From the sequence record NC_004928.1: a DNA stretch of 64,000 bases. One strand, written 5' to 3'. Positions 1 to 64,000 of the stretch are shown piece after piece (within the stretch, counting starts at the first letter, position 1; every line of letters starts with the position of its first letter). A program made the translations under genes and the position numbers. The notes under the pieces were generated by a model. The model did no database searches, had not been told where the DNA came from, and saw nothing but the letters and a program-made list of their open reading frames with translations. The stretch comes from Escherichia phage RB69.

Positions 1-2214
1 TTATTTGGCCGCTTCCACGGCCTTCATGAATTTAACGATTTGAGCGACCTGTTCTTTGGAAAGAGTACCACGTCGTCCCATGTATTCTGACACAATATGA
101 TAATTGGTTTCAAATTCAATAACCATTTTATCATCATTATCGTAAGCATTATCTTTAAGCTTATCGAAAATTTTAGCACACAATTCTAACTTCCTGTTCA
201 GGTCTCTGTTATCAGCACCTGTGAATCGATTCCATCCCCAGCGATTATTTACTGTTGAGAGTTTTGCAAAGTCTTTACTGATTTCTTTGTTCTTAGAGCT
301 AAAATATTTACTAAGGAAATTAAGCTCTTCATTACGAGTAATATGATTCAAATAAGGCTGTGCTCTACGACTTGGTGATACATACTCATCATAATCCACT
401 TTATCAATTAGCGTAATATAGTCATTAATTGATTTTTCGAACAAACATTCTACTTCACCAAGTTTACGAACTTTCTTAACAATCTGCGGACGGACTACAG
501 TGAACTCTTTAATACCTGACAAATCGGCAATACGAGTCAAGAAATTAGAATCATAGTTCAACCAACCTTTATCTGCGTCAAGACATTCAGCGTTAGAACG
601 ATTACGAATTACAACATAACCTTGAATCTCATCAGCTTTACCGGCCGGAATAAAGAGATCTTCTGATACCCAAACATCGTTTTCATTCTTAAAGAACCGA
701 TGAGCACTTGGGGATTTAGGACGAGGCTGCGATGAACGTTCTTTAACTTCAATCCATGGTTTAACTAATGCAAGAATTTCAGAGGTCTTATAAAATTTAA
801 GGCTATCACCAGCGAAAATAACCTTTAATCGTTCCAGAAGTTTCATTGCAACTTCATCTTCCGGGTTAATGAATAATACGCTACTACCCCGTCCGGAAGG
901 AACCTTATCAACGAGTGTTGATGCATCTGTGGAAGTCAAAGCATCGTTCAGAGCACGCATCATTGGTACGCGGCCTTTCACATCGTCAATAACAATATCA
1001 ATATGCTTACGACTAATACCTAGCAGGCTATTAATTGAAATAGTTGCAGACGAGCTTCCGCTTTCACGAATACGACGAAGACGTGGGTCTGAAACGATAT
1101 CATATACAACGCCAAGGTTGCACCATTCAGGTCCCATTTTAAAACGTTTGTACAACTCAGAATAAGTTAGCTGTTCTTTAGAATATTTCAGTGATTCAAT
1201 ATTAGAACCAGCTTTTTCCATGTATTTACGAGCAGAGTAACCAAGAGAATCTATTTCACGGAATACATGACGTGGATATTCACAATCAATCCATTTCTTA
1301 GAATCTTCAGCAAATAATTTTGCATCAATTTCTGCAACACGTTTATGGATATTTGCTACTGTACGTTTATCAAATGACAATGCTTCACGAGACGGGGCTA
1401 CATCTAGTTCACCCATAGGGAATTTAATATAAGCTGTAGTGCATCGCGTCATCATCCATGTTTGTTCTTTAATAACACTTCCGATTGGATATACAATACC
1501 ACCATAAACAGCCATGATATTACCACGTTCACCCCATGGAGCTTCCTTGGCTAAATAAACATCATCGAATTCAGGGAAGTATTTGATATCTTTAACACCA
1601 CGAACTTCTGCAATATCGCCGAGAGGACGCATAACATAAGCAATTTCGGATGCGAACTTTTCAAAATCTTCTGGGTTAACAGGCACAACTACTTCAACGC
1701 CGGTCCGGTCATCAGGACCCATCTTATCTACAAAGGTCGGCTTAATTTGTGGACCTGTGTCATCTTGGTAGATTACGTAACCACGAACTTCACCATTATG
1801 ATAAGAAGTAATGTTAAACGTATCAGTATATGCTAATGGAGCTTTAGAACCGAGCCCGAATCCACCAATGAAATCGTTACTCGATGTTTTAGTTGAAGCA
1901 AAATATGAGTTATAAATTCCTGGCTCTTCGTCATTACCTCGAATGGTGAAATCGCTCATACCCGGTCCAAAATCACGAACTACAAAACGTGGGTCTAAAC
2001 GACCTGGAGCCTGAACAATAAACTTATCAGTGCAACCGTTAAGAATTTGTCCATCGATACAGTTTGTAATTAATTCACGTACACAAGCCAATTCTTTGTT
2101 TGTATAAAGGTCATTAGACAAAATCTTATAAACTTTGCTATTGCCTTGAATAGTGAATGCTGTGCTCTTACCGCCTGAACCAATAATCGTTTCTTTAGCC
2201 GTTTCGATAATCAT
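1..2214 (-). CDS. rIIA: rIIA membrane-associated rapid-lysis/exclusion-protection protein
   Basis: 737-aa ORF, stop TAA at 1-3; size and position as T4 rIIA; ATPase-like glycine-rich motifs near the N-terminus. Confidence 0.85.
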   Translation of the reverse strand: MIIETAKETIIGSGGKSTAFTIQGNSKVYKILSNDLYTNKELACVRELITNCIDGQILNGCTDKFIVQAPGRLDPRFVVRDFGPGMSDFTIRGNDEEPGIYNSYFASTKTSSNDFIGGFGLGSKAPLAYTDTFNITSYHNGEVRGYVIYQDDTGPQIKPTFVDKMGPDDRTGVEVVVPVNPEDFEKFASEIAYVMRPLGDIAEVRGVKDIKYFPEFDDVYLAKEAPWGERGNIMAVYGGIVYPIGSVIKEQTWMMTRCTTAYIKFPMGELDVAPSREALSFDKRTVANIHKRVAEIDAKLFAEDSKKWIDCEYPRHVFREIDSLGYSARKYMEKAGSNIESLKYSKEQLTYSELYKRFKMGPEWCNLGVVYDIVSDPRLRRIRESGSSSATISINSLLGISRKHIDIVIDDVKGRVPMMRALNDALTSTDASTLVDKVPSGRGSSVLFINPEDEVAMKLLERLKVIFAGDSLKFYKTSEILALVKPWIEVKERSSQPRPKSPSAHRFFKNENDVWVSEDLFIPAGKADEIQGYVVIRNRSNAECLDADKGWLNYDSNFLTRIADLSGIKEFTVVRPQIVKKVRKLGEVECLFEKSINDYITLIDKVDYDEYVSPSRRAQPYLNHITRNEELNFLSKYFSSKNKEISKDFAKLSTVNNRWGWNRFTGADNRDLNRKLELCAKIFDKLKDNAYDNDDKMVIEFETNYHIVSEYMGRRGTLSKEQVAQIVKFMKAVEAAK

Positions 2215-2226
2215 GTTTTTCTCTCA

Positions 2227-2427
2227 TCACAAGTTACGTTTAAAAATTTCTGCCACTTCGAGAAGTTCTTCTTTAGTAGCTGTGTCGGTTTGTATTTTAT
2301 ATCGAATTTCTTTAAAGCGTTCTTTAAAGGACTCTGCTGATTCGATATCAAAAAATCTTTGGATAAGCCGGAATTCCCGGAGCACTGCTTTATCAAAAAG
2401 TTCCAAGTCCACGTTATATGTTCTCAT
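2227..2427 (-). CDS. rIIA.1: rIIA.1-like small protein
   Basis: 66-aa ORF immediately upstream of rIIA, as in T4. Confidence 0.55.
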   Translation of the reverse strand: MRTYNVDLELFDKAVLREFRLIQRFFDIESAESFKERFKEIRYKIQTDTATKEELLEVAEIFKRNL

Positions 2428-2519
2428 AATATTCTCTTCAGTAGATTCCTAGGGCGCTATTACTAAAGACCATATAATCTATCATCTTATGTGTAATAGT
2501 GCCTCAGGCTATTCAGGAT

Positions 2520-3620
2520 TTACGCTGTGAAGATTTTATCCCACATCGCAACAACCGCATCTCGGTTATACTTCTTCCATACTGCTTCAGCACGTTTAAC
2601 TCGAGCTTCGTATGTGTCAGTGAATTCTAATACAGCTTTTATGTAAAGCGCAACTACTTCTTTTTTAGGAGTAGAGGAATCAATTTCTACACGCACAGTA
2701 TCTGGGTCGTATTCAAATGTCGCATGAGGATAATCCTTAAAAACTAACTGGATTACAGGGACACCTTTAGAGATGGCTTCAATAGAACTATTCTCTACCG
2801 TACCTGTGTCAGGACACGTATTAATAAGTGCTTTAGCTGTTTTAAGACGTTCCATAATTTCACTATGTGGAGCATCAATAATAACAGGATATTTAGCTGG
2901 TGGTGCCCATTTACTAGGACAGTATCCTGCACCATTTTCGCCTAGTGCTTTAATCGCTTCAAGAGCAACATCAGTACGACGCATTTTAGTGTCATAGCGT
3001 TGTGCACTAATAATCAGATCAGTCGCCGGAAGAACTTCAGGTTTCTCATTCAAACAAATAACCGGATAATCTTCGGCTTCAAACAACGGATTTGCTCGCC
3101 AATAATCATAATCGATTTTGTCAGTCAGACCTGAAGTCATATAACAATATTTGCGTTCAAATTCACGGAAGGCTTTAGTAGGAGCATAACTCTTACCACC
3201 ATTCTTATGAATTTGAATAGTCTGGTCCCAAATTTGAACAATGCCACGAGATACCGGTTCAAATGGTGTTGCCATAAAATTCTTATGAACTTTAGAGAGA
3301 CCTGCGTCTTTAATTGCCTGAACGGTTAGTTTAGTCGGTTCCATAGTAACAACAAAATCGTATTCATGGATGCCGGCTAGTTCAACAATCTTACGAGCCA
3401 TAGTATAACTCATACCTAGACTGAATTTAGTCAGATGACCAACAGGATGATGATTAACCTTCCAATCACCAAATGTGTCATTATCAAAGCCAATATAATC
3501 AATATCAGCACCGATGGACACAAGATATTTCAACACATTTAAATGTACTGCTTCAAGACCACCTTGTACACGGTCAGGGTTAAATGGGACTGCGCGAGAT
3601 GGGATAAACATAACTTTCAT
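2520..3620 (-). CDS. candidate sugar transferase for DNA modification (position of T4 mobA)
   Basis: 366-aa ORF between rIIA.1 and gene 39; no endonuclease motifs; transferase-sized; function inferred from context. Confidence 0.4.
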   Translation of the reverse strand: MKVMFIPSRAVPFNPDRVQGGLEAVHLNVLKYLVSIGADIDYIGFDNDTFGDWKVNHHPVGHLTKFSLGMSYTMARKIVELAGIHEYDFVVTMEPTKLTVQAIKDAGLSKVHKNFMATPFEPVSRGIVQIWDQTIQIHKNGGKSYAPTKAFREFERKYCYMTSGLTDKIDYDYWRANPLFEAEDYPVICLNEKPEVLPATDLIISAQRYDTKMRRTDVALEAIKALGENGAGYCPSKWAPPAKYPVIIDAPHSEIMERLKTAKALINTCPDTGTVENSSIEAISKGVPVIQLVFKDYPHATFEYDPDTVRVEIDSSTPKKEVVALYIKAVLEFTDTYEARVKRAEAVWKKYNRDAVVAMWDKIFTA

Positions 3621-3632
3621 AATTAAGCCTTA

Positions 3633-3664
3633 TTAAAATTAAAATGAAGCTCCCGAAGGAGCTT
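3633..3664 (-). terminator. Intrinsic terminator, UUCG-tetraloop hairpin followed by U-rich tract
   Basis: plus-strand aagctcc-cgaa-ggagctt; on the minus-strand RNA the loop is UUCG and is followed by a U-rich run; overlaps the gene 39 stop. Confidence 0.5.
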
Positions 3665-5483
3665 AGGACATCCATTCTTTACGAAGTTCTGAATCATCAC
3701 CCATCAACATTTCAAAGAGTTCTTTCCAATTTTCAGGAAGTTTAACTACGTCGTACACAGGGTTCTGAATCATTTTACGATATTCTGACTTTTCAAGGGA
3801 GCCTAATCCCTTGATGTATCGAATACTATGCTTAGGCAGTGTATCTTTAGCTTCTTCATACTCAGCTACAGTATAAAACCATTTTTGAGTTTTGCCAATT
3901 TGTGCAATAATTACAGGCGTTTTAACAAAGCGAATACGTCCTTGTTCAAACAATTCAGGCCAATTACTAAAGAAAGCAAGCAAAGCCGGATAAATACTTC
4001 CAAGGCCGTCATGATCGGCATCGGTCATAATTGCAATATTACGATAGTTCGTATTCTCTGCCTTTTCACCAAGAATAAGACCTGTGATAGCACAGATATC
4101 AAAGAGCTCTTTGTTCTTCATCATATCAGCATATGACATACCCCAGCTATTCATCACCTTACCACGTAATGGGAATCCGCCGTGTAGTTCACGGTCACGA
4201 ACATCAATGAGATATCCAATTGCCGAATCACCTTCTGTTAAGAACAATGTCGTATCTGCATCTTTACCGCATTGGTTAGCTTTAATATGCTTATGAACCT
4301 TAGCTTTAGTTGCCTTTTTAGCTGCTTTAGTTTCTGCAGCCTTTTCTGCTGCCAATTTACGAGCTAATGCTGCTTCAACAATAGGCATAATCAAGGCTTC
4401 GTTTTTAAGAAGTGCCTGAGCAATTTTCTTAGCATCTAATTGGATATGATTACGAATATCACCATACGTTGACGTTAAACGTTCTTTAGTCTGAGAATCA
4501 AAACGCATGTTGCTCATATCTCTAATAAACATCAACATTGTGAGACATTCTTTAACACGAGCTTTAGTGACTTCAATACCCTTATATTTCTTTTTAATAC
4601 CAGGCAAAAGATGTTCGCAGATATCATCCATTACACATTCAACATGATGACCACCATTTTTAGTATGGATGTTATTCACATAAGTTAAATGACGGAAGCC
4701 ATCTGGTGATGTTGTGAATGCTATAGAGACTTTATCATTTTCTTGAATGATGTTATCTTCGCCAAATTGTTTAGCAAATCGTTTAAAATTACCATCAACC
4801 TTTTTACCATTAAATGTGAACTTGATATCAGGATAAACGACTGCCAATGTTTGAAGTCGGTCTAAAGTAATATCTAAATAAATTTGAGATAAATTATGCT
4901 CTTCAAATGAAGTGAAATCAGGAGTGAAGATTACTTTAGTTCCTTTACCTTTAGATTTCTTAGAAGACCATGATTTGTTTTCCATTCCGTTTGAACAGTT
5001 AACAGTGATTTCATTTTCGCCATCTGACGTGATGCCTGTAAACAACGTAGAGAAGATATTAGTTAAACTACTCCCGACGCCGTTCATACCACCGGTCTTG
5101 CGTTCAGAGTCATCGCCAAAGTTACCACCAGCCTTTGGAATAGTCCAGGCTGCTACAGGCCCAGGAATTTGTTCACCCGTTTGGTCGGTAACTAAACCTT
5201 GAGGAATACCACGTCCGTTATCTTCCACCGAAACTTGATTATTTTTAATTTGCACATCAATTTTATTTGCAAACTTAAATGATGTACGAATAGCTTCATC
5301 AACCGAGTTGTCAATAATCTCATCGATTAATTTAACCAGACCAAGGAACATTTCAACTGGTGAATAATTACCAACCAAAAACGGCTCGTGGGCTTCTTTA
5401 GCAGAAAGAACCAATATACATACCATACGGTTTCTTAATAATGGTTCTACATCTGACAATACCCTAATTTCATTTTTAATCAT
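3663..5483 (-). CDS. 39: DNA topoisomerase II large (ATPase) subunit, genes 39 and 60 fused
   Basis: 606-aa ORF, GyrB-like ATPase; length equals T4 gp39 plus gp60, so no split gene 60. Confidence 0.85.
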   Translation of the reverse strand: MIKNEIRVLSDVEPLLRNRMVCILVLSAKEAHEPFLVGNYSPVEMFLGLVKLIDEIIDNSVDEAIRTSFKFANKIDVQIKNNQVSVEDNGRGIPQGLVTDQTGEQIPGPVAAWTIPKAGGNFGDDSERKTGGMNGVGSSLTNIFSTLFTGITSDGENEITVNCSNGMENKSWSSKKSKGKGTKVIFTPDFTSFEEHNLSQIYLDITLDRLQTLAVVYPDIKFTFNGKKVDGNFKRFAKQFGEDNIIQENDKVSIAFTTSPDGFRHLTYVNNIHTKNGGHHVECVMDDICEHLLPGIKKKYKGIEVTKARVKECLTMLMFIRDMSNMRFDSQTKERLTSTYGDIRNHIQLDAKKIAQALLKNEALIMPIVEAALARKLAAEKAAETKAAKKATKAKVHKHIKANQCGKDADTTLFLTEGDSAIGYLIDVRDRELHGGFPLRGKVMNSWGMSYADMMKNKELFDICAITGLILGEKAENTNYRNIAIMTDADHDGLGSIYPALLAFFSNWPELFEQGRIRFVKTPVIIAQIGKTQKWFYTVAEYEEAKDTLPKHSIRYIKGLGSLEKSEYRKMIQNPVYDVVKLPENWKELFEMLMGDDSELRKEWMS

Positions 5484-5505
5484 GTTGTCTCCTCGTTATG
5501 AAGGT

Positions 5506-5531
5506 ATTCTATCATCCGAAATCTAAAGCAA
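5506..5531 (-). promoter_or_regulatory. T4 middle-type promoter (MotA box TGCTTTA plus -10 TAGAAT)
   Basis: minus strand reads tttTGCTTTA, 12 nt, TAGAAT, then GAGGAG ribosome-binding site and the gene 39 ATG. Confidence 0.5.
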
Positions 5532-5548
5532 AAAGGGCCGAAGCCCTT
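5527..5548 (-). terminator. Intrinsic terminator with UUCG tetraloop
   Basis: agggc-cgaa-gccct hairpin followed by UUUUUGCUUU on the minus-strand RNA. Confidence 0.55.
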
Positions 5549-5969
5549 ATTTAAATTTAATTTTCTGAAGTGCATCAATTGCAGCCAAACGCCCTTGTTC
5601 ACTTTTAACTGTAATGACCACATCGCCTGATACGATCACCGAACCATCAACAAATTCTATAGAGCCTTTTTTGAAATCGACAGCTGTATCTGGTTCCGGA
5701 ACTTCTTCAAAGAATTTAAATTCTGCACCATAAAGCAGAATATCACCTTGCATACTAATGATTGTACGTCCAGGTCCATCGGTTTCAGCGGCAATCATTG
5801 AAACACCGTAACCAATCATCTCTTCTACAATAAAATCTCTTGATAATAAAACTGTATGCAGAGTAGTGTTAAGACGTTTACCAGTTGTATTAAGAATTCT
5901 CAAGAAATTATCTTCTTGACCTTTGATAATACGATATTTCTTACCAACTTCAAAACCTTTAAAAGCCAT
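5547..5969 (-). CDS. hypothetical protein (size and position compatible with T4 goF)
   Basis: 140-aa ORF upstream of gene 39. Confidence 0.45.
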   Translation of the reverse strand: MAFKGFEVGKKYRIIKGQEDNFLRILNTTGKRLNTTLHTVLLSRDFIVEEMIGYGVSMIAAETDGPGRTIISMQGDILLYGAEFKFFEEVPEPDTAVDFKKGSIEFVDGSVIVSGDVVITVKSEQGRLAAIDALQKIKFK

Positions 5970-5971
5970 AA

Positions 5972-6151
5972 TTAACCCTTCTTAAGTAAGTCGTAAAAAC
6001 CACCGTTCACATGTTTAGGAGCAGAAACCCGACGAGTAGACAGACGATGACATTCAGGGCAAACATCGTTTTCTCGTTCAGAAATTCTTTTAATTTTTTC
6101 ATATTCATGACCACAATCTTCAGATTGGCATTTATAGTCGTATAACGGCAT
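5972..6151 (-). CDS. FmdB-like zinc-ribbon protein
   Basis: 59-aa ORF translated by hand: MPLYDYKCQSEDCGHEYEKIKRISERENDVCPECH...; two CxxC pairs; fills the gap between neighbouring genes exactly. Confidence 0.5.
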   Translation of the reverse strand: MPLYDYKCQSEDCGHEYEKIKRISERENDVCPECHRLSTRRVSAPKHVNGGFYDLLKKG

Positions 6152-6153
6152 TA

Positions 6154-6582
6154 TTATTCCTTAAAATATGCTTTCAACATTCGATACAAAGACCACGCCT
6201 GGTCGTTATTTTCGATAGTAATCGTCATCACAGGAAATTCAGACAATTCGTCAAGTTCACCAGAATCTTGCTCTTCGGACGCTTGATATGGATTTCCAAC
6301 TTCGTCAAAGAACTCTGCTTCATTCGTGGAGAGCCAGATAAAGTTTTCATCAAGGATATCACCGCCTGTTGCGTATCCAACCATGCCAGTAGATGTCACA
6401 ATTTTAGTAGGACGTCCAAGATGGTCAACATCTAATACTTTAAATGGTTCCATGCCAAGACGTCGTGCGTAAATCCCATTATCAGTGTGGTCTTTAATAA
6501 ACTCTTCTTGGGCACGTTTATCTTTAAATTGGTACCATGAGTTAACGCTGAATTTATTAGCCATTAGTAAGTTTCCTTCCAA
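6154..6582 (-). CDS. hypothetical protein
   Basis: 142-aa ORF. Confidence 0.5.
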
Positions 6583-6791
6583 TAAGTTGTACCATTTTCA
6601 GTGATTTCACGGAAGATACCATAGATAGGCATTTCATCACCGAGTTTTTCGTAAACATAAACCACTTCAGTGTAGCATAAAAATTCAGTCCAGTTTTTCT
6701 GTACAACAACTAAATCAGGATTAAACAGAACATCTTCAAACTCGTCACGATTCGATTCAGTGGTTACATTTTTAATAATTTGACGTTTCAT
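6564..6791 (-). CDS. hypothetical protein
   Basis: ORF track 6564..6836; the first 15 codons are a read-through of the promoter/ribosome-binding cassette, so the likely start is Met16 after GAGGAG. Confidence 0.45.
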
Positions 6792-6819
6792 AATATTCTC
6801 CTCTTGTTTTGATAGGTCT

Positions 6820-6848
6820 ATAGTATCATAGACCATAGTTGTTGTACA
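6820..6848 (-). promoter_or_regulatory. early-type promoter cassette (TGTACA, 17 nt, TACTAT) with ggtctat/atagacc inverted repeat
   Basis: sigma70-like -35 and -10 on the minus strand upstream of the GAGGAG site. Confidence 0.4.
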
Positions 6849-7373
6849 TCATTTTAGCAAAATAAAATCAACTTGTTCTGCTAACGAACGTCTGAACATT
6901 AATTGACAACTTCCGAGTATGAAATCAAGTGCTTCATAGACCGCGATGTAGTATCCTTTAGCTTTGAAGAGTTCAACATCCACCTGGTCATCAAACCATG
7001 CATAAACCGCGTCAACACTTTCAAATCCAAAATAGAACTCTTGAGCCCAATCTTCGTTCAATTCAAATGTGTGCTCAATTCTATAGTATCTTAAGATATT
7101 TTGTTCAAGGAGTTTGTCTTCATTTACTGTAGGACGATTAGGGACATTATAGTTGTCGCCGTGATGGTAGAAGTTACCTGAGATTATTCCATGTTTATCA
7201 AGGAATTCCCATGTTTCTTCAGAGTTGTCAGTGCCAGACCAACCGTAAGGTGAGCGAGGTTCTTTATTCCAAGAGGTTTCCCAAATTCTGACGGCTTTAC
7301 CGTCTTCGATAGCAATTCCTGGTAATGATTCACGTTGAGTACAAAAACTACGTTCTACGCGGTAAACTAACAT
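6849..7373 (-). CDS. hypothetical protein
   Basis: 174-aa ORF. Confidence 0.5.
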   Translation of the reverse strand: MLVYRVERSFCTQRESLPGIAIEDGKAVRIWETSWNKEPRSPYGWSGTDNSEETWEFLDKHGIISGNFYHHGDNYNVPNRPTVNEDKLLEQNILRYYRIEHTFELNEDWAQEFYFGFESVDAVYAWFDDQVDVELFKAKGYYIAVYEALDFILGSCQLMFRRSLAEQVDFILLK

Positions 7374-7399
7374 ATTATTCTCCTCTGGTTGATATGGGT

Positions 7400-7428
7400 T
7401 ATAATATCAAAACCAGAGGAGAAGTAAA
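7400..7428 (-). promoter_or_regulatory. early promoter (GTTTAC, 17 nt, TATTAT); spacer complementary to the downstream ribosome-binding site
   Basis: cctctggtt (7381-7389) and aaccagagg (7411-7419) form an inverted repeat around the -10. Confidence 0.5.
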
Positions 7429-7433
7429 CAACT

Positions 7434-7853
7434 TTATGCGAAAGCAGCTGGGCTATATTTTTTAATTTGGAATTCAGGAACTACCATGAACTGTCCAGCG
7501 AAAACGATGTTATAAAGCTTAACACCATCTTCTACCCAACGGTCGCTAATAAAACCAGCAATTTGCTTAGTTTTCCATGGCGTTCCATCAGTTGCCGCAG
7601 CAATAGTGAATTCATGGTCTTTTTCAACAGAAACTGATCTGCATAGTCCCCATTTGAACGCTTTTTCTTCTGGTTCAATGAATTGGCTTTTAACGTAACC
7701 AATGTTACCATCGGCGTCACGAACTTTAACTTCATTACGTCCAAAAACCGGATCGCTCACAGAAAGAACTTCAACCAACTTCCCGGCAACTTTAGAGCGA
7801 GAAGCATCTGATACGTGTACATAATCACCAATAGAGAGATTTGCAATATTCAT
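7434..7853 (-). CDS. hypothetical protein, tandem paralogue A
   Basis: 139 aa; shares RSK.AG.LVEV and FISD.WVEDG.KLYNIVF motifs with the next ORF. Confidence 0.55.
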   Translation of the reverse strand: MNIANLSIGDYVHVSDASRSKVAGKLVEVLSVSDPVFGRNEVKVRDADGNIGYVKSQFIEPEEKAFKWGLCRSVSVEKDHEFTIAAATDGTPWKTKQIAGFISDRWVEDGVKLYNIVFAGQFMVVPEFQIKKYSPAAFA

Positions 7854-7862
7854 AATAATTCC

Positions 7863-8318
7863 TTAAGCTTTACGAGGAGACACATAGCGAGTGATTTCAG
7901 ATTCTTTAACAACTCGGAAGTCACCTAAGAATACGATATTGTATAACTTTTCACCATCTTCAACCCATTGGTCGCTAATGAAGCCACACATGGTATCAGT
8001 TGTGCTTGGATAACCGTATTCGTCGATGTAATCAAATTCTTTATCGGTAATAAATTCAACACCTTTGCAAAGGGCCCATTTAAACTGTACATTAGGTTCA
8101 GTAGAAGCAAAATGAGCGCTCACAGGAGTTTCCAAAAATTTAGGACTTACGTAAGCGTACCGAGTTTCAGTTTTCCCAGAACTAGGAATGATTCGAACTT
8201 TAACTTCTTTAACACGACCAGTACCATTAGTACGAAGTCCTACCACTTCAACTAGACGACCTGCAGCTTTAGAACGAGATGCAGTTGATACACGCTTAAT
8301 TTCACCAATAGTAATCAT
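7863..8318 (-). CDS. hypothetical protein, tandem paralogue B
   Basis: 151 aa; paralogous to 7434..7853. Confidence 0.55.
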   Translation of the reverse strand: MITIGEIKRVSTASRSKAAGRLVEVVGLRTNGTGRVKEVKVRIIPSSGKTETRYAYVSPKFLETPVSAHFASTEPNVQFKWALCKGVEFITDKEFDYIDEYGYPSTTDTMCGFISDQWVEDGEKLYNIVFLGDFRVVKESEITRYVSPRKA

Positions 8319-8344
8319 AATTTTTCTCTCTTTGTTGTTAAGAT

Positions 8345-8376
8345 TTATACTCCATCCGTCCTTGGATGTACAACAT
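8345..8376 (-). promoter_or_regulatory. early promoter cassette, degenerate copy of the tccaaccatccttgg family
   Basis: minus strand TTGTACA, 17 nt, TATAAAT. Confidence 0.4.
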
Positions 8377-8473
8377 TAATTAAGGATATTAACCACAGCA
8401 CTACGTGGAACTACACTAAAATCACCTGCATGAACAACGTTCAGAAGTTCAACAACCGTCTTCAATCCACTGA

Positions 8474-8872
8474 TCAGTTACCCATCCACTCACTGGACCT
8501 GCGAAACGGACGTCGAATTGAAACAGCTTTACACAACAAATCAGTAGGCTCAATAGGCTTAATCAGAGTACCGTATATACAAGCGATATCCATATCAATA
8601 CAGATGTCTTTAACGGGTTCTACTTCTTCAATCAACAGTTCAAAGTCTGTGCTTGGAAGGGCGGTAGTAGAAATTGTACCATATGAATTTTTAATTTCTA
8701 AGAATAACCAAGGGCCTTCAGCTTGTTTGATGAAGTTAACAATAGTGAAACTATTACCTTGAGTGGCGCCTAAAATTTCACAAAACTTTTCATAAGCTCG
8801 CACTGAAGCACCGTACCAGTTAATTTGTTTTTCGTCTTTCAGGATGTAAGTAGCCGTAGTATTGATATTCAT
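8474..8872 (-). CDS. hypothetical protein
   Basis: 132-aa ORF. Confidence 0.5.
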   Translation of the reverse strand: MNINTTATYILKDEKQINWYGASVRAYEKFCEILGATQGNSFTIVNFIKQAEGPWLFLEIKNSYGTISTTALPSTDFELLIEEVEPVKDICIDMDIACIYGTLIKPIEPTDLLCKAVSIRRPFRRSSEWMGN

Positions 8873-8890
8873 AATGTTTTCCTGTTTGGT

Positions 8891-8938
8891 ATAAGATAGA
8901 AAGATTATACTCCAACCATCCTTGGTTGTAAACTGTTT
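8891..8938. repeat. about 48-bp direct repeat, copy 1 (second copy at 50964..51010)
   Basis: taagatagaaagattatactccaaccatccttggttgtaaactgtttt read by eye at both sites. Confidence 0.6.
8904..8933 (-). promoter_or_regulatory. early promoter (GTTTACA, 17 nt, TATAAT) with spacer hairpin
   Basis: minus strand GTTTACAACCAAGGATGGTTGGAGTATAAT; spacer holds caacca-agga-tggttg. Confidence 0.55.
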
Positions 8939-9615
8939 TATCGCTGTTTTACACTTAACGGGTCAGGATTCTCAGGGACATCTTCAAGGCCAAGCGCATA
9001 ACGCTGAGCATATTTTAACATCAAAATATCTTTAGCACAATCATGAATACTATCATGGGCAACGAATCCTTTTAGCGTACCCATCGGTAATGGACACATA
9101 CTTAATCCTCGTGTCAACGAGTAAGCTTCGATTGCTGTACGAATATCGCGTTGAGCCCAGAATTTAACCGGTTCTAATTTATCGGTATCAATCTCTGGTT
9201 CAAGAACACCTTCATCACGATAGAGGTCACGAATCAAATCGACCAAGATCGGGAAGTCAAAGCTCATACCACGGCACCACATCTGTGATTTCCATTGGTC
9301 AACTTTATTAGCTCGACAATAATCTAAAAAGATTTTAATGCCTTCAAGCGTAGTGACATCGTCTTCAGACGGGGCCAAGTTTTTACGTGCTTCAGCCGAT
9401 TGTTCTTTCCACCATTTCATAGTGGATTTAGCGAAAACTCGCTTCCCTTTCTGAGAAGCTAAATTAAATTTAATTCGCTTACCTCGTTGAACAAGTTCTT
9501 CAAATGATTCAACAACTTCAGGGTCGGAATTATATGCAATAACCGCAAGGTCAATAACAGCCGCTTTTGATGTATTGCCGAATGTTTCAAAATCTATAAT
9601 AACATCAGTGCTCAT
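8938..9615 (-). CDS. dexA: exonuclease A (DnaQ-like 3-prime to 5-prime exonuclease)
   Basis: 225 aa; N-terminal IIDFETFG exonuclease motif; T4 dexA size and position. Confidence 0.8.
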   Translation of the reverse strand: MSTDVIIDFETFGNTSKAAVIDLAVIAYNSDPEVVESFEELVQRGKRIKFNLASQKGKRVFAKSTMKWWKEQSAEARKNLAPSEDDVTTLEGIKIFLDYCRANKVDQWKSQMWCRGMSFDFPILVDLIRDLYRDEGVLEPEIDTDKLEPVKFWAQRDIRTAIEAYSLTRGLSMCPLPMGTLKGFVAHDSIHDCAKDILMLKYAQRYALGLEDVPENPDPLSVKQR

Positions 9616-9624
9616 AATTTTCTC

Positions 9625-10938
9625 TCAAATAAAATGGACGTCAAAACGACCACGAGTTGTGCCGACATACAATAACTGTTTAGCTAATTCTGAATCAGCA
9701 TAATGGATACACGGTGTATAAACAAAGGCCGTGTCAACAGACATACCCTGGGCCTTATGGAAGGTTGATACTGGTAGTGCCTTCACCTTAGTGAACATAC
9801 GTTTAGCATCCCAGAATTCGCTCCATGGAGCTTTACCACCTTTATTCCAGAATTTGTATGTTTCTGCGGTCTTAGCCAAAAACAAATTGAATTTATAAAG
9901 CTCTTCTTCGGAAGAAATAACCTTTATATCCTCGCGGATGTATTCTTCATCATCCCCATATGTTTCTACTGTAAGATTCCAATATCGTATCATATACTCG
10001 CCCGAAACACCACGTGCTTTAACGAATGTAGACGTTTCTACAGCATCTCGAATACGAACGAATTGCCCGTTATTGAAAAGCATTTCGGTCATATTTTTAC
10101 CATCTAGCTTGTACGTCTTAGTAAATGGCTCTTGTAGAACAATGACTTCGTCTTTAATAAATGGTTTTTCTGTTTCAAGAAGTTTTCGGCGAATAATTGA
10201 ATTTAACTTGTCCACTGACTTATTTGTGAATGCCATCATCCGATTTTCGAAAAGGTCTTCAGGAGTTTTAACGACATTAAAATAATTCATCATATATGAT
10301 TTAAGGTCGGTATATCCATGAACACCATGCCCGTCAACTACTTTATCATAAATCCATTTGCCATTACGAATATCGGTCGCAACATCAATAATTGGTGCAT
10401 TGCTACGTTTAACTTCTGTAAGGTCGCATTGCACGAAGTCTTTGTGAGTGAAGAAAGGACTTAGATATGCAGTGGATTCGCCTGGGTCTACCGGTCGAAT
10501 CTGACATCGGTCGCCAATTCCAATTACTGTGCACCATTTAGGGATACTAGCTAACATTATTTTAAACAGAGAACGGTCGCACATTGACGCTTCATCAAAT
10601 AACAGTACACGACACAAGGCTAAGTCGGGAACCTTTTTCTGTTCAAACAATACGTTTTCTTCGTATGTAGTTGGGTTGATTTTAAGAATGCTATGAATAG
10701 TCGATGCTTCTTGACCAGCAAGTTTGCTTAGAACCTTTTTAGCGGCATGTGTTGGTGCTGCTAAAATAATACCTGATTCTCCAGAAGAAATAAGAGCTTC
10801 AACGATAAATCTAGTAAGGGTTGTTTTACCTGTACCGGCAGGCCCATTAATAGTTACGTGATGTTTCTTTTCTTTAATAGCTTTCATAACAACGTTGAAG
10901 GCGTTTTTCTGGCCTTCAGTCAAATCATCAAATGTCAT
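9625..10938 (-). CDS. dda: Dda DNA helicase (superfamily 1)
   Basis: 437 aa; Walker A GPAGTGKTT; near-colinear with the T4 Dda sequence as I recall it. Confidence 0.9.
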   Translation of the reverse strand: MTFDDLTEGQKNAFNVVMKAIKEKKHHVTINGPAGTGKTTLTRFIVEALISSGESGIILAAPTHAAKKVLSKLAGQEASTIHSILKINPTTYEENVLFEQKKVPDLALCRVLLFDEASMCDRSLFKIMLASIPKWCTVIGIGDRCQIRPVDPGESTAYLSPFFTHKDFVQCDLTEVKRSNAPIIDVATDIRNGKWIYDKVVDGHGVHGYTDLKSYMMNYFNVVKTPEDLFENRMMAFTNKSVDKLNSIIRRKLLETEKPFIKDEVIVLQEPFTKTYKLDGKNMTEMLFNNGQFVRIRDAVETSTFVKARGVSGEYMIRYWNLTVETYGDDEEYIREDIKVISSEEELYKFNLFLAKTAETYKFWNKGGKAPWSEFWDAKRMFTKVKALPVSTFHKAQGMSVDTAFVYTPCIHYADSELAKQLLYVGTTRGRFDVHFI

Positions 10939-11246
10939 CGTAAAGTCCCTGCAATTGGAATACTAACAATACGGCCTGTGTCCAGGATTCGTTGATACAA
11001 TCTTTGCGTCTCCGCATCTAGTTTAACGTGTTTCATTTCAAGCTTATTAAACCAGAACTTACGCGGAGTTTCGACCATTCTTAGAACTCCCATTTTTAAA
11101 TCTGTTTTATACTGTGTTTTCAAAGTATCGAAAACTTTATCTGCAATATCCTTTCTAAAAAATACTGCAGGACGATGCTCATCAAGAGGAACCGGGACAG
11201 TAAATCCTTCCATATCTCGATAAACTATTGCATATACATAAACCAT
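10935..11246 (-). CDS. hypothetical protein (dda.1 position)
   Basis: 103-aa ORF overlapping the dda start by 4 nt. Confidence 0.5.
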   Translation of the reverse strand: MVYVYAIVYRDMEGFTVPVPLDEHRPAVFFRKDIADKVFDTLKTQYKTDLKMGVLRMVETPRKFWFNKLEMKHVKLDAETQRLYQRILDTGRIVSIPIAGTLR

Positions 11247-11248
11247 AA

Positions 11249-11995
11249 TTAACCTTTAATCAGTTGGAATAATGATGCGCTAAGTGGTAAGCCACGTTTC
11301 AATTTTAATTTACCAATGAAACCAATCTTTTCAAAACGTTGCAGACCTTGGATAACTTTATCATATGTATCGAAAAGCGATTCAGCGTCAGTTAATTTAG
11401 TTTTAGTTTTCCAGTCAGAGCCTTTAAGAAGAACGTTGAGTTTAGTAAGTTCATGGCCTTCTGCTTGATGTGAGCCATTAATGCGTGCTTTCAAAGCAAC
11501 AATTCTAAGTTTAGATTCGTTAGATAAAGGTTGATTTTTCATCATGTTTGCCATATGCTTAACACGGTTTTCACGTTTTGCTCGGATTTTTAAAATAGTA
11601 CCATAAACCTTTTTAATTTGGGCCCATTTCTTCTCGTCGAGATTAAGTTTCTCTACTTTACGAGCAGAAGGATTAGCGATACGTCTTGCAATAGCATCAC
11701 GTTTCTCAATAAGTTCTTCTAATGTTAAATCAGAACGAGCCGTGTTATATTTTTTCTTAACTGGGATAACATTACCTTTAATGTAGCCTATATCATTATT
11801 AAAACGTTCTAAGGATAATTTCTCACCTTCAACAGAGTTATTGAAAGATTCACCTGAGTAAGCGCAGACCTTTTGATCAAGAATGTTTTTAAGGTAATTA
11901 AAGTCTAAGTTAAAATCCTTAGAGCGTCTCTTCGCAGAAGCTCTGGTGTGGTCAAGACGACGATTGATTTTGTTAATTTTATTATTTGATAACAT
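11249..11995 (-). CDS. srd: Srd-like protein (putative anti-sigma / sigma-mimic)
   Basis: 248-aa basic protein at the T4 srd position upstream of modA. Confidence 0.5.
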   Translation of the reverse strand: MLSNNKINKINRRLDHTRASAKRRSKDFNLDFNYLKNILDQKVCAYSGESFNNSVEGEKLSLERFNNDIGYIKGNVIPVKKKYNTARSDLTLEELIEKRDAIARRIANPSARKVEKLNLDEKKWAQIKKVYGTILKIRAKRENRVKHMANMMKNQPLSNESKLRIVALKARINGSHQAEGHELTKLNVLLKGSDWKTKTKLTDAESLFDTYDKVIQGLQRFEKIGFIGKLKLKRGLPLSASLFQLIKG

Positions 11996-12044
11996 AATAT
12001 TTTCCTCTGTCTTACGGACGTTAAGGTCATTTAGCTGATAAGTC

Positions 12045-12073
12045 TATAATATCATGCCCTCAGGTAGTGTACA
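12045..12073 (-). promoter_or_regulatory. early promoter (TGTACA, about 16 nt, TATTAT) upstream of srd
   Basis: minus strand GTGTACActacctgagggcatgaTATTATagac. Confidence 0.4.
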
Positions 12074-12086
12074 CTCTTTTTTCATA

Positions 12087-12115
12087 AAATGCTTTAATTT
12101 TTTATGTGTTATAAT
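12087..12115 (+). promoter_or_regulatory. plus-strand MotA-box promoter-like site (aaaTGCTTTA, 13 nt, TATAAT)
   Basis: perfect MotA box and -10 on the plus strand, pointing antisense into modA and modB. Confidence 0.35.
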
Positions 12116-12148
12116 GGTTCTGAGTTCCATCCGGTTATTCCAATTCAG

Positions 12149-12757
12149 TCAGTAACTGACAATAGACAGATTCCAGATTGTATAATGTCCATCTTGAATA
12201 ATAGAATCTACACGCAGTGTAGTCCCTATAGGGAGCATAAATTCACATTCGTCAGATATAAGTCTAGCGTTAGACCGTCTTGTCGCTTCAGGGAAAGCTC
12301 CATTGAACTCACAAGATGGCGCAGCCAGAATCATGTTAAGCATATGTTCACGGAAGTTGAAAGCAAATGGTGCATCTTTGATGCAGAACATATTAAATGT
12401 TCCGTAAAAATTATACGAAGCAAAGTTACGTGCTACACCGAACACTGGACTGAAGCTCATTACTCTGTCAAATTTAATAATACTACCAATGCCTTTATCA
12501 TCAAGTGTGGCCATAGTTTTCTTAGAGATTCCACGATACATTGTCTCAGGAACAGAAGACGACCAATTTCTACGAACAATTGCACTTAAATCTTGTTGGA
12601 TGCTATCAGGCTTGTTTTCCATACACTGCCATAGTACACTTTGTTCAATGTCACTGAATTGCTCATCGATTTTGTACTGAAGCATATCTTGATAATCCGG
12701 GCATTGAGCACGACGAACCATTTCTTCAATTTCACACTCGTTATACGGCATAAACAT
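12149..12757 (-). CDS. modA: ADP-ribosyltransferase ModA-like
   Basis: 202 aa; YRGI and SFS motifs; paralogous to the next ORF; T4 modA position. Confidence 0.6.
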   Translation of the reverse strand: MFMPYNECEIEEMVRRAQCPDYQDMLQYKIDEQFSDIEQSVLWQCMENKPDSIQQDLSAIVRRNWSSSVPETMYRGISKKTMATLDDKGIGSIIKFDRVMSFSPVFGVARNFASYNFYGTFNMFCIKDAPFAFNFREHMLNMILAAPSCEFNGAFPEATRRSNARLISDECEFMLPIGTTLRVDSIIQDGHYTIWNLSIVSY

Positions 12758-12814
12758 TTAGGTTTCTCCTATGGTTGATAAAGGTATAGTATCATCATCG
12801 GAAGAGTTTGTACA

Positions 12815-13396
12815 CTAAAAATTCAACATTTTCAAATGAATGATTTTGTATAATCTAGATAAAGGGTCATATTCTAAGTCTTCAATTTCCACAATCTCAA
12901 ATCTAGAGATACCTGAGACCATGTACTCTTGTTCAGATTCAATCATATCTAGGACATCAACACGTGTTTCTTCCATAACATGCTTAGGGTTCTTTCCGGC
13001 AAGTACAATGTTAATCATGTTTTGGTAGTAATCAAAAATGAATGGAGCATTCCTGAGACTAAGAATAGTGTACGTCTGATATTCCCATCTCCCGGAGAAT
13101 TGACGAGCTGTACTGAAATCAGTTGTGAACGATGTTACTCGTCCAGGAGACCAATGGCATCCAACAGAAAGAAGTGAAAGACGTTCTACTTCTTCTGGAG
13201 TTACACCACGGTAGAGTTCTACTGGTACTGTAGAAGTCATATGCTTACGAACAAGATGGTCTAATTCATAGTGGAAATCCGGGTCTTCCTTAGAATCGGT
13301 GCAAGCCCAGAGAATGTTTTGTTCTTGGCGGGTGAATTTGCTATCAATCAGATTTGTTAGGTATTCGCGTTCTTGAAGTTCAGATTGACATGTCAT
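12815..13396 (-). CDS. modB: ADP-ribosyltransferase ModB-like
   Basis: 193 aa; YRGV motif; paralogue of modA. Confidence 0.6.
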   Translation of the reverse strand: MTCQSELQEREYLTNLIDSKFTRQEQNILWACTDSKEDPDFHYELDHLVRKHMTSTVPVELYRGVTPEEVERLSLLSVGCHWSPGRVTSFTTDFSTARQFSGRWEYQTYTILSLRNAPFIFDYYQNMINIVLAGKNPKHVMEETRVDVLDMIESEQEYMVSGISRFEIVEIEDLEYDPLSRLYKIIHLKMLNF

Positions 13397-13423
13397 GATA
13401 GACCTCCATTTAAAGATAAGCCT

Positions 13424-13452
13424 ATCATAACATGAGAGGAGGGAATGTAAAC
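13424..13452 (-). promoter_or_regulatory. early promoter (GTTTAC, 17 nt, TATGAT) upstream of modB
   Basis: spacer cctcc is complementary to the downstream GGAGG site. Confidence 0.5.
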
Positions 13453-13612
13453 TACTTTTTAAGCTTTCCTACTAAAGGTCCATCAGGACCGGGTTGTTCT
13501 AACATGAATAAGGACGCTTTAAAAAGCAATGTCAACCCTTTCACCATTCGATACCATGTCTCAAAGTCTTTTTCCTTGATTTCCAGTAAGAATTTCTCTT
13601 TCAATTTCTCTT

Positions 13613-13801
13613 TCATTTCCAAGGACTCCATGGTGGAGGGTCGTCATAATAAGAGGCAAGGTCTTTCAGGGCTTCGACAGGCAAACTAAAGCCGTGTCGT
13701 TGTATAATACTATCTAGTTCATCAACAAGTTCACTACGATGCACTTTAGGAGCCTCAACTTCAGGCTCGTCAAACATACTCATAAGGTCCATATTATTCA
13801 C
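13613..13801 (-). CDS. hypothetical small protein
   Basis: 62-aa ORF. Confidence 0.35.
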   Translation of the reverse strand: MNNMDLMSMFDEPEVEAPKVHRSELVDELDSIIQRHGFSLPVEALKDLASYYDDPPPWSPWK

Positions 13802-13979
13802 CTAAATAAAAACTAGGCTGCTCGGAGAATGTTTCTAGCGCTACACCTTTTGTCTTAAAAAATTTCCAAATAGCTCGTTGCAAATGGATTAAATCTGCTA
13901 ATGATGTAATAAAGTATTTTTTGGCAAAATACTTATGGTCTCGCTTTTCAAACAAATCTAAACGCTTTTCTGGATTCAC
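13794..13979 (-). CDS. hypothetical small protein
   Basis: 61-aa ORF. Confidence 0.35.
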   Translation of the reverse strand: MNPEKRLDLFEKRDHKYFAKKYFITSLADLIHLQRAIWKFFKTKGVALETFSEQPSFYLGE

Positions 13980-14049
13980 ATAAACGGCATTTTCCGTAGA
14001 TTCATAACCTAAGTCCTTTATGCCTTCTTCAAGACTAAACGGAGAATTT

Positions 14050-14259
14050 TTAGAATGAGTAATAGCTCCAACTCGCTCTACACGAATTTTTGTAACCTTT
14101 AGGAATCTGCAATTTGCAGAATTCTTCTACGATATATTGCGGATTATTTAGACTTTTGTTAATGAGAATAGCTATTTCTAGTGGAGTCTTATCTTCCACT
14201 GGTATATGTTTAAATGACTTGGCTTCAAGCAAATACATTTTAAATAACATAGCATCCAT
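14050..14259 (-). CDS. hypothetical small protein
   Basis: 69-aa ORF. Confidence 0.35.
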   Translation of the reverse strand: MDAMLFKMYLLEAKSFKHIPVEDKTPLEIAILINKSLNNPQYIVEEFCKLQIPKGYKNSCRASWSYYSF

Positions 14260-14434
14260 TATAATTTCCTCGATGGTTCACCCATATAAAGTTTTACAAT
14301 ACGTTCGCCTTCATCTTCGACGAGCTTTTCTTCATGTTTCTGGAGTTCTTTGACCATTTTCTCTTCAAAAACATCTAACCAATCTTCTGGTCCGACTCCA
14401 TCATTCAAGCTTTTAAACCATTTTACTACTCTGT

Positions 14435-14683
14435 TCATTCACAGCTCCCTGAGCTTGAACCACAATCAGAATAACTTGACCCAGAATCACCGGACCAAGA
14501 CGATACGTAAGAATGATTATAACTTGAAGAGCTTGAAGCATTCGCCTGGTTTGTTTTTAGACGAACAACTTCTTCCATCATTCCATCACCAATATATTCC
14601 CAACTTTTTTGATGTGTATCAGGAATACGAATCATCCCTTCGCCGGGTTTAACAACAAACAACTTGTTGAGCATCGGAAGCAT
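14435..14683 (-). CDS. hypothetical small protein, Ser/Gly-rich C-terminus
   Basis: 82-aa ORF. Confidence 0.4.
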   Translation of the reverse strand: MLPMLNKLFVVKPGEGMIRIPDTHQKSWEYIGDGMMEEVVRLKTNQANASSSSSYNHSYVSSWSGDSGSSYSDCGSSSGSCE

Positions 14684-14716
14684 TAATTGTTGCGTCGAAC
14701 AAAACGAACACCACCA

Positions 14717-14878
14717 TCATCCCCAACGGATTTGGGCATTAAATTTGACGTCTTCACCATCCATCATGAATGAGTGTACGAGTACGTCATCATAATATCC
14801 AAGACCGTATTTCAACGAAACTTCTTGAGCAATCAAAGCACCTAATGTGTTATTAGGTTTAATCCAACGATTTAACAT
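14717..14878 (-). CDS. hypothetical small protein
   Basis: 53-aa ORF translated by hand (MLNRWIKPNNTLGALIAQEV...), preceded by AGAGGAG. Confidence 0.35.
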   Translation of the reverse strand: MLNRWIKPNNTLGALIAQEVSLKYGLGYYDDVLVHSFMMDGEDVKFNAQIRWG

Positions 14879-14943
14879 ATTGTTCTCCTCTTGAGTAAGT
14901 AAGAATATCTTAACATAGTTTTTAGTGGTTGTAAACTCTAGAA

Positions 14944-14972
14944 ACGAAAAAAGGAATCCCGAAGGATTCCTT
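14944..14972 (-). terminator. Intrinsic terminator with UUCG tetraloop downstream of soc
   Basis: aaggaatcc-cgaa-ggattcctt followed by UUUUUUCG on the minus-strand RNA. Confidence 0.6.
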
Positions 14973-14979
14973 AAATTAT

Positions 14980-15216
14980 TTAACCACTTACTGGTGTAGG
15001 GGTAAACATTGCAGCGTTCTTAGTACGCCAATCTGCTGCGTCAGTCACCACAGTAGTGTAAGCAGCTTTTTCAGATGGGAAAGTCTGATAATGAGCATCA
15101 GCAATCCGATGTTCGTTTGAATAAATCTCAAACGGTACAGAAACTTCCATACCTTTAACTTCTTTACCTTCACCAGCAGGATGCGTAAAGGTTTTGATGT
15201 TTACATAACCACCCAT
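14980..15216 (-). CDS. soc: small outer capsid protein Soc
   Basis: 78 aa; GYVNIKTF and AHYQTFPSEKAAY match T4 Soc. Confidence 0.85.
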   Translation of the reverse strand: MGGYVNIKTFTHPAGEGKEVKGMEVSVPFEIYSNEHRIADAHYQTFPSEKAAYTTVVTDAADWRTKNAAMFTPTPVSG

Positions 15217-15247
15217 AATTAACTCCTTTGTTGTTTAATTACAGGTG

Positions 15248-15255
15248 TATTTATA
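15248..15255 (-). promoter_or_regulatory. T4 late promoter TATAAATA upstream of soc
   Basis: exact TATAAATA on the minus strand about 30 nt upstream of the soc ATG. Confidence 0.6.
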
Positions 15256-15450
15256 TCAATAATCGTCGTAGAAATCACTCAAAACATCGTATAGCTCTTT
15301 CTCATTATTGCAGATTAGCGACTTAATTGCGTCAGGGTGAGACTCCAGTGCACAAAGCTATATTGGCCGCGTGATGAGAATGTTTCTCAGATTCATATCA
15401 TCATTAGGGATGGCAATAACCAATCGGGTCTTTCTCGTAAAGGTCGTTCA

Positions 15451-15972
15451 TTAGTAACCTCGGTCTTGGCGAGCGAAGTTTTCAGCATTCTTCAGGTAAT
15501 ACAGTTTGAAGATTTCTTCAGCAGTGAGTCCAAGACCCTGGAACATATTCAGAACAAAGTGCAGAATATCAATCATTTCGAATTTAATTTCGAGCTGGTC
15601 TTCAGGAGACAGTTCATCGATACGACGATTTCGATATTCAGCATGTTGTGCCTTCCACGGCTTCCACACAGAAGAGGCAGCTTTCTCGCCGTTGCTCATA
15701 CCGCCAAGTGAAGTCAGCAGTTCACGAAATTCATCATCAATATAATCTTTCTGATTACGCAACCAATCAACAACATCGCCAGCAGTAGCCAATTCATCAG
15801 GATGTTTGTTATGTTCAGGCTTGTCATTTGCTAAGCGAACCTGTAAAGATTTCTGCATATCAAGCATTACCTGCAGTGGGTCTTTATCTTCGTGAATCAG
15901 AGCATTAAAATAAGCTTCTTCTGCTTTATCAACACCAGAAATAAGTTGTGAACATTCGTTAAAGTGTGCCAT
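15451..15972 (-). CDS. 56: dCTP pyrophosphatase gp56 (MazG-like)
   Basis: ORF track extends to 15987 from a TTG; the ATG start at MAHFNEC matches the T4 gp56 N-terminus. Confidence 0.85.
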   Translation of the reverse strand: MAHFNECSQLISGVDKAEEAYFNALIHEDKDPLQVMLDMQKSLQVRLANDKPEHNKHPDELATAGDVVDWLRNQKDYIDDEFRELLTSLGGMSNGEKAASSVWKPWKAQHAEYRNRRIDELSPEDQLEIKFEMIDILHFVLNMFQGLGLTAEEIFKLYYLKNAENFARQDRGY

Positions 15973-16060
15973 TATTTTTCCTTTCAATTCAGTATAAGAG
16001 AGTTAATTCTAACATTAATTTTATAAAGCGTAATAAATAATAGGTAACTAAGGAGATATT

Positions 16061-16258
16061 ATGTTTAAACTTCCATCGTTAATCAACGCTATTAAAGGCA
16101 ATAAAAAGAAAACTGCTATCGCTGCAATAGTTGTAGGTGGTATTATTTCATGGAACTTCGGGATTGCACCATTGTTAGTTGCCCATGGTATTATAGTTCC
16201 TTCTGTTCCATTGGATACTGTTGTTGACCTAGCTTTTGCTGTTATAGGGCTTGTTTAA
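16061..16258 (+). CDS. small hydrophobic membrane protein, the only convincing plus-strand gene
   Basis: 65 aa; strong AAGGAG site 7 nt upstream; convergent with gene 61. Confidence 0.45.
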   Translation: MFKLPSLINAIKGNKKKTAIAAIVVGGIISWNFGIAPLLVAHGIIVPSVPLDTVVDLAFAVIGLV

Positions 16259-17277
16259 ATCTTCGAATAACGAGATAATCTCATTTTAGCATGCAACCCA
16301 CTTGAAATATTCTGTTTCATATATTCTAAAATTTCTTGTGGTGTTGCATTTTCTTTCATTACCATATCATTCACATCCTTTGAACTCCATGGAGCTCGGT
16401 CCCAGAACATGACACGTTCGCCTGCATCAACTAATCGCTTCATGCGAGCTATAGTATCCGGATGCCTAGGTTCATTATCCATTACCCATACCCGACGTTC
16501 TTTAAATGGTACCACATCTAAATCTATCGAGCCGCCTGTAATAGCGATTGCATTAGGTATGAATAAACTATCAATAGGGCCTTCCATTACCCAGACGTCT
16601 CCTTCCTTAACACGTTCAACACCATAAATTTTTGTTGCAGACTCAAACGCTTTAATAGTGATATATTTCTGAGGAGCATCTTTACGAAGTGCACGTCCTT
16701 GGAATGACTCGGCCTTCCCGTCTTTATTAAAAATAGGAATCACTAAACGTGGTTCGGGAATCTCTTTCTTATACGTACCAGGTTGAATCTTGTTGACCAA
16801 TTTGGGCCATTCTAATGTGAACCATAATCTGTTCCATGATTCTTTAGGAATACACCGAGACTTAACATATTTCACAATAGGATGCTCTTCAGGCAACTTG
16901 TCCAGACGAGAACAAGACGGCAAAGAATTTATAGTCTTTTTCTCTGGCTCTGGCTTAGCTTCAGGAACCTTTTCAATCTTTGGTTCCATTCTAGCTTTTT
17001 CTTTACGAACTTCCATTAGATATTCGCGATAAAGCTCTTCATCATACTCCTTTAAGTATCCGGAAATTGTATTGTGGTATTGACAGTTATAGCAATGTAC
17101 ATTACCAGGAGTACCGCCATAATACCAACCGCGAGCTTTCATTGCATCTGTCTGGGAGTCGCCACAAACTGGACAACGAAACGTTAATTTAAATGTGCTT
17201 GAATTATTGATTTGTCTAAAACGAGGGAGGTGAGAAAACGCACGATAAGCAAATTCATTATCTATCCATTCAGCCAT
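16255..17277 (-). CDS. 61: DNA primase gp61
   Basis: 340 aa; zinc ribbon CPVCGD...CYNC; matches T4 gp61. Confidence 0.9.
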   Translation of the reverse strand: MAEWIDNEFAYRAFSHLPRFRQINNSSTFKLTFRCPVCGDSQTDAMKARGWYYGGTPGNVHCYNCQYHNTISGYLKEYDEELYREYLMEVRKEKARMEPKIEKVPEAKPEPEKKTINSLPSCSRLDKLPEEHPIVKYVKSRCIPKESWNRLWFTLEWPKLVNKIQPGTYKKEIPEPRLVIPIFNKDGKAESFQGRALRKDAPQKYITIKAFESATKIYGVERVKEGDVWVMEGPIDSLFIPNAIAITGGSIDLDVVPFKERRVWVMDNEPRHPDTIARMKRLVDAGERVMFWDRAPWSSKDVNDMVMKENATPQEILEYMKQNISSGLHAKMRLSRYSKI

Positions 17278-17316
17278 AGTATTCTCCAGAGGCCTTATTA
17301 ATTTAAGGCCATCATA

Positions 17317-17595
17317 TCACAACTTATTAATATTTACTTTAATTCGCTTTCTTTTCTTGGAAGGAATTTGTTCTGGACCTTTATTTACGACTGCACCTGT
17401 AGTTGTTCCTGATGCAATAGCTTGAGGACTGCCGCCTGAATCACCAGCAACCATATCCTCAAATAAAGGGAGTTCTTTAAATATTTCTTTCTGTTGTTCT
17501 TCTGTAATGTTATAGCGTGAAGCTACAGCACTCCAGGCGGACATCATTGAGGCCATTCCATTAAGACCTGGAACAGTGCTCATCATTCGCTTCAT
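17317..17595 (-). CDS. hypothetical protein
   Basis: 92-aa ORF. Confidence 0.4.
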   Translation of the reverse strand: MKRMMSTVPGLNGMASMMSAWSAVASRYNITEEQQKEIFKELPLFEDMVAGDSGGSPQAIASGTTTGAVVNKGPEQIPSKKRKRIKVNINKL

Positions 17596-17810
17596 TGAAC
17601 GAACTGAAGCATGAAAAGGTGTATAAGCCGCTTCTCTTCAGGAGTGGAAGGACGTTTAAGAACACTTCCACGTTCATCGATGATTTTGGCTTCGTATGCT
17701 TTCCATTCGGTAAAAGGTTTTTGCATTAGTCGAATAAACTTATATGCATAAACAGAATCTATTGCAGTGTTAATAATACCCATAGGTACCTCCTGAGTAT
17801 ATTTAATCAA
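17592..17810 (-). CDS. hypothetical protein
   Basis: 72-aa ORF. Confidence 0.4.
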   Translation of the reverse strand: MIKYTQEVPMGIINTAIDSVYAYKFIRLMQKPFTEWKAYEAKIIDERGSVLKRPSTPEEKRLIHLFMLQFVQ

Positions 17811-18000
17811 TTACAAAGATTGCTTTGTCACCATTTATATCTGTGACTTCATATGTGGTGCCTTCATACTGTGGAATATTCCAAATTACACCGTCATTAG
17901 CTTTTACGCTAATATGGCATTGGTGTTTTGAAACAACTTCATAATCTTCAAAACTTGTAAAAACACTAATTTTAGAACCAGTGCAAATTGCAGTAGTCAT
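17803..18000 (-). CDS. hypothetical protein
   Basis: 65-aa ORF. Confidence 0.4.
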   Translation of the reverse strand: MTTAICTGSKISVFTSFEDYEVVSKHQCHISVKANDGVIWNIPQYEGTTYEVTDINGDKAIFVID

Positions 18001-18001
18001 T

Positions 18002-18661
18002 TTAACCTCGATTCATAAATGCATTAAATATTTGGTCATCAACAGAAATTTCTAATTCGACTTCAATTGCTTCAGCCTTTTCTTCAGGTGGTAATTCGTA
18101 TCCACACACTACAATTTTTTCATCGATATCAAAATATACAGAAGCAATACGATTAATGTTATTTTCAGTTAAGTCCAAATCAACATCAACATCTTTTTGG
18201 CTTACACTTAGAGGATAACTAATACGGGTTATTTTATTATCTTTAACAAAGAGTCCACCAACATACTCTGTACTACGTTTGAAGTTTACACGTTTCCGAA
18301 TTGAAAGATATGATGCATCTTTACCGTGAGCTCGGCTCATAGGACATAATGAATAGCTAGAATAAGAGATGTCAAATCCTACACCTTCAATATGAGCCAA
18401 CGTGTCATGATTAAACCAATTATAATCATATGCCAAATCCATTATATTGTAATATGTGAAAGGCACAGGATTAACATCATATGTTGTACCTTTAAAATCT
18501 GCCCAGGCAACGATTTCGTTATCTTTAACAATTACAAAAATTACACCGATATGGTATCCGTTATTATTTTCATTCGGCGTTATATTATAACATTGTGCAT
18601 TAGGAAATTTACCATATTTAAATGGCGCGTTTTTGTGCATGTAATAAATCATATTATTCAC
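18002..18661 (-). CDS. hypothetical protein
   Basis: 219-aa ORF. Confidence 0.5.
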   Translation of the reverse strand: MNNMIYYMHKNAPFKYGKFPNAQCYNITPNENNNGYHIGVIFVIVKDNEIVAWADFKGTTYDVNPVPFTYYNIMDLAYDYNWFNHDTLAHIEGVGFDISYSSYSLCPMSRAHGKDASYLSIRKRVNFKRSTEYVGGLFVKDNKITRISYPLSVSQKDVDVDLDLTENNINRIASVYFDIDEKIVVCGYELPPEEKAEAIEVELEISVDDQIFNAFMNRG

Positions 18662-18947
18662 CTGTGATTTCGGTTATGATATCTTTGTTATCGAAATTAG
18701 GGTCACAATACAAAACATAGTTGTACTGCATGATACCGCCAGACTTAAGTTGTTCAACAACTTTATTAACCATATTAGGACGGTCTCGTTTAGTGATGTT
18801 CATGATATCAGAGAAGATTTGTTGTTCAACATCTTCTTGATTTGCAGTCATTGACCACTCACAGAGGTCTTTATCATAACCTGCCGTAACTGGAGCCGGT
18901 GCACATGATACTGCAAGTAAGATTGCTGCCAATGATAACTTTTTCAT
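18654..18947 (-). CDS. predicted lipoprotein
   Basis: 97 aa; signal peptide ending in lipobox LAVSC. Confidence 0.5.
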   Translation of the reverse strand: MKKLSLAAILLAVSCAPAPVTAGYDKDLCEWSMTANQEDVEQQIFSDIMNITKRDRPNMVNKVVEQLKSGGIMQYNYVLYCDPNFDNKDIITEITGE

Positions 18948-18976
18948 TTTAACTCCTTAGTTGATTTGATAGGACT

Positions 18977-19006
18977 ACTATACTATAGTCCATCTATAAT
19001 GTAAAC
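18977..19006 (-). promoter_or_regulatory. early promoter (GTTTAC, 18 nt, TATAGT), ggactat-type cassette
   Basis: upstream of the AAGGAG site of the lipoprotein gene. Confidence 0.45.
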
Positions 19007-19010
19007 AAGT

Positions 19011-19259
19011 TTATTCTTTTTCGCGAATAATAATTACTTGTTGAGGCTGCTGAGCCGATTTCTTTTCGGCAACGATAGACCAAATTAAAGTTCCAATCCA
19101 ACCAACCATCGTCCAGTTAAAGAGTAAAGATACAAAGAAGATTGCTGTTGTGCTTTTTGTGCCACGAATAAGTGCGATTACCCAAGGCAACATGTAAATG
19201 ATGATTGAACCAATACCTGCGATTAAAACTGCTACTGAACTAGCTACGAATAATTCCAT
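19011..19259 (-). CDS. small integral membrane protein
   Basis: 82 aa; two hydrophobic helices. Confidence 0.5.
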   Translation of the reverse strand: MELFVASSVAVLIAGIGSIIIYMLPWVIALIRGTKSTTAIFFVSLLFNWTMVGWIGTLIWSIVAEKKSAQQPQQVIIIREKE

Positions 19260-19320
19260 GTTAATTTCCTCTTGATTTGTTATGTTTATAGTATCTTGTT
19301 TTAACTTTGGTGTAAACCAA

Positions 19321-19689
19321 TTAATTAAATTTGTTTAAACGTTCAATACACTGGACGTAGTTATTCGCGATTTGTTTCTGGGTAGGCTCTTTACCAGTTG
19401 TTTCAACATAGCGAATGAACGCGATTTCAGTAGCCTGTAAGCAATGTTCTTTAACGCGTTGTTCTTTTGACAATGCTACAGTATCAGAATCACGATAACG
19501 TTGAGCATGGGCATCAGCTTGAATCATTCGATTACCTACAGTAACCGGGTCTTCCACTTCAACTTTAGGTTGGTTGTACTGTTTAACATTCGGATTGTAA
19601 ATCAGTTGGCCAACGTTATTAGGGATAAAGCCATGGGCACCACATCCAGTTAATCCGAATACCATTGCTAAAGCGATTAATTTTTTCAT
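19321..19689 (-). CDS. predicted lipoprotein
   Basis: 122 aa; signal peptide with lipobox LTGC. Confidence 0.5.
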   Translation of the reverse strand: MKKLIALAMVFGLTGCGAHGFIPNNVGQLIYNPNVKQYNQPKVEVEDPVTVGNRMIQADAHAQRYRDSDTVALSKEQRVKEHCLQATEIAFIRYVETTGKEPTQKQIANNYVQCIERLNKFN

Positions 19690-19749
19690 TTCAATTTCCT
19701 CTGTAGTTGATAGAAAGATAGTAACACAGTATGTGGTGCTTGTAAACAG

Positions 19750-19962
19750 CTATTTTAAACTTTTGCGAAATTTGCGTTTTTCTTGACGAATCTGTCGTTT
19801 AGTCGGACGTACAGCAAATTTAACGAAGTCCACTTTGCCGTGTGGAAACTTTTCAGATGCTTCACAGTCCATCATTAGTTCCCATCCTTCCAGAATAAGA
19901 GCTTTCCATTGTGTAGTTGATGCAAATTCGTATGTTGATGGTTTAAACACAGTTGAATACAT
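19750..19962 (-). CDS. small basic-tail protein (C-terminal VRPTKRQIR motif)
   Basis: ORF track 19750..20001; likely start Met14 after GAGGA; C-terminus resembles the two small ORFs near gene 49. Confidence 0.45.
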   Translation of the reverse strand: MYSTVFKPSTYEFASTTQWKALILEGWELMMDCEASEKFPHGKVDFVKFAVRPTKRQIRQEKRKFRKSLK

Positions 19963-19963
19963 A

Positions 19964-20176
19964 TTATCCTCTGAAATCAGCTTCAAAAACTTTCTCGTCA
20001 TTAATAAATGCTTTAACTAATGCATTGTTCACTTCAGCAAGTTGTACCGTAACCCACTCGATTTCTTCGCGATCACCTGATAACATGATATCTTTAGTGA
20101 ACATCTCACCGCTTTTAAACCAACCGATAAAAGTAACTTTAGTTAATTTGCTCATATTTCCTCGCAAAATGCCCAT
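19964..20176 (-). CDS. hypothetical protein
   Basis: 70-aa ORF. Confidence 0.4.
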   Translation of the reverse strand: MGILRGNMSKLTKVTFIGWFKSGEMFTKDIMLSGDREEIEWVTVQLAEVNNALVKAFINDEKVFEADFRG

Positions 20177-20469
20177 TCAGCGTGATAAACTGTAGCACCT
20201 TTAGTATTATTCATTTGAACTACGTCTACCGGAGAAATTACTCGATAGAGACGTGGTTCACCTCCATAAGAGCGTGCTGCTCGTCCTGCATAAATCTTTG
20301 CTAAACCGATATCTTCAGTAAAGAATACACGATCCAAGTTTTTCTTACGTCCAGTTTCAGACAGAACTCCTGTTTCCTCAGGAGGACAAAGCATGTTTTC
20401 GATGTTAGCTGAACTACTTGAACCGTGATAAAAAATCTTAAATTCTGCTTTACAATCGATGGTTTTCAT
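20152..20469 (-). CDS. hypothetical protein
   Basis: 105-aa ORF with its own early promoter. Confidence 0.45.
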   Translation of the reverse strand: MKTIDCKAEFKIFYHGSSSSANIENMLCPPEETGVLSETGRKKNLDRVFFTEDIGLAKIYAGRAARSYGGEPRLYRVISPVDVVQMNNTKGATVYHAEWAFCEEI

Positions 20470-20495
20470 TTTGTTCTCCAGTAGGTGATAGGTCT

Positions 20496-20523
20496 ATAAT
20501 ACACAACTACTGGAGAAGTAAAC
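20496..20523 (-). promoter_or_regulatory. early promoter (GTTTAC, 16 nt, TATTAT); spacer complementary to downstream ribosome-binding site
   Basis: ctccagtag (20476-20484) and ctactggag (20508-20516) form a 9-bp inverted repeat that includes the GGAG site. Confidence 0.5.
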
Positions 20524-20898
20524 TTAAAAACGTAATTTAGATATATCTGCGTTGATTTCGTTTTGGTTTGCGTCGTATGCAATTAAACGAACCGCTTTAG
20601 ATGGGTCATTCAATGCATAGAAATGATGGAACATTGCTCGAACGATATCACCATTTACGAGTTCTACCTGGATAGGAGAACCTTTTTCGAGTTGGAAATG
20701 TTCATAAGCTTTGATGGTTCGCAGATAATCAAGTTTTTGATTTCCGGCTCCAACAATTTGTACGATACGTTTGCCCATGTTTTCCATACGAGATACAATA
20801 GTTTTAGGAGCAAGAATAACGTAGGTTGCCAGCGGAGAAACTACTTCAACAGTTGTGTTTTCGGTGATTGCAGTAAAAATTGCTTGAGACATATTCAT
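20524..20898 (-). CDS. hypothetical protein
   Basis: 124-aa ORF. Confidence 0.5.
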   Translation of the reverse strand: MNMSQAIFTAITENTTVEVVSPLATYVILAPKTIVSRMENMGKRIVQIVGAGNQKLDYLRTIKAYEHFQLEKGSPIQVELVNGDIVRAMFHHFYALNDPSKAVRLIAYDANQNEINADISKLRF

Positions 20899-20927
20899 AA
20901 TGTTTTCCTCTTGGTTGGTGTAAGTAC

Positions 20928-20957
20928 ATCATATCATGTCTAGAGGAAGATGTAAAC
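20928..20957 (-). promoter_or_regulatory. early promoter (GTTTAC, 18 nt, TATGAT)
   Basis: minus strand GTTTACatcttcctctagacatgaTATGAT. Confidence 0.4.
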
Positions 20958-20963
20958 CCCGAA

Positions 20964-20988
20964 AGGAGACCGAAGTCTCCTTTTTATT
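20964..20988 (+). terminator. hairpin aggagac-cgaa-gtctcct with T-tract on the plus strand
   Basis: the U-tract follows the stem only on the plus strand; on the minus strand it is a UUCG hairpin just after the gene 41 stop. Confidence 0.4.
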
Positions 20989-22429
20989 AAAATTTTAACT
21001 CATTGGCTAAGCTATCTAGGTCAGCACGTGTTGCTTTGGCTTTACCTACGCGTTCCGTACGATTCACCTCTGCCTGACGCATCTGAGCACCTGCGTTTTC
21101 ATTTACTGTGTTAGGTGTGTTCATGCCTTCTTGCTCAATCTCAACCCATTTCTGATTGCCTTTACGTACACCCATCAGGAATTTATTCCACTTATTCTTA
21201 TCGCCGTATCGTGATTTGATTTGCTTGATAAGTTGTTGTTCAGCTTGTGCAAGTTCTTCGGTTTCAATTACAGCCAACATGAAATCTGCCGTTGCTGGTA
21301 AACCTGCTGATTCTGCGATATCACTCATGTTCATGTCTGAAGCATCCCATGCTGCACGTCCTACTTGAGCTGCAGTCCATAGAACTGTTTCAGATTCTAC
21401 TGCTAATGCACGAAGTTCTTCTGCGATAGCTTTAACTAATGTGTAGCTATTTTCAGTGTAAACTCTGATACGACAAGACCCACAAATACCTAAGTAATCA
21501 ACCATGATTACAGATGGCACAAAGTTCTTCTTAAGTTTTAACTCATTAAGCAATGCACGGAATGTATTAGCATTAGCTCCACCAGTAGGATACTGTTTAA
21601 CTACTAAACGTCCTAATGTTGTTTTTGAACGCCATTTTTCCATCTTGGCTTTATATTCAGCATAAGATACGTTACCATCATCAATATCATCAAGTGATAC
21701 GTCAAGCATGTTTGCATCTATACGCTTAGCGCAAACTTCTTCAGCCATTTCCATAGAAATATAAAGAACGTTATGACCTGTTTGAAGATAATCTGCAGCA
21801 AGTGAACAAAGGCCTAAAGATTTACCGACGTTAACACCAGCCATTAAAACGTTTAGTGTACCGGTTTCAGCACCACCTTTGGTTATTTTATTCAAAATGT
21901 TTAATTTGAACGGGACCTTACGTGCTTTATTTAGATAAGAAAGCCAGCGTGCTTCGTAGTCTTCCATCCAGTCATGTCCAACATAACTATCGAACGAAAT
22001 TGAAAGTGCTTGACGCATAATATCAGGAATAGCTCCTACGTCAGGCATTTTCTTGTTACGTTGTTCTGGAGGTAGTTCAGCATTAGACTGAATTTCAATG
22101 ATTTTGGACGTAGCATTATACATCGCTTTTTGCTGGACATATTTCTCAGTTTCTTTAACCAACCATTCGTGGTCTTCAGGAGTATCAGCCAATTTTTCAA
22201 TTAGGTCTGAAGTTCCTTTATATTCGGCTTCAGTTAAAGAACTGTTATCTAAAGCCACCTTTAATGCATTGATAGATGGCATTGCATTATATTCGTTAAC
22301 GTGGCTCTTTATAATTTTAAAGACGTTTTTTGCCGGTCCACGCTCAAAGTAATCAGAATCCATATAAGGCCAGACCTTAGAAAAATAAGCCTGGTCATAT
22401 ACTAGATGAGACAAAATAATTTCTACCAC
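20987..22429 (-). CDS. 41: replicative DNA helicase gp41 (DnaB-like)
   Basis: 480 aa; colinear with the T4 gp41 sequence as I recall it. Confidence 0.9.
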   Translation of the reverse strand: MVEIILSHLVYDQAYFSKVWPYMDSDYFERGPAKNVFKIIKSHVNEYNAMPSINALKVALDNSSLTEAEYKGTSDLIEKLADTPEDHEWLVKETEKYVQQKAMYNATSKIIEIQSNAELPPEQRNKKMPDVGAIPDIMRQALSISFDSYVGHDWMEDYEARWLSYLNKARKVPFKLNILNKITKGGAETGTLNVLMAGVNVGKSLGLCSLAADYLQTGHNVLYISMEMAEEVCAKRIDANMLDVSLDDIDDGNVSYAEYKAKMEKWRSKTTLGRLVVKQYPTGGANANTFRALLNELKLKKNFVPSVIMVDYLGICGSCRIRVYTENSYTLVKAIAEELRALAVESETVLWTAAQVGRAAWDASDMNMSDIAESAGLPATADFMLAVIETEELAQAEQQLIKQIKSRYGDKNKWNKFLMGVRKGNQKWVEIEQEGMNTPNTVNENAGAQMRQAEVNRTERVGKAKATRADLDSLANELKF

Positions 22430-22438
22430 GATAACTCC

Positions 22439-22783
22439 TTAAAAGAATTTAAATTTTTTCTTGGCCCGTTCATTAAAAGCTTGTTGTACTTGCATTGTAA
22501 CACATTTTTCAACATGTGGTGCAAGTTCTGCCTTTTCTGTCCTGGTCAAGAACTGCAAAGTCCATTTCGATTTTACCATCAACCCAGTGCTAGTTTTGTA
22601 ATATAGACTTATATGATGGGAACCGTCTTCAAGTGTAATCAGAATCTCTTGAATGACATTTTCCATTGCCGAACGGATAATTTTAAGAGATTCATTAAAC
22701 ACTCGTTCTTTGCGAATGTCTTCCCCTTCCGAAGAAGGGGATTCATCAACGATTTCTAGATTTAAATCATCGAGATTATTCAT
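22439..22783 (-). CDS. 40: gp40-like head vertex assembly chaperone
   Basis: ORF track 22439..22804; start at Met8 gives 114 aa as in T4 gp40 and avoids overlap with uvsX. Confidence 0.5.
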   Translation of the reverse strand: MNNLDDLNLEIVDESPSSEGEDIRKERVFNESLKIIRSAMENVIQEILITLEDGSHHISLYYKTSTGLMVKSKWTLQFLTRTEKAELAPHVEKCVTMQVQQAFNERAKKKFKFF

Positions 22784-23948
22784 CGAAATCTTCCATTTCG
22801 TCAAGGTCGTTTTCTATATCTGCTGCAGACGGAGCATCAGAAGTTTTAACCGGAACTTTAGTTGTTGCTTTGCAATTAATAAGGTCGTTAACAGCGTCAT
22901 CAACTTCTTTAATAGAAGAGATAGCACCTAGTTTATATTTAGTTTCAATTGCATCTCGGAAAGGTTTGTGTTTAAACAACGGTCCCCAGAATTCTACACA
23001 ATCAGTAGCTTTAGCACGCCACGATTTCTCTTCACGAATCATTTCACCTGTTTCTTCGTCAAGGAATTCACGAGCATACCACCCGGCTTTAGGCTTAACC
23101 ACAAAACCGATTTCAGTTGCCATTTCTAACAAGCCACTGAATGGGTCGATACCACCATCAAAATTAACCGTGATTGGGAAAGTAGATTTTTCTTTAACGG
23201 TGCGAGATTTTTCTGCTTTCAACGTGAAGTCATAACCGGTCAATTCTGTACCTTCTTTAACCTGACGTTTAGAGATAAAAAATACCGTGTTGGCAGAATA
23301 AAGAATACCTGTACCACCACCCATAATCTCTTTAGGATACAATCCGCCAATTTCCATTGCTGTATGGTTGATTGCAACACATGGAATATCTTTAATAGTC
23401 AGATAAGGAGTCACAATGCGGAACAGAGATTTAAGTGCCTTAGCACGAGACATATCACCTACAACTTTCTCGTTCAATGCATCTTCAGTTTCTTTCTTAG
23501 ACGCAGTATTACCAATCGAGTCAATAAAGATAATAACTTTATCACCGCGTTCAATAGCGTCAAGCTGATTAGTCATATCAACTTTAAGTTGTTCGACAGA
23601 TTGAATCGGAGTATGAACTACACGGTCTAAATCAACACCCATTGAACGAAAATAAGATTCTGAAGCACCGAATTCTGAGTCATAAAACAAACAGATTGCA
23701 TCTTTATATTTCTTCATATACGCTGCAACCATAGTTAGTCCAAACAACGTTTTAAAGTGTTTAGAAGGAGCAGCAAAAATAGTTAAGCCTGATTGCAACC
23801 CTGCATTCAGTGCACCACCTAATGCAATATTCAACATCGGAATACGAGTAGGGACTTCATCGCGATTATTAAACAGCTTAGACTTAGTCAAGTCTGCAGT
23901 CATTTTAGAAGTAGAAGCTTTAATCAGACGAGATTTTAAATCAGACAT
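22776..23948 (-). CDS. uvsX: UvsX recombinase (RecA-like)
   Basis: 390 aa; matches T4 UvsX throughout. Confidence 0.9.
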   Translation of the reverse strand: MSDLKSRLIKASTSKMTADLTKSKLFNNRDEVPTRIPMLNIALGGALNAGLQSGLTIFAAPSKHFKTLFGLTMVAAYMKKYKDAICLFYDSEFGASESYFRSMGVDLDRVVHTPIQSVEQLKVDMTNQLDAIERGDKVIIFIDSIGNTASKKETEDALNEKVVGDMSRAKALKSLFRIVTPYLTIKDIPCVAINHTAMEIGGLYPKEIMGGGTGILYSANTVFFISKRQVKEGTELTGYDFTLKAEKSRTVKEKSTFPITVNFDGGIDPFSGLLEMATEIGFVVKPKAGWYAREFLDEETGEMIREEKSWRAKATDCVEFWGPLFKHKPFRDAIETKYKLGAISSIKEVDDAVNDLINCKATTKVPVKTSDAPSAADIENDLDEMEDFDE

Positions 23949-24046
23949 TGTATTTTTCCATAGGCATCATTATATTTTACTCATGTTTAAAAGATAAGAT
24001 GATTATATACTAAGGGTTATACAGCATTTAAAACTTTAAATGGCTC

Positions 24047-24595
24047 TTAACGAGCCCATTTGATGATTTCTGTAATCAAATCATTACGTTCGCTTGCATT
24101 AAATCCTATAACTTTGTTAGCACCATCATGATTAAGTAATTGATACGTTTGGATTTCGTTATGAATTGCAAACTCTTCAAAATGTGAAATGACTGTATTA
24201 AAACCGAATGAAGACAAAGTAATAAGGTCGTCTTCAAAACTTTCAGTCATTTCGTTACGTGTTAAAATAATTGTGAACACATCATGGTTTTGGCAAAGAC
24301 GAACATAATCCTGTTCATAAACGTCAAGAACCGAGTCCGCATCTTGTCGAATACGTCCATAAACCCAGTTACTAATATATCCACGATCTAACAGATAAAT
24401 CTTAGTAGGGTCTAAATAATTCAACATCGTTTCGAAACAGCCAACTTCATTTCGAGACTTAACATCAAAACGTCCATCAACTGTTCGTTTAGGGAAATCA
24501 ATCTTTACATATCTTTCACTAATTTCCATTATGTCATTAATGAAAGTTGTTTTACCAGCATTATCCGGGCCATCTACTAAAATAATTTTAGCCAT
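24047..24595 (-). CDS. P-loop NTPase, small kinase-like protein
   Basis: 182 aa; Walker A GPDNAGKTT at the N-terminus; sits where T4 has beta-glucosyltransferase. Confidence 0.5.
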   Translation of the reverse strand: MAKIILVDGPDNAGKTTFINDIMEISERYVKIDFPKRTVDGRFDVKSRNEVGCFETMLNYLDPTKIYLLDRGYISNWVYGRIRQDADSVLDVYEQDYVRLCQNHDVFTIILTRNEMTESFEDDLITLSSFGFNTVISHFEEFAIHNEIQTYQLLNHDGANKVIGFNASERNDLITEIIKWAR

Positions 24596-24596
24596 T

Positions 24597-24947
24597 TTAT
24601 TCCTCGATTACGACATCTTCATATTTAGGTATATTATACGGCGAAGAAATTAAAGCGTTAAAGTAGATGAACTCACCAAGACCTGGATGGAATACTTCTT
24701 CAGGATTTTCGAAATATTGAATCTTCGGACGTCCTTTAAGAATTTGATAGTACTCAGTTTTAGTTGGTTTAAAAATTCGAATCAGCGCTTCTTCAGGATA
24801 CTTATTTCTGTCGAAGCTATTATTTGGATCGGTTATATAAAGCGGTTGGCCTAATTGAATTGCACATTCAACCACTTGTTCAAAACGATAGCACGGGTCA
24901 CTAATTCGAAATGGATGAAAAATACCATCTAGATGAATAGGAGCCAA
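24597..24947 (-). CDS. hypothetical protein
   Basis: 116-aa ORF. Confidence 0.45.
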   Translation of the reverse strand: MAPIHLDGIFHPFRISDPCYRFEQVVECAIQLGQPLYITDPNNSFDRNKYPEEALIRIFKPTKTEYYQILKGRPKIQYFENPEEVFHPGLGEFIYFNALISSPYNIPKYEDVVIEE

Positions 24948-24948
24948 A

Positions 24949-25497
24949 TCACACTACAAGACGCTGCATGATGGAAGGACGTATAACTTTCTGCGTTACG
25001 ATAATCTTATTACCATCTGCACCTGCGTTAACCAGCACTTCTTTTTGACGTTCATTCAACACAGTAGTTTGAAGTGAACGATTAACCGACAACATATCGG
25101 TTTTTAAGAATTCGTCAATATAAAAACGTGGTTTATTAGGGTCTGCAGTGATATTGAAAATGAATTCCACATCAAAAGCGCCGTCATATCCAGTGATATC
25201 TGTGATTAGAAAATCACAATCATAATAAGCAATTAATGAATCAACCACAAATTCATTTTCAGACCAGAAATATTTACGAGTGTTATACGCGTTATCTTTA
25301 TACCATAATGGAACAAACTTAAATTCCGGGAAAAGACGTTCGCATTCTTTAATATCAGATGCATTACGTGGATATGTAATCACATCACCTGGATTAGCAC
25401 GGTGCAAATGAAGTTGGAAGTTGCCATCCTTAAGGATAGAATACTGTCCAGTTTCATAAGACCGCATACTCAAGATAGGTACGCGGAAAATAGCCAT
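24949..25497 (-). CDS. hypothetical protein
   Basis: 182-aa ORF. Confidence 0.45.
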   Translation of the reverse strand: MAIFRVPILSMRSYETGQYSILKDGNFQLHLHRANPGDVITYPRNASDIKECERLFPEFKFVPLWYKDNAYNTRKYFWSENEFVVDSLIAYYDCDFLITDITGYDGAFDVEFIFNITADPNKPRFYIDEFLKTDMLSVNRSLQTTVLNERQKEVLVNAGADGNKIIVTQKVIRPSIMQRLVV

Positions 25498-26213
25498 TAG
25501 TCAAGGAATCCTTTAACATAATCAAAATCACGTTCAAACACATGGGCACTTACCATGGTATGAGTATAATCACCAACTTCTACACCACATTCGTTAGCGA
25601 TATAATGAAGTAATTTTCCTTGGAGATAAAAATCCAACTGCATAACAACAGCACAGTTCTGGGAACGCATATGGCAGTGGGTATAAAGCTTACCATCACG
25701 AATATAATAAGTCACTGAGTCAGTACATGGATATTCAAGCGTTTCGTCCGAATCAAGCAAAGCCTGATCAGAACTTTCTAGAATTTGGAACACAACTCTT
25801 CGGGAGTTAGGCTTCTCTTTAAGTTCTTTTAGAAGAGCTGGTAATTGGGCCGCAATGCGAGGACCGTAGAAAGTGTTGAAGTTTGCAGGCAAAGCGTCTG
25901 ATTTAGGTTTAGAAATAAATTTAGCAACGTTAGGATATGCCTTAAACGCTTCTTCTGCATCAGTACCACCAGAAATCATAAACTTCCAGAAGTCTTCGGC
26001 ATATTCATAAGAGATGCGGTTAATACGTGGGTCGGTCATTTTGAATGATGATGGAGTGTCAACAACTACTGTCATAGACCCAATTTCATTACAACGTCCA
26101 ATACGAGAATCAGTTACGAATTCCGGGTTTTCTAAAATTTCACGATTGACTGCTTTAAATGCGGTTTGAAAATCTGCGGCTTTGATATATTTCATTGTGT
26201 TATGTTTTCCCAT
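25497..26213 (-). CDS. 42: deoxypyrimidine-nucleotide hydroxymethylase (gp42-like, thymidylate-synthase fold), divergent
   Basis: 238 aa; catalytic region EYPCTDSVTYYIRDGKLYTHCHMRSQN aligns with T4 gp42 FMCTNTVQYLIRD...MRSND. Confidence 0.6.
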   Translation of the reverse strand: MGKHNTMKYIKAADFQTAFKAVNREILENPEFVTDSRIGRCNEIGSMTVVVDTPSSFKMTDPRINRISYEYAEDFWKFMISGGTDAEEAFKAYPNVAKFISKPKSDALPANFNTFYGPRIAAQLPALLKELKEKPNSRRVVFQILESSDQALLDSDETLEYPCTDSVTYYIRDGKLYTHCHMRSQNCAVVMQLDFYLQGKLLHYIANECGVEVGDYTHTMVSAHVFERDFDYVKGFLD

Positions 26214-26255
26214 GTTTACCTCAATACAATTTATTATATACTCAATTCATAAAGC

Positions 26256-26495
26256 TTATTTGAATTTCTTAGCGATGTTGATATAACGTAAAGCTTCAGC
26301 ATCGATATTTCCAAGAACACTATGAAGAAATGCATCAGCGTAGTATTCCAATTGAACAGGTTCTTTAATCACTTTAGCCGCTTTAGTTTCAAACAGGCCC
26401 ATCAGGGCCTTTTTAAGAATTTGTTCGTTGCTGTTAATTTTCATAGTCAAAATCTCTTCATTAAGTTGGTGGTTAAAAGTTTTTCTAGAAATCAT
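26256..26495 (-). CDS. hypothetical protein
   Basis: 79-aa ORF. Confidence 0.4.
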   Translation of the reverse strand: MISRKTFNHQLNEEILTMKINSNEQILKKALMGLFETKAAKVIKEPVQLEYYADAFLHSVLGNIDAEALRYINIAKKFK

Positions 26496-27661
26496 TCTGG
26501 GTACCTCAAAGCGTCATCAGAGTTAGTTACATCAATAATAGATATAGAATTTTCTGATAACCCATTTTTAGATAACTGACGTTTATAATATCTTTCACAA
26601 TATGTACACGTCGTCCCGCAGATTTCATTAGCACAATCGAAATCTGGATGTCTGAACCACCTTTTTTCTAAAAAGCCATCTAACAAAGAGGTTTCAATAT
26701 TTACTGTATGTGAAAACTCAGTTTCGTTTTCAAGAGTGAAAATAGTCTCTAAAGGCTTCCACAGTTCTAACAAATTACCTTCAAACTTTTCAGAAGCGTA
26801 TGCTTCAAGAACTTTCAAAATGTAGTCTGTGCTACCTGTACGTCCTGAAACTTTGAATTGAGTGATACCAATATCATTATAAAGTTTCAAATCTTGAGGA
26901 CGAACAAAACGAGTTCTCAACCAGTTAAATGGGTCTGTATCACGAGCTTTAATACAGTGCTGCATAGGATATCCGTTTAAGGATTTAGCATCATCAGCTG
27001 TAACATCAGTACTATGGAAAATATAGCAAGAGTCACGATAGCTACAATGTGTTGTATACCCTTTACCAGCATTAGAACAGAACTCATTTACAAGAACTTC
27101 AAATATTATATTGTTCTTATTGCAAAACTCTGCTGCACGCTTCAGGAAAGAAACTGAACGGTTTTTATGAATTCCACAGCAGACCTTTTTGATATTATAT
27201 TGGTCATGCAAGTATTTGATTTGAGTTACAGCATCGACATGTAGAATTGTTGAAACTTCAATCTCAATGTCTTTATTGACTTCACGAACAATTTCCATAA
27301 CAACAGGGTTAGCGATAGTAATACGCCATACGCCTATTGACCAAAGATACTGAACATAATCCTGAATAGCTTTCTTCTTCCACTCAACTAGTTCTCTTTT
27401 TGAACCAGGATTTATCGTGTTGAGTGTATAGTTAAAGCAAATACCTAATTCGTTACAACGTTTAACGTAATCTTCTAACATCTTTTTGTCAACGTCAGGA
27501 AGCCTAAAATCAGGTCTGGCTGCTACAAAAGCCATTTCTCTTGTAGAGCCGTATACTTCGTTTATCAAGCTATTAGGATAAGTTTTATTGAGCTCTACGA
27601 TTTTATCAAGAAGAGCTAAATCAAAATTCGTTCCGATTTTAAAAGTATTCATTTTTTGCAT
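26492..27661 (-). CDS. U32-family-like protein with C-terminal Cys cluster
   Basis: 389 aa; N-terminal pattern EVYGS...FVAARPDF...LNT and cysteine-rich segments; weak, motif-level only. Confidence 0.4.
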   Translation of the reverse strand: MQKMNTFKIGTNFDLALLDKIVELNKTYPNSLINEVYGSTREMAFVAARPDFRLPDVDKKMLEDYVKRCNELGICFNYTLNTINPGSKRELVEWKKKAIQDYVQYLWSIGVWRITIANPVVMEIVREVNKDIEIEVSTILHVDAVTQIKYLHDQYNIKKVCCGIHKNRSVSFLKRAAEFCNKNNIIFEVLVNEFCSNAGKGYTTHCSYRDSCYIFHSTDVTADDAKSLNGYPMQHCIKARDTDPFNWLRTRFVRPQDLKLYNDIGITQFKVSGRTGSTDYILKVLEAYASEKFEGNLLELWKPLETIFTLENETEFSHTVNIETSLLDGFLEKRWFRHPDFDCANEICGTTCTYCERYYKRQLSKNGLSENSISIIDVTNSDDALRYPE

Positions 27662-27707
27662 CTCGCGTTAATTGATGCGATGGTTTTTGCAGGTCTTACT
27701 TAAATTA

Positions 27708-28109
27708 TTATAGATTCGGTTTATATGATTTAAATGTTTCGAATTCGCCTTTATTCATAAGAGCTTTGAATTCGTCAGGACGCATAGCTTTGTCGTCGAT
27801 AATCCAATCATATACTGGTTTATGTGTTAGCAAATTATGGTACTTCAAGCCAATGTTTGCCAAGTTCTGAATCAGACTTGGGAGAATGTCAATTGCTATA
27901 CGTCCAGGACCTACTGACTTCATACCGCGAGCAGTGTAAAGCGTTATGGTATGCCCTGCATCATACAGAGCATTAATGGCAGACACCATTTCGACGTCTG
28001 GTTTGAAGTTCACGTAATCACGATTGTTATTCCACTCTGTTATACAATCATCGACATCAAAACAAAGATTAAGCATGTTTTCTACATGGTGCATTAGATT
28101 CGTTCCCAT
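27708..28109 (-). CDS. HAD-superfamily phosphatase (small, KdsC-like)
   Basis: 133 aa; HAD motif I FDVDDCIT; true start may be Met12 near 28076. Confidence 0.55.
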   Translation of the reverse strand: MGTNLMHHVENMLNLCFDVDDCITEWNNNRDYVNFKPDVEMVSAINALYDAGHTITLYTARGMKSVGPGRIAIDILPSLIQNLANIGLKYHNLLTHKPVYDWIIDDKAMRPDEFKALMNKGEFETFKSYKPNL

Positions 28110-29134
28110 TGATGAGTGATATCGCCACCGATTGGACGATAAGAAACACCAGTTTCTTTATCGGTTAGTACCCATTTACCAGGATTTTTTGTAATCAGAG
28201 TAGCCGTTACAGGTTCTGCTACGTCATAACTAATAGAGCCGTCTTGAAGTACACGGCCCATGTTACGTAATTGCTTAGTCAGAAGTTCCATACCTTTATA
28301 ATACGCGGCTACCGCTTTAAGTGGATTATTCTTGAAATAACCACCTAATGCAATCCAGATAATTGCTACAGCCAAATGATGATACTCGTTAAACGAACTC
28401 ATCTTTCCATATTTGTAAACTAATGGATTGATGTTAATAGTCACATTACAAGTTGTTTCGTCAATAGTAAACTGTCCCCAGGTCGGATTAGCGTTGAATT
28501 CATCATAACCTGAAACGGCATAAAGCACTTTAGCTTCATCGTACAATTTTGGTCCGTAAATCTTGGTTTCGCCAAAATATCCACGAGGGTCGATAAACTT
28601 GACTTCGCCGTTATCAGTAATCATAGTATTACTGAAGTTCGGGTCACCGTGAATAACAGAGTACTGTCCCTGAGAACGGTTATGATAACGAATAAGGTGT
28701 TCTAAAGCTTGTTTCAGCATTGGCTTCAGACGTCCAATCTTAGTGTAGTTCACATGTGTGATTTTACCAAATGAATCAATCAATGGTTGAATGCTTTCAC
28801 AACGATCAATAACTTTCGTATAGAATTCTTTAGTGAAATCACGACGAACAGTTTCAGGACTTACAAAATAAGTGTCTGTGCTGAATTTCAGTGCATCTAA
28901 AATTGCATCAACAATTTGTGGACGAGCAAGACTTGATTTGGATTTAATATATTCAAATGCCGGCTTACCTTTAATGCGTTCCATTTCAAAGTTATTTTCA
29001 TTAACAGAAACTAACTGAGGAACTGAATCTGATTTCACTTTAAGATACCATGAAATCTCATCTTTCTGAAGAGCTCGACCATGTTCGGTTAATGCGAATT
29101 TAGTTACAGTTTCTTCACCAATTTCGAACTGCAT
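28094..29134 (-). CDS. sugar kinase of the aminoglycoside-phosphotransferase / choline-kinase fold
   Basis: catalytic loop HGDPNFSN; ORF track begins at a GTG (29191); ATG at Met20 used here; start uncertain. Confidence 0.55.
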   Translation of the reverse strand: MQFEIGEETVTKFALTEHGRALQKDEISWYLKVKSDSVPQLVSVNENNFEMERIKGKPAFEYIKSKSSLARPQIVDAILDALKFSTDTYFVSPETVRRDFTKEFYTKVIDRCESIQPLIDSFGKITHVNYTKIGRLKPMLKQALEHLIRYHNRSQGQYSVIHGDPNFSNTMITDNGEVKFIDPRGYFGETKIYGPKLYDEAKVLYAVSGYDEFNANPTWGQFTIDETTCNVTININPLVYKYGKMSSFNEYHHLAVAIIWIALGGYFKNNPLKAVAAYYKGMELLTKQLRNMGRVLQDGSISYDVAEPVTATLITKNPGKWVLTDKETGVSYRPIGGDITHQWERI

Positions 29135-29780
29135 TAAAACTACGATTAAGTTCACGAACTTCATGAGCTTTTTCAAGTTTAGGCATATCACCTAAATCAA
29201 TTAGATTCATAAGCTCTGATTTATTGAATGCACTGCCGTAAAGGAATTCTACGAAATCACGTCCTTTGCAGTATTCGTGAATTTCCTCATCAGTAGAACC
29301 CATGTAGAATTCCCAGTCTTTGAACTGATAAATTCCTACAACGTTACCGCCTGTTGAACCTACGTTAGTGATATTTTCACCATCGAAATTATATCGACAT
29401 TCATCACCCTTAACATAGATTGCGTTAACATTCCAAGACCATGAACCAAAATCAGGAATAATATCACACCAGTTAACAATTACGTTATGGCCATCTAAAT
29501 CTTTGTATAATTTAGCAAGAGCATAAGCAGAACCATACGCTTCATCAACTGTACGAATAGTCACATTGAACCCTTCTTGCTCACAATAAGCTCGAACAGT
29601 TTCAGCAAATTTTGAATGAACTACTACAATAATTTCATCTGCGCCAAGGTCAGAATAAATTGTATACAAATTGCTCAGAATAGTGTCTTGTTTATAGTTA
29701 ACAAGCACCTTAGGAATATGATGCGTTATTGGATACAAACGAGTTGCTAATCCAGCACCAAGAATAACAGCTTTTTTCAT
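29115..29780 (-). CDS. sugar-1-phosphate nucleotidyltransferase
   Basis: N-terminal AVILGAGLATRL motif; start at Met6 after GAGGA. Confidence 0.65.
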   Translation of the reverse strand: MKKAVILGAGLATRLYPITHHIPKVLVNYKQDTILSNLYTIYSDLGADEIIVVVHSKFAETVRAYCEQEGFNVTIRTVDEAYGSAYALAKLYKDLDGHNVIVNWCDIIPDFGSWSWNVNAIYVKGDECRYNFDGENITNVGSTGGNVVGIYQFKDWEFYMGSTDEEIHEYCKGRDFVEFLYGSAFNKSELMNLIDLGDMPKLEKAHEVRELNRSFNAVRNW

Positions 29781-29822
29781 GTTGAAGATCCTCATTGGTA
29801 AGTAGGTGTATTGTACACTATT

Positions 29823-29966
29823 CTAGTTAAAGCATTCATACTTTGCTTGTAGTCCAATCATAATCCATCCAATTACAAGTGTTGGAATCATTACTGGAGC
29901 CGTTAAGCTCCAGTAGATAGTCATGACAAGCATCAATAGTAAAAGTCCTATTGTTATTGCTTTCAT
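29823..29966 (-). CDS. small hydrophobic membrane protein
   Basis: 47 aa translated by hand (MKAITIGLLLLMLVMTIYWSL...); ATG overlaps the upstream TGA as ATGA. Confidence 0.35.
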   Translation of the reverse strand: MKAITIGLLLLMLVMTIYWSLTAPVMIPTLVIGWIMIGLQAKYECFN

Positions 29967-30598
29967 TGTTCGCCTCGTAACATAGCACCTAGTGCACCGC
30001 CTGGATGGAACTTAAGGAAGTCATTAGAGGTAAATCCACGTTCAGACGAAAGGTTGATAGCAAACGTATCGATAAGCGCTAACAACAATGTAGTGGACAT
30101 AGTCGGAGCCAGAGAATTCTCATCAACCTCTACCGCGATGCCTGTACAGAAAGAGTAATCAAAAAGGGCTTCATTTTCTTGTGGAATGTCTGGGTTACAA
30201 TGCAACAGAATCTGTTTGACGTTCGGTCGAATCATTTTAAGATGCTTAGCCACGCCTATCATTTCTTCAGTTTTACCAGAACGACTAATATGAATCAACA
30301 CGTCATTAGGCGCAATAAATCCTGCATCACCGTGAGAATAATGCCCAGTGTTCAAGTACATACTCGGGATACCGAGTGAAGCAAATGTCTCAGAAGCTTT
30401 AGTTGCAATATTAGCATTCTTACCAACACCTGTAATAATTACTCGGCTTTCATAATTACTAAGTCCCGGGCGTCGAAGAGTTTCTAGAATAGCATTATAA
30501 CGAGCAGGGTTTTGACTAATTACTTTGGCCATAGCGGCCAAAGAAGAAGCTTGTTTTATGATTGCGTCAATAGCGATAGTAATAGGAGTAGTTTTCAT
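29963..30598 (-). CDS. SIS-domain sugar-phosphate isomerase (arabinose-5-phosphate isomerase-like)
   Basis: 211 aa; SIS motifs VIITGVGKNANIATKASETF and HISRSGKTEE. Confidence 0.7.
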   Translation of the reverse strand: MKTTPITIAIDAIIKQASSLAAMAKVISQNPARYNAILETLRRPGLSNYESRVIITGVGKNANIATKASETFASLGIPSMYLNTGHYSHGDAGFIAPNDVLIHISRSGKTEEMIGVAKHLKMIRPNVKQILLHCNPDIPQENEALFDYSFCTGIAVEVDENSLAPTMSTTLLLALIDTFAINLSSERGFTSNDFLKFHPGGALGAMLRGEQ

Positions 30599-30638
30599 AT
30601 TTCTCTCATTTAATTAGTTTACCGTCCATGACATTATA

Positions 30639-33350
30639 TCAAAAATCGAACATATCGAACAGAGATGCTTTCTTCTCGTAATCGAGTTTCGCTGCTGATG
30701 TGAATCCTTCAAGTGGTTTAATAAATGTCTTCTCAAGGAGAACAGTGTAGTCCATCCAATGAAGTACGTCGTCTTTAATTAAATCTGTGATTTCAGTACC
30801 AGAAGGCCATGCGATACATTTATCACCGAATGGGTTTCCTTCACGTAAAGGCAGAACATATACTTTTTCACCTTCTACAACTTGTGGTGCATCAATATTA
30901 CCTTTGATAGCTCGGTTATATGTCAGAATTCCACGAATATGGAACGGGCATTTGGGACCAGGGAATCCACCTACGTCATATTTAGCAATGTTATTCGCAG
31001 AAGATACCGACGCGATGCTAATATAATTCAATTGACGGAATTCTTTTTCAAACTCTTTAAAATATTCTTGTAATGATTCTTCACCTTCTTGAAGCATACG
31101 ACGAATACATTCTTTAAGAGCTTTCTGTACTGCTTTAGGAGTCGAAGATTTCTGAGTCTCTAGACCCATGATTTTGAGTTTAGGCTCAGCGTAACGAGTA
31201 CCTTCCATATCCCACACGTTTAATGCATAACGTTTCTTACCAGTCCAAAATCCGCCAATACCTTTAGAACCAAGCGGAGGCCCAGCGATAGCTTCTCGGT
31301 CCATGAACATTAAGTGTTGTTTATTGTTCATGTATTCACACATTTCACGGAAACCTCTATCAATAGCTGGTTCCATACGTTCACGTGCAAACTTATCTAA
31401 GAAGTCTACCCAATGGTTGGTATCACGGAATTTAGATTCACCAACCTTATCGATAATTTTATCAGCAGATACGTAAATAGAGTCTGTATCACCATAAAGA
31501 ACGAAAGCTTCACCTTCTGTACCACAAACTTCATTCAGATATTCATTAACTTTACGTTCAATCCACTGTAAAGCCATTTGCCCGAATGTTGTGATTGCAG
31601 TAGCATTACGCAAATCATAATAACGGAACCAAACGTTGCCAAGTGCACCATAAAGTGAGTTGATAAGCAATTTACGGTTAATTTGTGCAGTCATACCTGC
31701 AACTTCAGTACGTTGAGCTCTAAACAACATTTCATTAAGAGATTTAGCAGACAACTTTTTAATCTTTTCTTTAATCTCATCGCTGAAGTCGAAACGATAA
31801 TCAACATCTAATGGTTCGTCAACAGAAAGATTAGGATTATGCAATGCCTCTTTAATTATTTCACCATTACGTTGAGCTGCAAGCATGTAACCTTTATGTT
31901 CTTTACGTTGATTAAAGACCTTAGTGATTTCAGTTGGAACTACACCATCACGGTCTTTATAATACATCATGCCGTTAGGAGAACAACTGTACACATCAGA
32001 AGGACGTTCAGCAACAGCGTTAATATAATCATGCAATGGAGCTACTTTAAACGTTCCTGCTATTGTTTCTGGGCTAATATTCACTTGGCGAATAATACTT
32101 GGATATAGAGATGTAAGGTCGAAACTCATTACATATTTGTATCGATTTGGAATAGGTTCCTTAACAAAAGCGCCGGGATAAGGTTGAACCGGGTGAGAAC
32201 GACCTTGTGGAATCACCTTGTTCTGCTCTTTAAGGCTATTAAAAATAATAGCATCCCATGTTTTAATTGGGCTAAACACAGATTGAATCTGTATCTTAGC
32301 ATAATAACCCATGTCCAAACTCAAGTTGATGAACTGACGCTTAGCATCAATTTGCAATACACGATACACGTCGATAATGTTATAAGAAATATATCGTTGG
32401 TGATTGCTTTCACGAAGCTTAGAAATAGGGCCGTCATATTTCAGTTTACCAACGTTCAATTCAAATTCTGAAATGTAATCCAGAGAATACGACGGTTGAT
32501 TGGTAAAAGAGAATTTTTTGTAAAGGTCAATGTAATCAAGAACAGAGATACCGAACAATGTAATGATTTCACGAGAACCATACATGTTTTCGATAACTTT
32601 AACACGAGTTTTACGATGTGGTGATAAACGTTTCGCAGTTGATTCGCCAAAAATATTCTTGATTCGGTTATACACGTACGGAATATCAAATGACTCAACG
32701 TTCCATCCAGTCAAAATGACAGGAGTTTTCTGTTGCCAGAAGTTGAGATATTCCATCAACAATTCTTTTTCGTTATCGAACGGCATATAAATGATTTTAT
32801 CAATAATTTCAGATGGAACTTCATCACCACCTTGTTCTTGAAGCTTAGCAGCGATTTCAATAGACCATTCTTCTACATTACCATATGGAGAATTCAATAG
32901 ATCAAATACGTAGAACCTGTCGTCAATTGAGTCATAATGGGTGATAGCATCAATCGGATGTTTTGCTTGTGACGGCTCAGGGAACCCATCCGGAGATGTT
33001 ACTTCGATGTCGAAGTTAGCCACACGAATTTTTGTATGGTCGTATTTGATTTCATAGTTATAAGTGTCAGACAAATACGCCAATTTGAAATCGTCCATGC
33101 CAAGTGCTTCAAGTCCGATATCTTCCATGCGTTTAATCCATTGGGAGGCATCACGCATATTAGCGAACAACTTACGAGTACACGGTTTACCGTAGATATC
33201 GAAATATTTCGTAGCCTGACTTTCTGGACAATGAGCAAACAGTGATGGTTTATATTCTACTTCACGAGTACGTTCACGGCCATTAGAATCGATGTAACGT
33301 TCAAAAATTGAATCACCAATCTGTTCAACCGTTAAGTAAAATTCTTTCAT
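30639..33350 (-). CDS. 43: DNA polymerase gp43 (family B)
   Basis: 903 aa; exonuclease motif FDIEV, polymerase motifs DxxSLYPS and YGDTDS. Confidence 0.95.
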   Translation of the reverse strand: MKEFYLTVEQIGDSIFERYIDSNGRERTREVEYKPSLFAHCPESQATKYFDIYGKPCTRKLFANMRDASQWIKRMEDIGLEALGMDDFKLAYLSDTYNYEIKYDHTKIRVANFDIEVTSPDGFPEPSQAKHPIDAITHYDSIDDRFYVFDLLNSPYGNVEEWSIEIAAKLQEQGGDEVPSEIIDKIIYMPFDNEKELLMEYLNFWQQKTPVILTGWNVESFDIPYVYNRIKNIFGESTAKRLSPHRKTRVKVIENMYGSREIITLFGISVLDYIDLYKKFSFTNQPSYSLDYISEFELNVGKLKYDGPISKLRESNHQRYISYNIIDVYRVLQIDAKRQFINLSLDMGYYAKIQIQSVFSPIKTWDAIIFNSLKEQNKVIPQGRSHPVQPYPGAFVKEPIPNRYKYVMSFDLTSLYPSIIRQVNISPETIAGTFKVAPLHDYINAVAERPSDVYSCSPNGMMYYKDRDGVVPTEITKVFNQRKEHKGYMLAAQRNGEIIKEALHNPNLSVDEPLDVDYRFDFSDEIKEKIKKLSAKSLNEMLFRAQRTEVAGMTAQINRKLLINSLYGALGNVWFRYYDLRNATAITTFGQMALQWIERKVNEYLNEVCGTEGEAFVLYGDTDSIYVSADKIIDKVGESKFRDTNHWVDFLDKFARERMEPAIDRGFREMCEYMNNKQHLMFMDREAIAGPPLGSKGIGGFWTGKKRYALNVWDMEGTRYAEPKLKIMGLETQKSSTPKAVQKALKECIRRMLQEGEESLQEYFKEFEKEFRQLNYISIASVSSANNIAKYDVGGFPGPKCPFHIRGILTYNRAIKGNIDAPQVVEGEKVYVLPLREGNPFGDKCIAWPSGTEITDLIKDDVLHWMDYTVLLEKTFIKPLEGFTSAAKLDYEKKASLFDMFDF

Positions 33351-33410
33351 TTAATTTCCTTTAGACGAGTTATTGTCTTTTGTTTGTTGATGAACTTATT
33401 ATACTCCAAA

Positions 33411-33426
33411 TGGGACCGAAGTCCCA
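33411..33426 (-). promoter_or_regulatory. UUCG-tetraloop hairpin between regA and gene 43
   Basis: tgggac-cgaa-gtccca; only a short U run follows; a TATAAT sits just downstream on the minus strand. Confidence 0.4.
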
Positions 33427-33431
33427 TTGCT

Positions 33432-33800
33432 TTAATTACCAATTGTATATTTTGCTTTCAAAGTCCAGTCATCTTTCTGTTTAAAAGAGATAACACGGAA
33501 GTTATTAGTCAGGCCAAACAGATCTTCACGAGCAGAGTCTTCAATAACAATCAATCCCCAGTCTTCAAGCAACTGAGCAATCGAATCACGTCGCTGATAG
33601 TCTTCACCATCAATATCAACCTGACGTCCGTCCATACGCAGCATTTCTTTAAAGTGGACGATGTAATATTTACCTTGCTTTTGGAGGATATGACAGGACT
33701 GATAAAGAACTTTATCCTTGTTATTAGCGATGCCCATACGGGTCAGAGTCTCTTTGACTTTCAGAAAATCTTCAGGGTTCTTCAATTTAATTTCAATCAT
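33432..33800 (-). CDS. regA: translational repressor RegA
   Basis: matches T4 RegA from MIEI onward; ORF track starts three codons earlier at 33809. Confidence 0.85.
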   Translation of the reverse strand: MIEIKLKNPEDFLKVKETLTRMGIANNKDKVLYQSCHILQKQGKYYIVHFKEMLRMDGRQVDIDGEDYQRRDSIAQLLEDWGLIVIEDSAREDLFGLTNNFRVISFKQKDDWTLKAKYTIGN

Positions 33801-33802
33801 TT

Positions 33803-34366
33803 TTACCATTCCAATGCTAATTTTTTAAATTGTTTTTGTTCTTTCACATTTTTTGTAACTTCTTTGAGAAACTCATCAGTGACCATGGCCTTCAGTTCTT
33901 TAAGGACTATTGGCAACTTGTTATTTTTTTCAAGGAGCCGTTTATACTCGGTGGCATCATTCATGTTGATTGTGTAATGTTTCATCAACAATTTGATAAC
34001 TAGTAACTCTGAAGTGTCTTCGACTAGTTTAGCCCATTTAGAGAATCGACGACCACGCGGAATTGCCGCCATCATATAGTTGAAGTGCGCTTCATCACTT
34101 AATTCAGAACCGACTAAGTTCATCATGTAAACGGCTGGCATACATTCTGGGAACTGGGATAATGAGTTCTCAACCATAAATTTTGAGTAGTCGACCTGAG
34201 CAATTGACATAGATTTCTTTTCATTAATAGCATTAATGATTTTAAAGAATTCATTCTCAGGTTTTTCTTTAAACATATCAGCACATTTTTGAATCGCATC
34301 AGCGTCATTAGACTTCCATGCAATTTGATGCTCGTTAAGTTGGACGTCATCATCAAATAAGTTCAT
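33803..34366 (-). CDS. 62: clamp-loader subunit gp62
   Basis: 187-aa ORF upstream of regA and downstream of 44. Confidence 0.8.
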
Positions 34367-34367
34367 A

Positions 34368-35330
34368 TTATTTCCAAGTCAGTTCGCAGGTCAGTTGAAG
34401 AAGCATATACATAACATGTAATTCAATATTACTTGCTAGTCCATGAAACTTATTATTTTCGCCTGCAATTTCGTAAAGCGAAATAATACTTTTACCAGGT
34501 GCAACTTGGTCATAACATTCTGAAACTAATTTATCGATGAACCATGAATAATCTGCAGCATATTTTGGAGCTAATGCACGAAGTTGTTTGATATCTTTGT
34601 TCTTCATTGCTTCGATAACATCAGAGACTGTGCCACGGTCATTAGTTACGATAGACAGAATACCTGCATCAAGAACACCTTTAGACGAGTACTGGTCTAA
34701 TTGGCCAATTGTACGACGAAAGTCCGGGAAGTTCTTTTTAACCAGAGCTGCAACAACTTTCATATCAGCGATTTCGATATTTTCATTCTTACAGATTTCA
34801 ACCATACGATGAATCATTTTCTTCATCATCGAGATTTTATCTTCTTCGGTTGGACGTCCGAATTCGATAACTCGACAACGACTACGTAACGGTTCAATAA
34901 TTCCATCGATGTTGTTAGCAGTAATAATAATAGAACAGTTACTAGAGAATTCTTCCATAAACGTACGAAGGTGACGTTGTGATTCGGCGAGGCCACTACG
35001 GTCAAATTCATCAATAACAATAACTTTCGGCTTGCCTTCCATTGAGACTGAACGAGCAAATGCAGTTAACGGACCGCGTACAAAATCAATTTTACAATCA
35101 GAACCGTTGACGAACATCATTTCAGCGTTGATATCGTTACATAATGCTTTTGCCACGGTTGTTTTACCGGTACCAGGAGATGGAGAGTGTAAAATAATAT
35201 GAGGAAGTTTTCCTTTAGATACTAAAGACTTGAATGTTTCATGGTCATACGCAGGCAGAATACATTCGTCAATGGAAGAAGGACGATATTTCTGTTCTAG
35301 AATGTGTTCTTTGGAATTGATAGTAATCAT
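34368..35330 (-). CDS. 44: clamp-loader ATPase gp44 (AAA+)
   Basis: 320 aa; Walker [11 protein letters not shown]. Confidence 0.9.
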
Positions 35331-35356
35331 GTAATTTTCCTCATTATCATTAAACT

Positions 35357-35372
35357 GGAGGATTTCTCCTCC
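35357..35372 (-). promoter_or_regulatory. hairpin with GAAA tetraloop in the 45-44 intergenic region
   Basis: ggagga-gaaa-tcctcc on the minus-strand RNA, about 25 nt upstream of the gene 44 ATG; no U-tract. Confidence 0.35.
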
Positions 35373-35405
35373 ATAATCGTACTACATTAAACGTAAAGCT
35401 TTGAC

Positions 35406-36092
35406 TTAGAAGTCGTGGGTAGAATCGGCTTCCATCGCAATAACATAACTTACTTGAGAGCTTTCAAACTTAGCTGCAACTTTATCACCAGCTCCCCACA
35501 ACATTACTTTATAGTTACCTGGCTGAATTTTCATATTAGCCATATTGATTACGAAGTTAAAGTTGTTAGAACCATCATAATCGGTAAGAGTCAAAGAATA
35601 CTTAGGACGAGTTAGTCCGGAATCTTCAACTTTATTATAGCCATTGATAACAATTTTACCATCTTTATTTGTAATAGCAATTGTATCAATCTGAAGACCA
35701 CGTGAAACTCGAAGCAATTGTTGAAGGTCTTCGGCTTTAATTTCAGTAATCACAGAAGCCACTGGGAATTGAATTGGCTTATTAGGAAAAACAATGGTGC
35801 TCTTGTCAGCGGCAGGCCAATAAACTGTGGAACGTGTATCTGCAATTTTAATATTACCATCAGTGTGCATTGAAATTTCAGCATCGTCAGACACTAGACT
35901 CAAAATGCTTAAGAAGCTATTCAAATCATAAAGTGCTACGTCAAAATCAATTTCATCAGAGATATTTGCTTCCGCATAAGTGGTGCCATTAACTGCACGA
36001 GTCATAATAAATTTACCTTGACTCAGCAGAATGCCTGAGTTAATAGAGGCAAAGTTTTTCAGAATAGCGATAGTATCTTTAGACAGTTTCAT
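35406..36092 (-). CDS. 45: sliding clamp gp45
   Basis: matches T4 gp45 from MKLSKDT; ORF track extends five codons upstream from a TTG. Confidence 0.9.
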   Translation of the reverse strand: MKLSKDTIAILKNFASINSGILLSQGKFIMTRAVNGTTYAEANISDEIDFDVALYDLNSFLSILSLVSDDAEISMHTDGNIKIADTRSTVYWPAADKSTIVFPNKPIQFPVASVITEIKAEDLQQLLRVSRGLQIDTIAITNKDGKIVINGYNKVEDSGLTRPKYSLTLTDYDGSNNFNFVINMANMKIQPGNYKVMLWGAGDKVAAKFESSQVSYVIAMEADSTHDF

Positions 36093-36134
36093 TTTATTTC
36101 CTTTCAAGACAATTCAAAGTTTATAACAAATTTA

Positions 36135-36551
36135 TTATGCAGCAACCATCTGCTTTTTAATAGCTTCAGGCAGTGATTCAATATATTCTGGAATTTTAGA
36201 AGCAACAATTTCGCCAGCTGCAATTAGTTGTTCGTCGGCATCAACACAATAGAAATCTTCTAGACGCTCAGAACCGTCTTTATCAAGAACGATTTTTCCG
36301 CCAGCTTCAATAGAATCTTTATAGTGCTTACGCATCAGATGAATCCACATATCAGATACATCGTTATCAATAAAACCATAAATCATAAAACGAGTTTCTT
36401 GTGGCAAAGATTGAAGTTTTTTAGCACTTGCGTCATCACAATGCAGGACCCATGCTTTACGAACACGATTATGGTTATGTGGGTTAGCGTCAGTACGGAT
36501 AGAAGTAACTTTCAGATCAGCAGCAGTGAAACCTTTAGCAGTAGTAAACAT
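36135..36551 (-). CDS. rpbA: RpbA-like RNA polymerase-binding protein
   Basis: 138-aa ORF at the T4 rpbA position. Confidence 0.5.
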   Translation of the reverse strand: MFTTAKGFTAADLKVTSIRTDANPHNHNRVRKAWVLHCDDASAKKLQSLPQETRFMIYGFIDNDVSDMWIHLMRKHYKDSIEAGGKIVLDKDGSERLEDFYCVDADEQLIAAGEIVASKIPEYIESLPEAIKKQMVAA

Positions 36552-36563
36552 ATTATTTCTCTC

Positions 36564-36764
36564 TTATTCGTAGAAGTCGGTAACTGTCCATGCGGAATTG
36601 CGATTAGACATTATTTTATTATACTCATCTTTAAAAGCAGATTTGAGCATTTGTTCAGTAACAATATGTTCTTCACCTGAAAACGTATTGGTCAGAACAT
36701 ATTTTTTAATTTCAGGGACAACAAGAAGATGTTGACCGGTTGAATACTCCATGTTGTTCTCCAT
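36564..36764 (-). CDS. hypothetical small protein (45.2 position)
   Basis: 66-aa ORF. Confidence 0.4.
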   Translation of the reverse strand: MENNMEYSTGQHLLVVPEIKKYVLTNTFSGEEHIVTEQMLKSAFKDEYNKIMSNRNSAWTVTDFYE

Positions 36765-36806
36765 TTAATTTGATGTGGTCATTATAACCACATCGTGTTA
36801 AAGCGT

Positions 36807-38495
36807 TTATGAAACAGTCATTACAGTAAATCGTCCAACTTTGCTCATTTGAAGATGTTGTCCATAAGCTTGTGGGTCATGGTCTCTGTGACTAATTATA
36901 AACACGTTTGCATCGGTTAGAGAGTTAAGAATTGTTGAAATAGCTTTAATACCTTCAGAATCAGTCGCTGAATCCATGACTTCGTCCATAATTAATGTAT
37001 TGATTCTAACACCAGAGACCTTTTCGGCAATATCTCGCCATGTAAACAACAATGCGATATCGATACGTGCCTTTTCACCTTGACTAAATGAAGCATAACT
37101 AAACTCTTCACGGCCACGTGATTTTATAGATTCATTGAATTCTTCATCAATAGAAAACACGTAATCAGCTTCCATGATTTTAAGGTAATGGTTAATCTGC
37201 TTGTTGAACAGAGGCACATATTTTTTAATGATAGCACCTTTAATACCAGAATCTTTTAACATATCTGTGATAATACCACGATGGTATTTTTCAAGAACGA
37301 TATCCGATTTTGTTTTAATGATTTTATCAAGTTCTTTTTGAAGCAAAGCTATCTCATCGGCATGGTCGATAAATTCCGCCGAGGCTTGTTCTATTGCAGC
37401 TTTAACTTTCTTAGCTTTATCAATAGTGGCAATCATTGCTTGTTTCTTGGTACGAATATCAGATGCAAGGTCCTGTTTAGTCTTAACATTAGCTCTATAT
37501 TCGTCCACTAGGACACTCAGATTATCTCTGTGACAGGTAAGTTGCTCGAATGAGTGATTACATTCATGAAGCTTATCGGTAATCTTAGAGACAATAGGAT
37601 CACCCTGGTGCAACTGTGATGCACAAGTAGGACATGTACCACCATCATGATACATCTTAATAACTTTGTTATATGAGTCAATTTTAGATTTAATCAAGAA
37701 TGCTTCTTGTCCGATCTTGTTGAATGCCTCAGTAGGGTCTTCATCAAGAACGATATTAAGTAGTCGCTCATTAGCTTCTTCGATTTCTGCTTTTAATGAA
37801 CGAGCTTCTTTGGCTAGGTCGTCATACATATTCTGTAGACGCGCTACATTATCACCAGATAATTTCTTTTGACGTTCGATATTCTCATTATAAATCTTAA
37901 TTTGTTGGATAACACCATCTTTCTTGGCATCGAGAACTTGTCCCTGGGAATTAAGTTCTCGAACTTGAGACTTATTGATTTTATCCATTTCAGCGAGTGT
38001 GCCAACTTCTAAAAGGTCTTCGACAAGTTTTCTACGAGCAGGGGTGCTAAGAGCCATGAAAGGGGTATACCCTGCCGTCCCAAGCACAACGATTTGTTTA
38101 AAAGACGCGTATGACATTCCGATGCTACGTTCAAATTCTTCTTGGAAGTCACGACTGCTGGCAGATTCATCAAGACGAACACCGTCAACGGAGATTTCGA
38201 AAATATTGGGCTTTTGGCCACGTTTAATGAAGTATTTTTTATCATCGAATTCCATCCAAAGCTCAACTAAGAGCTCTTTCTTGTTCGTGCTATTAATGAT
38301 TTGTCCTTTCTTAACATCACGAAATGGTTTACCGAAAAGTCCGAAAGTAATGGCTTCTAACATCGTAGATTTACCACCGCCATTTTTACCAGTGATTAAT
38401 GTCTTTTGGACTTTATCTAATTGGATATCAATAGGATTCCCACCTACCGACATGATGTTTTGATAACGAACACGATTTAATTTAAATGATTTCAT
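36807..38495 (-). CDS. 46: recombination endonuclease subunit gp46 (Rad50/SbcC-like ATPase)
   Basis: 562 aa; Walker A GKNGGGKST, coiled-coil middle with CPTC hook, C-terminal signature. Confidence 0.9.
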   Translation of the reverse strand: MKSFKLNRVRYQNIMSVGGNPIDIQLDKVQKTLITGKNGGGKSTMLEAITFGLFGKPFRDVKKGQIINSTNKKELLVELWMEFDDKKYFIKRGQKPNIFEISVDGVRLDESASSRDFQEEFERSIGMSYASFKQIVVLGTAGYTPFMALSTPARRKLVEDLLEVGTLAEMDKINKSQVRELNSQGQVLDAKKDGVIQQIKIYNENIERQKKLSGDNVARLQNMYDDLAKEARSLKAEIEEANERLLNIVLDEDPTEAFNKIGQEAFLIKSKIDSYNKVIKMYHDGGTCPTCASQLHQGDPIVSKITDKLHECNHSFEQLTCHRDNLSVLVDEYRANVKTKQDLASDIRTKKQAMIATIDKAKKVKAAIEQASAEFIDHADEIALLQKELDKIIKTKSDIVLEKYHRGIITDMLKDSGIKGAIIKKYVPLFNKQINHYLKIMEADYVFSIDEEFNESIKSRGREEFSYASFSQGEKARIDIALLFTWRDIAEKVSGVRINTLIMDEVMDSATDSEGIKAISTILNSLTDANVFIISHRDHDPQAYGQHLQMSKVGRFTVMTVS

Positions 38496-38740
38496 ATGTA
38501 TTCTCTTCGAATGAAGTCCTCTACATATTTTAACATGTCATCTCTATCAGCAAAATACTCGTCTAGTTCTGCATACATAACAACACCCGGTGCGTACTCA
38601 CAGGTAACATACATTGTTCCAAAGAAACGAGGAGTTGTCTCCTCGTAATTCTCAGTCCATTCAACGATACCAATATAACCGTCACCAATACTAAATTCAT
38701 GACGATGGATTTCATAATCAGTCTTCGTCATTATACGCAT
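38492..38740 (-). CDS. hypothetical small protein (46.1 position)
   Basis: 82-aa ORF. Confidence 0.4.
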   Translation of the reverse strand: MRIMTKTDYEIHRHEFSIGDGYIGIVEWTENYEETTPRFFGTMYVTCEYAPGVVMYAELDEYFADRDDMLKYVEDFIRREYI

Positions 38741-38975
38741 CCTTGATACATGCTTCAGCCATTTTAAGAATAGAGCCAGGAGTATCGTTGTCCATTATAT
38801 TAAAGCTAAATTCAATAGCCCAGTCGGTGCAGACATGAACTGCTTTAACTTCATCGCCTTCAACGCGTAATGGCTCAATCCAATACTTGATAGTGTTCTC
38901 GAATCCATCATCATCTTTAACGTCCATTTCAACTTCAAGCCTGAGTCCAGCATTGTTAAATTCATCTAAAGTCAT
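38718..38975 (-). CDS. hypothetical small protein (46.2 position)
   Basis: 85-aa ORF. Confidence 0.4.
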   Translation of the reverse strand: MTLDEFNNAGLRLEVEMDVKDDDGFENTIKYWIEPLRVEGDEVKAVHVCTDWAIEFSFNIMDNDTPGSILKMAEACIKDAYNDED

Positions 38976-39991
38976 TGTGTTGCCTCAATATAAAGTTCGT
39001 TGGAATATTTGACCAGCGCTTCTCTGTCTTCGTCTGAGATATCTGGAATCGCGTCAATATATTCTTTAATGATATCTTGAAGTGATTTAATCTCGATTTC
39101 CTGGTCGTCATCAGATTCAACACTGTTATCAACTTTAGAAACCATACGAAGAGAGTGAACTACTTTTTCAAGTTCAGATTCAAACTTAGTCAACTCTGAA
39201 TCAATTTCTGATACTATAACACGTACGGCTAGATTGGTATAATCAGAATAATTGATTTTGCCTTTAAACGGATAAGTGATTCGTCGATGCCATGTTGTTT
39301 CATTAGGAATAAATTCCATACGTTCAACATCAGTGTCAAATACCCAGAATCCGCGCGGGTCGTTCTCATCACCTGCAGTAAGAGTCCATGGTGTCCCAAT
39401 ATATTTGACGTTAGCAGCTTCAGAGATTGTGTGGAAGTGGCCGGACCAGACTTGTTTATAAGTCTTTAAGAAATCAGGTTCAAGCCCATGAGACTTCATC
39501 CCTTTATAGAAATAAAAGCCATTCAGTTCCCAATGACCAACACAATACGCGGCAGAAGAAGTCTTGATGTGCTCTAAGATTTCACCTGTATTTTCTTCAC
39601 ACATCCATGGAACGATATCAATCAGACATCCGTCAAAATCTACAGTAGTTGGATGCTCGTAAATAGTAAAGTTTTCAAATTGAGTTAACAATTCAGAAAC
39701 AGTGTTAGGTGTTATTGTATTCTTAAACGCCATGTCATGGTTTCCTATCGTGACATGAACGTGAATACCTGCTTTAGAAATCATATCAACGATTTCACGA
39801 TTGAATTCCATTGTACGATGTGTTATTGCTTTACGGACATCAAACCAATCGCCGTACTGAATCCAAGTTTTAATCCCGTGTTTCTTAGAGTATTCAATTG
39901 CTTGACGAATACCATCACGTTGAATATCTTGAACCCATGGGTCGTCTTGTTTGACTCCGATATGGAAGTCGCCTAAGTGCAAAATTTTCAT
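38972..39991 (-). CDS. 47: recombination nuclease gp47 (Mre11/SbcD-like)
   Basis: 339 aa; phosphoesterase motifs LHLGDFH and GNHD. Confidence 0.9.
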   Translation of the reverse strand: MKILHLGDFHIGVKQDDPWVQDIQRDGIRQAIEYSKKHGIKTWIQYGDWFDVRKAITHRTMEFNREIVDMISKAGIHVHVTIGNHDMAFKNTITPNTVSELLTQFENFTIYEHPTTVDFDGCLIDIVPWMCEENTGEILEHIKTSSAAYCVGHWELNGFYFYKGMKSHGLEPDFLKTYKQVWSGHFHTISEAANVKYIGTPWTLTAGDENDPRGFWVFDTDVERMEFIPNETTWHRRITYPFKGKINYSDYTNLAVRVIVSEIDSELTKFESELEKVVHSLRMVSKVDNSVESDDDQEIEIKSLQDIIKEYIDAIPDISDEDREALVKYSNELYIEATQ

Positions 39992-40014
39992 ATTATTTCC
40001 TCATTAGTTAATTC

Positions 40015-40039
40015 ATTTTATCATCCGTTTATAAAGCAA
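40015..40039 (-). promoter_or_regulatory. T4 middle-type promoter (MotA box TGCTTTA, 11 nt, TAAAAT) upstream of gene 47
   Basis: minus strand tttttGCTTTAtaaacggatgaTAAAAT then GAGGA and ATG. Confidence 0.5.
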
Positions 40040-40062
40040 AAAAGGAACTCCGAAGAGTTCCT
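40035..40062 (-). terminator. Intrinsic terminator with UUCG tetraloop
   Basis: aggaactc-cgaa-gagttcct followed by UUUUUGCUUU on the minus-strand RNA. Confidence 0.6.
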
Positions 40063-40234
40063 ATCCACATAGTACACCGTACAGAGGCTCATTTGAACTT
40101 TTAAATCGAATGGGCTTGTATGTAATAGTTCCTTCGGCTTTAGCTTTATCATAAGACTCTTTAAAACGTCTCGTTCTTTCTGCTTTGCCTTTACGGATTT
40201 TATCGAAATTTTCAGAGGTCAGGTCGTTCGTCAT
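40061..40234 (-). CDS. hypothetical small protein
   Basis: 57 aa translated by hand (MTNDLTSENFDKIRKGKAERTRRFKESYDKAKAEG...); its stop lies inside the terminator stem. Confidence 0.35.
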   Translation of the reverse strand: MTNDLTSENFDKIRKGKAERTRRFKESYDKAKAEGTITYKPIRFKSSNEPLYGVLCG

Positions 40235-40273
40235 GCATAATTATCTCTCAGAAAATACCTAAACCGATTTCTC

Positions 40274-40495
40274 TCATCGTTTCCACCATTTCTTAACTTG
40301 AAATGAATCAACCCACACGAGTTGTTTTGGGTCTGCCTTTACAATAGGCGGACAAATTTCTGTAATAGAACCGTCGTGATATTCCTTTTCAGAAATTTTA
40401 ACACAAAGAGGACCTCCCAATTTAAGGGTGAACCCTGCGTTCAGCTTCAGACGTTTAAACTTTGTTTGAACTAGCGCCATTAATGATGTCCTCAA
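40274..40495 (-). CDS. hypothetical small protein
   Basis: 73-aa ORF. Confidence 0.4.
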   Translation of the reverse strand: MRTSLMALVQTKFKRLKLNAGFTLKLGGPLCVKISEKEYHDGSITEICPPIVKADPKQLVWVDSFQVKKWWKR

Positions 40496-40778
40496 TAGCT
40501 TGACGAGTAGTAACCCACTGGATTTTAATTAACTTGTCATTGTATGGTTGTCGTAGAATATCCCGAGATTTCTTAATAGCATATTCGTAAGCTTCGAAGT
40601 TGTTTTGAATTGCTGCTTCTTGAGCATGAGCATAAAGACGGTTTAGTTCAAAACGATTCTTTTTAAGAATCTTTTCGGATTTTTTACGTGCTTCAGCTTC
40701 ATTTTTCTTTTGGATTTCTTGTAGCATTTTAGCTACTGCATCTTCTGCTTCTTTATTTTCAATAATCTCGGTAGTCAT
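40455..40778 (-). CDS. hypothetical protein
   Basis: 107-aa ORF. Confidence 0.4.
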   Translation of the reverse strand: MTTEIIENKEAEDAVAKMLQEIQKKNEAEARKKSEKILKKNRFELNRLYAHAQEAAIQNNFEAYEYAIKKSRDILRQPYNDKLIKIQWVTTRQAIEDIINGASSNKV

Positions 40779-40779
40779 A

Positions 40780-40995
40780 TTATCTCATTAAATTAAAATA
40801 AAAACGTCCATCCTCTTCAATACAGAACTCGTACTCAACTGGAGTCCCATTTATTGAAAATGACACGTCATGCGGGTTCAAAGGGTCGATGTCAAAATTA
40901 ATTTTAAATTCACGACCCAACAGTTTTACCAAATAAGGGATTGCTTCGTCAAAAGGTTCTTCTAAGTAGTTAGAGATGTCAATTGTCATCCTCAT
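40780..40995 (-). CDS. hypothetical small protein
   Basis: ORF track extends to 41073 and overlaps gene 55; internal Met27 start assumed. Confidence 0.35.
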
Positions 40996-41554
40996 ATAAA
41001 AAATCCAAACTAGGCGAATCGCTAACAACTTCCTTCTTTTCAGCCCCAGGAGCTTTATAAGCGGATTCTTCATAATGCGTCATTTTATCGTAGATGTCTT
41101 GAATAAACGTTTCATCTACCAACGCTACCATATCATCGTCATGACTGTCGTAGACATTATGAACGAAGTAACTATATTTCTTTGCAACTTCCTTACGTTC
41201 TTTTTTGATACGTTGGACAAAAGCATTAAAACAAGCTCGAGTTATGTATGCATGTGGGTTATTGTACTTAGTTTCGTCGAAATTATGAAGTCCCTTAATA
41301 GAGGCTTCAATCCCATCTGCAATCATCTCCTGCTTCCAAGACTGGGTATATCCTGAAAAGTTGAAACGTTTGGACAGGCCTTCGGCGATAAGCATAATTG
41401 CTAAACCGATGGTATCATTCTGACGAATAATTTTGTTTGGGTCTTTATTATTTAAGAGCTCCTTTTTCCACTCGATTATCCCGGCGAGAAGCTCTTTATT
41501 ATTCACATAGTTATTTTTAGGTTTTTGTTCAGTCATAAGTACCTCTTGGCTCAA
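40979..41554 (-). CDS. 55: late-transcription sigma factor gp55
   Basis: 191 aa; near-colinear with T4 gp55 (NYVNNKELL...[30 protein letters not shown]). Confidence 0.9.
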
Positions 41555-41608
41555 TTCATAGGTCTATTATATCATAATATTTAGAGACCTATCTTAAAGC
41601 ACGAGATA

Positions 41609-41878
41609 CTATCGGAGCAAACAATAAGCCCGAAACACTTTTTCCATTGAACGTTTGAACTCATTGATATCGATATAAAGCTCAGTAAGACCGGCATTAT
41701 AAAGAAAATCTAAAAAGTTCTCATGTGTTTCGTTATAGTCGCCTTCGTTTAATTGAGATACATGAGTTTCCCAAAAACCAACACCTTTAACGAATGGAAA
41801 ATACGTGACTTTCATGTATTCGTCAACATAAAATTCGCCCAGCTTTTCTTCAGTTATACTGATTCGAGTTAATTTCAT
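41609..41878 (-). CDS. hypothetical protein
   Basis: 89-aa ORF. Confidence 0.4.
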   Translation of the reverse strand: MKLTRISITEEKLGEFYVDEYMKVTYFPFVKGVGFWETHVSQLNEGDYNETHENFLDFLYNAGLTELYIDINEFKRSMEKVFRAYCLLR

Positions 41879-42102
41879 TCTATTTCCTTTGCTGCTTCAA
41901 GAGCAGCATCCAGCGAATCAAATTGGTCGACGAAATCAATATTCAACGCATCGTCAACCGTAGCATATAACCACCATTGTTTGAATTCATATTCTAGGAT
42001 AAATCCAGGCCCTTCAATCTGAGGAAGACCTAGGCTATTTGTACCAACTTCGTAACCAGCTAGACGCAGGTCATTAATCAAAGTTTCTGTTAATACGCTC
42101 AT
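41875..42102 (-). CDS. hypothetical protein
   Basis: 75-aa ORF. Confidence 0.4.
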   Translation of the reverse strand: MSVLTETLINDLRLAGYEVGTNSLGLPQIEGPGFILEYEFKQWWLYATVDDALNIDFVDQFDSLDAALEAAKEIE

Positions 42103-42482
42103 TTTACCGCCTTAACAATTTTCAAGTCAGCGAATTTTTTCTTACGTTGATTTTTCATACTACGGATAGTCTTTTCAGAGATTTCATGTTTCTGATAAGC
42201 TTTAGATTCAACACCAAATGCAGCACCGTCAAATTCAGAAAGAATATATTGTACTCGAATTTCACGAATAGAATTACGTCCAATTTTCTGGTCCGTGTTT
42301 TTGCATGATTTCCATAAAGACGGAAATTCCCACGCGTCAAGAACTTGAGGAGTAACAATATTGCCAGATTCCAGAAGAGCAACAACTTTATCGAAAGCGA
42401 AAGAATTAACTACGCTTTTGATTTTAGTAGACATATTATTTTCCTCGGTTATTTTATTATCCAACGAGAGAATTATACTCAT
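42099..42482 (-). CDS. hypothetical protein
   Basis: 127-aa ORF. Confidence 0.45.
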   Translation of the reverse strand: MSIILSLDNKITEENNMSTKIKSVVNSFAFDKVVALLESGNIVTPQVLDAWEFPSLWKSCKNTDQKIGRNSIREIRVQYILSEFDGAAFGVESKAYQKHEISEKTIRSMKNQRKKKFADLKIVKAVK

Positions 42483-42500
42483 CTCTCGAGAGTTTGTATA

Positions 42501-42740
42501 CTATTTTTGAAGCATGGAAAGTAAGTAATTTGTATCACGTGGAGTAATATCAACACCCATATCAAAGATGCCTTTATAGATTGGGTATTTGTTTTCGGTT
42601 GTATGGAAGCTGAAACTATTTCCATCACAACTAACAGTAATAGCATCTGTTAAAATGTCATACTCAATCCTAACAATTGAATCCCCAATTTTAACGTCGA
42701 GGTGTTTTTTGAATTTGATAAAATCTAATTCTTGGGCCAT
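42501..42740 (-). CDS. hypothetical protein
   Basis: 79-aa ORF. Confidence 0.4.
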   Translation of the reverse strand: MAQELDFIKFKKHLDVKIGDSIVRIEYDILTDAITVSCDGNSFSFHTTENKYPIYKGIFDMGVDITPRDTNYLLSMLQK

Positions 42741-43018
42741 GATATTTTCCTCATTTTAAGACGATAGGAAGATAATAACATGTCTTCCCTATCGTTGTAC
42801 ATTATTAACCGAACTTTTTTGGCGCCTTTCCAGCCTTCGTACATAACTGCACAAGTCAGTAGTACAGCGTGCTGGCATTCTTTGTATTTGTAAATCCAGA
42901 ACCAGCGTAAGAAGTCTTCATCCTCAACGCCGGTGGATTTCATATTGGCAAAGAATTCGGCACGTTCTTCACGAAGCTTTTGCGATAACATAGATTCAGG
43001 ATTCATTTTGTGTTCCAC
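42725..43018 (-). CDS. hypothetical protein
   Basis: 97-aa ORF. Confidence 0.4.
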   Translation of the reverse strand: MEHKMNPESMLSQKLREERAEFFANMKSTGVEDEDFLRWFWIYKYKECQHAVLLTCAVMYEGWKGAKKVRLIMYNDREDMLLSSYRLKMRKISWPKN

Positions 43019-43137
43019 ACCCCATTTTCATCGATGAACTTAATCCAGTCATTTACAGACCATTTAGTTGTATCACCCTTTGGATTAACATTTAAAGTAT
43101 ATAATCCCTGCTTAAAAAGCATTCGTTTGATATTCAT
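43003..43137 (-). CDS. hypothetical small protein
   Basis: ORF track 43003..43230; internal Met32 start preceded by GAGGA avoids overlap with the upstream gene. Confidence 0.3.
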   Translation of the reverse strand: MNIKRMLFKQGLYTLNVNPKGDTTKWSVNDWIKFIDENGVWNTK

Positions 43138-43144
43138 AATTTCC

Positions 43145-43438
43145 TCAACTGTAACGATAACATTCGTTAGCTTTACGTTTGGCTTCAGTATGAGAAGTAT
43201 TATAATCATAATCTTCTTTACTGTAAACATCTTTTTTCAACTTACGAACTTCTTTGCGGAGTTGTCGATTCATTTCATTCTTGACTTCAGAATCAACGCC
43301 TTTCATACGTTTCCATTTATCTGAGCGGAAAATGTTTTCAACCATGTCTTTGTGGCTAACACCGTCAGGAGCTTTACGTTTACCAATGTAATAAAAATCT
43401 TTAGAAGACAAATCTTTACGACGATACGTTTTACCCAT
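43145..43438 (-). CDS. hypothetical basic protein
   Basis: ORF track 43145..43489; internal start Met18 assumed. Confidence 0.4.
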   Translation of the reverse strand: MGKTYRRKDLSSKDFYYIGKRKAPDGVSHKDMVENIFRSDKWKRMKGVDSEVKNEMNRQLRKEVRKLKKDVYSKEDYDYNTSHTEAKRKANECYRYS

Positions 43439-43445
43439 AAGTACC

Positions 43446-43694
43446 TCAGAGATTGATTTCAATGATACGTTTGATATACTGCACATCACTTACTGAAAGG
43501 TCTTTAAGACCAATTGATTCTAAACGTTGTGCAAATGTTAACATATGGGTGAAGTCCAATTGCGTTTTAGTCATTTGATAAGTGTGAATGCCATTAGCAA
43601 ATTCAACCTTCAAATCGTTAATGGTGACGAAAATCATTCGTTCATCATTCATGTTAAGAACTAGAACAACTTTCTTTGAGTCTAAACTAATCAT
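43446..43694 (-). CDS. hypothetical protein
   Basis: 82-aa ORF. Confidence 0.4.
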   Translation of the reverse strand: MISLDSKKVVLVLNMNDERMIFVTINDLKVEFANGIHTYQMTKTQLDFTHMLTFAQRLESIGLKDLSVSDVQYIKRIIEINL

Positions 43695-43873
43695 AGTTTA
43701 ATTTCCTTCGCAATTGAACAGAAGATGCCACGGTCACAAATCATTTCACCGATTCCAGGATACTTGATTGAGCGATACCAAACATCTAGAGTTGAAACTT
43801 TGGTTATTATAATAACATTGCCGTTAACGGAATAATACTGATCAACCTTAATTTCTTTATCTTCAATTGTCAT
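43691..43873 (-). CDS. hypothetical small protein
   Basis: ORF track 43691..44035; likely start Met55 after AGGAGAA. Confidence 0.35.
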   Translation of the reverse strand: MTIEDKEIKVDQYYSVNGNVIIITKVSTLDVWYRSIKYPGIGEMICDRGIFCSIAKEIKL

Positions 43874-44088
43874 TTTGTTTTCCTCTGTGGTAGATGATGC
43901 TAATCTTAACATATCTATCGAGGATGTAAACTGTTTTATGAAAATATTTTTGATTTGAGAGGGGCACAAGGAGATAGTGAAGTGAAGATTCCAATGGATT
44001 ATATTAGAAATGAGATAAAGAAGACCAGGCGGCACCTGGTCAATCTTCTATGATATCAGAGTCGTATCCTAATGAAATCAAGGACTTT

Positions 44089-44361
44089 TTAAACTCTGCA
44101 ATATCTTTGTTTCTTATCATTTAAAAATATGACAGGATAACGAATATTAAGTGAAGTGAATCCTGCACGTTTAGCAAGAGATACGATTAAAGGACGGTCA
44201 TATTCAATCTTACCATTATTAGTGAGGACTTTATAAAATGTATAAGGAGCATTGAGCTCCTTTAAAAGTTTTGTAACAGTATAACATCCTGGACAACGTC
44301 CAACTTCTTCAGGGATGCCATATATTTCAATCTTGTTCTTTAAGTTCGAGTTTTGTTCCAC
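44089..44361 (-). CDS. nrdH: thioredoxin-fold glutaredoxin-like protein (NrdH-like)
   Basis: CPGC active site after a short beta-strand (KIEIYGIP); no in-frame ATG, so GTG start at 44361 assumed. Confidence 0.45.
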   Translation of the reverse strand: MEQNSNLKNKIEIYGIPEEVGRCPGCYTVTKLLKELNAPYTFYKVLTNNGKIEYDRPLIVSLAKRAGFTSLNIRYPVIFLNDKKQRYCRV

Positions 44362-44644
44362 GAGAAATAATTCCTTGGTAAGCCCAATAAGGAGGATTAA
44401 CAGAATCCTCACCAGAGTTTTCTTCAGGAAAATAAACCTGGATAACAAATCCAGATGCATCAAAGGTAAAATAAACCGTAGGCAGTTCACCTAACAATTC
44501 GGCACGAGCATTAATTTCTTCGAGATCCCGTTCACGTCCAGCCCAAAAACTAGGATTTAGATTACATTCGTAAAAATAATAGTCATTACCGAACATATCA
44601 AACCCCTTCCAACTCTCTACCACATACCGCTCAAAACTAATCAT
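44327..44644 (-). CDS. hypothetical protein
   Basis: 105-aa ORF. Confidence 0.4.
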   Translation of the reverse strand: MISFERYVVESWKGFDMFGNDYYFYECNLNPSFWAGRERDLEEINARAELLGELPTVYFTFDASGFVIQVYFPEENSGEDSVNPPYWAYQGIISRGTKLELKEQD

Positions 44645-44646
44645 AA

Positions 44647-44862
44647 TTAAGCCTTTTTATCAAGAACAGAATTCAGTTTATTAGTAATTTTGTCCAAACG
44701 TTCATTGAATTCGCTGGAGGATAAACCCTTTTCCGGAGAAATTAAACTAATCACGAAAAATACACCAGTAAAAGGAATAAGAAAAATAGCTCCAACTGCC
44801 ATAAACAGAAAGAATGTTACAGTTGTAAGAAAATCAGCTAAACCTTTACGAAATTTATACAT
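44647..44862 (-). CDS. small membrane protein
   Basis: 71 aa, hydrophobic. Confidence 0.4.
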   Translation of the reverse strand: MYKFRKGLADFLTTVTFFLFMAVGAIFLIPFTGVFFVISLISPEKGLSSSEFNERLDKITNKLNSVLDKKA

Positions 44863-44976
44863 ATTTACCCTTAATTAATTAACCAAACATTGATAAGCAC
44901 TAAACTATATTGCGAATAAAATTCTGGGCCAAAATGAAAAATCATATCATTTATAGTGTCCATAATGTAATTCAAT

Positions 44977-45447
44977 TTAATCATGTTTCCACACCCCATC
45001 GGTATTTGACCAAAGTCGCTGATTATCTGATCCTCGCCATAGCTTTTTGGTCGGAAGATTTTTCTCATACTTCCCATCAATAATAACATCAACATATTTA
45101 AGCATTTCTAGTTGTTTAATATCTTCAAACTTGTATCCTGTCCACAACCAAATGCTTTTATTGGGATAAAGATTTTTTACTGTTTGAGCAATGCAATGAA
45201 TAACATCTCGATTGTCAGGATAGAGAGGGTCACCTCCGGTTATAGTCAATCCTTCTATATAATCGTTATTCAAACATTCAATTAATTGTTCTAGTGTTTC
45301 ACCAGTGAATGGAACACCATTTCTAGCATTCCATGTTGATTTATTATAACACCCTTCACATTTATGCAAACAACCTGTAACGAAAAGAACGACCCTACAA
45401 CCAGGGCCATTCACAAAATCGCAAGGATAAAATCTATCATAATTCAT
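44977..45447 (-). CDS. nrdG: anaerobic ribonucleotide reductase activating protein NrdG (radical SAM)
   Basis: 156 aa; CLHKCEGC cluster. Confidence 0.85.
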   Translation of the reverse strand: MNYDRFYPCDFVNGPGCRVVLFVTGCLHKCEGCYNKSTWNARNGVPFTGETLEQLIECLNNDYIEGLTITGGDPLYPDNRDVIHCIAQTVKNLYPNKSIWLWTGYKFEDIKQLEMLKYVDVIIDGKYEKNLPTKKLWRGSDNQRLWSNTDGVWKHD

Positions 45448-47261
45448 TGGTGTTTAACCCTATGCATGATTTCTTTATTTTTACCGAGATTAAATCCGCG
45501 TTCGTTCGGATTTCCCAAATAACCGCATGTTCTTCTTATGGTGTTCATCTTTTTAGGATCAGTTTCTCCACAAATAGAACAAACAAATCCGGTTTCAGTA
45601 GGAGTCATTTCATGGGTACTTCCGCATGTAAAACATTTATCTACTGGCATATTAACACCAAAATAATCTAAATGTTGTGCAGCATAATCCCACACGGCCT
45701 CAAGACCTTTTAAGTTATTTTTCATATCAGGAAGTTCAACATAAGAAATGTGACCACCTGTCGCAATGAAATGATATGGCGCTTCACGAGAAATCTTTTC
45801 AAACGGAGTAATATTTTCTTCTACTGAAACATGGAAACTATTAGTGTACCAGCCTTTATCAGTAACATCCTTTACACTTCCATATTTTTCTGTATCAAGT
45901 TTACAGAAGCGATAACAAAGGTTTTCAGCAGGTGTAGAATACAAGCTAAAAGCAAACCCAGTTCTTTCAGTCCATTGTTTAAGAAGAGCATTCATTTTAG
46001 TTAAAATTTCTTGTCCAATATCACGACCGACAAGAATATTCAATTCGTGAATACCAATGTATCCTAGGGACACTGAACTTCTACCATTTTTAAATAACTC
46101 AATTATGTCATCATCAGGTTTAAGACGAACCCCGAATGCACCTTCTTGGTAAAGAATAGGAGCAACAGTAGCTTTAACTCCTTTTAAGGAACTAATTCTA
46201 CACATCAAAGCTTCAAAACACAGGTCCATTCGCTCATCGAACAATTCAGTAAATTTCTGTTCATTGAACTGTGTTCCAATATAAGAATCTAACGCAATAC
46301 GAGGAAGATTCAGTGTTACAACGCCAAGATTATTGCGTCCATCAAGAATTTCATTGCCAGTTGAATCTTTCCATATGCTCAAGAAACTACGGCAACCCAT
46401 TGGAGAAACAGGAACTGAAGAACCGGTAATAGCTTTATTATTCTTAACCGAAATAATGTCAGGATACATTCTTTTGCTTGCGCACTCTAACGCAAGTTGT
46501 TTAATATCATAGTTCGGATCATCTTTATAAAGATTAACACCTTCTTCAACAAACATAACAAGTTTAGGAAAAATAGGAGTTATTCCATCACGACCAAGAC
46601 CTTTAATGCGGTTTTTAAGAATTGCTTTCTGAATCATTCGTTCAGTCCAGTCAGTTCCCGTACCAAATGTAATTGTTACAAAAGGCGTTTGTCCGTTTGA
46701 ACTAAAGAGAGTATTTACTTCATATTCATAAGCTTGGAATGCATCGTATACGTCTTTTTCTGTTTTAGACTGGGCATAATTCAACGCATCAGCGATTTGC
46801 CATTTTTCTGCATCCTCAATATGTTTTGCATAGGTGCGTTTAACATAAGGAGAAAGTACTTTATCTACATTAGCAAAAGTCGTTCCGCCGTATTGATGGG
46901 AAGCAACCTGTGCAGTAATTTGTGCCATAATTGCAGTAGCAACGCCAATAGATTTAGGCGTTTCAATTTGAGCATTGCCTAATTTAAATCCATTCTCAAG
47001 CATCCCCTTTAAATCGACTAAACAGCAATTGGTAAACGGAAGAGCAGGAGAATAATCAATATCATGCATGTGAATGATTCCGCTTTCATGCGCATGCATA
47101 ATAAAAGACGGGACCATATTTTTGGCAATGTGCTTAGACACAATACCAGCCATAAGGTCCCGTTGAGTTGGAAAAACACGAGAATCTTTATTAGCATTCT
47201 CGTTCAAAAGATCTTTATTAGTTTTATAAATTAATCCTTCAATTTCTTTTTCAATTTTCAT
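45444..47261 (-). CDS. nrdD: anaerobic ribonucleoside-triphosphate reductase NrdD, uninterrupted
   Basis: 605 aa; glycyl-radical motif RRTCGYLG near the C-terminus; continuous ORF, no intron. Confidence 0.9.
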   Translation of the reverse strand: MKIEKEIEGLIYKTNKDLLNENANKDSRVFPTQRDLMAGIVSKHIAKNMVPSFIMHAHESGIIHMHDIDYSPALPFTNCCLVDLKGMLENGFKLGNAQIETPKSIGVATAIMAQITAQVASHQYGGTTFANVDKVLSPYVKRTYAKHIEDAEKWQIADALNYAQSKTEKDVYDAFQAYEYEVNTLFSSNGQTPFVTITFGTGTDWTERMIQKAILKNRIKGLGRDGITPIFPKLVMFVEEGVNLYKDDPNYDIKQLALECASKRMYPDIISVKNNKAITGSSVPVSPMGCRSFLSIWKDSTGNEILDGRNNLGVVTLNLPRIALDSYIGTQFNEQKFTELFDERMDLCFEALMCRISSLKGVKATVAPILYQEGAFGVRLKPDDDIIELFKNGRSSVSLGYIGIHELNILVGRDIGQEILTKMNALLKQWTERTGFAFSLYSTPAENLCYRFCKLDTEKYGSVKDVTDKGWYTNSFHVSVEENITPFEKISREAPYHFIATGGHISYVELPDMKNNLKGLEAVWDYAAQHLDYFGVNMPVDKCFTCGSTHEMTPTETGFVCSICGETDPKKMNTIRRTCGYLGNPNERGFNLGKNKEIMHRVKHQ

Positions 47262-47731
47262 TTTAAACTCTTTCTAAGCTGCTTTTTGAATGAAGCTATT
47301 AATTGTGTTTTAGTATCAGATTCATTATATTCAAATCCTCTTTGAAGCATCTCAGCCATCATTTCCTCTTTACCTAGTCTTGAGAACTCTTTAGTTTTGT
47401 CTGGAACAAAATTAGGATGGATATTATTATCAGAATAATCTTGTTTCAAATAAGCAAGAAGAGCTTCAAGCCATTCTAAGTAGTCAACGTTTTGTCCTTT
47501 CAAACCGGAACGGTTGAACTTATGCTTCATTTGACCTTCTGCTGCGTTGCACAGATTACAGAGTAATCCACGAACTCTACCGGCTTTTGGCCCGTTTAAT
47601 TCATGGTCGTGGTCAAGATGGTTACCTTGAACATCAGGGTCTAATTCACGGTGGCAAATAGGACACTTACCGTTCTGTGCATCATAAAATTTTTGTTTTT
47701 CTTCTTTATATTTTGCGCCTGATAATAACAT
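47258..47731 (-). CDS. 49: endonuclease VII (Holliday-junction resolvase) gp49
   Basis: 157 aa; near-identical to T4 endo VII as I recall it. Confidence 0.9.
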   Translation of the reverse strand: MLLSGAKYKEEKQKFYDAQNGKCPICHRELDPDVQGNHLDHDHELNGPKAGRVRGLLCNLCNAAEGQMKHKFNRSGLKGQNVDYLEWLEALLAYLKQDYSDNNIHPNFVPDKTKEFSRLGKEEMMAEMLQRGFEYNESDTKTQLIASFKKQLRKSLK

Positions 47732-47737
47732 GATAAA

Positions 47738-47768
47738 CCCTTACCTTAAATAGATAAGGGTATTTATA
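47738..47768 (-). promoter_or_regulatory. late promoter TATAAATA (47761-47768) with hairpin (47738-47760) covering the gene 49 ribosome-binding site
   Basis: minus strand TATAAATAcccttatctatttaaggtaagggtttatcATG; ccctta/taaggg stem includes the AAGG site. Confidence 0.55.
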
Positions 47769-47770
47769 AT

Positions 47771-47950
47771 TTAGTAAACGTTATAAAAGTCTCGATGAAA
47801 ACGTTTATATTGACGAATCATTTTCTTAGTAGGACGTGTTACTGAAATAATTGAAGTAGTCATAGTCGGATTGTTTGGAGCGCCAGTCATAACAAATTTC
47901 CAGGATTTTTGGCCATTTTTTCTTTCACCATAAAATAATTCAGTTTTCAT
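47771..47950 (-). CDS. small basic-tail protein, family member 1
   Basis: 59 aa translated by hand (MKTELFYGERKNGQKSWKFVMTGAPNNPTMTTSIISVTRPTKKMIRQYKRFHRDFYNVY). Confidence 0.4.
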   Translation of the reverse strand: MKTELFYGERKNGQKSWKFVMTGAPNNPTMTTSIISVTRPTKKMIRQYKRFHRDFYNVY

Positions 47951-47959
47951 AATAAACCT

Positions 47960-48373
47960 TTAACTTAAACGTCTTTCTAAATATTCAATGTATTCCGCTG
48001 CGGCTTGCATCAGATTACCTTCATAACCGTCATTATTTTCTTGGGCGGCTAATTTAGCTAAAGCATAAGAAATACGTTCACCTTCGAATTCGCCAAGTCC
48101 ACCATCACAAACTACTTGGTCAATTTCTTCGAGTTCATCTATTGAATGGGATTCCCAGAAGCACCAAAGAGAAGTATCACGGTCATAGATGCAAAGTTTC
48201 TCACCTGTGTTCAACATCACTTCGATAATGCCATGGTCGCCATAACCATCTTCGGTAGTAGTACCAATTACCTTGATGATTGTTCCTTTCTTTAATTCAG
48301 GAAACTTGACTTGTAGTTCTTCATCTTCTTTAACAATCTTGAACCATTTACCGCGAGTTTCAGAAATATTCAT
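47960..48373 (-). CDS. hypothetical acidic protein
   Basis: ORF track extends to 48511; likely start Met47 (MNISETRGKW). Confidence 0.45.
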   Translation of the reverse strand: MNISETRGKWFKIVKEDEELQVKFPELKKGTIIKVIGTTTEDGYGDHGIIEVMLNTGEKLCIYDRDTSLWCFWESHSIDELEEIDQVVCDGGLGEFEGERISYALAKLAAQENNDGYEGNLMQAAAEYIEYLERRLS

Positions 48374-48374
48374 A

Positions 48375-48546
48375 TCAATATTCTCTATAAAAGTTACGAT
48401 GAGAACGTTTAGCTTTGCGAAGCTGACGTTTAGTAGGACGAACTGTAAATGGTTGTCCAGAGAAAAAATTCGGATCGGTTTTAATAAGCAAATACCAATC
48501 ATGTTTGCCATTTTTTTAATAAACGGTACAATAATTTAACTTGCAT
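48375..48546 (-). pseudogene. frameshifted paralogue of 47771..47950, broken at an A7 tract (48511-48517)
   Basis: frame 1 gives MQVKLLYRLLKKWQT then stop; the -1 frame continues KNGKHDWYLLIKTDPNFFSGQPFTVRPTKRQLRKAKRSHRNFYREY; removing one A restores a single ORF. Confidence 0.4.
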
Positions 48547-49028
48547 AATAATCTCTTCCCATTTCCATATCAATTAATTCATTTATTGAAGGTTCATCAT
48601 AACATGGTTCTTCGTCGTTGTAAACCGTTTCGACGTCTGGCTCGACAGTCTCCCATCGAGCAGAATACCACGGTTTAACCCCGGAGTTTATTGAGCTCTT
48701 CATAATCAATCCAGGATTCTAGCCCTGACGGCAGGTCACATTCAATGTTCCACAGAAGCTCTTCAATGGCTTGCAGGCGATTATATTCTTCAACGGTAAT
48801 GGTAACCATTGGTGCAACCGGTTCTGCCTTTTTAACCATCATATCGTTCATCAGGACGTAAAGGTCATCACGAACGACAGTGTCCGTTCCAACCCCATGA
48901 TTTGGCTTCGTAAGCTAATGATGAAGGGAGCACATTTAAAACTTCAAAAATAGTTGGAGCATCAGGACCAAGTTCATTGGCACAAACTTCGTATACATCT
49001 TGGAAATCTTTAAGATTTAATGAATATG

Positions 49029-49292
49029 TCATTTAAAATATTCTCGCAGTTGGTCAAATCCACCAATGTGACTTCCGTCAGGAGCAAACACTTGAGGCAT
49101 AGTCAATCCGACTTGTGATTCACGTCCAAGCTTAACCAGAAGCTCAGCAATTTTCTCATCATCAAAAACACCTTTTTCTGGCATAACATTAATGAATTCG
49201 AACGGCTGTTTCTTAACAGTCAGCAATCGTTTCGCATTATCACAATAAATGCATTTATGAATAGTAGAGTCATACCCGTACACTTTAAACAT
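49029..49292 (-). CDS. nrdC: phage thioredoxin/glutaredoxin NrdC
   Basis: matches T4 NrdC from MFKVYGYDS..CIYCDNAKRLL; ORF track adds five codons upstream. Confidence 0.85.
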   Translation of the reverse strand: MFKVYGYDSTIHKCIYCDNAKRLLTVKKQPFEFINVMPEKGVFDDEKIAELLVKLGRESQVGLTMPQVFAPDGSHIGGFDQLREYFK

Positions 49293-49698
49293 TATTTTTC
49301 CTTTCATCGATTAAATATGCAATGCCAAATACAATACATGTAATAAAACCTGTGATACAGATAGAAACCAACAACACTGTACCAAAGAACCAAATCAAGT
49401 TATCTTTAGTAGTTTGTTTGATATCCATCTCACGAATTTCTATAGCTATCGTATCACCTTTATTCAGAAGCGTATAAAACGATGGTGATACACGCCTGTC
49501 AAAAACTCGTCCTTGCTCATCTTTATAGACTGCAATAAATTCTAATTTAGAATATTTTCCTGTAGATTGGCCTGAGATTAATTCCACTACCTCCACAGGA
49601 ATTACTTTAGTTTCCATGTAAGTATTCTGGCTGTTCCAAATGAATGGAATAATAGCAAAAACTAAAGCTGCGATAAAACAACGAAGGCTATATCTCAT
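49285..49698 (-). CDS. membrane protein
   Basis: 137 aa; N- and C-terminal hydrophobic helices. Confidence 0.45.
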   Translation of the reverse strand: MRYSLRCFIAALVFAIIPFIWNSQNTYMETKVIPVEVVELISGQSTGKYSKLEFIAVYKDEQGRVFDRRVSPSFYTLLNKGDTIAIEIREMDIKQTTKDNLIWFFGTVLLVSICITGFITCIVFGIAYLIDERKNNV

Positions 49699-50003
49699 TA
49701 TAATGTTCTCTCAAATTTGTGGAAGCATTTACGGCATTTCAATTTCAAGTTATCAGTGGTCCAGTTAACCAGTTGGACTTGGATAGTTCCACATTCCGGA
49801 TATGGATGGTTTGATGCCGATTTGGCAGCATTTTCACGTCGTTCAACCATTTTCATTATTTCGTTCCATGCTGGAGGAACGAACTCTTCTTCACCATGAA
49901 TTTTATCTCGCTGAACAAATTCAATCTTTGAACTATCGTCAATAAACTTAACCAAGCCATGATTAGTGCTCATATCAATATCCTCTAAAAGACGTAGTTT
50001 CAT
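49698..50003 (-). CDS. hypothetical protein, possible zinc-binding C-terminus
   Basis: 101 aa; C-terminal Cys/His pairs. Confidence 0.4.
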   Translation of the reverse strand: MKLRLLEDIDMSTNHGLVKFIDDSSKIEFVQRDKIHGEEEFVPPAWNEIMKMVERRENAAKSASNHPYPECGTIQVQLVNWTTDNLKLKCRKCFHKFERTL

Positions 50004-50947
50004 TATAACACCTCAATGGCATTTCGTAAACCATCCGCTTTCGCATTCAGAGCTTTTAACGATTTAGTTTGTTCTGCAATCTGGGCTTCGACTTCTTTCA
50101 GACGAGATTTGAGATATTCGCGTTCTTCTCTTAAGTTATCAACCTTTTCTGCTTTAGGTTCTTTAATAGGCTTAAACACATTAGGGTTCTTCAGTTTAAT
50201 TTTAATTCGAGAACTGAATAACATTGAACCGTTATCTTCGGTTTCACTGTGCATTTCTACCACGTCCATGATTCTTAACATCATGCGAAGTTTATAAGAC
50301 AGCGAACGAACGGTTTTATTGTGCTTCTTAATTTCTTCAGCTTTCATGGTGCCGAGATTACGTGAGTAATAATAAGGAACCTGAATATCAATTGATAATG
50401 ATGCGGTACCATTACCGGTTGGTTTGAACACTGCAGTAACCCAATCTTTAACATGAACTTTATTTGTACGATCATCGCCGCCAGTGAATAATTTACAAGA
50501 ATGTTTAAAAAGCATATTCACTTGGTTATTGAATTCACAAGCAAATTTATCAGCAAATTTAGTTTCAGGAATGGTAGAGAACCAATCAGCTAAATGAGTC
50601 TTTTTAACATCATTAACAATAGTGAATTCAACCAAATCGGTTTTAGATGTCACAGATTTAATAAAGCTCGGCTTCATAAAGTTTTTGATGTTATCACGAG
50701 CTACAGTAGAAGATAATAAACGAGAACGTTTGAACCATTGAAGCAGTGTCCCTAATGAATGAGAATACGCATTCTGAGTATCTTTACAGATATGATTTTC
50801 TTGGCCCGTGTATGTACCAAAATCGCGAAGAATACCACTTACTACATCTCGGTGTGGAACATCAAATCCTAGTGCACCAACAGCGCGCTGGGCATGAACG
50901 TTAGCGATAAGACCGGCAAAGTATTCAATGTAATGTGAACGTGTCAT
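50003..50947 (-). CDS. hypothetical protein
   Basis: 314-aa ORF, coiled-coil C-terminus. Confidence 0.5.
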   Translation of the reverse strand: MTRSHYIEYFAGLIANVHAQRAVGALGFDVPHRDVVSGILRDFGTYTGQENHICKDTQNAYSHSLGTLLQWFKRSRLLSSTVARDNIKNFMKPSFIKSVTSKTDLVEFTIVNDVKKTHLADWFSTIPETKFADKFACEFNNQVNMLFKHSCKLFTGGDDRTNKVHVKDWVTAVFKPTGNGTASLSIDIQVPYYYSRNLGTMKAEEIKKHNKTVRSLSYKLRMMLRIMDVVEMHSETEDNGSMLFSSRIKIKLKNPNVFKPIKEPKAEKVDNLREEREYLKSRLKEVEAQIAEQTKSLKALNAKADGLRNAIEVL

Positions 50948-50963
50948 AATGTTTTCCTCTCGT

Positions 50964-51010
50964 TAAGATAGAAAGATTATACTCCAACCATCCTTGGTTG
51001 TAAACTGTTT
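50964..51010. repeat. about 48-bp direct repeat, copy 2 (first copy at 8891..8938)
   Basis: same sequence as copy 1 read by eye. Confidence 0.6.
50976..51005 (-). promoter_or_regulatory. early promoter (GTTTACA, 17 nt, TATAAT) within the repeat
   Basis: identical to the 8904..8933 cassette. Confidence 0.55.
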
Positions 51011-51069
51011 TTATGATTTTAATGCATTCATTGCGTTAAAAAGTTTAGAATACTGCAACTGGAGATTCG

Positions 51070-51972
51070 TTACAACACTTTGAGCATCACGGAGCTTAGC
51101 TTGTGCCTTGTCCAGTTCAACAGACAGTTGGTCCACGGGGGCTTTGATTTGGTTGTAATGGTAATCTTCGGCCGGAAGAAGGCATTAGAACATTTAGTTT
51201 TACTGCCGACAGTTTGCACACATTTGGCAACCTTTAACATACCAGGTTGTGCCGGAGCTGGAGAATATGCACCTAAGACTTCGGCATTACCAACTGGTGT
51301 TGCAGTAATTGACGCTTCGAACGTTGCATTTTCCTTTTTAAGATTTTGATAGTATTCAGAGTCTTTGTGCCACCATGGCGCAGGAACCTTTTTACCAATA
51401 GATACACGAGCCTGGATAGCAATATGACCCTTATTCTTGATGGGGTCGATAATATTAAGCTCACGAGAATAAATTGCTTTAATCTGGTGGATATTATCAC
51501 CTAACACTTCCAACGCTTGGTGGAATACACGAGCAACGTTATCATTCTTAGGTTTATACGTAAGAGTGAACTCATTCTCACTGATAACCATGATTTCCAA
51601 CTTATCGTAAGTATATTTCAAATGTTTCATGTTAATTGCTTGAGGACGAATACGAGAAGCAATGGCCAACAGATTGTTAAGGTTATTTCTGAACTGTTTA
51701 GCAAAATATTGTCCGTAGCCGCCGATACAAAAATTACGAAGTTTCTGTTTGGCTAATAAACGGCTGAACTCACCATTTTTAATGAACTCTTTAACGGGTG
51801 TGTTAGTAACGCATTCAAATTGAGTAAACTTACGAGAATTAATCCCATAATATGAACAGATTTCCTCAATCTCTTCAGGAGTCTTTACAGGCATACGGAT
51901 AGGATTAGGTCCTGGAGTATATGCGTTCGAGGTAAATTCTTTGATAAGTTCTCTACGTGTAATAGAAGCCAT
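51070..51972 (-). CDS. hypothetical protein
   Basis: 300-aa ORF. Confidence 0.5.
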   Translation of the reverse strand: MASITRRELIKEFTSNAYTPGPNPIRMPVKTPEEIEEICSYYGINSRKFTQFECVTNTPVKEFIKNGEFSRLLAKQKLRNFCIGGYGQYFAKQFRNNLNNLLAIASRIRPQAINMKHLKYTYDKLEIMVISENEFTLTYKPKNDNVARVFHQALEVLGDNIHQIKAIYSRELNIIDPIKNKGHIAIQARVSIGKKVPAPWWHKDSEYYQNLKKENATFEASITATPVGNAEVLGAYSPAPAQPGMLKVAKCVQTVGSKTKCSNAFFRPKITITTKSKPPWTNCLLNWTRHKLSSVMLKVL

Positions 51973-51997
51973 TTTATATTCCTCATGTTGAAAAATT

Positions 51998-52028
51998 TAT
52001 TATACTCCAACCATCCTTGGTTGTACAT
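51998..52028 (-). promoter_or_regulatory. early promoter cassette, third copy of the tccaaccatccttgg family
   Basis: minus strand TGTACAACCAAGGATGGTTGGAGTATAAT. Confidence 0.5.
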
Positions 52029-53023
52029 CATTCCTTAAGAAGTTTTACTACTTGAATAAGATTAGCTCGTTCTGTTTTATTTTTACCGTTTAAGCCTGCT
52101 AATCGTGAGATTTCATCGTCAGTCTGTTGAATAGTTACATTAAGTTCGTTAATCAAAGCTTCAAAGTATTTGATTTGCTCAGCATGTTTTGATTCAAATT
52201 TCTGAACCGGAATAACGTCTTGGTTTAGTTCGTCAATAAGGTCTTTAAGAGCATCTTCTTGGTTGATATCATATTCAACTTCTTTTATTTCTTCAACGAG
52301 CTCGTCTTTATATCTAACGTCTTTTAGTCCTGGTGCTGGTCCTGAAATCTCTTCTTTAAGAGTACAAACATACCCAATACGGTATCCAATGCCGTCTCGC
52401 TTGATATCAACTTCGTCGATAAATCCACAATGTTTAAGACCAGAGCCGATTAGGTTAAAATATCCTTGACGTCGTCCTTCAAACGTTACACGAACTACTA
52501 AGACGGTTTTGCCACCGACCTTTTGAAGCTCACATTTATAAAAGTCAGTTGAACCTGAATAACGTGGATGAGTTTTAAAGTTCATCTGACGATCTAGGCC
52601 CATTTGTAAACGTGCTGATACGGCCAGAAAACGTGTTTGGTTCTCGTTAAGATGAGCAACAATCTGTTTCAAAGGCATTTTACCCTGTTCACGTCCGAAC
52701 AAATCAGTACGTCCTAGATTACGCAGGATGTTGTTAGAGTTAATCATCGACAGAACGTTAAGTTTATTCAGCGCGCTGAAGATTCCATCAGCCATTGATT
52801 TTCCATAACCTTTACACGCTTTAATAAGTGCTCGCGGCAGATTAGTATAGATTTCAGACGGCATATGAAAATCAAATTTACTAGTCAGTAATTGATGAAC
52901 TTGGATAGCAATTTGCTCATAATTAAGTGCTCTGCGATCGTTATGGTCTTTAAACCACACTTTAATCTGTGAAGCACATAAACCGTTAATTTCATGTTTT
53001 ACCGCATCAGATGTAATGCTCAT
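52028..53023 (-). CDS. hypothetical protein
   Basis: 331-aa ORF. Confidence 0.5.
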   Translation of the reverse strand: MSITSDAVKHEINGLCASQIKVWFKDHNDRRALNYEQIAIQVHQLLTSKFDFHMPSEIYTNLPRALIKACKGYGKSMADGIFSALNKLNVLSMINSNNILRNLGRTDLFGREQGKMPLKQIVAHLNENQTRFLAVSARLQMGLDRQMNFKTHPRYSGSTDFYKCELQKVGGKTVLVVRVTFEGRRQGYFNLIGSGLKHCGFIDEVDIKRDGIGYRIGYVCTLKEEISGPAPGLKDVRYKDELVEEIKEVEYDINQEDALKDLIDELNQDVIPVQKFESKHAEQIKYFEALINELNVTIQQTDDEISRLAGLNGKNKTERANLIQVVKLLKE

Positions 53024-53085
53024 AACTATTTCCTCAGATTGAATTGGAACTCAAAACCATTATAACCCGTCCTTGGGTAAAGCGT

Positions 53086-53613
53086 TTATGCGTGAACCGT
53101 CTTTAAACGTTCTTCAAATTTCCGAAGAGTACTAATACGTTCTGCTTTCTGTTTTGTATAGTTTGCAATACGTTCTGAAGTGAGAGCGTATCGTTCGTTT
53201 ACTGTTTCTTTCATGAAGTCAGGGATTTCACGAGAATCTCCAATTTCATCAAACTTATCGAGTACTGCCTGGTCTTCAGCAATTAAATTTTCGTACATCT
53301 CGATATCTTTCTTAATAAACTCGATATCTTCCTGGGTTACTTTGGATAAACGAGATGCTTTATCCTTTTTGTGCTGTTCGTTAGTTTCACGAGACCAGAA
53401 TAATGTACGTTTTTTGTTAGTGTTTTTGTAGACTTCCACAATTCCAACTGAATCGATGATAACAATCCAATTCCAGCGAGATTTGAAAATCTGACCTCCG
53501 TCCACGGTAATCTCGTTACCATAAGCAACGTCATTAAAGAACTTGCTTTGTGCTTCAGATTTAAATTTACCGTCGTTATAATTTACCAGGTTGAAAATAT
53601 CTTTAGCGTTCAT
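53086..53613 (-). CDS. hypothetical protein
   Basis: 175-aa ORF. Confidence 0.5.
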   Translation of the reverse strand: MNAKDIFNLVNYNDGKFKSEAQSKFFNDVAYGNEITVDGGQIFKSRWNWIVIIDSVGIVEVYKNTNKKRTLFWSRETNEQHKKDKASRLSKVTQEDIEFIKKDIEMYENLIAEDQAVLDKFDEIGDSREIPDFMKETVNERYALTSERIANYTKQKAERISTLRKFEERLKTVHA

Positions 53614-53640
53614 GTTTTACCTCCAGTAGTTGATAGGTCT

Positions 53641-53669
53641 ATAATAACATAACCATAGACCTTGTAAAC
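53641..53669 (-). promoter_or_regulatory. early promoter (GTTTAC, 17 nt, TATTAT), ggtctat cassette
   Basis: minus strand GTTTACaaggtctatggttatgtTATTATagacc. Confidence 0.5.
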
Positions 53670-53671
53670 AA

Positions 53672-53947
53672 CTAAAAGAAACTTTTTTCGGTATTTTTTC
53701 CACTGAACCAAACTGACTTCGGGATTTTTTGTAATTTTTCAGATTTAAGTTTCTCTTCCTGTTCTTTCTTATATACACCCTTGTCGTACTGGAGCATCTC
53801 TAGGGCATTCTTTTGCAAACGATCTAAGGTAATTAAGGCTTTAGTTTTTCCTTTCAAGGAAGAGTCTTGGCGAACCTCCTCGCTATATTGTTCTGTTGCA
53901 CTAATCATACGATGGGCATATAATTCACGACGGGCTTGGATATTCAT
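53672..53947 (-). CDS. hypothetical protein
   Basis: 91-aa ORF. Confidence 0.4.
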   Translation of the reverse strand: MNIQARRELYAHRMISATEQYSEEVRQDSSLKGKTKALITLDRLQKNALEMLQYDKGVYKKEQEEKLKSEKLQKIPKSVWFSGKNTEKSFF

Positions 53948-53997
53948 AATTTCCTCATTTCAGTAAAGTAACTTCCGAGATTTCCTCCCAACCATCT

Positions 53998-54948
53998 TTA
54001 TCCAGTTGAAATAAAATCTGCTACATAAAGAGCCGTACGTAATGATACATTGCGAAGACGAGATACGTTAGCCTTCATCCAGGACAATGCTTTGTACGTT
54101 TCTGCATCCGTCAGGCCACGTTTCTGCATCATGTCAGTAGATAATATTACATCTTCAACTCTGACCATAATCTCTTCATTAGAGTGTACTCCAAGGTCCA
54201 AATACACTGAACGAGATACTAAAGCTTGAAGGTGTGGAGCAAGTTTCGAACCGCGTTCTAACTCTTTATCGATATCAACGTTTGTAATGAAAACGATAGT
54301 ACCTTCAAACTCAAATTCTTTATCGATACCCTTATCATCAAGATAAGATGATGCAGTGCTCCAGCAAACTTTGCGTTTATCACCAGTATCTAATGCGGCT
54401 TTAAGAAGGTTCAAGATATCCATATCTGAGAATACGTCAACGTCGTCGATTAAGAGAACACTGTCTGCATCACGGTTGAGCCAAAGTTGTTCGTAAAGGC
54501 CAATACCAGAGATTTTGCCATTAATGCTTTTGTATTTGATGAAACCATTATCATTAGCATTATTAAGCGCTTTATCCAGAGAATACGTCTTACCAATACC
54601 TGCTGCACCTGAAATAATGAGTGAACGAATTTTGCCATCAATAATGCCATTCGTCATCATGTTCATTACTTTAAAGCGTTTGTTGATACGAGTTTTCATA
54701 TCTTCAGCGCTTTCAACAACTGCAACTGGTGATGTCTCAACTCCTTCCATTACGATGTCTGATTTGAAGACCCATACTCCACGTTCAGAACCATCAATCA
54801 TACCGAAAATTTTACCGTCACCTAAGTGGGAACATTCAGGATTAAGCTTTGCCGGGAACCATGTCTTTGTGGCAACATAAGAACCAGAGATTTCGTTATT
54901 ACGATAGATACCTTTTTTGATTTGAACGTTGAACATTTTATTCTCCAA
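53998..54948 (-). CDS. P-loop ATPase (AAA-like)
   Basis: 316 aa; Walker A SGAAGIGKT and Walker B VLLIDDVD. Confidence 0.55.
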   Translation of the reverse strand: MENKMFNVQIKKGIYRNNEISGSYVATKTWFPAKLNPECSHLGDGKIFGMIDGSERGVWVFKSDIVMEGVETSPVAVVESAEDMKTRINKRFKVMNMMTNGIIDGKIRSLIISGAAGIGKTYSLDKALNNANDNGFIKYKSINGKISGIGLYEQLWLNRDADSVLLIDDVDVFSDMDILNLLKAALDTGDKRKVCWSTASSYLDDKGIDKEFEFEGTIVFITNVDIDKELERGSKLAPHLQALVSRSVYLDLGVHSNEEIMVRVEDVILSTDMMQKRGLTDAETYKALSWMKANVSRLRNVSLRTALYVADFISTG

Positions 54949-54975
54949 ATTTACTCATTTCGTTTCGATAGGTCT

Positions 54976-55004
54976 ATAATAACATGTTTAAAGCAAAAGT
55001 AAAC
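54976..55004 (-). promoter_or_regulatory. early promoter (GTTTAC, 17 nt, TATTAT)
   Basis: minus strand GTTTACttttgctttaaacatgtTATTATagacc. Confidence 0.5.
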
Positions 55005-55006
55005 AA

Positions 55007-55225
55007 TTATTTGCGACGAGATTTTTTGGTAAGAGGTTGAAAGAACACTGCTTTACCAGCAGGAGTCAAAGTGACTCGTAATGCATTACCGATTCCCAAG
55101 GATGCTTTAACCAGACCTTTAGATTTCAGTTCACCGAATGCTTGACGTTGGTCTGCATCACGAGTGTTAACCATAAGACCTTTATCACCAGCTTCACGAA
55201 TCATTTCTAACATTTTGGTTTTCAT
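55007..55225 (-). CDS. small helix-turn-helix-like protein
   Basis: ORF track extends to 55282 through the promoter cassette; likely start Met20 (MKTKMLEMIREAGDKGL) after GAGGAG. Confidence 0.4.
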   Translation of the reverse strand: MKTKMLEMIREAGDKGLMVNTRDADQRQAFGELKSKGLVKASLGIGNALRVTLTPAGKAVFFQPLTKKSRRK

Positions 55226-55253
55226 TTTGTTCTCCTCTTGTTTTGATAGGTCT

Positions 55254-55281
55254 ATAATAACATATCCTAAAAGCATGTACA
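55254..55281 (-). promoter_or_regulatory. early promoter (TGTACA, 16 nt, TATTAT)
   Basis: ctcctcttgttttgataggtctataataa cassette, same as at 6795-6830. Confidence 0.45.
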
Positions 55282-55310
55282 CTACTTTTTAAAAATATTT
55301 TGACCCCCTA

Positions 55311-55328
55311 AAGGGCCCGAAGGCCCTT
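55311..55328 (-). promoter_or_regulatory. stable UUCG-tetraloop hairpin just after the 55330..56319 stop
   Basis: aagggcc-cgaa-ggccctt; no clear U-tract. Confidence 0.4.
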
Positions 55329-55329
55329 A

Positions 55330-56319
55330 TCATTTATAGTACGAATTGTGGTTTTCTAAGTAGACTTGTTCAAGGAAGTCGTCCCAGAAACTCATATCTA
55401 CTTTTTGCTGCATACCGTTCTTAGCAGCTTGTTCTGCCGCATGTTCAACTTGGTCAACGATATCTTCTAAGAATTCCTGTACGGTTTTAAACGTATGTTT
55501 ACCAAGCTTAACATCGAGAATAAATGGAGCATCCTGAAGCGGGTAAACCAGGTCGCCGGTTTTGTAAATTTCTAAGAGCTGAAGTCCACCACGGCATGCA
55601 TGACTCAATGCTTTCCAGTCAATACCTTCGTTAGCTTCTGCCTTACGAGCACGTTCACCATAGTTCTCTTCCAGTTTAACCAGGATGGCATTGAACTCTT
55701 TATTGGTTAACGTATCTTGGAATTTACGGTCTAACAGATTATAGAATGTTTGCTTACCTGTTTTCTCGTTTTCAGTTTCAACCCACGAAGCAAATTCACC
55801 TACAGGCAGAACATTCTTCATATGTGATAAACGAATTACTGCACCATTATCAAAGTATTGTCCCCATTCATTAGAACGTTTAAGGGCTTGACGAAGAACA
55901 GCCAGTCGAGAACCCTTGACACCGTATTTAGAAGCTTGCTTACGGACATACCCTAAATAAGATTTCATGTTAGTGGTATAGAAACGAGACCTGTTATCTT
56001 GAATATACTTCCATACATCAGGCAAATCAGATTTAACTACTAGACTTTGTGGAGTGTGAAGCATATCTAATGCGACGGTTTCACCATCTGCAGCTAGTTT
56101 AAAGAAATATTTGAGACTATACAGCTCATGGTCCACGTCGTCTTTTGTGTTCTTAGAAGCAGTGTTATTCGTGTTCTTGCTCATGTGTTCTTTAACGTTA
56201 CCGGTCAAGATATCACGAGCATGAGGGACATAAATTTCTTTAAAATCAACGTCAGATTCAGGAGTAGACGTTCCATAAAGGTGGCTACCAAAGTAGCCTT
56301 TCATAATTGTTTTCATCAT
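55330..56319 (-). CDS. polymerase-beta-superfamily nucleotidyltransferase-fold protein
   Basis: 329 aa; N-terminal GSHLYGTSTPESDVDF fits the minimal nucleotidyltransferase motif. Confidence 0.5.
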   Translation of the reverse strand: MMKTIMKGYFGSHLYGTSTPESDVDFKEIYVPHARDILTGNVKEHMSKNTNNTASKNTKDDVDHELYSLKYFFKLAADGETVALDMLHTPQSLVVKSDLPDVWKYIQDNRSRFYTTNMKSYLGYVRKQASKYGVKGSRLAVLRQALKRSNEWGQYFDNGAVIRLSHMKNVLPVGEFASWVETENEKTGKQTFYNLLDRKFQDTLTNKEFNAILVKLEENYGERARKAEANEGIDWKALSHACRGGLQLLEIYKTGDLVYPLQDAPFILDVKLGKHTFKTVQEFLEDIVDQVEHAAEQAAKNGMQQKVDMSFWDDFLEQVYLENHNSYYK

Positions 56320-56789
56320 TTAGCCTTATATTCAAGAGTAGGACAGACTTTTTCTTTACGAGCTTTAAGGTATTCACCTATTAATGATTTCTTACGTTCA
56401 ATAGGCTCAAGTCCATTTTTAATTCGTTCTTGGTTTTGTGCAATGAGCTCAATTTCTTTATAATATTTTCTGTCGTTATATTTGTCTAACAACCAAGACG
56501 GACCAATTACCAACCCGGTAGAAATAAAAGCCATGACTGCTACAATTAAAACGCCTACACCAATTGAGGCTGGAACTAATGTCCATAGACTGCTAAAAAC
56601 AAAGAATTTAGTTAAAATTTCATGGCCAATGATTGTGACTGCTGCTAAAATCGCAAATCCAATAATCGAAACAGCCAATACCGGGAGAAATGTTTTCCAA
56701 AAATAAGAACACAACGTTTTCGGGCGATTCCATGTACTATTGAATGCGGCATAAATTTTATAGTGCCAAGAGTTTTCATTGATAATCAT
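56316..56789 (-). CDS. integral membrane protein
   Basis: 157 aa; three hydrophobic helices. Confidence 0.5.
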   Translation of the reverse strand: MIINENSWHYKIYAAFNSTWNRPKTLCSYFWKTFLPVLAVSIIGFAILAAVTIIGHEILTKFFVFSSLWTLVPASIGVGVLIVAVMAFISTGLVIGPSWLLDKYNDRKYYKEIELIAQNQERIKNGLEPIERKKSLIGEYLKARKEKVCPTLEYKAK

Positions 56790-56798
56790 AATAATTCC

Positions 56799-57329
56799 TT
56801 ATTTCAAAGTCGGGATAATAGAATCAAGATAAGCTTTAAGAGCAACTGCTTCATCTTTGTCTAATGTAATGATATGTTGACGAAGGTCATCAATTTGGCG
56901 AATAACTACGACATCACCGTCTTCATAAGAAGGATTAACGCCTAAGACTGTTGTATAGTCAGGGCGGTCCTGATTTGTAATAAAAGCATTACGGCATTTA
57001 GCCCATTGAAGTTTGGCTTTTTTGACTGTTTCAGATTCCATGAATTCTTTCACCTTAGTGACGAATGTTTTCCAATTATTAATAGAAAAACATTCGTCTT
57101 CAGTTTCGATATTAACCCCACTATAAAGTCCGTGATAAAAACGAACTTGAAGGTCTTCGTCAATGTTAATTACAGATGCATGGCCTGGTGGATTGAGTTT
57201 CAAAATCTTGTCCAGTTCCATAGGAAGAATAGTAACAGCATCATCTTCTTGTGTCAGAACGTAAGCATAACCACGTTTTTCGATACATAAATCGCCAAAC
57301 AACTCGGTTGTTTCAATTACAGTTTTCAT
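56799..57329 (-). CDS. hypothetical protein
   Basis: ORF track starts at a TTG (57341); ATG start at MKTVIETTELF. Confidence 0.5.
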   Translation of the reverse strand: MKTVIETTELFGDLCIEKRGYAYVLTQEDDAVTILPMELDKILKLNPPGHASVINIDEDLQVRFYHGLYSGVNIETEDECFSINNWKTFVTKVKEFMESETVKKAKLQWAKCRNAFITNQDRPDYTTVLGVNPSYEDGDVVVIRQIDDLRQHIITLDKDEAVALKAYLDSIIPTLK

Positions 57330-57330
57330 A

Positions 57331-57510
57331 TTATTCACCAATTAAAGTTTCAACAAAATTCACCAAATCATTCAGACAAGCATCAACCTGATTTTCATAA
57401 AAGTCTTCGTTATCATTTACTGCATGATAAGCTACATCATTCAAATCTGATTCGGCCTCACGTAAGTGAGGGATAAGTTCCATCAATTTATTAGCTTGTT
57501 CACGGGTCAT
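57331..57510 (-). CDS. hypothetical small acidic protein
   Basis: 59 aa translated by hand (MTREQANKLMELIPHLREAESDLNDVAYHAV...); start overlaps an upstream 38-aa ORF as ATGA. Confidence 0.3.
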   Translation of the reverse strand: MTREQANKLMELIPHLREAESDLNDVAYHAVNDNEDFYENQVDACLNDLVNFVETLIGE

Positions 57511-57646
57511 TTTACCATACTCGCTTCAATAAGATTAATTACACCATTTACCATGTTATACGTAAACATCGGATAATTGTATTGTACTATAACATAAGCG
57601 ATAAGCAAAAGTTTCATTTTGTTCTCCATTTGTTTTGATAGGACTA

Positions 57647-57675
57647 CTATAACATAGTCCTACCAAGATGTAAAC
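57647..57675 (-). promoter_or_regulatory. early promoter (GTTTAC, 17 nt, TTATAG), ggactat cassette
   Basis: minus strand GTTTACatcttggtaggactatgTTATAGtagtcc. Confidence 0.45.
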
Positions 57676-57908
57676 TACCGATTGTGTTTTAAATGTTGAT
57701 AAAGTTCTTCAACTTGTTTAGGGTCCAAAACAATTAAGTCATTTTCTTGGCGAAGATAATTCCATCCCTTATCCCCAGGGCCATTTTTACAAAACATCAC
57801 CGTCGTCATATCATCATCAGCGCTTTCAGGTAAAAGTTTAAGTACACCGTCTTCAGATTTTCCAGTATAATCGTAAAGCATAATGTCCTCACATAATCTC
57901 GTTAACAT
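57675..57908 (-). CDS. hypothetical protein
   Basis: 77-aa ORF. Confidence 0.4.
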   Translation of the reverse strand: MLTRLCEDIMLYDYTGKSEDGVLKLLPESADDDMTTVMFCKNGPGDKGWNYLRQENDLIVLDPKQVEELYQHLKHNR

Positions 57909-58068
57909 ACATTTGCAATTCGGTGTGGGCGTCGGCCATCTTTTTCATAGCTCTGTTAATGTCGATGTCTCCATCTTCGCAACCATGAGCATTTTCCCAA
58001 TCGGATACAGAATTAGCATACTCTTCAATCAAAAACATCAACTTAGAAATCTTTTCTTTACGTGTCAT
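57889..58068 (-). CDS. hypothetical small protein
   Basis: ORF track extends to 58137 through the cassette; likely start Met24 (MTRKEKISKLMF). Confidence 0.4.
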   Translation of the reverse strand: MTRKEKISKLMFLIEEYANSVSDWENAHGCEDGDIDINRAMKKMADAHTELQMYVNEIM

Positions 58069-58096
58069 AACGTTCTCCTCTAGTAAGTAAGGACTA

Positions 58097-58124
58097 CTAT
58101 AACACAACCTGAGGAGAAGTAAAC
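58097..58124 (-). promoter_or_regulatory. early promoter (GTTTAC, 16 nt, TTATAG)
   Basis: spacer ctcctc is complementary to the downstream GAGGAG. Confidence 0.45.
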
Positions 58125-58169
58125 TGATAGATGCCAAAAAGCCCCAACCTTTCGGAAGGGGCTAGTAAA

Positions 58170-58472
58170 TTAGATAGATGTAGGCTCTAATTTTATTTTC
58201 ATGAACTCAGCAAATTTTCTGGCAGTTTTTATGCCTTGTTCATGACATTCAAATGCATCATCACAGGGGCTATTTTTGTAATGCTTTGCCATATACTTAT
58301 AAAATTTTTCAGAATTCTCAACATTTTGAATTTCGAACAAAGTATATACGTTTTTAATCCCTGATTCCATAAAGTTATCAAAGTACGGGTCAACATATGC
58401 AGTGCCAACAATAGGAGTCGTTGCTGCAAAAAACCCCAGCATCGCCACAATGGCTATCGCTCTTAAGGCCAT
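58170..58472 (-). CDS. secreted or periplasmic small protein
   Basis: 100 aa; N-terminal signal-like hydrophobic segment. Confidence 0.45.
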   Translation of the reverse strand: MALRAIAIVAMLGFFAATTPIVGTAYVDPYFDNFMESGIKNVYTLFEIQNVENSEKFYKYMAKHYKNSPCDDAFECHEQGIKTARKFAEFMKIKLEPTSI

Positions 58473-58484
58473 ATAGGCCTCCTG

Positions 58485-58697
58485 TTAATTTTGGCCAGTA
58501 TTTATTTTTCGCCTTTGGACGGCCTTAACATCTGCGAGGTATTTTTCCAGCTTACGCTTACGAGTATAATCTGCTTTAGAACCAGTTTGACGGATATCCT
58601 CATTTAAATGAGAAATAGAATGTCCTAATTCTCTTCGGATTTCATCCAATTGGGTTACAGTAAGATTACGAAGTTGTCTTTCGTTTAATTGCTGCAT
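58485..58697 (-). CDS. hypothetical protein
   Basis: 70-aa ORF. Confidence 0.4.
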
Positions 58698-58724
58698 ATA
58701 TACCTCTTGGTTAGATATTAGTAT

Positions 58725-59306
58725 TTATAACAACCCTGTCAAATCGTTCCAATGCTTCCGGCATAATGACACGTATCTATCGGTATCACCAATTTCAATT
58801 TGACTGCCATCTGTAATTGGAAGTCCGTCTTCCGTGACTCTAGCTACCATTGTGGCCTTTTTACCGCAATGACAGACACCTTTAAGTTCAACAAGCTTAT
58901 CGGCAATAGCCATTAATGCTTGAGAACCTTCAAATAGATTACCTTTAAAATCTGTTCGTAGTCCGTATGCCATTACCGGCACATTGTATACGTCAACAAT
59001 ACGACTAAGTTGATACACCTTTTCAGTAGTTAAGAACTGAGCTTCGTCAACAAATACACAGTGAATATCCTTTTGTGCTGCAGCCCATTTATAGAATTCA
59101 AAGATATCCATGTCTTTTGTAATTATATTGGCGTCCTGACGAATACCAATACGAGAGACTATTTCACCTTTTGAATCGCGAGTATCAATAGCCGGTTTAA
59201 GAACTAATACACCCATGCCACGTTCTTTATAGTTATGTGCGGCAGTAAGTAATGAAGCAGACTTACCAGCGTTCATAGCGGCATATGTAAAAATTAAACT
59301 AGCCAT
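58725..59306 (-). CDS. tk: thymidine kinase
   Basis: 193 aa; P-loop AMNAGKS and C-terminal zinc-ribbon cysteines. Confidence 0.9.
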   Translation of the reverse strand: MASLIFTYAAMNAGKSASLLTAAHNYKERGMGVLVLKPAIDTRDSKGEIVSRIGIRQDANIITKDMDIFEFYKWAAAQKDIHCVFVDEAQFLTTEKVYQLSRIVDVYNVPVMAYGLRTDFKGNLFEGSQALMAIADKLVELKGVCHCGKKATMVARVTEDGLPITDGSQIEIGDTDRYVSLCRKHWNDLTGLL

Positions 59307-59315
59307 AAGAGTCCC

Positions 59316-59498
59316 TTATAGTGAATTCACGTAGTCAATGAGTTCTTGTTCTTTCCTGTCAAATGATTCCATCAATGCGTGATATTCTTCATCTGTTAAA
59401 GGAGCATATTCATCGTACGCATTGGTGGCTGCTTGTTCATCCAATAGGTCATGGATAAGTTCGAACAGTTTAGCTTTCTCTTCTTTAGTTAATTTCAT
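59316..59498 (-). CDS. hypothetical small acidic protein
   Basis: 60-aa ORF. Confidence 0.4.
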   Translation of the reverse strand: MKLTKEEKAKLFELIHDLLDEQAATNAYDEYAPLTDEEYHALMESFDRKEQELIDYVNSL

Positions 59499-59989
59499 TT
59501 AGGTTCCCAATCAACAATCACAATTTCTAGTTTAGTGGAATACGTATCTAAAATCTCTTCGATGACATCCCAGTTTCCGCCACCGATACCTGCACCAATT
59601 CTTGGCATATAAATTACAGGCTTTGTTATCTTATTCTTTCCGAATTCATTTAATTCTATTATACAATTCATTAAAGCAGAGTACTCAAAATTAGGTCCCG
59701 GCTCAAACTGCGTATAAAGATTAAAGCAATAAGCTTTATGGGTCTTAAAATATTTTTCATAAACCGAATAAGTCCCGAGTTTAGACTCGTCTCCAAATTC
59801 GGTTTGAAGTTTATCGGCTTCCAGAATTTTTGGATAAGCCTTTGCTAATTGTCCTGCCACACCACCGCCCATTGTATGAAAACAATTACATCCATGAGCA
59901 ATATTATTACCTTTAGAAAACAGGGCGACAATATCGCCCTTGATATAGTTTTTAATCACTTGCTGCAAGTCCTCTAGTATAAGAGTCAA
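59495..59989 (-). CDS. macro-domain protein (ADP-ribose binding or processing)
   Basis: 164 aa; glycine-rich loops HGCNCFHTMGGGVAGQL and IGAGIGGG. Confidence 0.55.
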   Translation of the reverse strand: MTLILEDLQQVIKNYIKGDIVALFSKGNNIAHGCNCFHTMGGGVAGQLAKAYPKILEADKLQTEFGDESKLGTYSVYEKYFKTHKAYCFNLYTQFEPGPNFEYSALMNCIIELNEFGKNKITKPVIYMPRIGAGIGGGNWDVIEEILDTYSTKLEIVIVDWEPK

Positions 59990-60299
59990 CTAGACGGTCC
60001 ACCATAGAATTGCATGCTGCCTTATCTTTAGGTTCCGCCACCGAGCATTCTAATATTTGCCATTTTTTATAGTATCTTTTAATTAAGGTAGACGCCTTGA
60101 ACCTACTAGACGCCCCATCTTTTTCTCCGTCTTTATACGCATATAACAATTTTTGTGAAAAATCTACTTTACACTCTTGACTTTTACCGCAATAATCAGA
60201 CGCCGTTCTGTTTGTATACTCCGTTACATCAGTATATGTAGTATTAGCAAGAGCGTTAAATGAAACCAAGCCAACTATTAAAGCCAACATTTTGGTCAT
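59952..60299 (-). CDS. secreted or periplasmic protein
   Basis: 115 aa; signal peptide MTKMLALIVGLVSFNALA; four cysteines. Confidence 0.45.
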   Translation of the reverse strand: MTKMLALIVGLVSFNALANTTYTDVTEYTNRTASDYCGKSQECKVDFSQKLLYAYKDGEKDGASSRFKASTLIKRYYKKWQILECSVAEPKDKAACNSMVDRLVDSYTRGLAASD

Positions 60300-60838
60300 T
60301 CTTTTATTTCCAGTAGTTTATTTGATTTAAGGTAATTAGCCTTTTCTAGGACTTCAGAAGCATATTTACTTCCAGCACTTGTCTTCCATCCCGCATTATA
60401 TGAGGATATAGCTTTTCTTATATCCCCGTTATGTATATTTAACCAATAAGAAAATTCGATATAAGCCCATCTGGCTGAATTAGACCGCTTAGATAGCATT
60501 TTCTTAATTTGGGCGTCAGTCATATTATAACCAAGCTGGTTAATTCTTGCCCTCATTGTCGGTAGATAATTTTGGAACATTCCATACGCATGGTGACCTT
60601 TCTTATCTTTAAGATTAATACCGGCAGATGATTCCTGCCATAGTATTGCGGCCATTATGTATCCAAGTCCTTTCTTATGCATATTTTCATGCGTTTTAAA
60701 TTTTCCGTCCTTAGAAAACTGTTCCCCAAACTGATAAGCATAATTCAAGTTATCGAGTTGGACATTACTAAAAGTATGCTCGGAGCTATGTGCTGATAAC
60801 GAAAGAGCAAATAGACCAGCGAGTAGTGCTTTTCTCAT
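60296..60838 (-). CDS. periplasmic lytic-transglycosylase-like protein
   Basis: 180 aa; signal peptide; ILWQESS...AYGMFQ resembles the soluble lytic transglycosylase catalytic motif. Confidence 0.5.
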   Translation of the reverse strand: MRKALLAGLFALSLSAHSSEHTFSNVQLDNLNYAYQFGEQFSKDGKFKTHENMHKKGLGYIMAAILWQESSAGINLKDKKGHHAYGMFQNYLPTMRARINQLGYNMTDAQIKKMLSKRSNSARWAYIEFSYWLNIHNGDIRKAISSYNAGWKTSAGSKYASEVLEKANYLKSNKLLEIKE

Positions 60839-60846
60839 GTTTACCT

Positions 60847-61305
60847 CTAGATTTTAATCACTGCTTTAGAAGCTTTTCCTGGTAGTCGTTTACTGTTAAT
60901 AATAGCCATTCTGCATTGAAGAGTCTTCATTTTGAATGCTGGATTTTCGCGACAAACTGTAAGTCCTAACCAAAGATTTCCATCAGTTATTTCTAAACGG
61001 CCCGGGCGATATTCGACACCTTCGACAAAATCTTCATCAACATCTGGACGTGCCGGCATTGATAAAAATTCTGCAACTTCTTTAACATGATTTTTTACTT
61101 TATGAAATAATTCAAAAACGTAATTCTCATCTATTTCTCTCTGGATGGCACGATCTAAGAGATGTTGAGAATACTTGATATGAAAGCCTGGTAGTCCAAG
61201 AGACTTTGCAGCATCTTTTATACTGGCATTTATTTTGCGGAACTCCGTTTCAAAGATTCGACGGAGTTTATTACGGCGGATAAAAACGTCTGAATTGATA
61301 GTCAT
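60847..61305 (-). CDS. regB: RegB site-specific endoribonuclease
   Basis: matches T4 RegB from MTINSDVFIRRNKLRR; ORF track extends upstream into the promoter cassette. Confidence 0.85.
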   Translation of the reverse strand: MTINSDVFIRRNKLRRIFETEFRKINASIKDAAKSLGLPGFHIKYSQHLLDRAIQREIDENYVFELFHKVKNHVKEVAEFLSMPARPDVDEDFVEGVEYRPGRLEITDGNLWLGLTVCRENPAFKMKTLQCRMAIINSKRLPGKASKAVIKI

Positions 61306-61333
61306 TTTGATTTCTCCTCTAGTTGACAGGTCT

Positions 61334-61362
61334 ATAGTAACACAACTAGAGGAGAAGTAAAC
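61334..61362 (-). promoter_or_regulatory. early promoter (GTTTAC, 17 nt, TACTAT); spacer forms a 13-bp inverted repeat with the regB ribosome-binding site
   Basis: tctcctctagttg (61313-61325) and caactagaggaga (61343-61355). Confidence 0.55.
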
Positions 61363-61583
61363 TACTTTATTGATAAAATGAGAGTTAAGGCCCAAGATTC
61401 TTTAGATACTATATTGGCGAAGTGCCTCATCTCTTCGATTTGGCGACGACGCTGGTCAGCATAGTCTTCTTCGCCTTCTTCCTTACAATCTTCAAGGTCT
61501 TCTTCAAGATACTTTAAGTATTCACTACAAATTTTGTTGACCTTTTCCTGGAAGTCCAACAACCCAGTAATAGTAGAAGCCAT
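61362..61583 (-). CDS. hypothetical acidic protein
   Basis: 73-aa ORF. Confidence 0.4.
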   Translation of the reverse strand: MASTITGLLDFQEKVNKICSEYLKYLEEDLEDCKEEGEEDYADQRRRQIEEMRHFANIVSKESWALTLILSIK

Positions 61584-61849
61584 TAGTATTTTTCCTCAGG
61601 TCGAAATACTGCACGACATGCCCACATGCTGGCTTCTTTTAGATGTTGCTTAGCATACTTAAGAGCCTGCACTGCATCCATATCTTCTTTGGTTTGTTGC
61701 TCTGTTTCATTTTCTTTCAAGATATATGCTTCTTCAATCAGAGCATCAAACATCAATCCAAGACGGACTTCTGCATCTTTAATAGCGTTCACTTTACCGA
61801 TTTTATCATCGGTATGCGGCTTGTAGCCTTTGATGTCTTCAATCGACAT
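61583..61849 (-). CDS. hypothetical protein
   Basis: ORF track extends to 62017; likely start Met57 after GAGGA. Confidence 0.4.
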   Translation of the reverse strand: MSIEDIKGYKPHTDDKIGKVNAIKDAEVRLGLMFDALIEEAYILKENETEQQTKEDMDAVQALKYAKQHLKEASMWACRAVFRPEEKY

Positions 61850-62063
61850 AAGGAATTTCCTCATCGGTGGCAAGGTCATATTCGACCAATTGGATAGGCT
61901 CGTTAATACCATATCCACGTACAGTGATATCGGTTGTCGGATATTTTCCAGTAATATCACCCATTCTAAATGCTTCAGTGAATGATTGCTCGCCTGAGCA
62001 ACTAAACCAGGCGGCAAAACATTTTAAAACATCTTCAGACCCTTCTATAATCAATTTAGCCAT
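61839..62063 (-). CDS. hypothetical protein
   Basis: 74-aa ORF. Confidence 0.4.
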   Translation of the reverse strand: MAKLIIEGSEDVLKCFAAWFSCSGEQSFTEAFRMGDITGKYPTTDITVRGYGINEPIQLVEYDLATDEEIPYVD

Positions 62064-62425
62064 TATAGACTCTCAGTAAAGGTACGAGCGATAACGTCGC
62101 GCTGCTGTTCCGGAGTCAGAGAGTTAAAGCGAACTGCATAACCGGATACACGGATGGTCAGCTGCGGATATTTTTCCGGATGCTTAACTGCATCTTCCAG
62201 AGTTTCGCGACGCAGAATGTTAACGTTCAGGTGTTGACCACCTTCAATTTTAACTTTAGGTTGATGTTCAATTTCAATTTCACGGGCATTCAAACCGTAG
62301 AAAATTTCCGGGTCTACAATAGAGTCTTCTTTAAAAGTCTTAGAGACAATAATCCGGGCTTGAGTACCGTCTTCAAAATAAATAGTGCCTTTATGTGCAC
62401 CTTCAAGAATTTGATATGCTTTCAT
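62063..62425 (-). CDS. hypothetical protein
   Basis: 120-aa ORF. Confidence 0.45.
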
Positions 62426-62431
62426 ATAACC

Positions 62432-62740
62432 TCAATTAGAAAATAAATTTATCCAAGTTTTTTCTTTAATCAAAAATGGGTCGGAATTAAACGCCATTAA
62501 ACTTTGAGTGATTAATCCCTTAAATGGCCCATCAATAAATTCCATTTTGAAATGCGGAATACTAGTCATCAACCGTGCATTAGGAGCAGTACAAAGAACC
62601 TGCTGCCCTGCGAACGGACCTTTAGTCAAACGGTATCGTTTAGGTTTAAAATGGTAAATCTCGTAATTTTCTACAAGAGCCCTTTTATTGCATACTGGGC
62701 TGTTATAACAATATTCAAAAACTTCAATAGTGGTCATCAT
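62432..62740 (-). CDS. hypothetical Cys-rich protein
   Basis: ORF track extends to 62803; Met22 start overlaps the upstream stop as ATGA. Confidence 0.4.
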   Translation of the reverse strand: MMTTIEVFEYCYNSPVCNKRALVENYEIYHFKPKRYRLTKGPFAGQQVLCTAPNARLMTSIPHFKMEFIDGPFKGLITQSLMAFNSDPFLIKEKTWINLFSN

Positions 62741-63312
62741 TGCATTCCAATCACAAAAAATTGAGGACGAGCAATACCGCCGATGCAATATTTGCTTTTG
62801 CAACAGTGTTGGACTGTTTTAATATGTATGTCGTAAATCTTATCCATATCAGGAGCTTTAATAGGCTCGTCAATTATATACAGAATACGAGAAAGCGTTA
62901 ATCCACGGAATTTAGAACCTTCATTGCCAATAAAACTACGAACAGAATCAGTAAATAAACGGAATCGAATATCGTCGCTAGAATAACGAGAAAATTCTTT
63001 TTCAATGTTGCCAGCAGAAATTTTAGCATAAGCTGAAGTATTAGAAAGAACAATAACTGTTCCACCATCATACAGCCAATTAGCAGCAAAGTTAGTCACA
63101 GCAATTGATTTACCTGATTGTCGGCCGCCGTCTAAACGAAGTGTACAGTACTGCTTGAGTACGTCTTCAAATGGTGGGACATAACCGTTCTTACAAATTT
63201 CTTCTACTCTAGCATCAGAATGGTGTGTAAAAGCATTCATCAGGGATAGATAAGGTCCAGTTAAAAATGTTCTCATATTATTTCTCTTAAGGTTTTGGCC
63301 ATTCCGTGGCAC
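62737..63312 (-). CDS. P-loop NTPase-like protein
   Basis: 191 aa; Walker-A-like GGRQSGKS. Confidence 0.45.
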   Translation of the reverse strand: MPRNGQNLKRNNMRTFLTGPYLSLMNAFTHHSDARVEEICKNGYVPPFEDVLKQYCTLRLDGGRQSGKSIAVTNFAANWLYDGGTVIVLSNTSAYAKISAGNIEKEFSRYSSDDIRFRLFTDSVRSFIGNEGSKFRGLTLSRILYIIDEPIKAPDMDKIYDIHIKTVQHCCKSKYCIGGIARPQFFVIGMQ

Positions 63313-63448
63313 ATGTTAGGTCCTTAGACTCGCTATGTAAACCCATTACCGCATTGCGCTCGACCTTATTACAGGTTGGAAAAGGTACATCACTCAGAGG
63401 ACTCGACGTTCATAAGGAGAGGTTGCGTTTCCCTTTATTAGGCAAGAA

Positions 63449-63778
63449 TTATACTCTAGGCTTTTGAGCTTGTTTGGTATTGGATTCCCATGCGGCTTTG
63501 GTAATTTTGTTAGCGGCATAACCAAAGGCATTAGATAGAACACCTTTAGAGTTGAATACATCCAATCCAATAAGTACACCGGCTGTGTTAAATTTAGGAG
63601 CAAAGTACGCATTAGTTTTAGAAAGAGCTTTTTTCAATTCAGGGTCTTGAACCAAGCCATCAAAAACGCCTTTACTATTTACTTTGTATGTTACTTTGGG
63701 ATTTTTACCTTCTTCGATAGCAGCTTTCTGTTCCGCAGATAATGTAACTGCAGCGATAAACTCCTGATATGTTTTCAT
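63449..63778 (-). CDS. capsid internal protein with N-terminal capsid-targeting sequence
   Basis: 109 aa; N-terminus MKTYQEFIAA matches the conserved T4 internal-protein targeting sequence. Confidence 0.7.
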   Translation of the reverse strand: MKTYQEFIAAVTLSAEQKAAIEEGKNPKVTYKVNSKGVFDGLVQDPELKKALSKTNAYFAPKFNTAGVLIGLDVFNSKGVLSNAFGYAANKITKAAWESNTKQAQKPRV

Positions 63779-63847
63779 TTTGTTCCTATTGTTTTAATTT
63801 ATGTTATTCTTTAGGGAAGTTTTTAGAGTATGCATCATAAAGTTTAT

Positions 63848-64000
63848 TACCAATACGACGGAAGACTTTCAGCTGCAAAACGGTTTTCAGGGTTTTTAAT
63901 CATGATTTGCATCATGTAAGTTCCTGCATCCGAAAGAGCTTCTTCATAGTACCCATTAATTTCTTTAAGAGTCCTACGTTTACCGCCAGGACCGTCAACA
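63848..64000 (-). CDS. C-terminal fragment of a gene that starts beyond the window
   Basis: open minus-strand frame from the window edge to a TAA near 63848 (VDGPGGKRRTLKEINGYYEE...); absent from the ORF track because it is partial. Confidence 0.35.

What the first reader, a model, noticed from the sequence alone, without database searches (positions are those of the whole stretch)
2520..3620. Transferase-sized ORF in place of T4 mobA, possibly the missing DNA glycosyltransferase
In T4 the rIIA.1 to 39 interval carries gene 60 and the mobA homing endonuclease. Here topoisomerase is one fused ORF and the interval holds a single 366-aa protein with no endonuclease motifs. The sugar-nucleotide cluster 20 kb away has no obvious transferase, so this ORF is the best candidate for the enzyme that puts the sugar on DNA. 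A terminator-like hairpin (3633..3664) lies just upstream of it.
Basis: inference. Interest (0 to 1): 0.7.

Follow-up and report, generated by a model that had tools for sequence, protein, structure and literature searches.

The report
Known phage DNA arabinosyltransferase (RB69 gp3)
The ORF is real and is a sugar-adding enzyme for phage DNA, but it is the already described RB69 ORF003c/gp3 arabinosyltransferase, and it most likely adds the second arabinose rather than being the only "missing" transferase.

Summary
The 366-aa ORF at 2520..3620 (-) is real. It sits between rIIA.1 and a fused gene 39/60 topoisomerase, with a C(UUCG)G hairpin just upstream.

It is not new. The window matches the GenBank coordinates of phage RB69, and the ORF is RB69 ORF003c/gp3. 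Thomas et al. proposed it as the DNA arabinosyltransferase in 2018. Bas46 annotates its copy as "putative hmC-arabinosyltransferase". A 98%-identical protein from phage HY126 has solved structures, one with UDP bound (PDB 9IQZ, 9IR0). My model hits these, then GT-B enzymes.

- **The cluster does hold a transferase.** A second GT-B protein lies beside the thymidylate-synthase-like gene. Pfam misses it, and a one-base insertion splits it in this sequence.
- **The acceptor is not hmC.** Published chemistry shows arabinose on 5-hydroxycytosine.

The cluster transferase occurs in 347 phage records and the ORF003c family in only 210. Copy number tracks sugar number: none in mono-arabinosylated phages, one in di-arabinosylated Mosigvirus, two in the Acinetobacter group that includes tri-arabinosylated DLP3. 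The best reading is a UDP-arabinofuranose-dependent enzyme that adds the second arabinose. Already known; low interest.

The parts
2520..3620 (-). 366-aa GT-B glycosyltransferase, equal to RB69 ORF003c/gp3. It is the proposed second DNA arabinosyltransferase.
   Evidence: ORF. PHROG 8302 at E = 1.9e-222. PDB 9iqz/9ir0 at 98% identity. GT-B fold hits. Homologues in 210 phage records.
3647..3664 (-). Stem-loop with 7 base pairs and a UUCG tetraloop, followed by a T-rich tail to about 3637. It is terminator-like or an RNA-stabilising hairpin at the end of gene 39, 26 nt upstream of the ORF's ATG.
   Evidence: The centroid fold keeps only this stem. A close relative annotates it as a terminator.
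3628..3631 (-). Shine-Dalgarno-like AAGG, 7 nt upstream of the ATG at 3620.
   Evidence: Read directly from the sequence.
3663..5483 (-). Upstream neighbour: topoisomerase II large subunit, a fusion of the T4 gp39 and gp60 equivalents.
2227..2427 (-). Downstream neighbour: rIIA.1-like small ORF. rIIA follows at 1..2214.
   Evidence: Relatives annotate it as rIIA.1.
24597..25497 (-). Partner transferase 'GT1' (RB69 gp46:47), the proposed first, base-proximal arabinosyltransferase. One extra T near 24953 splits it here into 182-aa and 116-aa ORFs. In relatives it is a single 299-aa ORF.
   Evidence: AF2 model pLDDT 93.9. GT-B fold hits, best to MshA 3c4q. Found in 347 phage records.
25497..26213 (-). 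Thymidylate-synthase homologue, published as the 5-hydroxy-dCMP synthase (RB69 gp48). It makes the acceptor base.
   Evidence: Pfam Thymidylat_synt at E = 2.4e-15. Function from PMC13326640.
28094..29795 (-). Bifunctional sugar-1-P nucleotidyltransferase and kinase (RB69 ORF53_52c). It makes the UDP-arabinose donor. It is split here by the documented C-29116 sequence error.
   Evidence: PMC6024577. PMC13326640.
29963..30598 (-). SIS-domain arabinose-5-phosphate isomerase-like protein (RB69 gp55).
   Evidence: Pfam SIS at E = 1e-10. PMC13326640.
27708..28109 (-). Small protein described in the literature as HAD-like (RB69 gp51; homologue of HY126 AfhF phosphatase). No Pfam hit here.
   Evidence: no Pfam hit. 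Assignment from PMC13326640.
24047..24595 (-). P-loop nucleotide-kinase-like protein (RB69 gp45).
   Evidence: Sequence begins MAKIILVDGPDNAGKTT. Only weak P-loop-type Pfam hits for the KAW3E185 orthologue (AAA_14 E = 0.039, MMR_HSR1 E = 0.095). Annotated as thymidylate kinase in JK45.

Best explanation
The ORF encodes a soluble GT-B glycosyltransferase that uses a UDP-sugar, most likely UDP-arabinofuranose made by the cluster at 24-30.6 kb. It acts on phage DNA after replication.

Its most likely reaction is to add a second arabinose onto cytosines that already carry one arabinose on the 5-hydroxyl. That first sugar is installed by the cluster transferase gp46:47. The product is the di-arabinosylated 5-hydroxycytosine that dominates in Mosigvirus DNA and shields it from nucleases and other DNA-targeting defences.

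**Shown here or in a database:** the ORF, its GT-B fold, UDP binding by a 98%-identical protein, the phyletic pattern, and the genomic linkage.

**Shown in the literature:** RB69 DNA carries mono- and di-arabinosyl-5-hydroxycytosine. Two transferases of phage DLP3, in the cluster position of the 41-43%-identical KARL-1 homologues, together add arabinose from UDP-Araf to RB69 DNA in vitro.

**Inferred:** that this particular enzyme performs step 2, and its linkage chemistry.
For: **Fold.** Foldseek of my model gives 9ir0_A 'phage HY126 glycosyltransferase with UDP' and 9iqz at 98% identity (E about 1e-51, TM 0.71). The next hits are PimA, BshA, MshA, WaaG and other GT-B enzymes, with 209 hits at E < 1e-3.

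**Sequence identity to the solved protein.**

**Linkage.** Acinetobacter phage KARL-1 has two tandem homologues, 41-43% identical to this ORF and 57% to each other. They directly follow SIS, NTP-transferase/kinase, HAD, ThyA-like, GT1 and kinase genes.

**Phyletic pattern.**
- GT1 is in 347 phage records. These include Klebsiella, Serratia, Yersinia, Proteus and Shewanella Thanatos phages, and JS98-like phages.
- The ORF003c family is in 210 records only: Mosigvirus with one copy, and Acinetobacter phages with two places in every listed record, 266 places in all.
- The high-identity counts match: 154 ORF003c records, two of them short fragments, against 152 GT1 records.

**Published chemistry matches copy number.**
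- Mono-arabinosylated, no detectable copy: Thanatos and LC53. For LC53 this rests on no Serratia-phage record matching; LC53 itself was not located.
- Di-arabinosylated, one copy: RB69, NP and Bas46 (single copy seen). Bas47 is also reported as di-arabinosylated, but its gene content was not checked.
- Tri-arabinosylated, two copies: DLP3, from its published locus order rather than a search here.
- Sources: PMC13326640, PMC13390438, and the bioRxiv preprint.

**Biochemistry of homologues.** DLP3 gp76 plus gp77 add a third arabinose to RB69 DNA from UDP-Araf.

**Published assignment.** Lee et al. label RB69 gp3 'beta-arabinosyltransferase 2'. [quoted passage not shown]
Against: - No biochemical or genetic result for RB69 gp3 itself was available to me. 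The two papers most likely to contain it were not held: He et al. 2026 in Nat Chem Biol, and Mahler et al. 2025 in Cell Host Microbe.
- My own model of the protein has only moderate confidence (pLDDT 60.6; residues 116-188 are below 50).
- In DLP3, neither homologue was active alone and neither acted on 5hoC DNA. A simple scheme of one enzyme per sugar may therefore be too neat.
- Equating DLP3 gp76/gp77 with the ORF003c family rests on gene order matching KARL-1. I did not compare the sequences.
- No Pfam or NCBIfam glycosyltransferase profile matches the protein.
Confidence: 0.75

Rival explanations
1. It is the first, base-proximal transferase, which puts arabinose directly on the modified cytosine. 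This is the original 2018 proposal and the first reader's idea.
For: Thomas et al. 2018 proposed ORF003c as 'the' arabinosyltransferase on HHpred evidence. Bas46 annotates it as 'putative hmC-arabinosyltransferase'. The first step has not been reconstituted in vitro: DLP3 transferases tested singly showed no activity on 5hoC DNA.
Against: About 137 phage records have the cluster with GT1 but no ORF003c relative at E <= 0.01. One is Thanatos-2; phage Thanatos is reported to be arabinosylated, so GT1 suffices for the first sugar. GT1 is a confident GT-B protein immediately next to the base-hydroxylating enzyme. The 2018 paper did not recognise gp46:47 as a transferase because the gene is split in GenBank.
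Confidence: 0.12
2. It is active only as an obligate partner of another transferase (GT1), rather than as an independent step-2 enzyme. It could even have a partly non-catalytic role.
For: In DLP3, the third arabinose was added only when both gp76 and gp77 were present.
Against: RB69 has only one member of this family. The HY126 protein crystallised on its own with UDP. The putative catalytic and phosphate-binding positions are invariant across the family: G20, R208, R214 and E281.
Confidence: 0.1
3. It glycosylates something other than DNA, such as a host envelope glycan, a protein or a small molecule. On this view it only happens to sit in a variable region of the genome.
For: The closest structural neighbours act on lipids, thiols and LPS: PimA, BshA, MshA and WaaG. 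In Mosigvirus the gene lies 20 kb from the sugar cluster.
Against: It co-occurs strictly with the arabinose cluster. Its homologues are embedded in that cluster in Acinetobacter phages. Family members act on DNA in vitro. The family is confined to these phages, with 11 representatives among 1.84 billion proteins.
Confidence: 0.03

Closest known systems
RB69 ORF003c / gp3 (NP_861693), its Mosigvirus orthologues (Bas46 bas46_0103) and the phage HY126 glycosyltransferase (PDB 9IQZ, 9IR0)
   Same: It is the same protein. The length is 366 aa and the locus is identical (rIIA.1 - ORF - fused gene 39). Orthologues are 96-99.7% identical, and the crystallised HY126 protein is 98% identical.
   Different: Nothing of substance. 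The window appears to be the RB69 GenBank sequence itself.
Acinetobacter phage tandem arabinosyltransferases (DLP3 gp76/gp77; KARL1_208/209)
   Same: They belong to the same narrow family at 41-43% identity over the full length. They have the same invariant residues and serve the same pathway. They transfer arabinose from UDP-Araf to already arabinosylated DNA.
   Different: They occur as two paralogues inside the cluster and yield a tri-arabinosyl product. RB69 has a single copy, displaced to the rIIA-39 interval, and a di-arabinosyl product.
RB69 gp46:47 ('GT1'), the cluster-encoded arabinosyltransferase
   Same: It also has a GT-B fold and serves the same pathway.
   Different: There is no detectable sequence relationship (hhalign probability 0.2%). 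It is shorter (299 aa) and far more widespread. It is proposed to add the first sugar.
T4 alpha- and beta-glucosyltransferases
   Same: They are phage GT-B enzymes that use a UDP-sugar to glycosylate a modified cytosine in DNA after replication, as a counter-defence.
   Different: The sugar is glucose rather than arabinofuranose. The acceptor is the hydroxymethyl group of hmC, not a sugar on 5-hydroxycytosine. No sequence similarity was detected (no Pfam hit), and the genomic location differs.
Bacterial GT4-type GT-B enzymes (PimA, MshA, BshA, WaaG)
   Same: They are the best structural neighbours after the phage protein itself. The PDB depositors call the phage protein 'subfamily 4-like'.
   Different: Identity is 12-15%. 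There is no Pfam profile match. The acceptors are lipids, inositol phosphate or LPS.

Membership tests
ORF003c / PHROG 8302 family of phage DNA arabinosyltransferases | Full-length sequence match to the family profile | tested here: met
   PHROG 8302 at E = 1.9e-222, residues 1-366 of 366. Mosigvirus orthologues are at least 95.6% identical and Acinetobacter homologues 41-43%.
ORF003c / PHROG 8302 family of phage DNA arabinosyltransferases | Co-occurrence with the 5-hydroxy-dCMP synthase and UDP-arabinose cluster | tested here: met
   The cluster is present in the window. Record counts match. The genes are adjacent in KARL-1. JK45 also has the cluster.
ORF003c / PHROG 8302 family of phage DNA arabinosyltransferases | Arabinosyl transfer from UDP-Araf to arabinosylated DNA | not testable with these tools
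   Reported only for DLP3 gp76 plus gp77 (PMC13326640).
GT-B fold glycosyltransferase superfamily | Two Rossmann-like domains with an inter-domain cleft | tested here: met
   Foldseek against PDB gave 209 hits at E < 1e-3, all inspected top hits being GT-B proteins. The solved 98%-identical structures are the top hits at TM 0.71. The model itself has only pLDDT 60.6.
GT-B fold glycosyltransferase superfamily | Binds a nucleotide-sugar donor | tested here: met
   PDB entry 9ir0 is titled 'phage HY126 glycosyltransferase with UDP' and is 98% identical. This rests on the database title, not on my own inspection of coordinates.
CAZy GT4 / Pfam Glycos_transf_1 and Glyco_trans_4-like | Match to the family sequence profile | tested here: not met
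   No Pfam family at E <= 10 and no NCBIfam family. A family-profile search of PDB finds only 9iqz.
CAZy GT4 / Pfam Glycos_transf_1 and Glyco_trans_4-like | EX7E motif and R-x5-K phosphate-binding motif | tested here: inconclusive
   The family alignment has invariant R208 and R214 with x5 spacing and invariant E281, but the upstream acid is E276, spaced x4 rather than x7. The motif definitions are recalled from memory.
T4 alpha-/beta-glucosyltransferase families | Sequence-profile match to the AGT or BGT families | tested here: not met
   No Pfam hit. Only fold-level similarity; Thomas 2018 reports an HHpred hit to 1XV5.
HNH / GIY-YIG homing endonuclease (the T4 mobA position) | Endonuclease domain | tested here: not met
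   No Pfam hit. The fold is GT-B.

The most novel reading that the evidence does not exclude
gp3 might not be a simple chain extender. It could act only in a complex with the cluster transferase. Alternatively, it could add the second arabinose selectively by sequence context. Mono- and di-arabinosylated cytosines coexist at about 1:4 in the Mosigvirus NP, so selective addition would create a patterned rather than uniform DNA coat. Nothing I ran excludes this, but nothing points to it beyond the incomplete conversion and the DLP3 two-enzyme requirement.
Probability: 0.1. Interest if true: 0.4.

Novelty: already known. Interest (0 to 1): 0.12.

Why it matters
DNA arabinosylation protects Mosigvirus and related phages from restriction enzymes, some CRISPR systems and DNA glycosylases. 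These phages are used in phage-therapy collections. Knowing which enzyme adds which sugar matters for engineering these phages and for predicting which bacterial defences will stop them.

For this scan the value is mainly negative. The gene was proposed in 2018, has a solved structure, and is assigned in 2025-2026 papers. The useful corrections are these:
- The cluster has its own transferase.
- The base is 5-hydroxycytosine.
- Several apparent split genes in this window are most likely sequence errors.

Tried and rejected
- **Pfam and NCBIfam on the ORF:** no hits. Sequence profiles cannot classify it.
- **Profile search of PDB with the family alignment:** found only 9iqz, plus two weak hits with E above 0.01.
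- **Homologue searches:** only 5 clusters at 90% identity and 11 representatives at 50%. The alignment was therefore shallow and the AlphaFold model mediocre. I did not refold it, because a 98%-identical solved structure exists.
- **hhalign of the ORF003c family against the GT1 family:** no relationship. The two transferases are not recent paralogues.
- **Hairpin energy against shuffles:** not significant. The hairpin rests on its position, its conservation and the pattern scan, not on thermodynamics.
- **A promoter between gene 39 and the ORF:** the scan found none on the coding strand in that gap. The gene is probably read through from upstream. I did not pursue this further.
- **Literature:** searches for 9IQZ/9IR0 found nothing relevant. 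He et al. 2026 and Mahler et al. 2025 are not held.
- **JK45 as a possible counter-example:** rejected, because it has the complete arabinose cluster despite its Tequatrovirus label.

Full report
**What is there.** The window has a 366-aa ATG-initiated ORF at 2520..3620 on the minus strand. Upstream lies a 606-aa topoisomerase ORF (3663..5483). Its residues 1-475 align to T4 gp39 and residues 494-606 to T4 gp60, so the two T4 genes are fused here. Downstream are an rIIA.1-like ORF (2227..2427) and rIIA (1..2214).

A stem of 7 base pairs with a UUCG tetraloop lies at 3664..3647, followed by a T-rich run. It begins inside the gene 39 stop codon. The close relative KAW3E185 annotates it as a terminator. 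Its folding energy alone is not exceptional. An AAGG lies 7 nt before the ATG.

**What phage this is.** The nearest records are Mosigvirus phages (JS09, O157 typing phages, Bas46, NicPhage) at about 98% DNA identity. The window's coordinates match those Thomas et al. give for the RB69 GenBank entry. ORF053c ends at 29115, next to the erroneous C-29116 they describe. The window also carries the gp46/gp47 split that Lee et al. attribute to a sequencing error. I infer that the window is the start of the RB69 GenBank sequence, and that the ORF is RB69 ORF003c/gp3.

**What the protein is.** Pfam and NCBIfam give nothing. PHROGs gives a full-length match to an 'unknown function' family, 8302.

The PDB holds a 98%-identical protein in two entries, 9IQZ and 9IR0. 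My AlphaFold model used a six-sequence alignment and reached pLDDT 60.6. Foldseek matched it to '9ir0: phage HY126 glycosyltransferase with UDP' and to 9iqz (E about 1e-51, TM 0.71). The next hits were PimA, BshA, MshA, WaaG, tetrahydrobiopterin glucosyltransferase and other GT-B enzymes, with 209 hits at E < 1e-3.

The family is very narrow. It has 5 clusters at 90% identity and 11 representatives at 50% identity among 1.84 billion proteins.

**The cluster does contain a transferase.** Between uvsX and DNA polymerase (24047..30598) Pfam finds:
- a thymidylate-synthase homologue;
- a U32-like protein;
- a nucleotidyltransferase and a kinase-like segment;
- a SIS isomerase.

However, the two ORFs at 24949..25497 and 24597..24947 form one 299-aa gene in the relative KAW3E185. 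They are separated here only by one extra T.

The intact protein has more than 138 homologue clusters. With a 29-sequence alignment it folds at pLDDT 93.9 into a GT-B fold. The best hit is the retaining transferase MshA, and 112 hits have E < 1e-3. Lee et al. reached the same conclusion for RB69 gp46:47. The two transferases show no sequence relationship.

**Which step this enzyme performs.** A tblastn search of 50,697 phage records finds the cluster transferase in 347 records. These cover Mosigvirus, JS98-like, Klebsiella, Serratia, Yersinia, Proteus, Edwardsiella, Shewanella Thanatos and Acinetobacter phages.

The ORF003c family is found in only 210 records, even at E <= 0.01:
- 154 Mosigvirus-type records at 95% identity or more, two of which are short fragments. 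This compares with 152 high-identity records for the cluster transferase.
- 56 records below 60% identity, 55 of them Acinetobacter phages; every such record listed has two places.

In Acinetobacter phage KARL-1 the two copies lie in tandem directly after SIS, NTP-transferase/kinase, HAD, ThyA-like, GT1 and kinase genes. They are 57% identical to each other and 41-43% identical to the window protein.

Published chemistry lines up with copy number:

| Arabinoses per cytosine | Phages | ORF003c-family copies |
|---|---|---|
| One | Thanatos, LC53 | None detected |
| One and two | RB69, NicPhage, Bas46 | One |
| Three | DLP3 | Two |

The zero for LC53 rests on no Serratia-phage record matching at E <= 0.01; I did not locate LC53 itself. 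Bas47 is also reported as di-arabinosylated, but I did not check its gene content. The two copies for DLP3 come from its published locus order, not from a search here.

DLP3 gp76 and gp77 together add a third arabinose to RB69 DNA from UDP-arabinofuranose in vitro. By gene order they correspond to the two KARL-1 homologues. I infer this from the published locus order and did not compare the sequences.

The best reading is therefore that gp46:47 installs the first sugar and this ORF adds the second. [quoted passage not shown]

**The acceptor base.** Lee et al. and the Durham Collection paper show that the arabinose is ether-linked to 5-hydroxycytosine. That base is made as 5-hydroxy-dCMP by the thymidylate-synthase homologue. 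The earlier 'arabinosyl-hmC' assignment was wrong.

**What remains open.** I could find no direct enzymology or genetics for RB69 gp3 itself. He et al. 2026 and Mahler et al. 2025, which probably contain it, are not in the library. A secondary source says that deleting 'the arabinosyltransferase Aat' in Bas46 sensitised the phage to a plasmid-borne defence. From memory, Aat denotes the chain-extending transferase, but I could not verify this.

The first step has not been reconstituted in vitro, and the DLP3 homologues needed each other. A cooperative mechanism therefore cannot be excluded.

**Comparison with known systems.** Functionally this is the arabinose counterpart of the T-even DNA glucosyltransferases. 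More precisely, it resembles the second-sugar enzymes of T2 and T6 that build gentiobiose. It shares the GT-B fold with them but no detectable sequence similarity. It is a member of the ORF003c/PHROG 8302 family. It does not pass sequence-profile membership of Pfam GT4-type families, although the structure depositors call it 'subfamily 4-like'.

**Verdict.** The finding is already in the literature and in GenBank annotation. Interest is low.

Noticed in passing
window 24597..25497 (-), extra T near 24953: The cluster glycosyltransferase (RB69 gp46:47) is split into 182-aa and 116-aa ORFs by a single inserted T. In KAW3E185 it is one 299-aa ORF. This is most likely a sequencing error in the deposited sequence, not biology.
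   Followed up: yes
window 28094..29795 (-), overlap near 29115-29191: The bifunctional nucleotidyltransferase/kinase appears as two overlapping ORFs of 226 and 365 aa. Relatives have one 561-aa ORF. This matches the C-29116 error documented by Thomas et al. 2018.
   Followed up: partly
window about 5344..5445 (-), 5' end of gene 39: Residues 14-47 of the topoisomerase read 'PLLRNRMVCILVLS...', where Bas46 and T4 have the conserved 'HIKKRSGMYIGSS...'. The DNA alignment shows several small indels that shift and then restore the frame. This is probably a third stretch of sequence error in this window.
   Followed up: partly
L003 (Shigella phage JK45, NC_054940.1 2520..4123): JK45 has the full 366-aa gene plus a separately annotated 136-aa ORF that duplicates its C-terminal part in tandem. 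This may be a real partial duplication or an assembly artefact. JK45 is filed under Tequatrovirus, yet it has Mosigvirus gene order and the arabinose cluster.
   Followed up: partly
window 26492..27661 (-): A peptidase U32-like protein of 389 aa (Pfam E = 7e-11) sits in the middle of the arabinosylation cluster. Its role in the pathway is not established. Lee et al. only suggest a sugar or heterocycle reductase.
   Followed up: no
proteins P0121, P0125: Distant homologues of the cluster transferase (340-380 aa, 37-39% identity) occur on metagenomic contigs of about 350 kb. The first-step enzyme may therefore extend to jumbo phages or other large elements outside the T4-like group.
   Followed up: no
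L006 5532..5543 (equivalent to window about 5535..5546): A second hairpin is annotated as a terminator in the relative KAW3E185, immediately upstream of gene 39. Short hairpins therefore bracket gene 39 on both sides.
   Followed up: no

What the first reader, a model, noticed from the sequence alone, without database searches (positions are those of the whole stretch)
5506..5548. Middle promoter fused to the preceding terminator, seen twice
Upstream of gene 39 (5506-5548) and gene 47 (40015-40062) the same arrangement appears: a UUCG-loop hairpin, a U-tract, and within that U-tract a MotA box (tttTGCTTTA) followed 11-12 nt later by a -10 element. The terminator U-run supplies part of the MotA box. 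This packs termination of the upstream unit and middle-phase restart into about 45 nt.
Basis: partly seen in the sequence, partly recalled or inferred. Interest (0 to 1): 0.4.

Follow-up and report, generated by a model that had tools for sequence, protein, structure and literature searches.

The report
Terminator hairpin fused to MotA promoter
Upstream of the topoisomerase gene 39 and the recombination nuclease gene 47 of this RB69-type T-even phage, a stop-signal hairpin for the early transcript runs straight into a phage-activated "middle" promoter; the arrangement is real and conserved, but both parts and this kind of composite module are already in the T4 literature.

Summary
Each site has a stop codon, a C(UUCG)G hairpin, a run of 5 or 6 T, TGCTTTA, an 11 or 12 nt spacer, a TAnAAT -10 element, a Shine-Dalgarno sequence and an ATG, all within 63-69 nt.

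The window matches the published RB69 feature coordinates base for base. Nolan et al. 2006 already list middle promoters Pm:5538 and Pm:40046. They also list TransTerm terminators at 5535-5546 and 40044-40061, and the two sets of coordinates overlap by 3-4 nt.

The T4 counterparts P39, P47 and PmobB are mapped MotA-dependent promoters, and each has a UUCG hairpin abutting the MotA box. Upstream of gene 39 the hairpin-T-run-GCTTT module is kept in 16 of 19 distinct lineages. These carry at least 7 different, fully complementary stems. The T-run is far purer than in MotA promoters that lack a hairpin.

Composite terminator/promoter cassettes in T4-like phages (PeSL, and Mot-box PmSL) were described in 2010 and 2014.

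The most likely function is a leaky intrinsic terminator that insulates and time-gates a MotA/AsiA-dependent restart. Termination itself has not been shown experimentally. The finding is already known and of low interest.

The parts
5547..5549 (-). Stop codon TAA of the upstream 140-aa ORF (RB69ORF005c), directly abutting the hairpin.
   Evidence: named in the RB69 terminator table
5533..5548 (-). Hairpin AAGGGC-UUCG-GCCCUU (G-C core 5535-5546); predicted intrinsic terminator stem-loop.
   Evidence: TransTerm score 100 at 5535-5546 in RB69. Stems covary across lineages.
5524..5534 (-). T5 run (5534-5530) that continues into the MotA box tttTGCTTTA (5533-5524). The same T residues serve as terminator U-tract and as the MotA-box 5' flank.
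5506..5511 (-). -10 element TAGAAT, 12 nt after the MotA box. The predicted start is about 5499, by analogy with T4 P39.
   Evidence: T4 P39 start site
5481..5494 (-). Shine-Dalgarno GAGGAG (5494-5489) and ATG (5483-5481) of gene 39 (fused 60+39 topoisomerase subunit).
40061..40063 (-). Stop codon TAG of the 57-aa a-gt.2 homologue; its G is the first base of the stem.
40043..40062 (-). Hairpin AGGAACUC-UUCG-GAGUUCCU (core 40044-40061); predicted intrinsic terminator stem-loop.
   Evidence: z -3.30. TransTerm score 100 at 40044-40061. Stems covary across lineages.
40032..40043 (-). T6 run (40043-40038) that continues into the MotA box tttTGCTTTA (40041-40032).
40015..40020 (-). -10 element TAAAAT, 11 nt after the MotA box. 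The predicted start is about 40008.
   Evidence: RB69 Pm:40046
39989..40002 (-). Shine-Dalgarno GAGGA (40002-39998) and ATG (39991-39989) of gene 47.

Best explanation
Each site is a composite regulatory module of a T-even phage, almost certainly RB69.

How it most likely works:
1. A short GC-rich C(UUCG)G hairpin plus U-run lies right after the stop codon of the last gene of an upstream unit. For site 1 the nearest predicted promoter upstream is Pe:6863. For site 2 the unit contains gene 55.
2. This hairpin and U-run act as a Rho-independent, probably leaky, terminator for host RNA polymerase.
3. The same T residues form the a/t flank of a MotA box centred near -30. With a sigma70 -10 element 11-12 bp downstream, this makes a middle promoter that fires only once the early proteins MotA and AsiA have remodelled sigma70.
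4. The net effect is insulation and timing. Early read-through into genes 39 and 47 is cut down. The promoter is shielded from occlusion by upstream transcription. The genes are switched on in the middle phase.

Shown here: the sequence anatomy, its conservation, compensatory change in the stems, and homology to mapped T4 promoters.
Inferred: that RNA 3' ends form in the U-run, that MotA drives starts at about 5499 and 40008 in this phage, and that the tight packing reflects genome compaction and not obligatory mechanistic coupling.
For: - Exact consensus match and spacing.
- Published RB69 predictions at identical coordinates: Pm:5538 and Pm:40046, terminators 5535-5546 and 40044-40061, both scored 100. 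Of the published RB69 coordinates, 13 of 14 terminators and all 13 minus-strand Pm sites land on the expected motifs in the window.
- T4 homologues P39 (start 5349), P47 (36576) and PmobB (38682) are mapped MotA-dependent promoters. Their UUCG hairpins end at -32, -31 and -33.
- Site 2 is sequence-homologous to the T4 module after a-gt.2.
- In an unbiased set of gene-39 upstream regions, 16 of 19 distinct sequences down to 55% gp39 identity keep hairpin + T-run + GCTTT + -10. Stems include GGGC, GGCC, GGGAGC, GAGCC, GGAGCC, GGAGC and GGGAUCC. Loops include UUCG, CUAGU, UUAG, UAAC, UACG and GUA. The region downstream of a-gt.2 behaves the same way.
- Only 2 of 36 T4 middle promoters without a hairpin have 4 or more T in the 5 nt before GCTT (T fraction 0.39), whereas the hairpin-linked promoters have near-pure T-runs.
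- The U-tails are at or above the 99.96th percentile.
- MotA is present in close relatives and in RB69.
- PeSL stem-loops of a T4-like phage terminate as strongly as rrnB T1 in a reporter assay (PMC2839356).
Against: - No 3'-end or 5'-end data exist for this phage.
- The site 1 stem has only 4 G-C pairs, and its fold is not significant against shuffles (z -1.66).
- The T4 homologues have interrupted U-tracts (UUUAGCUUU, UAUAUUGCUUU; 93rd-98th percentile).
- In related phages the same type of hairpin plus U-run sits immediately before an SD/ATG with no promoter (L210, L180/181). In another it lies downstream of the Mot-type promoter (L008). Efficient termination there would silence the next gene.
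- Several UUCG hairpins in the window have no U-run at all. A role in RNA stability could therefore be the primary one.
Confidence: 0.8

Rival explanations
1. The hairpins are mainly RNA-stability elements: 3'-end protectors of the upstream mRNA against exonucleases, or processing barriers. On this reading they are not transcription terminators, and the promoter merely lies next to them.
For: - UUCG hairpins were first noted in T4 mRNA as exceptionally stable structures (PMC4371310).
- Many in this window lack a U-run: 55328, 22741, 20983, 33428.
- T4 homologues have weak U-tracts.
- Related phages place the hairpin plus U-run before a gene with no promoter, or inside a 5' UTR.
Against: - The T-run is strongly associated with the hairpin-linked promoters and is far purer than the MotA box needs.
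- The tails are at or above the 99.96th percentile.
- TransTerm gives 100.
- Comparable stem-loops in RB49 terminate efficiently in vivo.
- A protective 3' hairpin also needs a 3' end to be made nearby, and termination would supply it.
Confidence: 0.12
2. The module is kept chiefly as a recombination cassette of the PeSL/PmSL type. Conserved terminator/promoter repeats would serve as crossover points for inserting and deleting genes, and regulation would be a by-product.
For: - Between a-gt.2 and gene 47, T4 carries mobB and a-gt flanked by two hairpin-Mot modules, whereas RB69 has a single module.
- The gene upstream of the gene-39 module differs between T4 (39.1) and RB69 (ORF005c).
- The two modules within one genome are as similar to each other as to their orthologues (local score 25 in both phages).
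- The mechanism is published for PeSLs.
Against: - Both modules precede essential core genes and are retained at the same position across lineages from Escherichia to Acinetobacter phages.
- Stems covary instead of being conserved in sequence, which favours selection on structure over selection on homology.
Confidence: 0.05
3. The fusion is mechanistically coupled. Either polymerase released in the U-run stays on the DNA and is handed to the overlapping MotA promoter, or MotA/AsiA-holoenzyme bound at the box changes termination efficiency.
For: - The expected release point (7-9 nt after the stem) lies inside the MotA box.
- E. coli RNAP often remains on DNA after intrinsic termination and can reinitiate at nearby promoters (PMC6978380, PMC6978322, PMC10372574).
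- The gap between stem and GCTT is held at 4-6 nt in most lineages.
Against: - Nothing here tests it.
- One lineage has the promoter 14 nt further away (L160) and two have no hairpin.
- The uvsX site has a 16-nt gap.
- Short intergenic regions alone explain the tight packing.
- Most of the 58 T4 middle promoters have no hairpin.
Confidence: 0.08

Closest known systems
T4 middle promoters P39, P47 and PmobB (P-alpha-gt.1), MotA/AsiA-dependent (Guild et al. 1988, as tabulated in Hinton 2010, PMC2988021)
   Same: - Same genes or positions.
- Same layout: stop codon, C(UUCG)G hairpin, MotA box, 11-12 nt spacer, -10 element.
- Site 2 aligns with the T4 module after a-gt.2, and site 1 aligns with T4 P39.
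   Different: - RB69 has clean T5/T6 runs and a TGCTTTA box, where T4 has TTTA/TATATT flanks and AGCTTTA or TGCTTTA.
- In T4 the a-gt.2 module drives mobB/a-gt, and a second module drives 47.1/47.
- Start sites are mapped in T4 only.
RB69 predicted features Pm:5538, Pm:40046 and TransTerm terminators 5535-5546 and 40044-40061 (Nolan et al. 2006, PMC1524935, Additional files 4 and 6)
   Same: Identical coordinates and strand. These are the same sequence elements.
   Different: The paper lists them in separate tables. The passages I searched do not comment on the 3-4 nt overlap or on the shared T-run.
PeSL / PmSL composite terminator-promoter cassettes of T4-like phages (Arbiol et al. 2010, PMC2839356; Comeau et al. 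2014, PMC4122927)
   Same: - An intergenic stem-loop (A-run, G-run, loop, C-run, T-run) lies just upstream of or overlapping a promoter, followed by SD and ATG.
- Mot-box versions (PmSL) are described in vibriophage nt-1.
- Terminator activity of one stem-loop was shown by reporter assay.
   Different: - PeSLs carry sigma70 early promoters and are concentrated in hyperplastic regions next to ORFans.
- These two modules carry MotA promoters and precede conserved core replication and recombination genes.
C(UUCG)G hairpins of T4 mRNA (Tuerk et al. 1988, as summarised in PMC4371310)
   Same: Same loop, same closing C-G pair, and the same phage group.
   Different: That work concerned thermodynamic stability, not the link to MotA boxes. 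I could not read the original paper.

Membership tests
T4-type middle (MotA/AsiA-dependent) promoter | MotA box (a/t)(a/t)(a/t)TGCTT(t/c)A centred near -30. | tested here: met
   tttTGCTTTA at 5533-5524 and 40041-40032; consensus from PMC2988021.
T4-type middle (MotA/AsiA-dependent) promoter | Good sigma70 -10 element (TAnnnT) 12 +/- 1 bp after the box, with no -35 hexamer. | tested here: met
   TAGAAT after 12 nt and TAAAAT after 11 nt. Neither site appears in the sigma70 -35/-10 scan listing for 1-20000 (10 weaker hits were not shown).
T4-type middle (MotA/AsiA-dependent) promoter | The phage encodes MotA and AsiA. | tested here: inconclusive
   motA lies outside the 64-kb window. Close Mosigvirus relatives of the window carry a MotA orthologue at about 50% identity to T4. 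RB69 is reported to have motA and asiA (PMC1524935).
T4-type middle (MotA/AsiA-dependent) promoter | MotA-dependent transcription start about 7 nt after the -10 element. | not testable with these tools
   Mapped only for the T4 homologues P39, P47 and PmobB.
Rho-independent (intrinsic) terminator | Stable GC-rich hairpin on the transcribed strand downstream of a stop codon. | tested here: met
   Hairpin energy is -7.9 kcal/mol (site 1). The 48-nt site 2 fold is -13.9 kcal/mol. Stems are complementary in every lineage despite different sequences.
Rho-independent (intrinsic) terminator | U-rich tract immediately 3' of the stem. | tested here: met
   UUUUUGCUUU and UUUUUUGCUUU. Tail scores 5.01 and 5.43, at or above the 99.96th percentile of the strand. 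TransTerm score 100.
Rho-independent (intrinsic) terminator | RNA 3' ends form in the U-tract, with termination in vitro or in vivo. | not testable with these tools
   I found no 3'-end data for RB69 or for the T4 homologues in the papers I could search.
PeSL/PmSL composite cassette | Stem-loop, promoter, SD and ATG together in one short intergenic region. | tested here: met
   63 and 69 nt between stop and ATG contain all the elements.
PeSL/PmSL composite cassette | Repeated, mutually similar copies associated with indels between related genomes. | tested here: inconclusive
   The two copies are mutually similar (score 25; 0 of 300 shuffles reach it). The site 2 module borders the mobB/a-gt indel between T4 and RB69. 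There are only two or three copies, and both lie before core genes.

The most novel reading that the evidence does not exclude
The overlap of release site and MotA box may be functional. Host RNA polymerase that terminates in the U-run could stay on the DNA and be captured directly by the overlapping MotA/AsiA-dependent promoter. Alternatively, MotA-bound holoenzyme could tune termination. Either way, early transcription flux would be converted into middle transcription at the same spot, instead of the two elements acting independently.
Probability: 0.08. Interest if true: 0.55.

Novelty: already known. Interest (0 to 1): 0.15.

Why it matters
It matters little as a discovery. The promoters and terminators were predicted in RB69 in 2006. 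The T4 counterparts were mapped in 1988. Composite terminator/promoter cassettes in T4-like phages were described in 2010-2014.

The comparative result adds some value. The hairpin-T-run-MotA-box unit before gene 39 is held together across lineages from Escherichia to Acinetobacter phages, with compensatory stem changes. That makes it a clean natural template for testing how intrinsic termination and sigma appropriation interact when they share the same few base pairs. It is also a compact insulator-plus-timed-promoter part.

Tried and rejected
- Rfam scan of the whole window at gathering thresholds: no family.
- The T4 GenBank record in the collection carries no promoter or terminator features, so the annotation could not be used directly.
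- The RB69 records NC_004928 and AY303349 are not in the phage collection. Identity with RB69 therefore rests on coordinate agreement with published tables.
- The T4 genome review (PMC150520) and Tuerk et al. 1988 (PMC279771) are not held.
- The T4 post-transcriptional review has no mention of terminators or UUCG.
- Literature searches found no transcript 3'-end map for T4 or RB69.
- The gp47-based locus search gave only 17 loci with very mixed upstream regions. The a-gt.2-based search was more informative.
- A plus-strand reading was rejected: there is TGCTTTA-N11-TATATT at 33428 next to a CGAA-loop hairpin. All genes here are on the minus strand, and this is the reverse complement of the gene 43 promoter hairpin.
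- A bidirectional-terminator reading was considered. The plus-strand tail is T-rich at site 1 but not at site 2, so the two sites are not consistent.

Full report
**What the window is**

Megablast places the window in the genus Mosigvirus (RB69-like T-even phages). It starts at rIIA, and almost every annotated gene of the close relative MM02 is on the minus strand. The RB69 features published by Nolan et al. 2006 fall on the expected motifs at identical coordinates. This holds for 13 of 14 TransTerm hairpins and all 13 minus-strand middle-promoter predictions in the first 64 kb. I infer that the window is RB69 positions 1-64000. The RB69 record itself is not in the searchable collection.

**The observation**

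Both sites are as described, on the minus strand.

Site 1 runs as follows:
- TAA stop of a 140-aa ORF (5549-5547)
- GGGC-UUCG-GCCC hairpin (5546-5535, extended by two A-U pairs)
- T5 run (5534-5530)
- TGCTTTA (5530-5524)
- 12 nt spacer
- TAGAAT (5511-5506)
- GAGGAG
- ATG of the fused 60+39 topoisomerase gene (5483)

Site 2 runs as follows:
- TAG stop of the a-gt.2 homologue (40063-40061)
- GGAACUC-UUCG-GAGUUCC hairpin (40061-40044)
- T6 run (40043-40038)
- TGCTTTA (40038-40032)
- 11 nt spacer
- TAAAAT (40020-40015)
- ATG of gene 47 (39991)

Both boxes read tttTGCTTTA. That is the published consensus (a/t)(a/t)(a/t)TGCTTtA placed 12 +/- 1 bp from the -10 element (PMC2988021).

**Chance**

- The composite pattern is expected 0.00 times in shuffles.
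- MotA-box/-10 patterns are enriched, 13 against 1.9 expected.
- The tails behind the two stems are at the 99.96th and 99.99th percentile of T-richness, equal to the best stand-alone terminator in the window at 14972.
- Site 2 folds significantly better than shuffles (z -3.30). Site 1, with four G-C pairs, does not on its own (z -1.66).

**Homology to mapped T4 promoters**

In T4 the sequence before gene 39 is AAGGCC-TTCG-GGCCTT-TAGCTTTA-12-TATAAT. The start site listed for P39 (5349) lies 7 nt after that -10 element. Before 47.1/47 the sequence is AGGGC-TTCG-GCCCT-TTAGCTTTA-12-TATAAT, with P47 starting at 36576.

I examined all 58 tabulated T4 middle promoters.
- A UUCG hairpin abuts the MotA box at P39 (-49 to -32), P47 (-50 to -31) and PmobB (-52 to -33).
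- P43 has the hairpin inside the promoter (-36 to -19).

Site 2 of the window is sequence-homologous to the PmobB module that follows a-gt.2 in T4. T4 therefore has mobB and a-gt inserted between that module and gene 47, with a second module at the far end of the insertion.

**Conservation**

An unbiased set of 53 loci encoding gp39 relatives gave 19 distinct upstream sequences at 55% identity or more.
- Sixteen keep hairpin, T-run, GCTTT(A/T/C), a spacer of about 12 nt and a -10 element. This includes Acinetobacter phage Acj61.
- One has the promoter 14 nt further downstream, and two have no hairpin.
- Stems differ (GGGC, GGCC, GGGAGC, GAGCC, GGAGCC, GGAGC, GGGAUCC) and so do loops (UUCG, CUAGU, UUAG, UAAC, UACG, GUA). 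Every stem is fully complementary. That pattern indicates selection on structure.
- The same holds downstream of a-gt.2 homologues.
- The T-run is not explained by the MotA box alone. In 36 T4 middle promoters without a hairpin, the T fraction in the five positions before GCTT is 0.39, and only two have four or more T.

**What is already published**

- Nolan et al. 2006 list Pm:5538 (5498-5538), Pm:40046 (40007-40046), and terminators 5535-5546 and 40044-40061, both with TransTerm score 100. The coordinates overlap by 3-4 nt.
- RB69 is reported to encode motA and asiA. Close relatives of the window carry MotA.
- Arbiol et al. 2010 and Comeau et al. 2014 describe composite terminator/promoter cassettes (PeSL) in T4-like phages. 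These include classes where the stem-loop overlaps the promoter, Mot-box versions (PmSL), and a reporter assay showing strong termination by one stem-loop.
- UUCG hairpins in T4 mRNA date from 1988.

**The wider pattern in this window**

Terminator followed by promoter is the rule here, not the exception.
- Hairpins at 14970, 20980 and 58162 are followed at once by, or overlap, the predicted early promoters Pe:14950, Pe:20971 and Pe:58138.
- A hairpin at 24056-24042 is followed 16 nt later by the Mot-type promoter of uvsX.
- The intergenic regions holding sites 1 and 2 are only 63 and 69 nt. Hairpin, promoter and leader can only fit if they are packed end to end.

**Mechanism**

The best-supported reading is a leaky intrinsic terminator that ends an upstream unit. 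For site 1 the nearest predicted upstream promoter is Pe:6863. For site 2 the unit contains gene 55. The terminator insulates and time-gates a MotA/AsiA-dependent restart for genes 39 and 47. Sharing of the T-run is a product of compaction.

The leakiness is inferred from relatives. In some, the same hairpin plus U-run precedes a gene with no promoter (L210, L180/181). In another it lies downstream of the promoter (L008).

Three rivals cannot be excluded without transcript-end mapping:
- RNA-stability hairpins
- recombination cassettes
- true coupling through polymerase recycling

None of them changes the identification of the parts.

**Verdict**

The finding is already known, and interest is low.

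Noticed in passing
window 33409-33428 (minus strand), upstream of gene 43: A UUCG hairpin AATGGGAC-TTCG-GTCCCATT sits inside a promoter, ending 5 nt before TATAAT. In T4 P43 (mapped start 29933) the only GCTT at the MotA-box position is the hairpin loop itself (GGGGCTTCGG). The hairpin DNA may therefore double as the MotA box. RB69 has ACTT there, like the T4 P46 variant.
   Followed up: partly
window 24020-24056 (minus strand), upstream of uvsX: A third, looser terminator-then-middle-promoter pair. Hairpin GGCTC-GUUAA-GAGCC has the stop codon in its loop. After 16 nt of A/U-rich tail comes aaaTGCTGTA-12-TATAAT. Both parts are in the RB69 tables (terminator 24042-24056, Pm:24034).
   Followed up: partly
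window 14951-14972, 20962-20983, 58141-58162 (minus strand): Terminator-like hairpins directly followed by, or overlapping, T4-type early promoters (GTTTACA-N17-TAnnAT). The published RB69 coordinates overlap by up to 7 nt (terminator 20965-20980, Pe:20971).
   Followed up: partly
window 5484-5549 versus 39992-40063; T4 5329-5400 versus 36560-36626: The two hairpin-Mot modules within one genome are as similar to each other as to their orthologues. The local score is 25 in both RB69 and T4, and the RB69 pair shares CGGATGATA(G/A)AAT. This hints at a repeated cassette or gene conversion.
   Followed up: partly
window 39992-40234 versus T4 36447-38922 (L022): T4 carries mobB and a-gt between the a-gt.2 module and gene 47, bounded by a hairpin-Mot module at each end. 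RB69 has one module and no insert. Some T4-type contigs have a-gt but no mobB.
   Followed up: partly
L008 1060-1200; L210 and L180/L181 upstream regions: In some related phages the hairpin plus U-run lies downstream of the Mot-type promoter (in the 5' leader of gene 47). In others it lies directly before SD/ATG with no promoter at all. The hairpins must therefore allow read-through or serve another role there.
   Followed up: no
RB69 143221-143278 (outside the window; published tables only): The predicted middle promoter Pm:143278 ends exactly where the terminator 143221-143239 (nrdA<--nrdA.2) begins. That is a promoter-then-hairpin order, the reverse of the finding.
   Followed up: no
window 6792-6848, 7374-7433, 20470-20523, 61306-61361 and others (minus strand): Many early-promoter intergenic regions fold into long hairpins that run from just after the -35 element to the Shine-Dalgarno sequence (for example -24.4 kcal/mol at 7433-7374). 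They resemble the PeSL class in which the stem-loop overlaps the promoter.
   Followed up: no

What the first reader, a model, noticed from the sequence alone, without database searches (positions are those of the whole stretch)
7381..7428. Early promoters whose spacer is complementary to the downstream ribosome-binding site
At several early-type promoters the sequence between -35 and -10 contains the exact complement of the Shine-Dalgarno region lying 20-30 nt downstream: 7381-7428, 13401-13452 (modB), 20476-20523, 58081-58124 and 61313-61362 (regB, 13-bp repeat). A transcript started at the local promoter lacks the upstream arm and has a free ribosome-binding site. A read-through transcript from further upstream contains both arms and can fold to hide it. 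This would tie translation of each gene to its own promoter. The same logic is textbook for T4 late genes such as 49 and e, but here it is built into early promoters and recurs.
Basis: seen in the sequence. Interest (0 to 1): 0.6.

Follow-up and report, generated by a model that had tools for sequence, protein, structure and literature searches.

The report
Early-promoter hairpins that hide ribosome sites
In this T4-like phage, several early promoters contain one arm of an RNA hairpin whose other arm is the gene's ribosome-binding site, so the gene should be translated only from RNA started at its own promoter; the principle is already known from T4 late genes and insertion sequences, but I found no description of it in early promoters, where it is common.

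Summary
All sites are on the minus strand. The spacer just after GTTTAC is a perfect complement of the Shine-Dalgarno region:
- 14 bp at 61312-61356 (regB)
- 13 bp at 7378-7423
- 11 bp at 20474-20517
- 8+2 bp at 58073-58118, not significant alone

The modB-like site was misread. CCTCC/GGAGG is a chance-level match. A different 16-19 bp hairpin pairs the -10 region with the SD and AUG, which gives the same logic.

Hairpins fold at -16.7 to -23.7 kcal/mol (z -3.9 to -7.3). The proven T4 inhibitory hairpins fold at -8.5 to -16.3.

In 144 distinct T4-like early-promoter cassettes, about one third have this design. Arms differ between sites and between regB orthologues but stay complementary (p<1e-5). 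G·U pairs favour the sense strand 44 to 6. No U-tract follows.

Best reading: a ribosome-site-occluding hairpin that forms only in read-through mRNA. This is a new variant of the known T4 e/49/soc/I-TevI and IS10 principle, and it overlaps PeSL cassettes. Translational silencing is inferred, not shown. A second class of promoter hairpin leaves the SD free and is unexplained.

The parts
7423..7428 (-). -35 hexamer TTTACT of the early-type promoter of the 174-aa gene (T4 motB.2 position)
   Evidence: matches T4 8141-8224 between dexA and motB.2
7411..7423 (-). 5' arm TTCTCCTCTGGTT, in the promoter spacer
   Evidence: 13-bp perfect inverted repeat; hairpin -23.7 kcal/mol, z -7.3
7401..7406 (-). 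-10 hexamer TATTAT, in the hairpin loop
7378..7390 (-). 3' arm AACCAGAGGAGAA, the Shine-Dalgarno region; ATG at 7373-7371, CDS 7373-6849
   Evidence: SD unpaired probability 0.00 in read-through RNA against 0.57 in local RNA
61343..61356 (-). 5' arm TTCTCCTCTAGTTG in the regB promoter spacer (-35 at 61356-61361, -10 at 61334-61339)
   Evidence: 14-bp perfect repeat; -20.7 kcal/mol, z -5.1
61312..61325 (-). 3' arm CAACTAGAGGAGAA, the SD of regB (CDS 61305-60847)
   Evidence: 77% identical to T4 RegB; covariation among orthologues
20507..20517 (-). 5' arm TTCTCCAGTAG in the promoter spacer (-35 at 20517-20522, -10 at 20496-20501)
   Evidence: 11-bp perfect repeat; -16.7 kcal/mol, z -3.9
20474..20484 (-). 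3' arm CTACTGGAGAA, the SD of a 105-aa gene of unknown function (CDS 20469-20152; phrog_2110)
   Evidence: SD unpaired 0.00 against 0.64; no terminator-like site back to P20956
58073..58118 (-). Weak example: TTCTCCTC(A)GG in the spacer against CU(A)GAGGAGAA, the SD of a 59-aa DUF7438 gene (CDS 58068-57889)
   Evidence: 8 bp plus bulge plus 2 bp; -13.2 kcal/mol, z -1.2, not significant
58136..58163 (-). Intrinsic terminator (GCCCCUUCCGAAAGGUUGGGGC followed by U5) 18 nt upstream of the 58123 promoter
13389..13434 (-). modB-like gene: hairpin pairing the end of the spacer, the -10 TATGAT (13424-13429) and 4 nt beyond with the 3' part of the SD, the AUG (13396-13394) and 5 nt beyond.
   Evidence: -22.2 kcal/mol, z -7.0; antisense strand only -10.1; T4 modB and L157/L158 keep the same design with other sequences; ADP-ribosylase PHROG

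Best explanation
These are cis-acting RNA hairpins that can form only in sense-strand transcripts entering from upstream.

The 5' arm is encoded by the promoter itself. It is the spacer directly after the -35 hexamer, or, at the modB-like gene, the -10 region. The 3' arm is the Shine-Dalgarno sequence, and at modB also the AUG. The -10 element and the start site lie in the loop.

RNA started at the local promoter begins after the 5' arm, has a short unstructured leader of about 20 nt, and can be translated. Read-through RNA from upstream promoters folds as soon as the SD leaves the polymerase, so 30S subunits cannot bind there.

Each such gene (regB, a ModB-like ADP-ribosyltransferase and small accessory genes) would then be made only during the burst from its own early promoter. 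Because RegB needs single-stranded GGAGAAUAAAA, the same helix should also shield read-through RNA from RegB cleavage.

Shown here: the sequence anatomy, the predicted stability, covariation and sense-strand bias.
Inferred: that the helix forms in vivo and silences translation, and the selective reason for it.
For: - Anatomy. Perfect arms of 11-14 bp run from the last base of the -35 hexamer. The helix ends 0-7 nt before the AUG in 27 distinct arm pairs, and 23 of the 27 start at that same position.
- Stability. Hairpins fold at -16.7 to -23.7 kcal/mol, z -3.9 to -7.3. The experimentally established T4 inhibitory hairpins fold at -14.0 (e), -16.3 (49), -11.6 (I-TevI) and -8.5 (soc) with the same tool (their function is from the review).
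- SD accessibility. It drops to 0.00-0.14 in read-through RNA at the three strong sites (0.30 at 58123), against 0.57-0.80 in local RNA.
- Covariation among paralogues and other phages. Inner arms differ but stay complementary: CTAGTTG/CAACTAG, CTGGTT/AACCAG, AGTAG/CTACT, CATG/CATG, TTCTTTG/CAAAGAA, TTTTCT/AGAAAA, CTCTCTG/CAGAGAG.
- Covariation among regB orthologues. For 10 regB promoter types, own spacer/leader pairing sums to -140.8 against -88.2 +/- 8.9 for permuted partners, p<1e-5. For the 18 units in the window, p is 0.002-0.004.
- Sense-strand RNA. With selection blind to strand, the sense strand is more stable by over 2 kcal/mol in 44 cassettes and the antisense strand in 6. Unstructured cassettes split 17 to 17. 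The modB hairpin gives -22.2 sense against -10.1 antisense.
- Helix position. The 3' ends of promoter-anchored helices cluster at the 3' edge of the SD or beyond the AUG, with almost none ending between +14 and +18 after the -10.
- Terminators. Promoters directly preceded by an intrinsic terminator pair less: mean -6.7 against -10.1 kcal/mol, p=0.03. The regB promoters that have a terminator upstream (L140, L156) lack the helix.
- Read-through. No terminator-like site lies between upstream promoters and sites 7428 and 20522.
- T4 itself. The same design occurs at the regB, denV, alc, alt.-3, ndd.4, nrdC.8, motB.2 and modB promoters.
Against: - No experimental datum on translation of long against short transcripts was available. 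Transcription start sites in this phage are predicted from consensus only.
- 28 of 144 cassettes carry equally stable, sense-biased hairpins that close before about +6 and leave the SD free. A function common to all promoter-embedded hairpins, such as stability, processing or attenuation, could be primary.
- 65 of 144 early promoters have no such structure.
- Upstream stop codons lie 3-9 nt before TTTAC. Terminating ribosomes may therefore melt the first few base pairs at some sites.
- The cassettes are dispersed repeats. T4 is the classic system for quasi-palindrome templated mutation (my own knowledge), which could keep arms perfect without selection.
- The cassette counts include orthologues, so the p-values overstate independence.
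- Constraint on the SD and AT-biased mutation could contribute to the G·U bias.
- Site 58123 is not better than shuffles.
Confidence: 0.6

Rival explanations
1. Transcription-level insulator, which is the PeSL interpretation. The stem-loop attenuates or terminates transcription arriving from upstream. It would do so directly, or indirectly because the untranslated gene exposes the RNA to Rho. Downstream cassettes would then not accumulate transcription from several promoters.
For: - Arbiol et al. 2010 reported that an RB49 promoter stem-loop placed before lacZ lowered expression as much as a strong terminator, and they proposed this role.
- Hairpins are rarer where an intrinsic terminator is already present, as expected if the two are alternatives.
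- T4 delayed-early RNA is sensitive to Rho polarity when translation is absent (review).
Against: - None of the 27 arm pairs is followed by a U-tract. The next 8 nt are A-rich and contain the AUG.
- The terminator scan finds nothing at these sites.
- Real intrinsic terminators in the same genomes look quite different: GC-rich stems with a UUCG-type loop followed by a U run.
- The Rho route requires ribosome-site occlusion first, so it extends the best explanation rather than replacing it.
Confidence: 0.15
2. RNA-stability or processing element. The helix exists to protect polycistronic RNA. It would hide the GGAG from RegB, or act as a barrier to 3' exonucleases or a 5' stabiliser after processing. 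Loss of translation would be a side effect.
For: - The RegB/S1 target is single-stranded GGAGAAUAAAA, and RegB is inhibited by secondary structure.
- The 3' arms here read GGAGAAUAAUA, GGAGAAAUCAA and GGAGAACAAAA.
- Type B hairpins, which cannot act on the SD, show the same sense-strand bias. This suggests a role shared by all these hairpins.
Against: - It does not explain why type A helices always run to the 3' edge of the SD and almost never end inside the leader.
- It does not explain why modB-type helices cover the AUG, which is not a RegB target.
- Hairpins this stable over an SD must block initiation in any case (established rule of de Smit and van Duin, my own knowledge).
Confidence: 0.15
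3. Translational coupling. The helix makes translation of the downstream gene on polycistronic RNA depend on ribosomes finishing the upstream gene, because they melt the helix.
For: Upstream stop codons sit 3-9 nt before TTTAC. That is 8-14 nt before the first paired base.
Against: - A ribosome at the stop codon reaches only about 8-12 nt downstream (my own knowledge). It would open at most 0-5 of 11-19 bp.
- At 7428 the helix starts 13 nt after the stop.
- Sites preceded by terminators or by non-coding DNA share the design (58123).
Confidence: 0.05
4. No RNA function. The palindromes would be by-products of cassette recombination and templated quasi-palindrome mutation, or DNA-level elements such as a cruciform or a protein-binding site.
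For: - Promoter cassettes are dispersed repeats. An identical 48-bp block occurs at 8932 and 51004, and a regB-type cassette matches the T4 denV promoter.
- PeSL-mediated shuffling is documented.
- The window's three best arms are perfect Watson-Crick, so on their own they do not tell the strands apart.
Against: - Arm sequences differ from site to site, which excludes a sequence-specific protein.
- The sense-strand G·U bias of 44 to 6 is not expected for duplex DNA or for strand-neutral mutation.
- Loops of 17-22 nt are poor for cruciform extrusion (my own knowledge).
- The position relative to the SD is fixed.
Confidence: 0.05

Closest known systems
T4 genes e, soc, 49 and I-TevI: ribosome-site-sequestering hairpins with an internal late promoter
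   Same: - The helix covers the SD and/or the AUG.
- A promoter lies within the 5' arm or the loop, so the promoter-proximal transcript lacks the 5' arm and is translated, while longer transcripts are silent (review).
- Hairpin size and energy are comparable.
   Different: - Those use gp55 late promoters (TATAAATA) and delay expression until late infection.
- Here the promoter is a sigma-70 early promoter and the arm is the -35/-10 spacer. Expression would be confined to the immediate-early burst and denied to later read-through RNA.
- The design recurs in roughly a third of early cassettes, not in four genes.
PeSL (promoter-early stem-loop) cassettes of T4-like phages (Arbiol 2010; Comeau 2014)
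   Same: - Compact dispersed cassettes made of an AT-rich region, a sigma-70-like early promoter, a stem-loop, an SD and an ATG.
- They sit in variable regions of T4-type genomes.
- The window and T4 carry such repeated cassettes.
   Different: - The published stems lie inside or upstream of the promoter. For the PST/T4 pair they are described as just upstream, AGNA-loop-TCNT.
- They are read as terminators and recombination sites.
- The 2010 paper contains neither 'ribosome' nor 'translation', and mentions the SD only as the 3' end of the cassette.
- Here the 3' arm is the SD itself, and no U-tract follows.
IS10/Tn10 protection from external promoters (fold-back inhibition; Davis, Simons and Kleckner 1985)
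   Same: Read-through transcripts from outside contain a segment upstream of the element's own start site. That segment pairs with the transposase ribosome-binding site. Transcripts from the element's own promoter lack it. (My own knowledge; the paper is cited for sequestered translation signals in PMC13181058.)
   Different: That case is a single transposase gene in an insertion sequence. Here the design is used repeatedly in a tandem array of phage genes, with the arm placed in the promoter spacer.
RegB/S1 cleavage sites (GGAGAAUAAAA) in T4 early mRNAs
   Same: The 3' arms are GGAG followed by A-rich sequence at the SD of early genes, including regB itself.
   Different: RegB sites are defined as single-stranded. 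The hairpin would make the same sequence a non-substrate in long RNA. That link is not made in the papers read.

Membership tests
Promoter-internal TIR-sequestering hairpin (T4 e/soc/49/I-TevI type) | The helix includes the Shine-Dalgarno sequence and/or the start codon | tested here: met
   the SD is fully inside the 3' arm at 7378-7390, 61312-61325 and 20474-20484. SD plus AUG are inside it at 13389-13404.
Promoter-internal TIR-sequestering hairpin (T4 e/soc/49/I-TevI type) | A promoter fires between the arms, so its transcript lacks the 5' arm | tested here: met
   The -10 hexamer lies in the loop and the 5' arm in the spacer. This rests on consensus promoters; start sites are not mapped in this phage.
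Promoter-internal TIR-sequestering hairpin (T4 e/soc/49/I-TevI type) | The internal promoter is a gp55 late promoter (TATAAATA) | tested here: not met
   The promoters are GTTTAC-N15-17-TAnnnT early type. The T4 controls show TATAAATA or a close variant.
Promoter-internal TIR-sequestering hairpin (T4 e/soc/49/I-TevI type) | Long transcripts are translationally silent and short ones active | not testable with these tools
   Only predicted SD accessibility is available, plus an energy comparison with proven cases.
PeSL cassette | A strong sigma-70-like early promoter with a downstream SD and ATG in a compact intergenic cassette | tested here: met
   from -35 to ATG is 55-60 nt, and the upstream stop codon lies 3-9 nt before TTTAC.
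PeSL cassette | The stem-loop lies within or just upstream of the promoter | tested here: not met
   For the sites of this finding, the 3' arm is the SD, 20-30 nt downstream of the -10. Other promoters in the window (type B: 57639-57662, 53635-53662, 42761-42795) do meet it.
PeSL cassette | Dispersed repeats associated with gene shuffling | tested here: inconclusive
   An identical 48-bp block occurs at 8932 and 51004. A regB-type cassette matches the T4 denV promoter. Indel association was not analysed.
Intrinsic (Rho-independent) terminator | A GC-rich stem followed by a U-tract | tested here: not met
   The 8 nt after every 3' arm are A-rich. The scan reports no terminator-like site in 7300-9100 or 20400-21100, which hold the 7428 and 20522 hairpins, and none overlapping the 61312-61356 hairpin.
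RegB/S1 target site | GGA(G/U) followed by 7 A-rich, C-poor nucleotides, single-stranded | tested here: inconclusive
   The sequence fits at 7428, 61361 and 20522 (against the consensus). It is predicted single-stranded only in local RNA. Cleavage is not testable here.
Any Rfam family | A match at gathering score | tested here: not met
   No match in the whole window.

The most novel reading that the evidence does not exclude
T4-like phages would use a family-wide translational insulator built into their mobile early-promoter cassettes. The spacer of about one third of early promoters is an anti-SD arm, so every transcript entering from upstream is silent for that gene. The same helix hides the RegB site, and possibly exposes the untranslated gene to Rho.

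Each accessory gene's dose and timing would then be independent of where the cassette lands. That would help explain the sharp shut-off of immediate-early proteins, the preference of RegB for early over middle RNA, and the free shuffling of these cassettes.
Probability: 0.3. Interest if true: 0.7.

Novelty: new variant of a known kind. Interest (0 to 1): 0.6.

Why it matters
T4 early gene expression is a classic system. The rapid shut-off of immediate-early protein synthesis is still described as incompletely understood, and so is the restriction of RegB to early transcripts.

A hairpin that makes translation depend on which promoter made the RNA would add a simple cis-acting layer to both problems. 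It would give PeSL cassettes a translational role that their describers did not propose. It would also supply compact natural parts (a strong promoter plus a read-through-proof ribosome-binding site) for phage engineering and synthetic operons.

The idea can be tested directly with T4 genetics at regB, motB.2, denV or modB.

Tried and rejected
- **MAFFT alignment of 14 regB promoter cassettes.** It did not keep the arms in register, so the count of structure pairs would have been meaningless. I used own-versus-other duplex permutation instead.
- **IMG/VR scan for GTTTACTTCTCCTC.** About 90% of hits were chance matches in unrelated contigs. Only the roughly 13 hits with a -10 and an SD were used.
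- **modB orthologue search.** It gave only three loci, so covariation there rests on the window, T4 and L157/L158.
- **Whole-segment z-scores for about 117-nt read-through RNAs.** They were diluted by flanks (-1.5 to -4.1), so hairpin-only folds were used.
- **Older literature.** Miller et al. 2003 (PMC150520) and Piesiniene et al. 2004 are not held. Liebig and Rüger 1989 is cited by others but cannot be read. An earlier mention of this design in the older T4 literature therefore cannot be excluded.
- **Searches for T4 start-site or ribosome-profiling data.** Nothing usable was found.
- **Rejected readings.** Intrinsic terminator: no U-tract. Sequence-specific protein site: the arms vary. Cruciform: large loops and G·U asymmetry.

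Full report
**What the window is.** The 64-kb window is a Tequatrovirus related to T4 but distinct from it. The best match over 7-9 kb is 96.6% identical, and several intergenic regions barely align with T4. Its early genes run on the minus strand, so every site in the finding must be read as the reverse complement.

**Check of the observation.** On the minus strand each site reads GTTTAC (-35), a spacer of 15-17 nt, a -10 hexamer, about 27 nt, then ATG. An unbiased search for perfect inverted repeats (arms of 8 bp or more, loops of 8-45 nt) returned these among the longest in the window:
- 61312..61356: 14 bp.
- 7378..7423: 13 bp.
- 20474..20517: 11 bp.
- 58073..58118: 8 bp.

In each, the 5' arm (TTCTCC...) begins at the last base of the -35 hexamer, and the 3' arm is ...GAGGAGAA, the Shine-Dalgarno sequence. 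Dinucleotide shuffles of the window give 0.25 repeats of 12 bp or more (3 observed) and 0.06 of 13 bp or more (2 observed).

Hairpin-only folds:

| Site | Energy (kcal/mol) | z-score |
|---|---|---|
| 7378-7423 | -23.7 | -7.3 |
| 61312-61356 | -20.7 | -5.1 |
| 20474-20517 | -16.7 | -3.9 |
| 58070-58120 | -13.2 | -1.2 |

The last value is within chance. That promoter sits 18 nt downstream of an intrinsic terminator.

The fifth example, the modB-like gene (an ADP-ribosylase PHROG), is not as described. Spacer and SD share only CCTCC/GGAGG, which is no better than cross-pairings. The same locus has a better hairpin at 13389-13434. There, the end of the spacer, the -10 TATGAT and 4 nt beyond pair with the 3' part of the SD, the AUG and 5 nt beyond. 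It folds at -22.2 kcal/mol, z -7.0.

**Consequence for the two kinds of transcript.** I folded RNA starting 40 nt upstream of the -35 and RNA starting at the predicted start site. Mean unpaired probability of a 9-nt SD window:

| Site | Local RNA | Read-through RNA |
|---|---|---|
| 7428 | 0.57 | 0.00 |
| 20522 | 0.64 | 0.00 |
| 61361 | 0.75 | 0.14 |
| 58123 | 0.80 | 0.30 |

As positive controls, the four T4 hairpins that a review lists as proven inhibitors of translation on long transcripts fold at -14.0 (e), -16.3 (49), -11.6 (I-TevI) and -8.5 (soc) with the same tool. The early-promoter hairpins are at least as stable. No terminator-like site lies between the upstream promoters P8932 and P20956 and sites 7428 and 20522, so read-through RNA is expected.

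**Is the pairing selected?** The arms differ between sites in the window but stay complementary: CTCTAGTTG/CAACTAGAG, CTCTGGTT/AACCAGAG and AGTAG/CTACT. Among the window's 18 promoter-leader units, own spacer/leader pairing beats permuted partners (p 0.002-0.004).

T4 itself shows the same design at the regB, denV, alc, alt.-3, ndd.4, nrdC.8, motB.2 and modB promoters, often with G·U pairs. A scan of viral contigs for GTTTACTTCTCCTC recovered further T4-like cassettes with new inner arms: CATG/CATG, TTCTTTG/CAAAGAA and TTTTCT/AGAAAA. There was one exception.

RegB orthologues from viral and metagenome contigs gave about ten promoter types:
- Seven have 10-15 bp of spacer/SD complementarity with different sequences, for example T4 UUUUCCUCUUGACUG/CAGUUAAGAGGAGAA, L134 UUUCUCCUCUUUAUG/CAUAAAGAGGAGAAA, L136 UCUCCUGUAAG/CUUACAGGAGA and L151 AUCCUCUCUG/CAGAGAGGAU.
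- The two most distant types, L140 and L156, lack it and have an intrinsic terminator just upstream instead.
- Own-partner energies sum to -140.8 against -88.2 +/- 8.9 for permuted partners, p<1e-5.

**How general, and at what level?** I pooled the window, T4 and the fetched loci into 144 distinct cassettes.
- In 45, the SD or AUG is paired to the promoter part (type A).
- 6 more are mostly the modB variant.
- 28 have a different hairpin (type B, described below).
- 65 are unstructured.

Among the 34 strongest cassettes there are 27 distinct arm pairs. In 23 of these the helix starts at the last -35 base. All end 0-7 nt before the AUG, and none is followed by a U-tract. The 3' ends of promoter-anchored helices fall into three groups: near the start site, at the 3' edge of the SD, and past the AUG. 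Almost none end in between.

When cassettes are selected without regard to strand (either strand at or below -12 kcal/mol), the sense strand is more stable by over 2 kcal/mol in 44 and the antisense strand in 6. Unstructured cassettes split 17 to 17. This points to sense-strand RNA, not duplex DNA, a protein site or antisense RNA.

Promoters preceded by an intrinsic terminator pair less strongly (mean -6.7 against -10.1, p=0.03). That is expected if the helix matters only where read-through occurs. These counts include orthologues, so the p-values are optimistic.

**Mechanism.** A ribosome-site-occluding hairpin has its 5' arm inside the promoter, so only locally initiated RNA is translatable.

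I add two inferred corollaries.
- The RegB/S1 target is single-stranded GGAGAAUAAAA, and RegB is blocked by structure. The 3' arms here are such sites, so read-through RNA would escape RegB while local RNA is cut. [quoted passage not shown]
- An untranslated gene on read-through RNA could invite Rho polarity. That would reconcile this reading with the 'attenuator' activity reported for PeSL stem-loops.

Ribosomes terminating at the upstream stop codon, 3-9 nt before TTTAC, would reach at most the first few base pairs. Simple translational coupling is therefore unlikely.

**What weakens it.**
- Nothing here measures translation.
- Type B hairpins are as stable and as sense-biased as type A, yet leave the SD free. 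In these the spacer pairs with positions -8 to +6 and TGnTATA sits in a 6-nt loop. Some function shared by all promoter-embedded hairpins may therefore exist.
- The cassettes are dispersed repeats. An identical 48-bp block lies at 8932 and 51004, and a regB-type cassette matches the T4 denV promoter. Recombination and templated mutation could help keep arms perfect.

**Comparison with what is known.**
- The principle is textbook for T4 e, soc, 49 and I-TevI, which use late promoters.
- It is also known for IS10's protection against external promoters (Davis et al. 1985, cited; the details are my own knowledge).
- The cassettes overlap PeSLs. The PeSL papers place the stems inside or upstream of the promoter, read them as terminators and recombination sites, and never mention translation.
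- The 2010 reviews of T4 transcription and post-transcriptional control list only the late-promoter cases.
- Rfam has no match in the window.
- The older primary literature (Liebig and Rüger 1989; Miller et al. 2003; Piesiniene et al. 2004) could not be read. Prior mention therefore cannot be excluded.

**Verdict.** This is a real, recurrent and evolutionarily maintained feature. It is a new variant of a known kind. The mechanism is plausible and easily tested, but it is unproven.

Noticed in passing
window 57639-57662, 53635-53662, 42761-42795 and about 18965-18995 (minus strand); also T4 57989, 20611, 73938 and 129917: A second class of promoter-embedded hairpin (type B). The spacer pairs with positions -8 to +6, so TGnTATA sits in a 6-nt loop and the SD stays free. 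Arms are 8-15 bp and energies run from -11 to -22 kcal/mol. It occurs in 28 of 144 T4-like early cassettes. The sense strand is favoured 23 to 2 and no U-tract follows. These are probably the PeSL 'stem overlapping the -10'. Their function in read-through RNA is unexplained.
   Followed up: partly
window 8885-8940 and 50957-51012 (minus strand): An identical 48-bp block, AAAACAGTTTACAACCAAGGATGGTTGGAGTATAATCTTTCTATCTTA, forms the promoters at 8932 and 51004. The two are 42 kb apart and their flanks are unrelated. This is a dispersed promoter cassette of the kind that would allow PeSL-type recombination.
   Followed up: partly
window 57060-57098 (minus strand): A 12-bp perfect inverted repeat, 14 bp in the predicted fold (-20 kcal/mol): GACGAAUGUUUUUC/GGAAAACAUUCGUC. 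It lies 5 nt upstream of the SD AAGGUG of the next ORF. It has no promoter and no U-tract. It may be an intercistronic stabiliser or processing hairpin.
   Followed up: no
window 20956-20898 and 43930-43873 (minus strand): Two further early promoters have weak spacer/SD complementarity: UUCCUCU/AGAGGAA (7 bp), and UCCUC..UAGAU/AUCUA..GAGGA (5+5 bp). Neither is better than cross-pairings. The first has an intrinsic terminator just upstream.
   Followed up: partly
window early-promoter leaders, for example 61326-61333, 20485-20495, 53620-53640 and 19690-19715 (minus strand): Many early leaders share a motif after the -10, (A)GACCUAUCAACUAC, followed by GGAG and A-rich sequence. The spacer at 20507-20518 matches the leader of the 53668 gene (12 bp) better than its own (11 bp). 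This suggests that the cassettes descend from a common unit.
   Followed up: no
L140 (about 9910-9945) and L156 (about 2915-2950), regB loci of distant T4-like phages: Where the regB promoter lacks spacer/SD complementarity, a strong intrinsic terminator (GGGCUCCUAGGAGCCC or GGGCUCUUCGGAGCCC, followed by a U-tract) lies directly upstream. Terminator and hairpin look like alternative ways of insulating the gene.
   Followed up: partly
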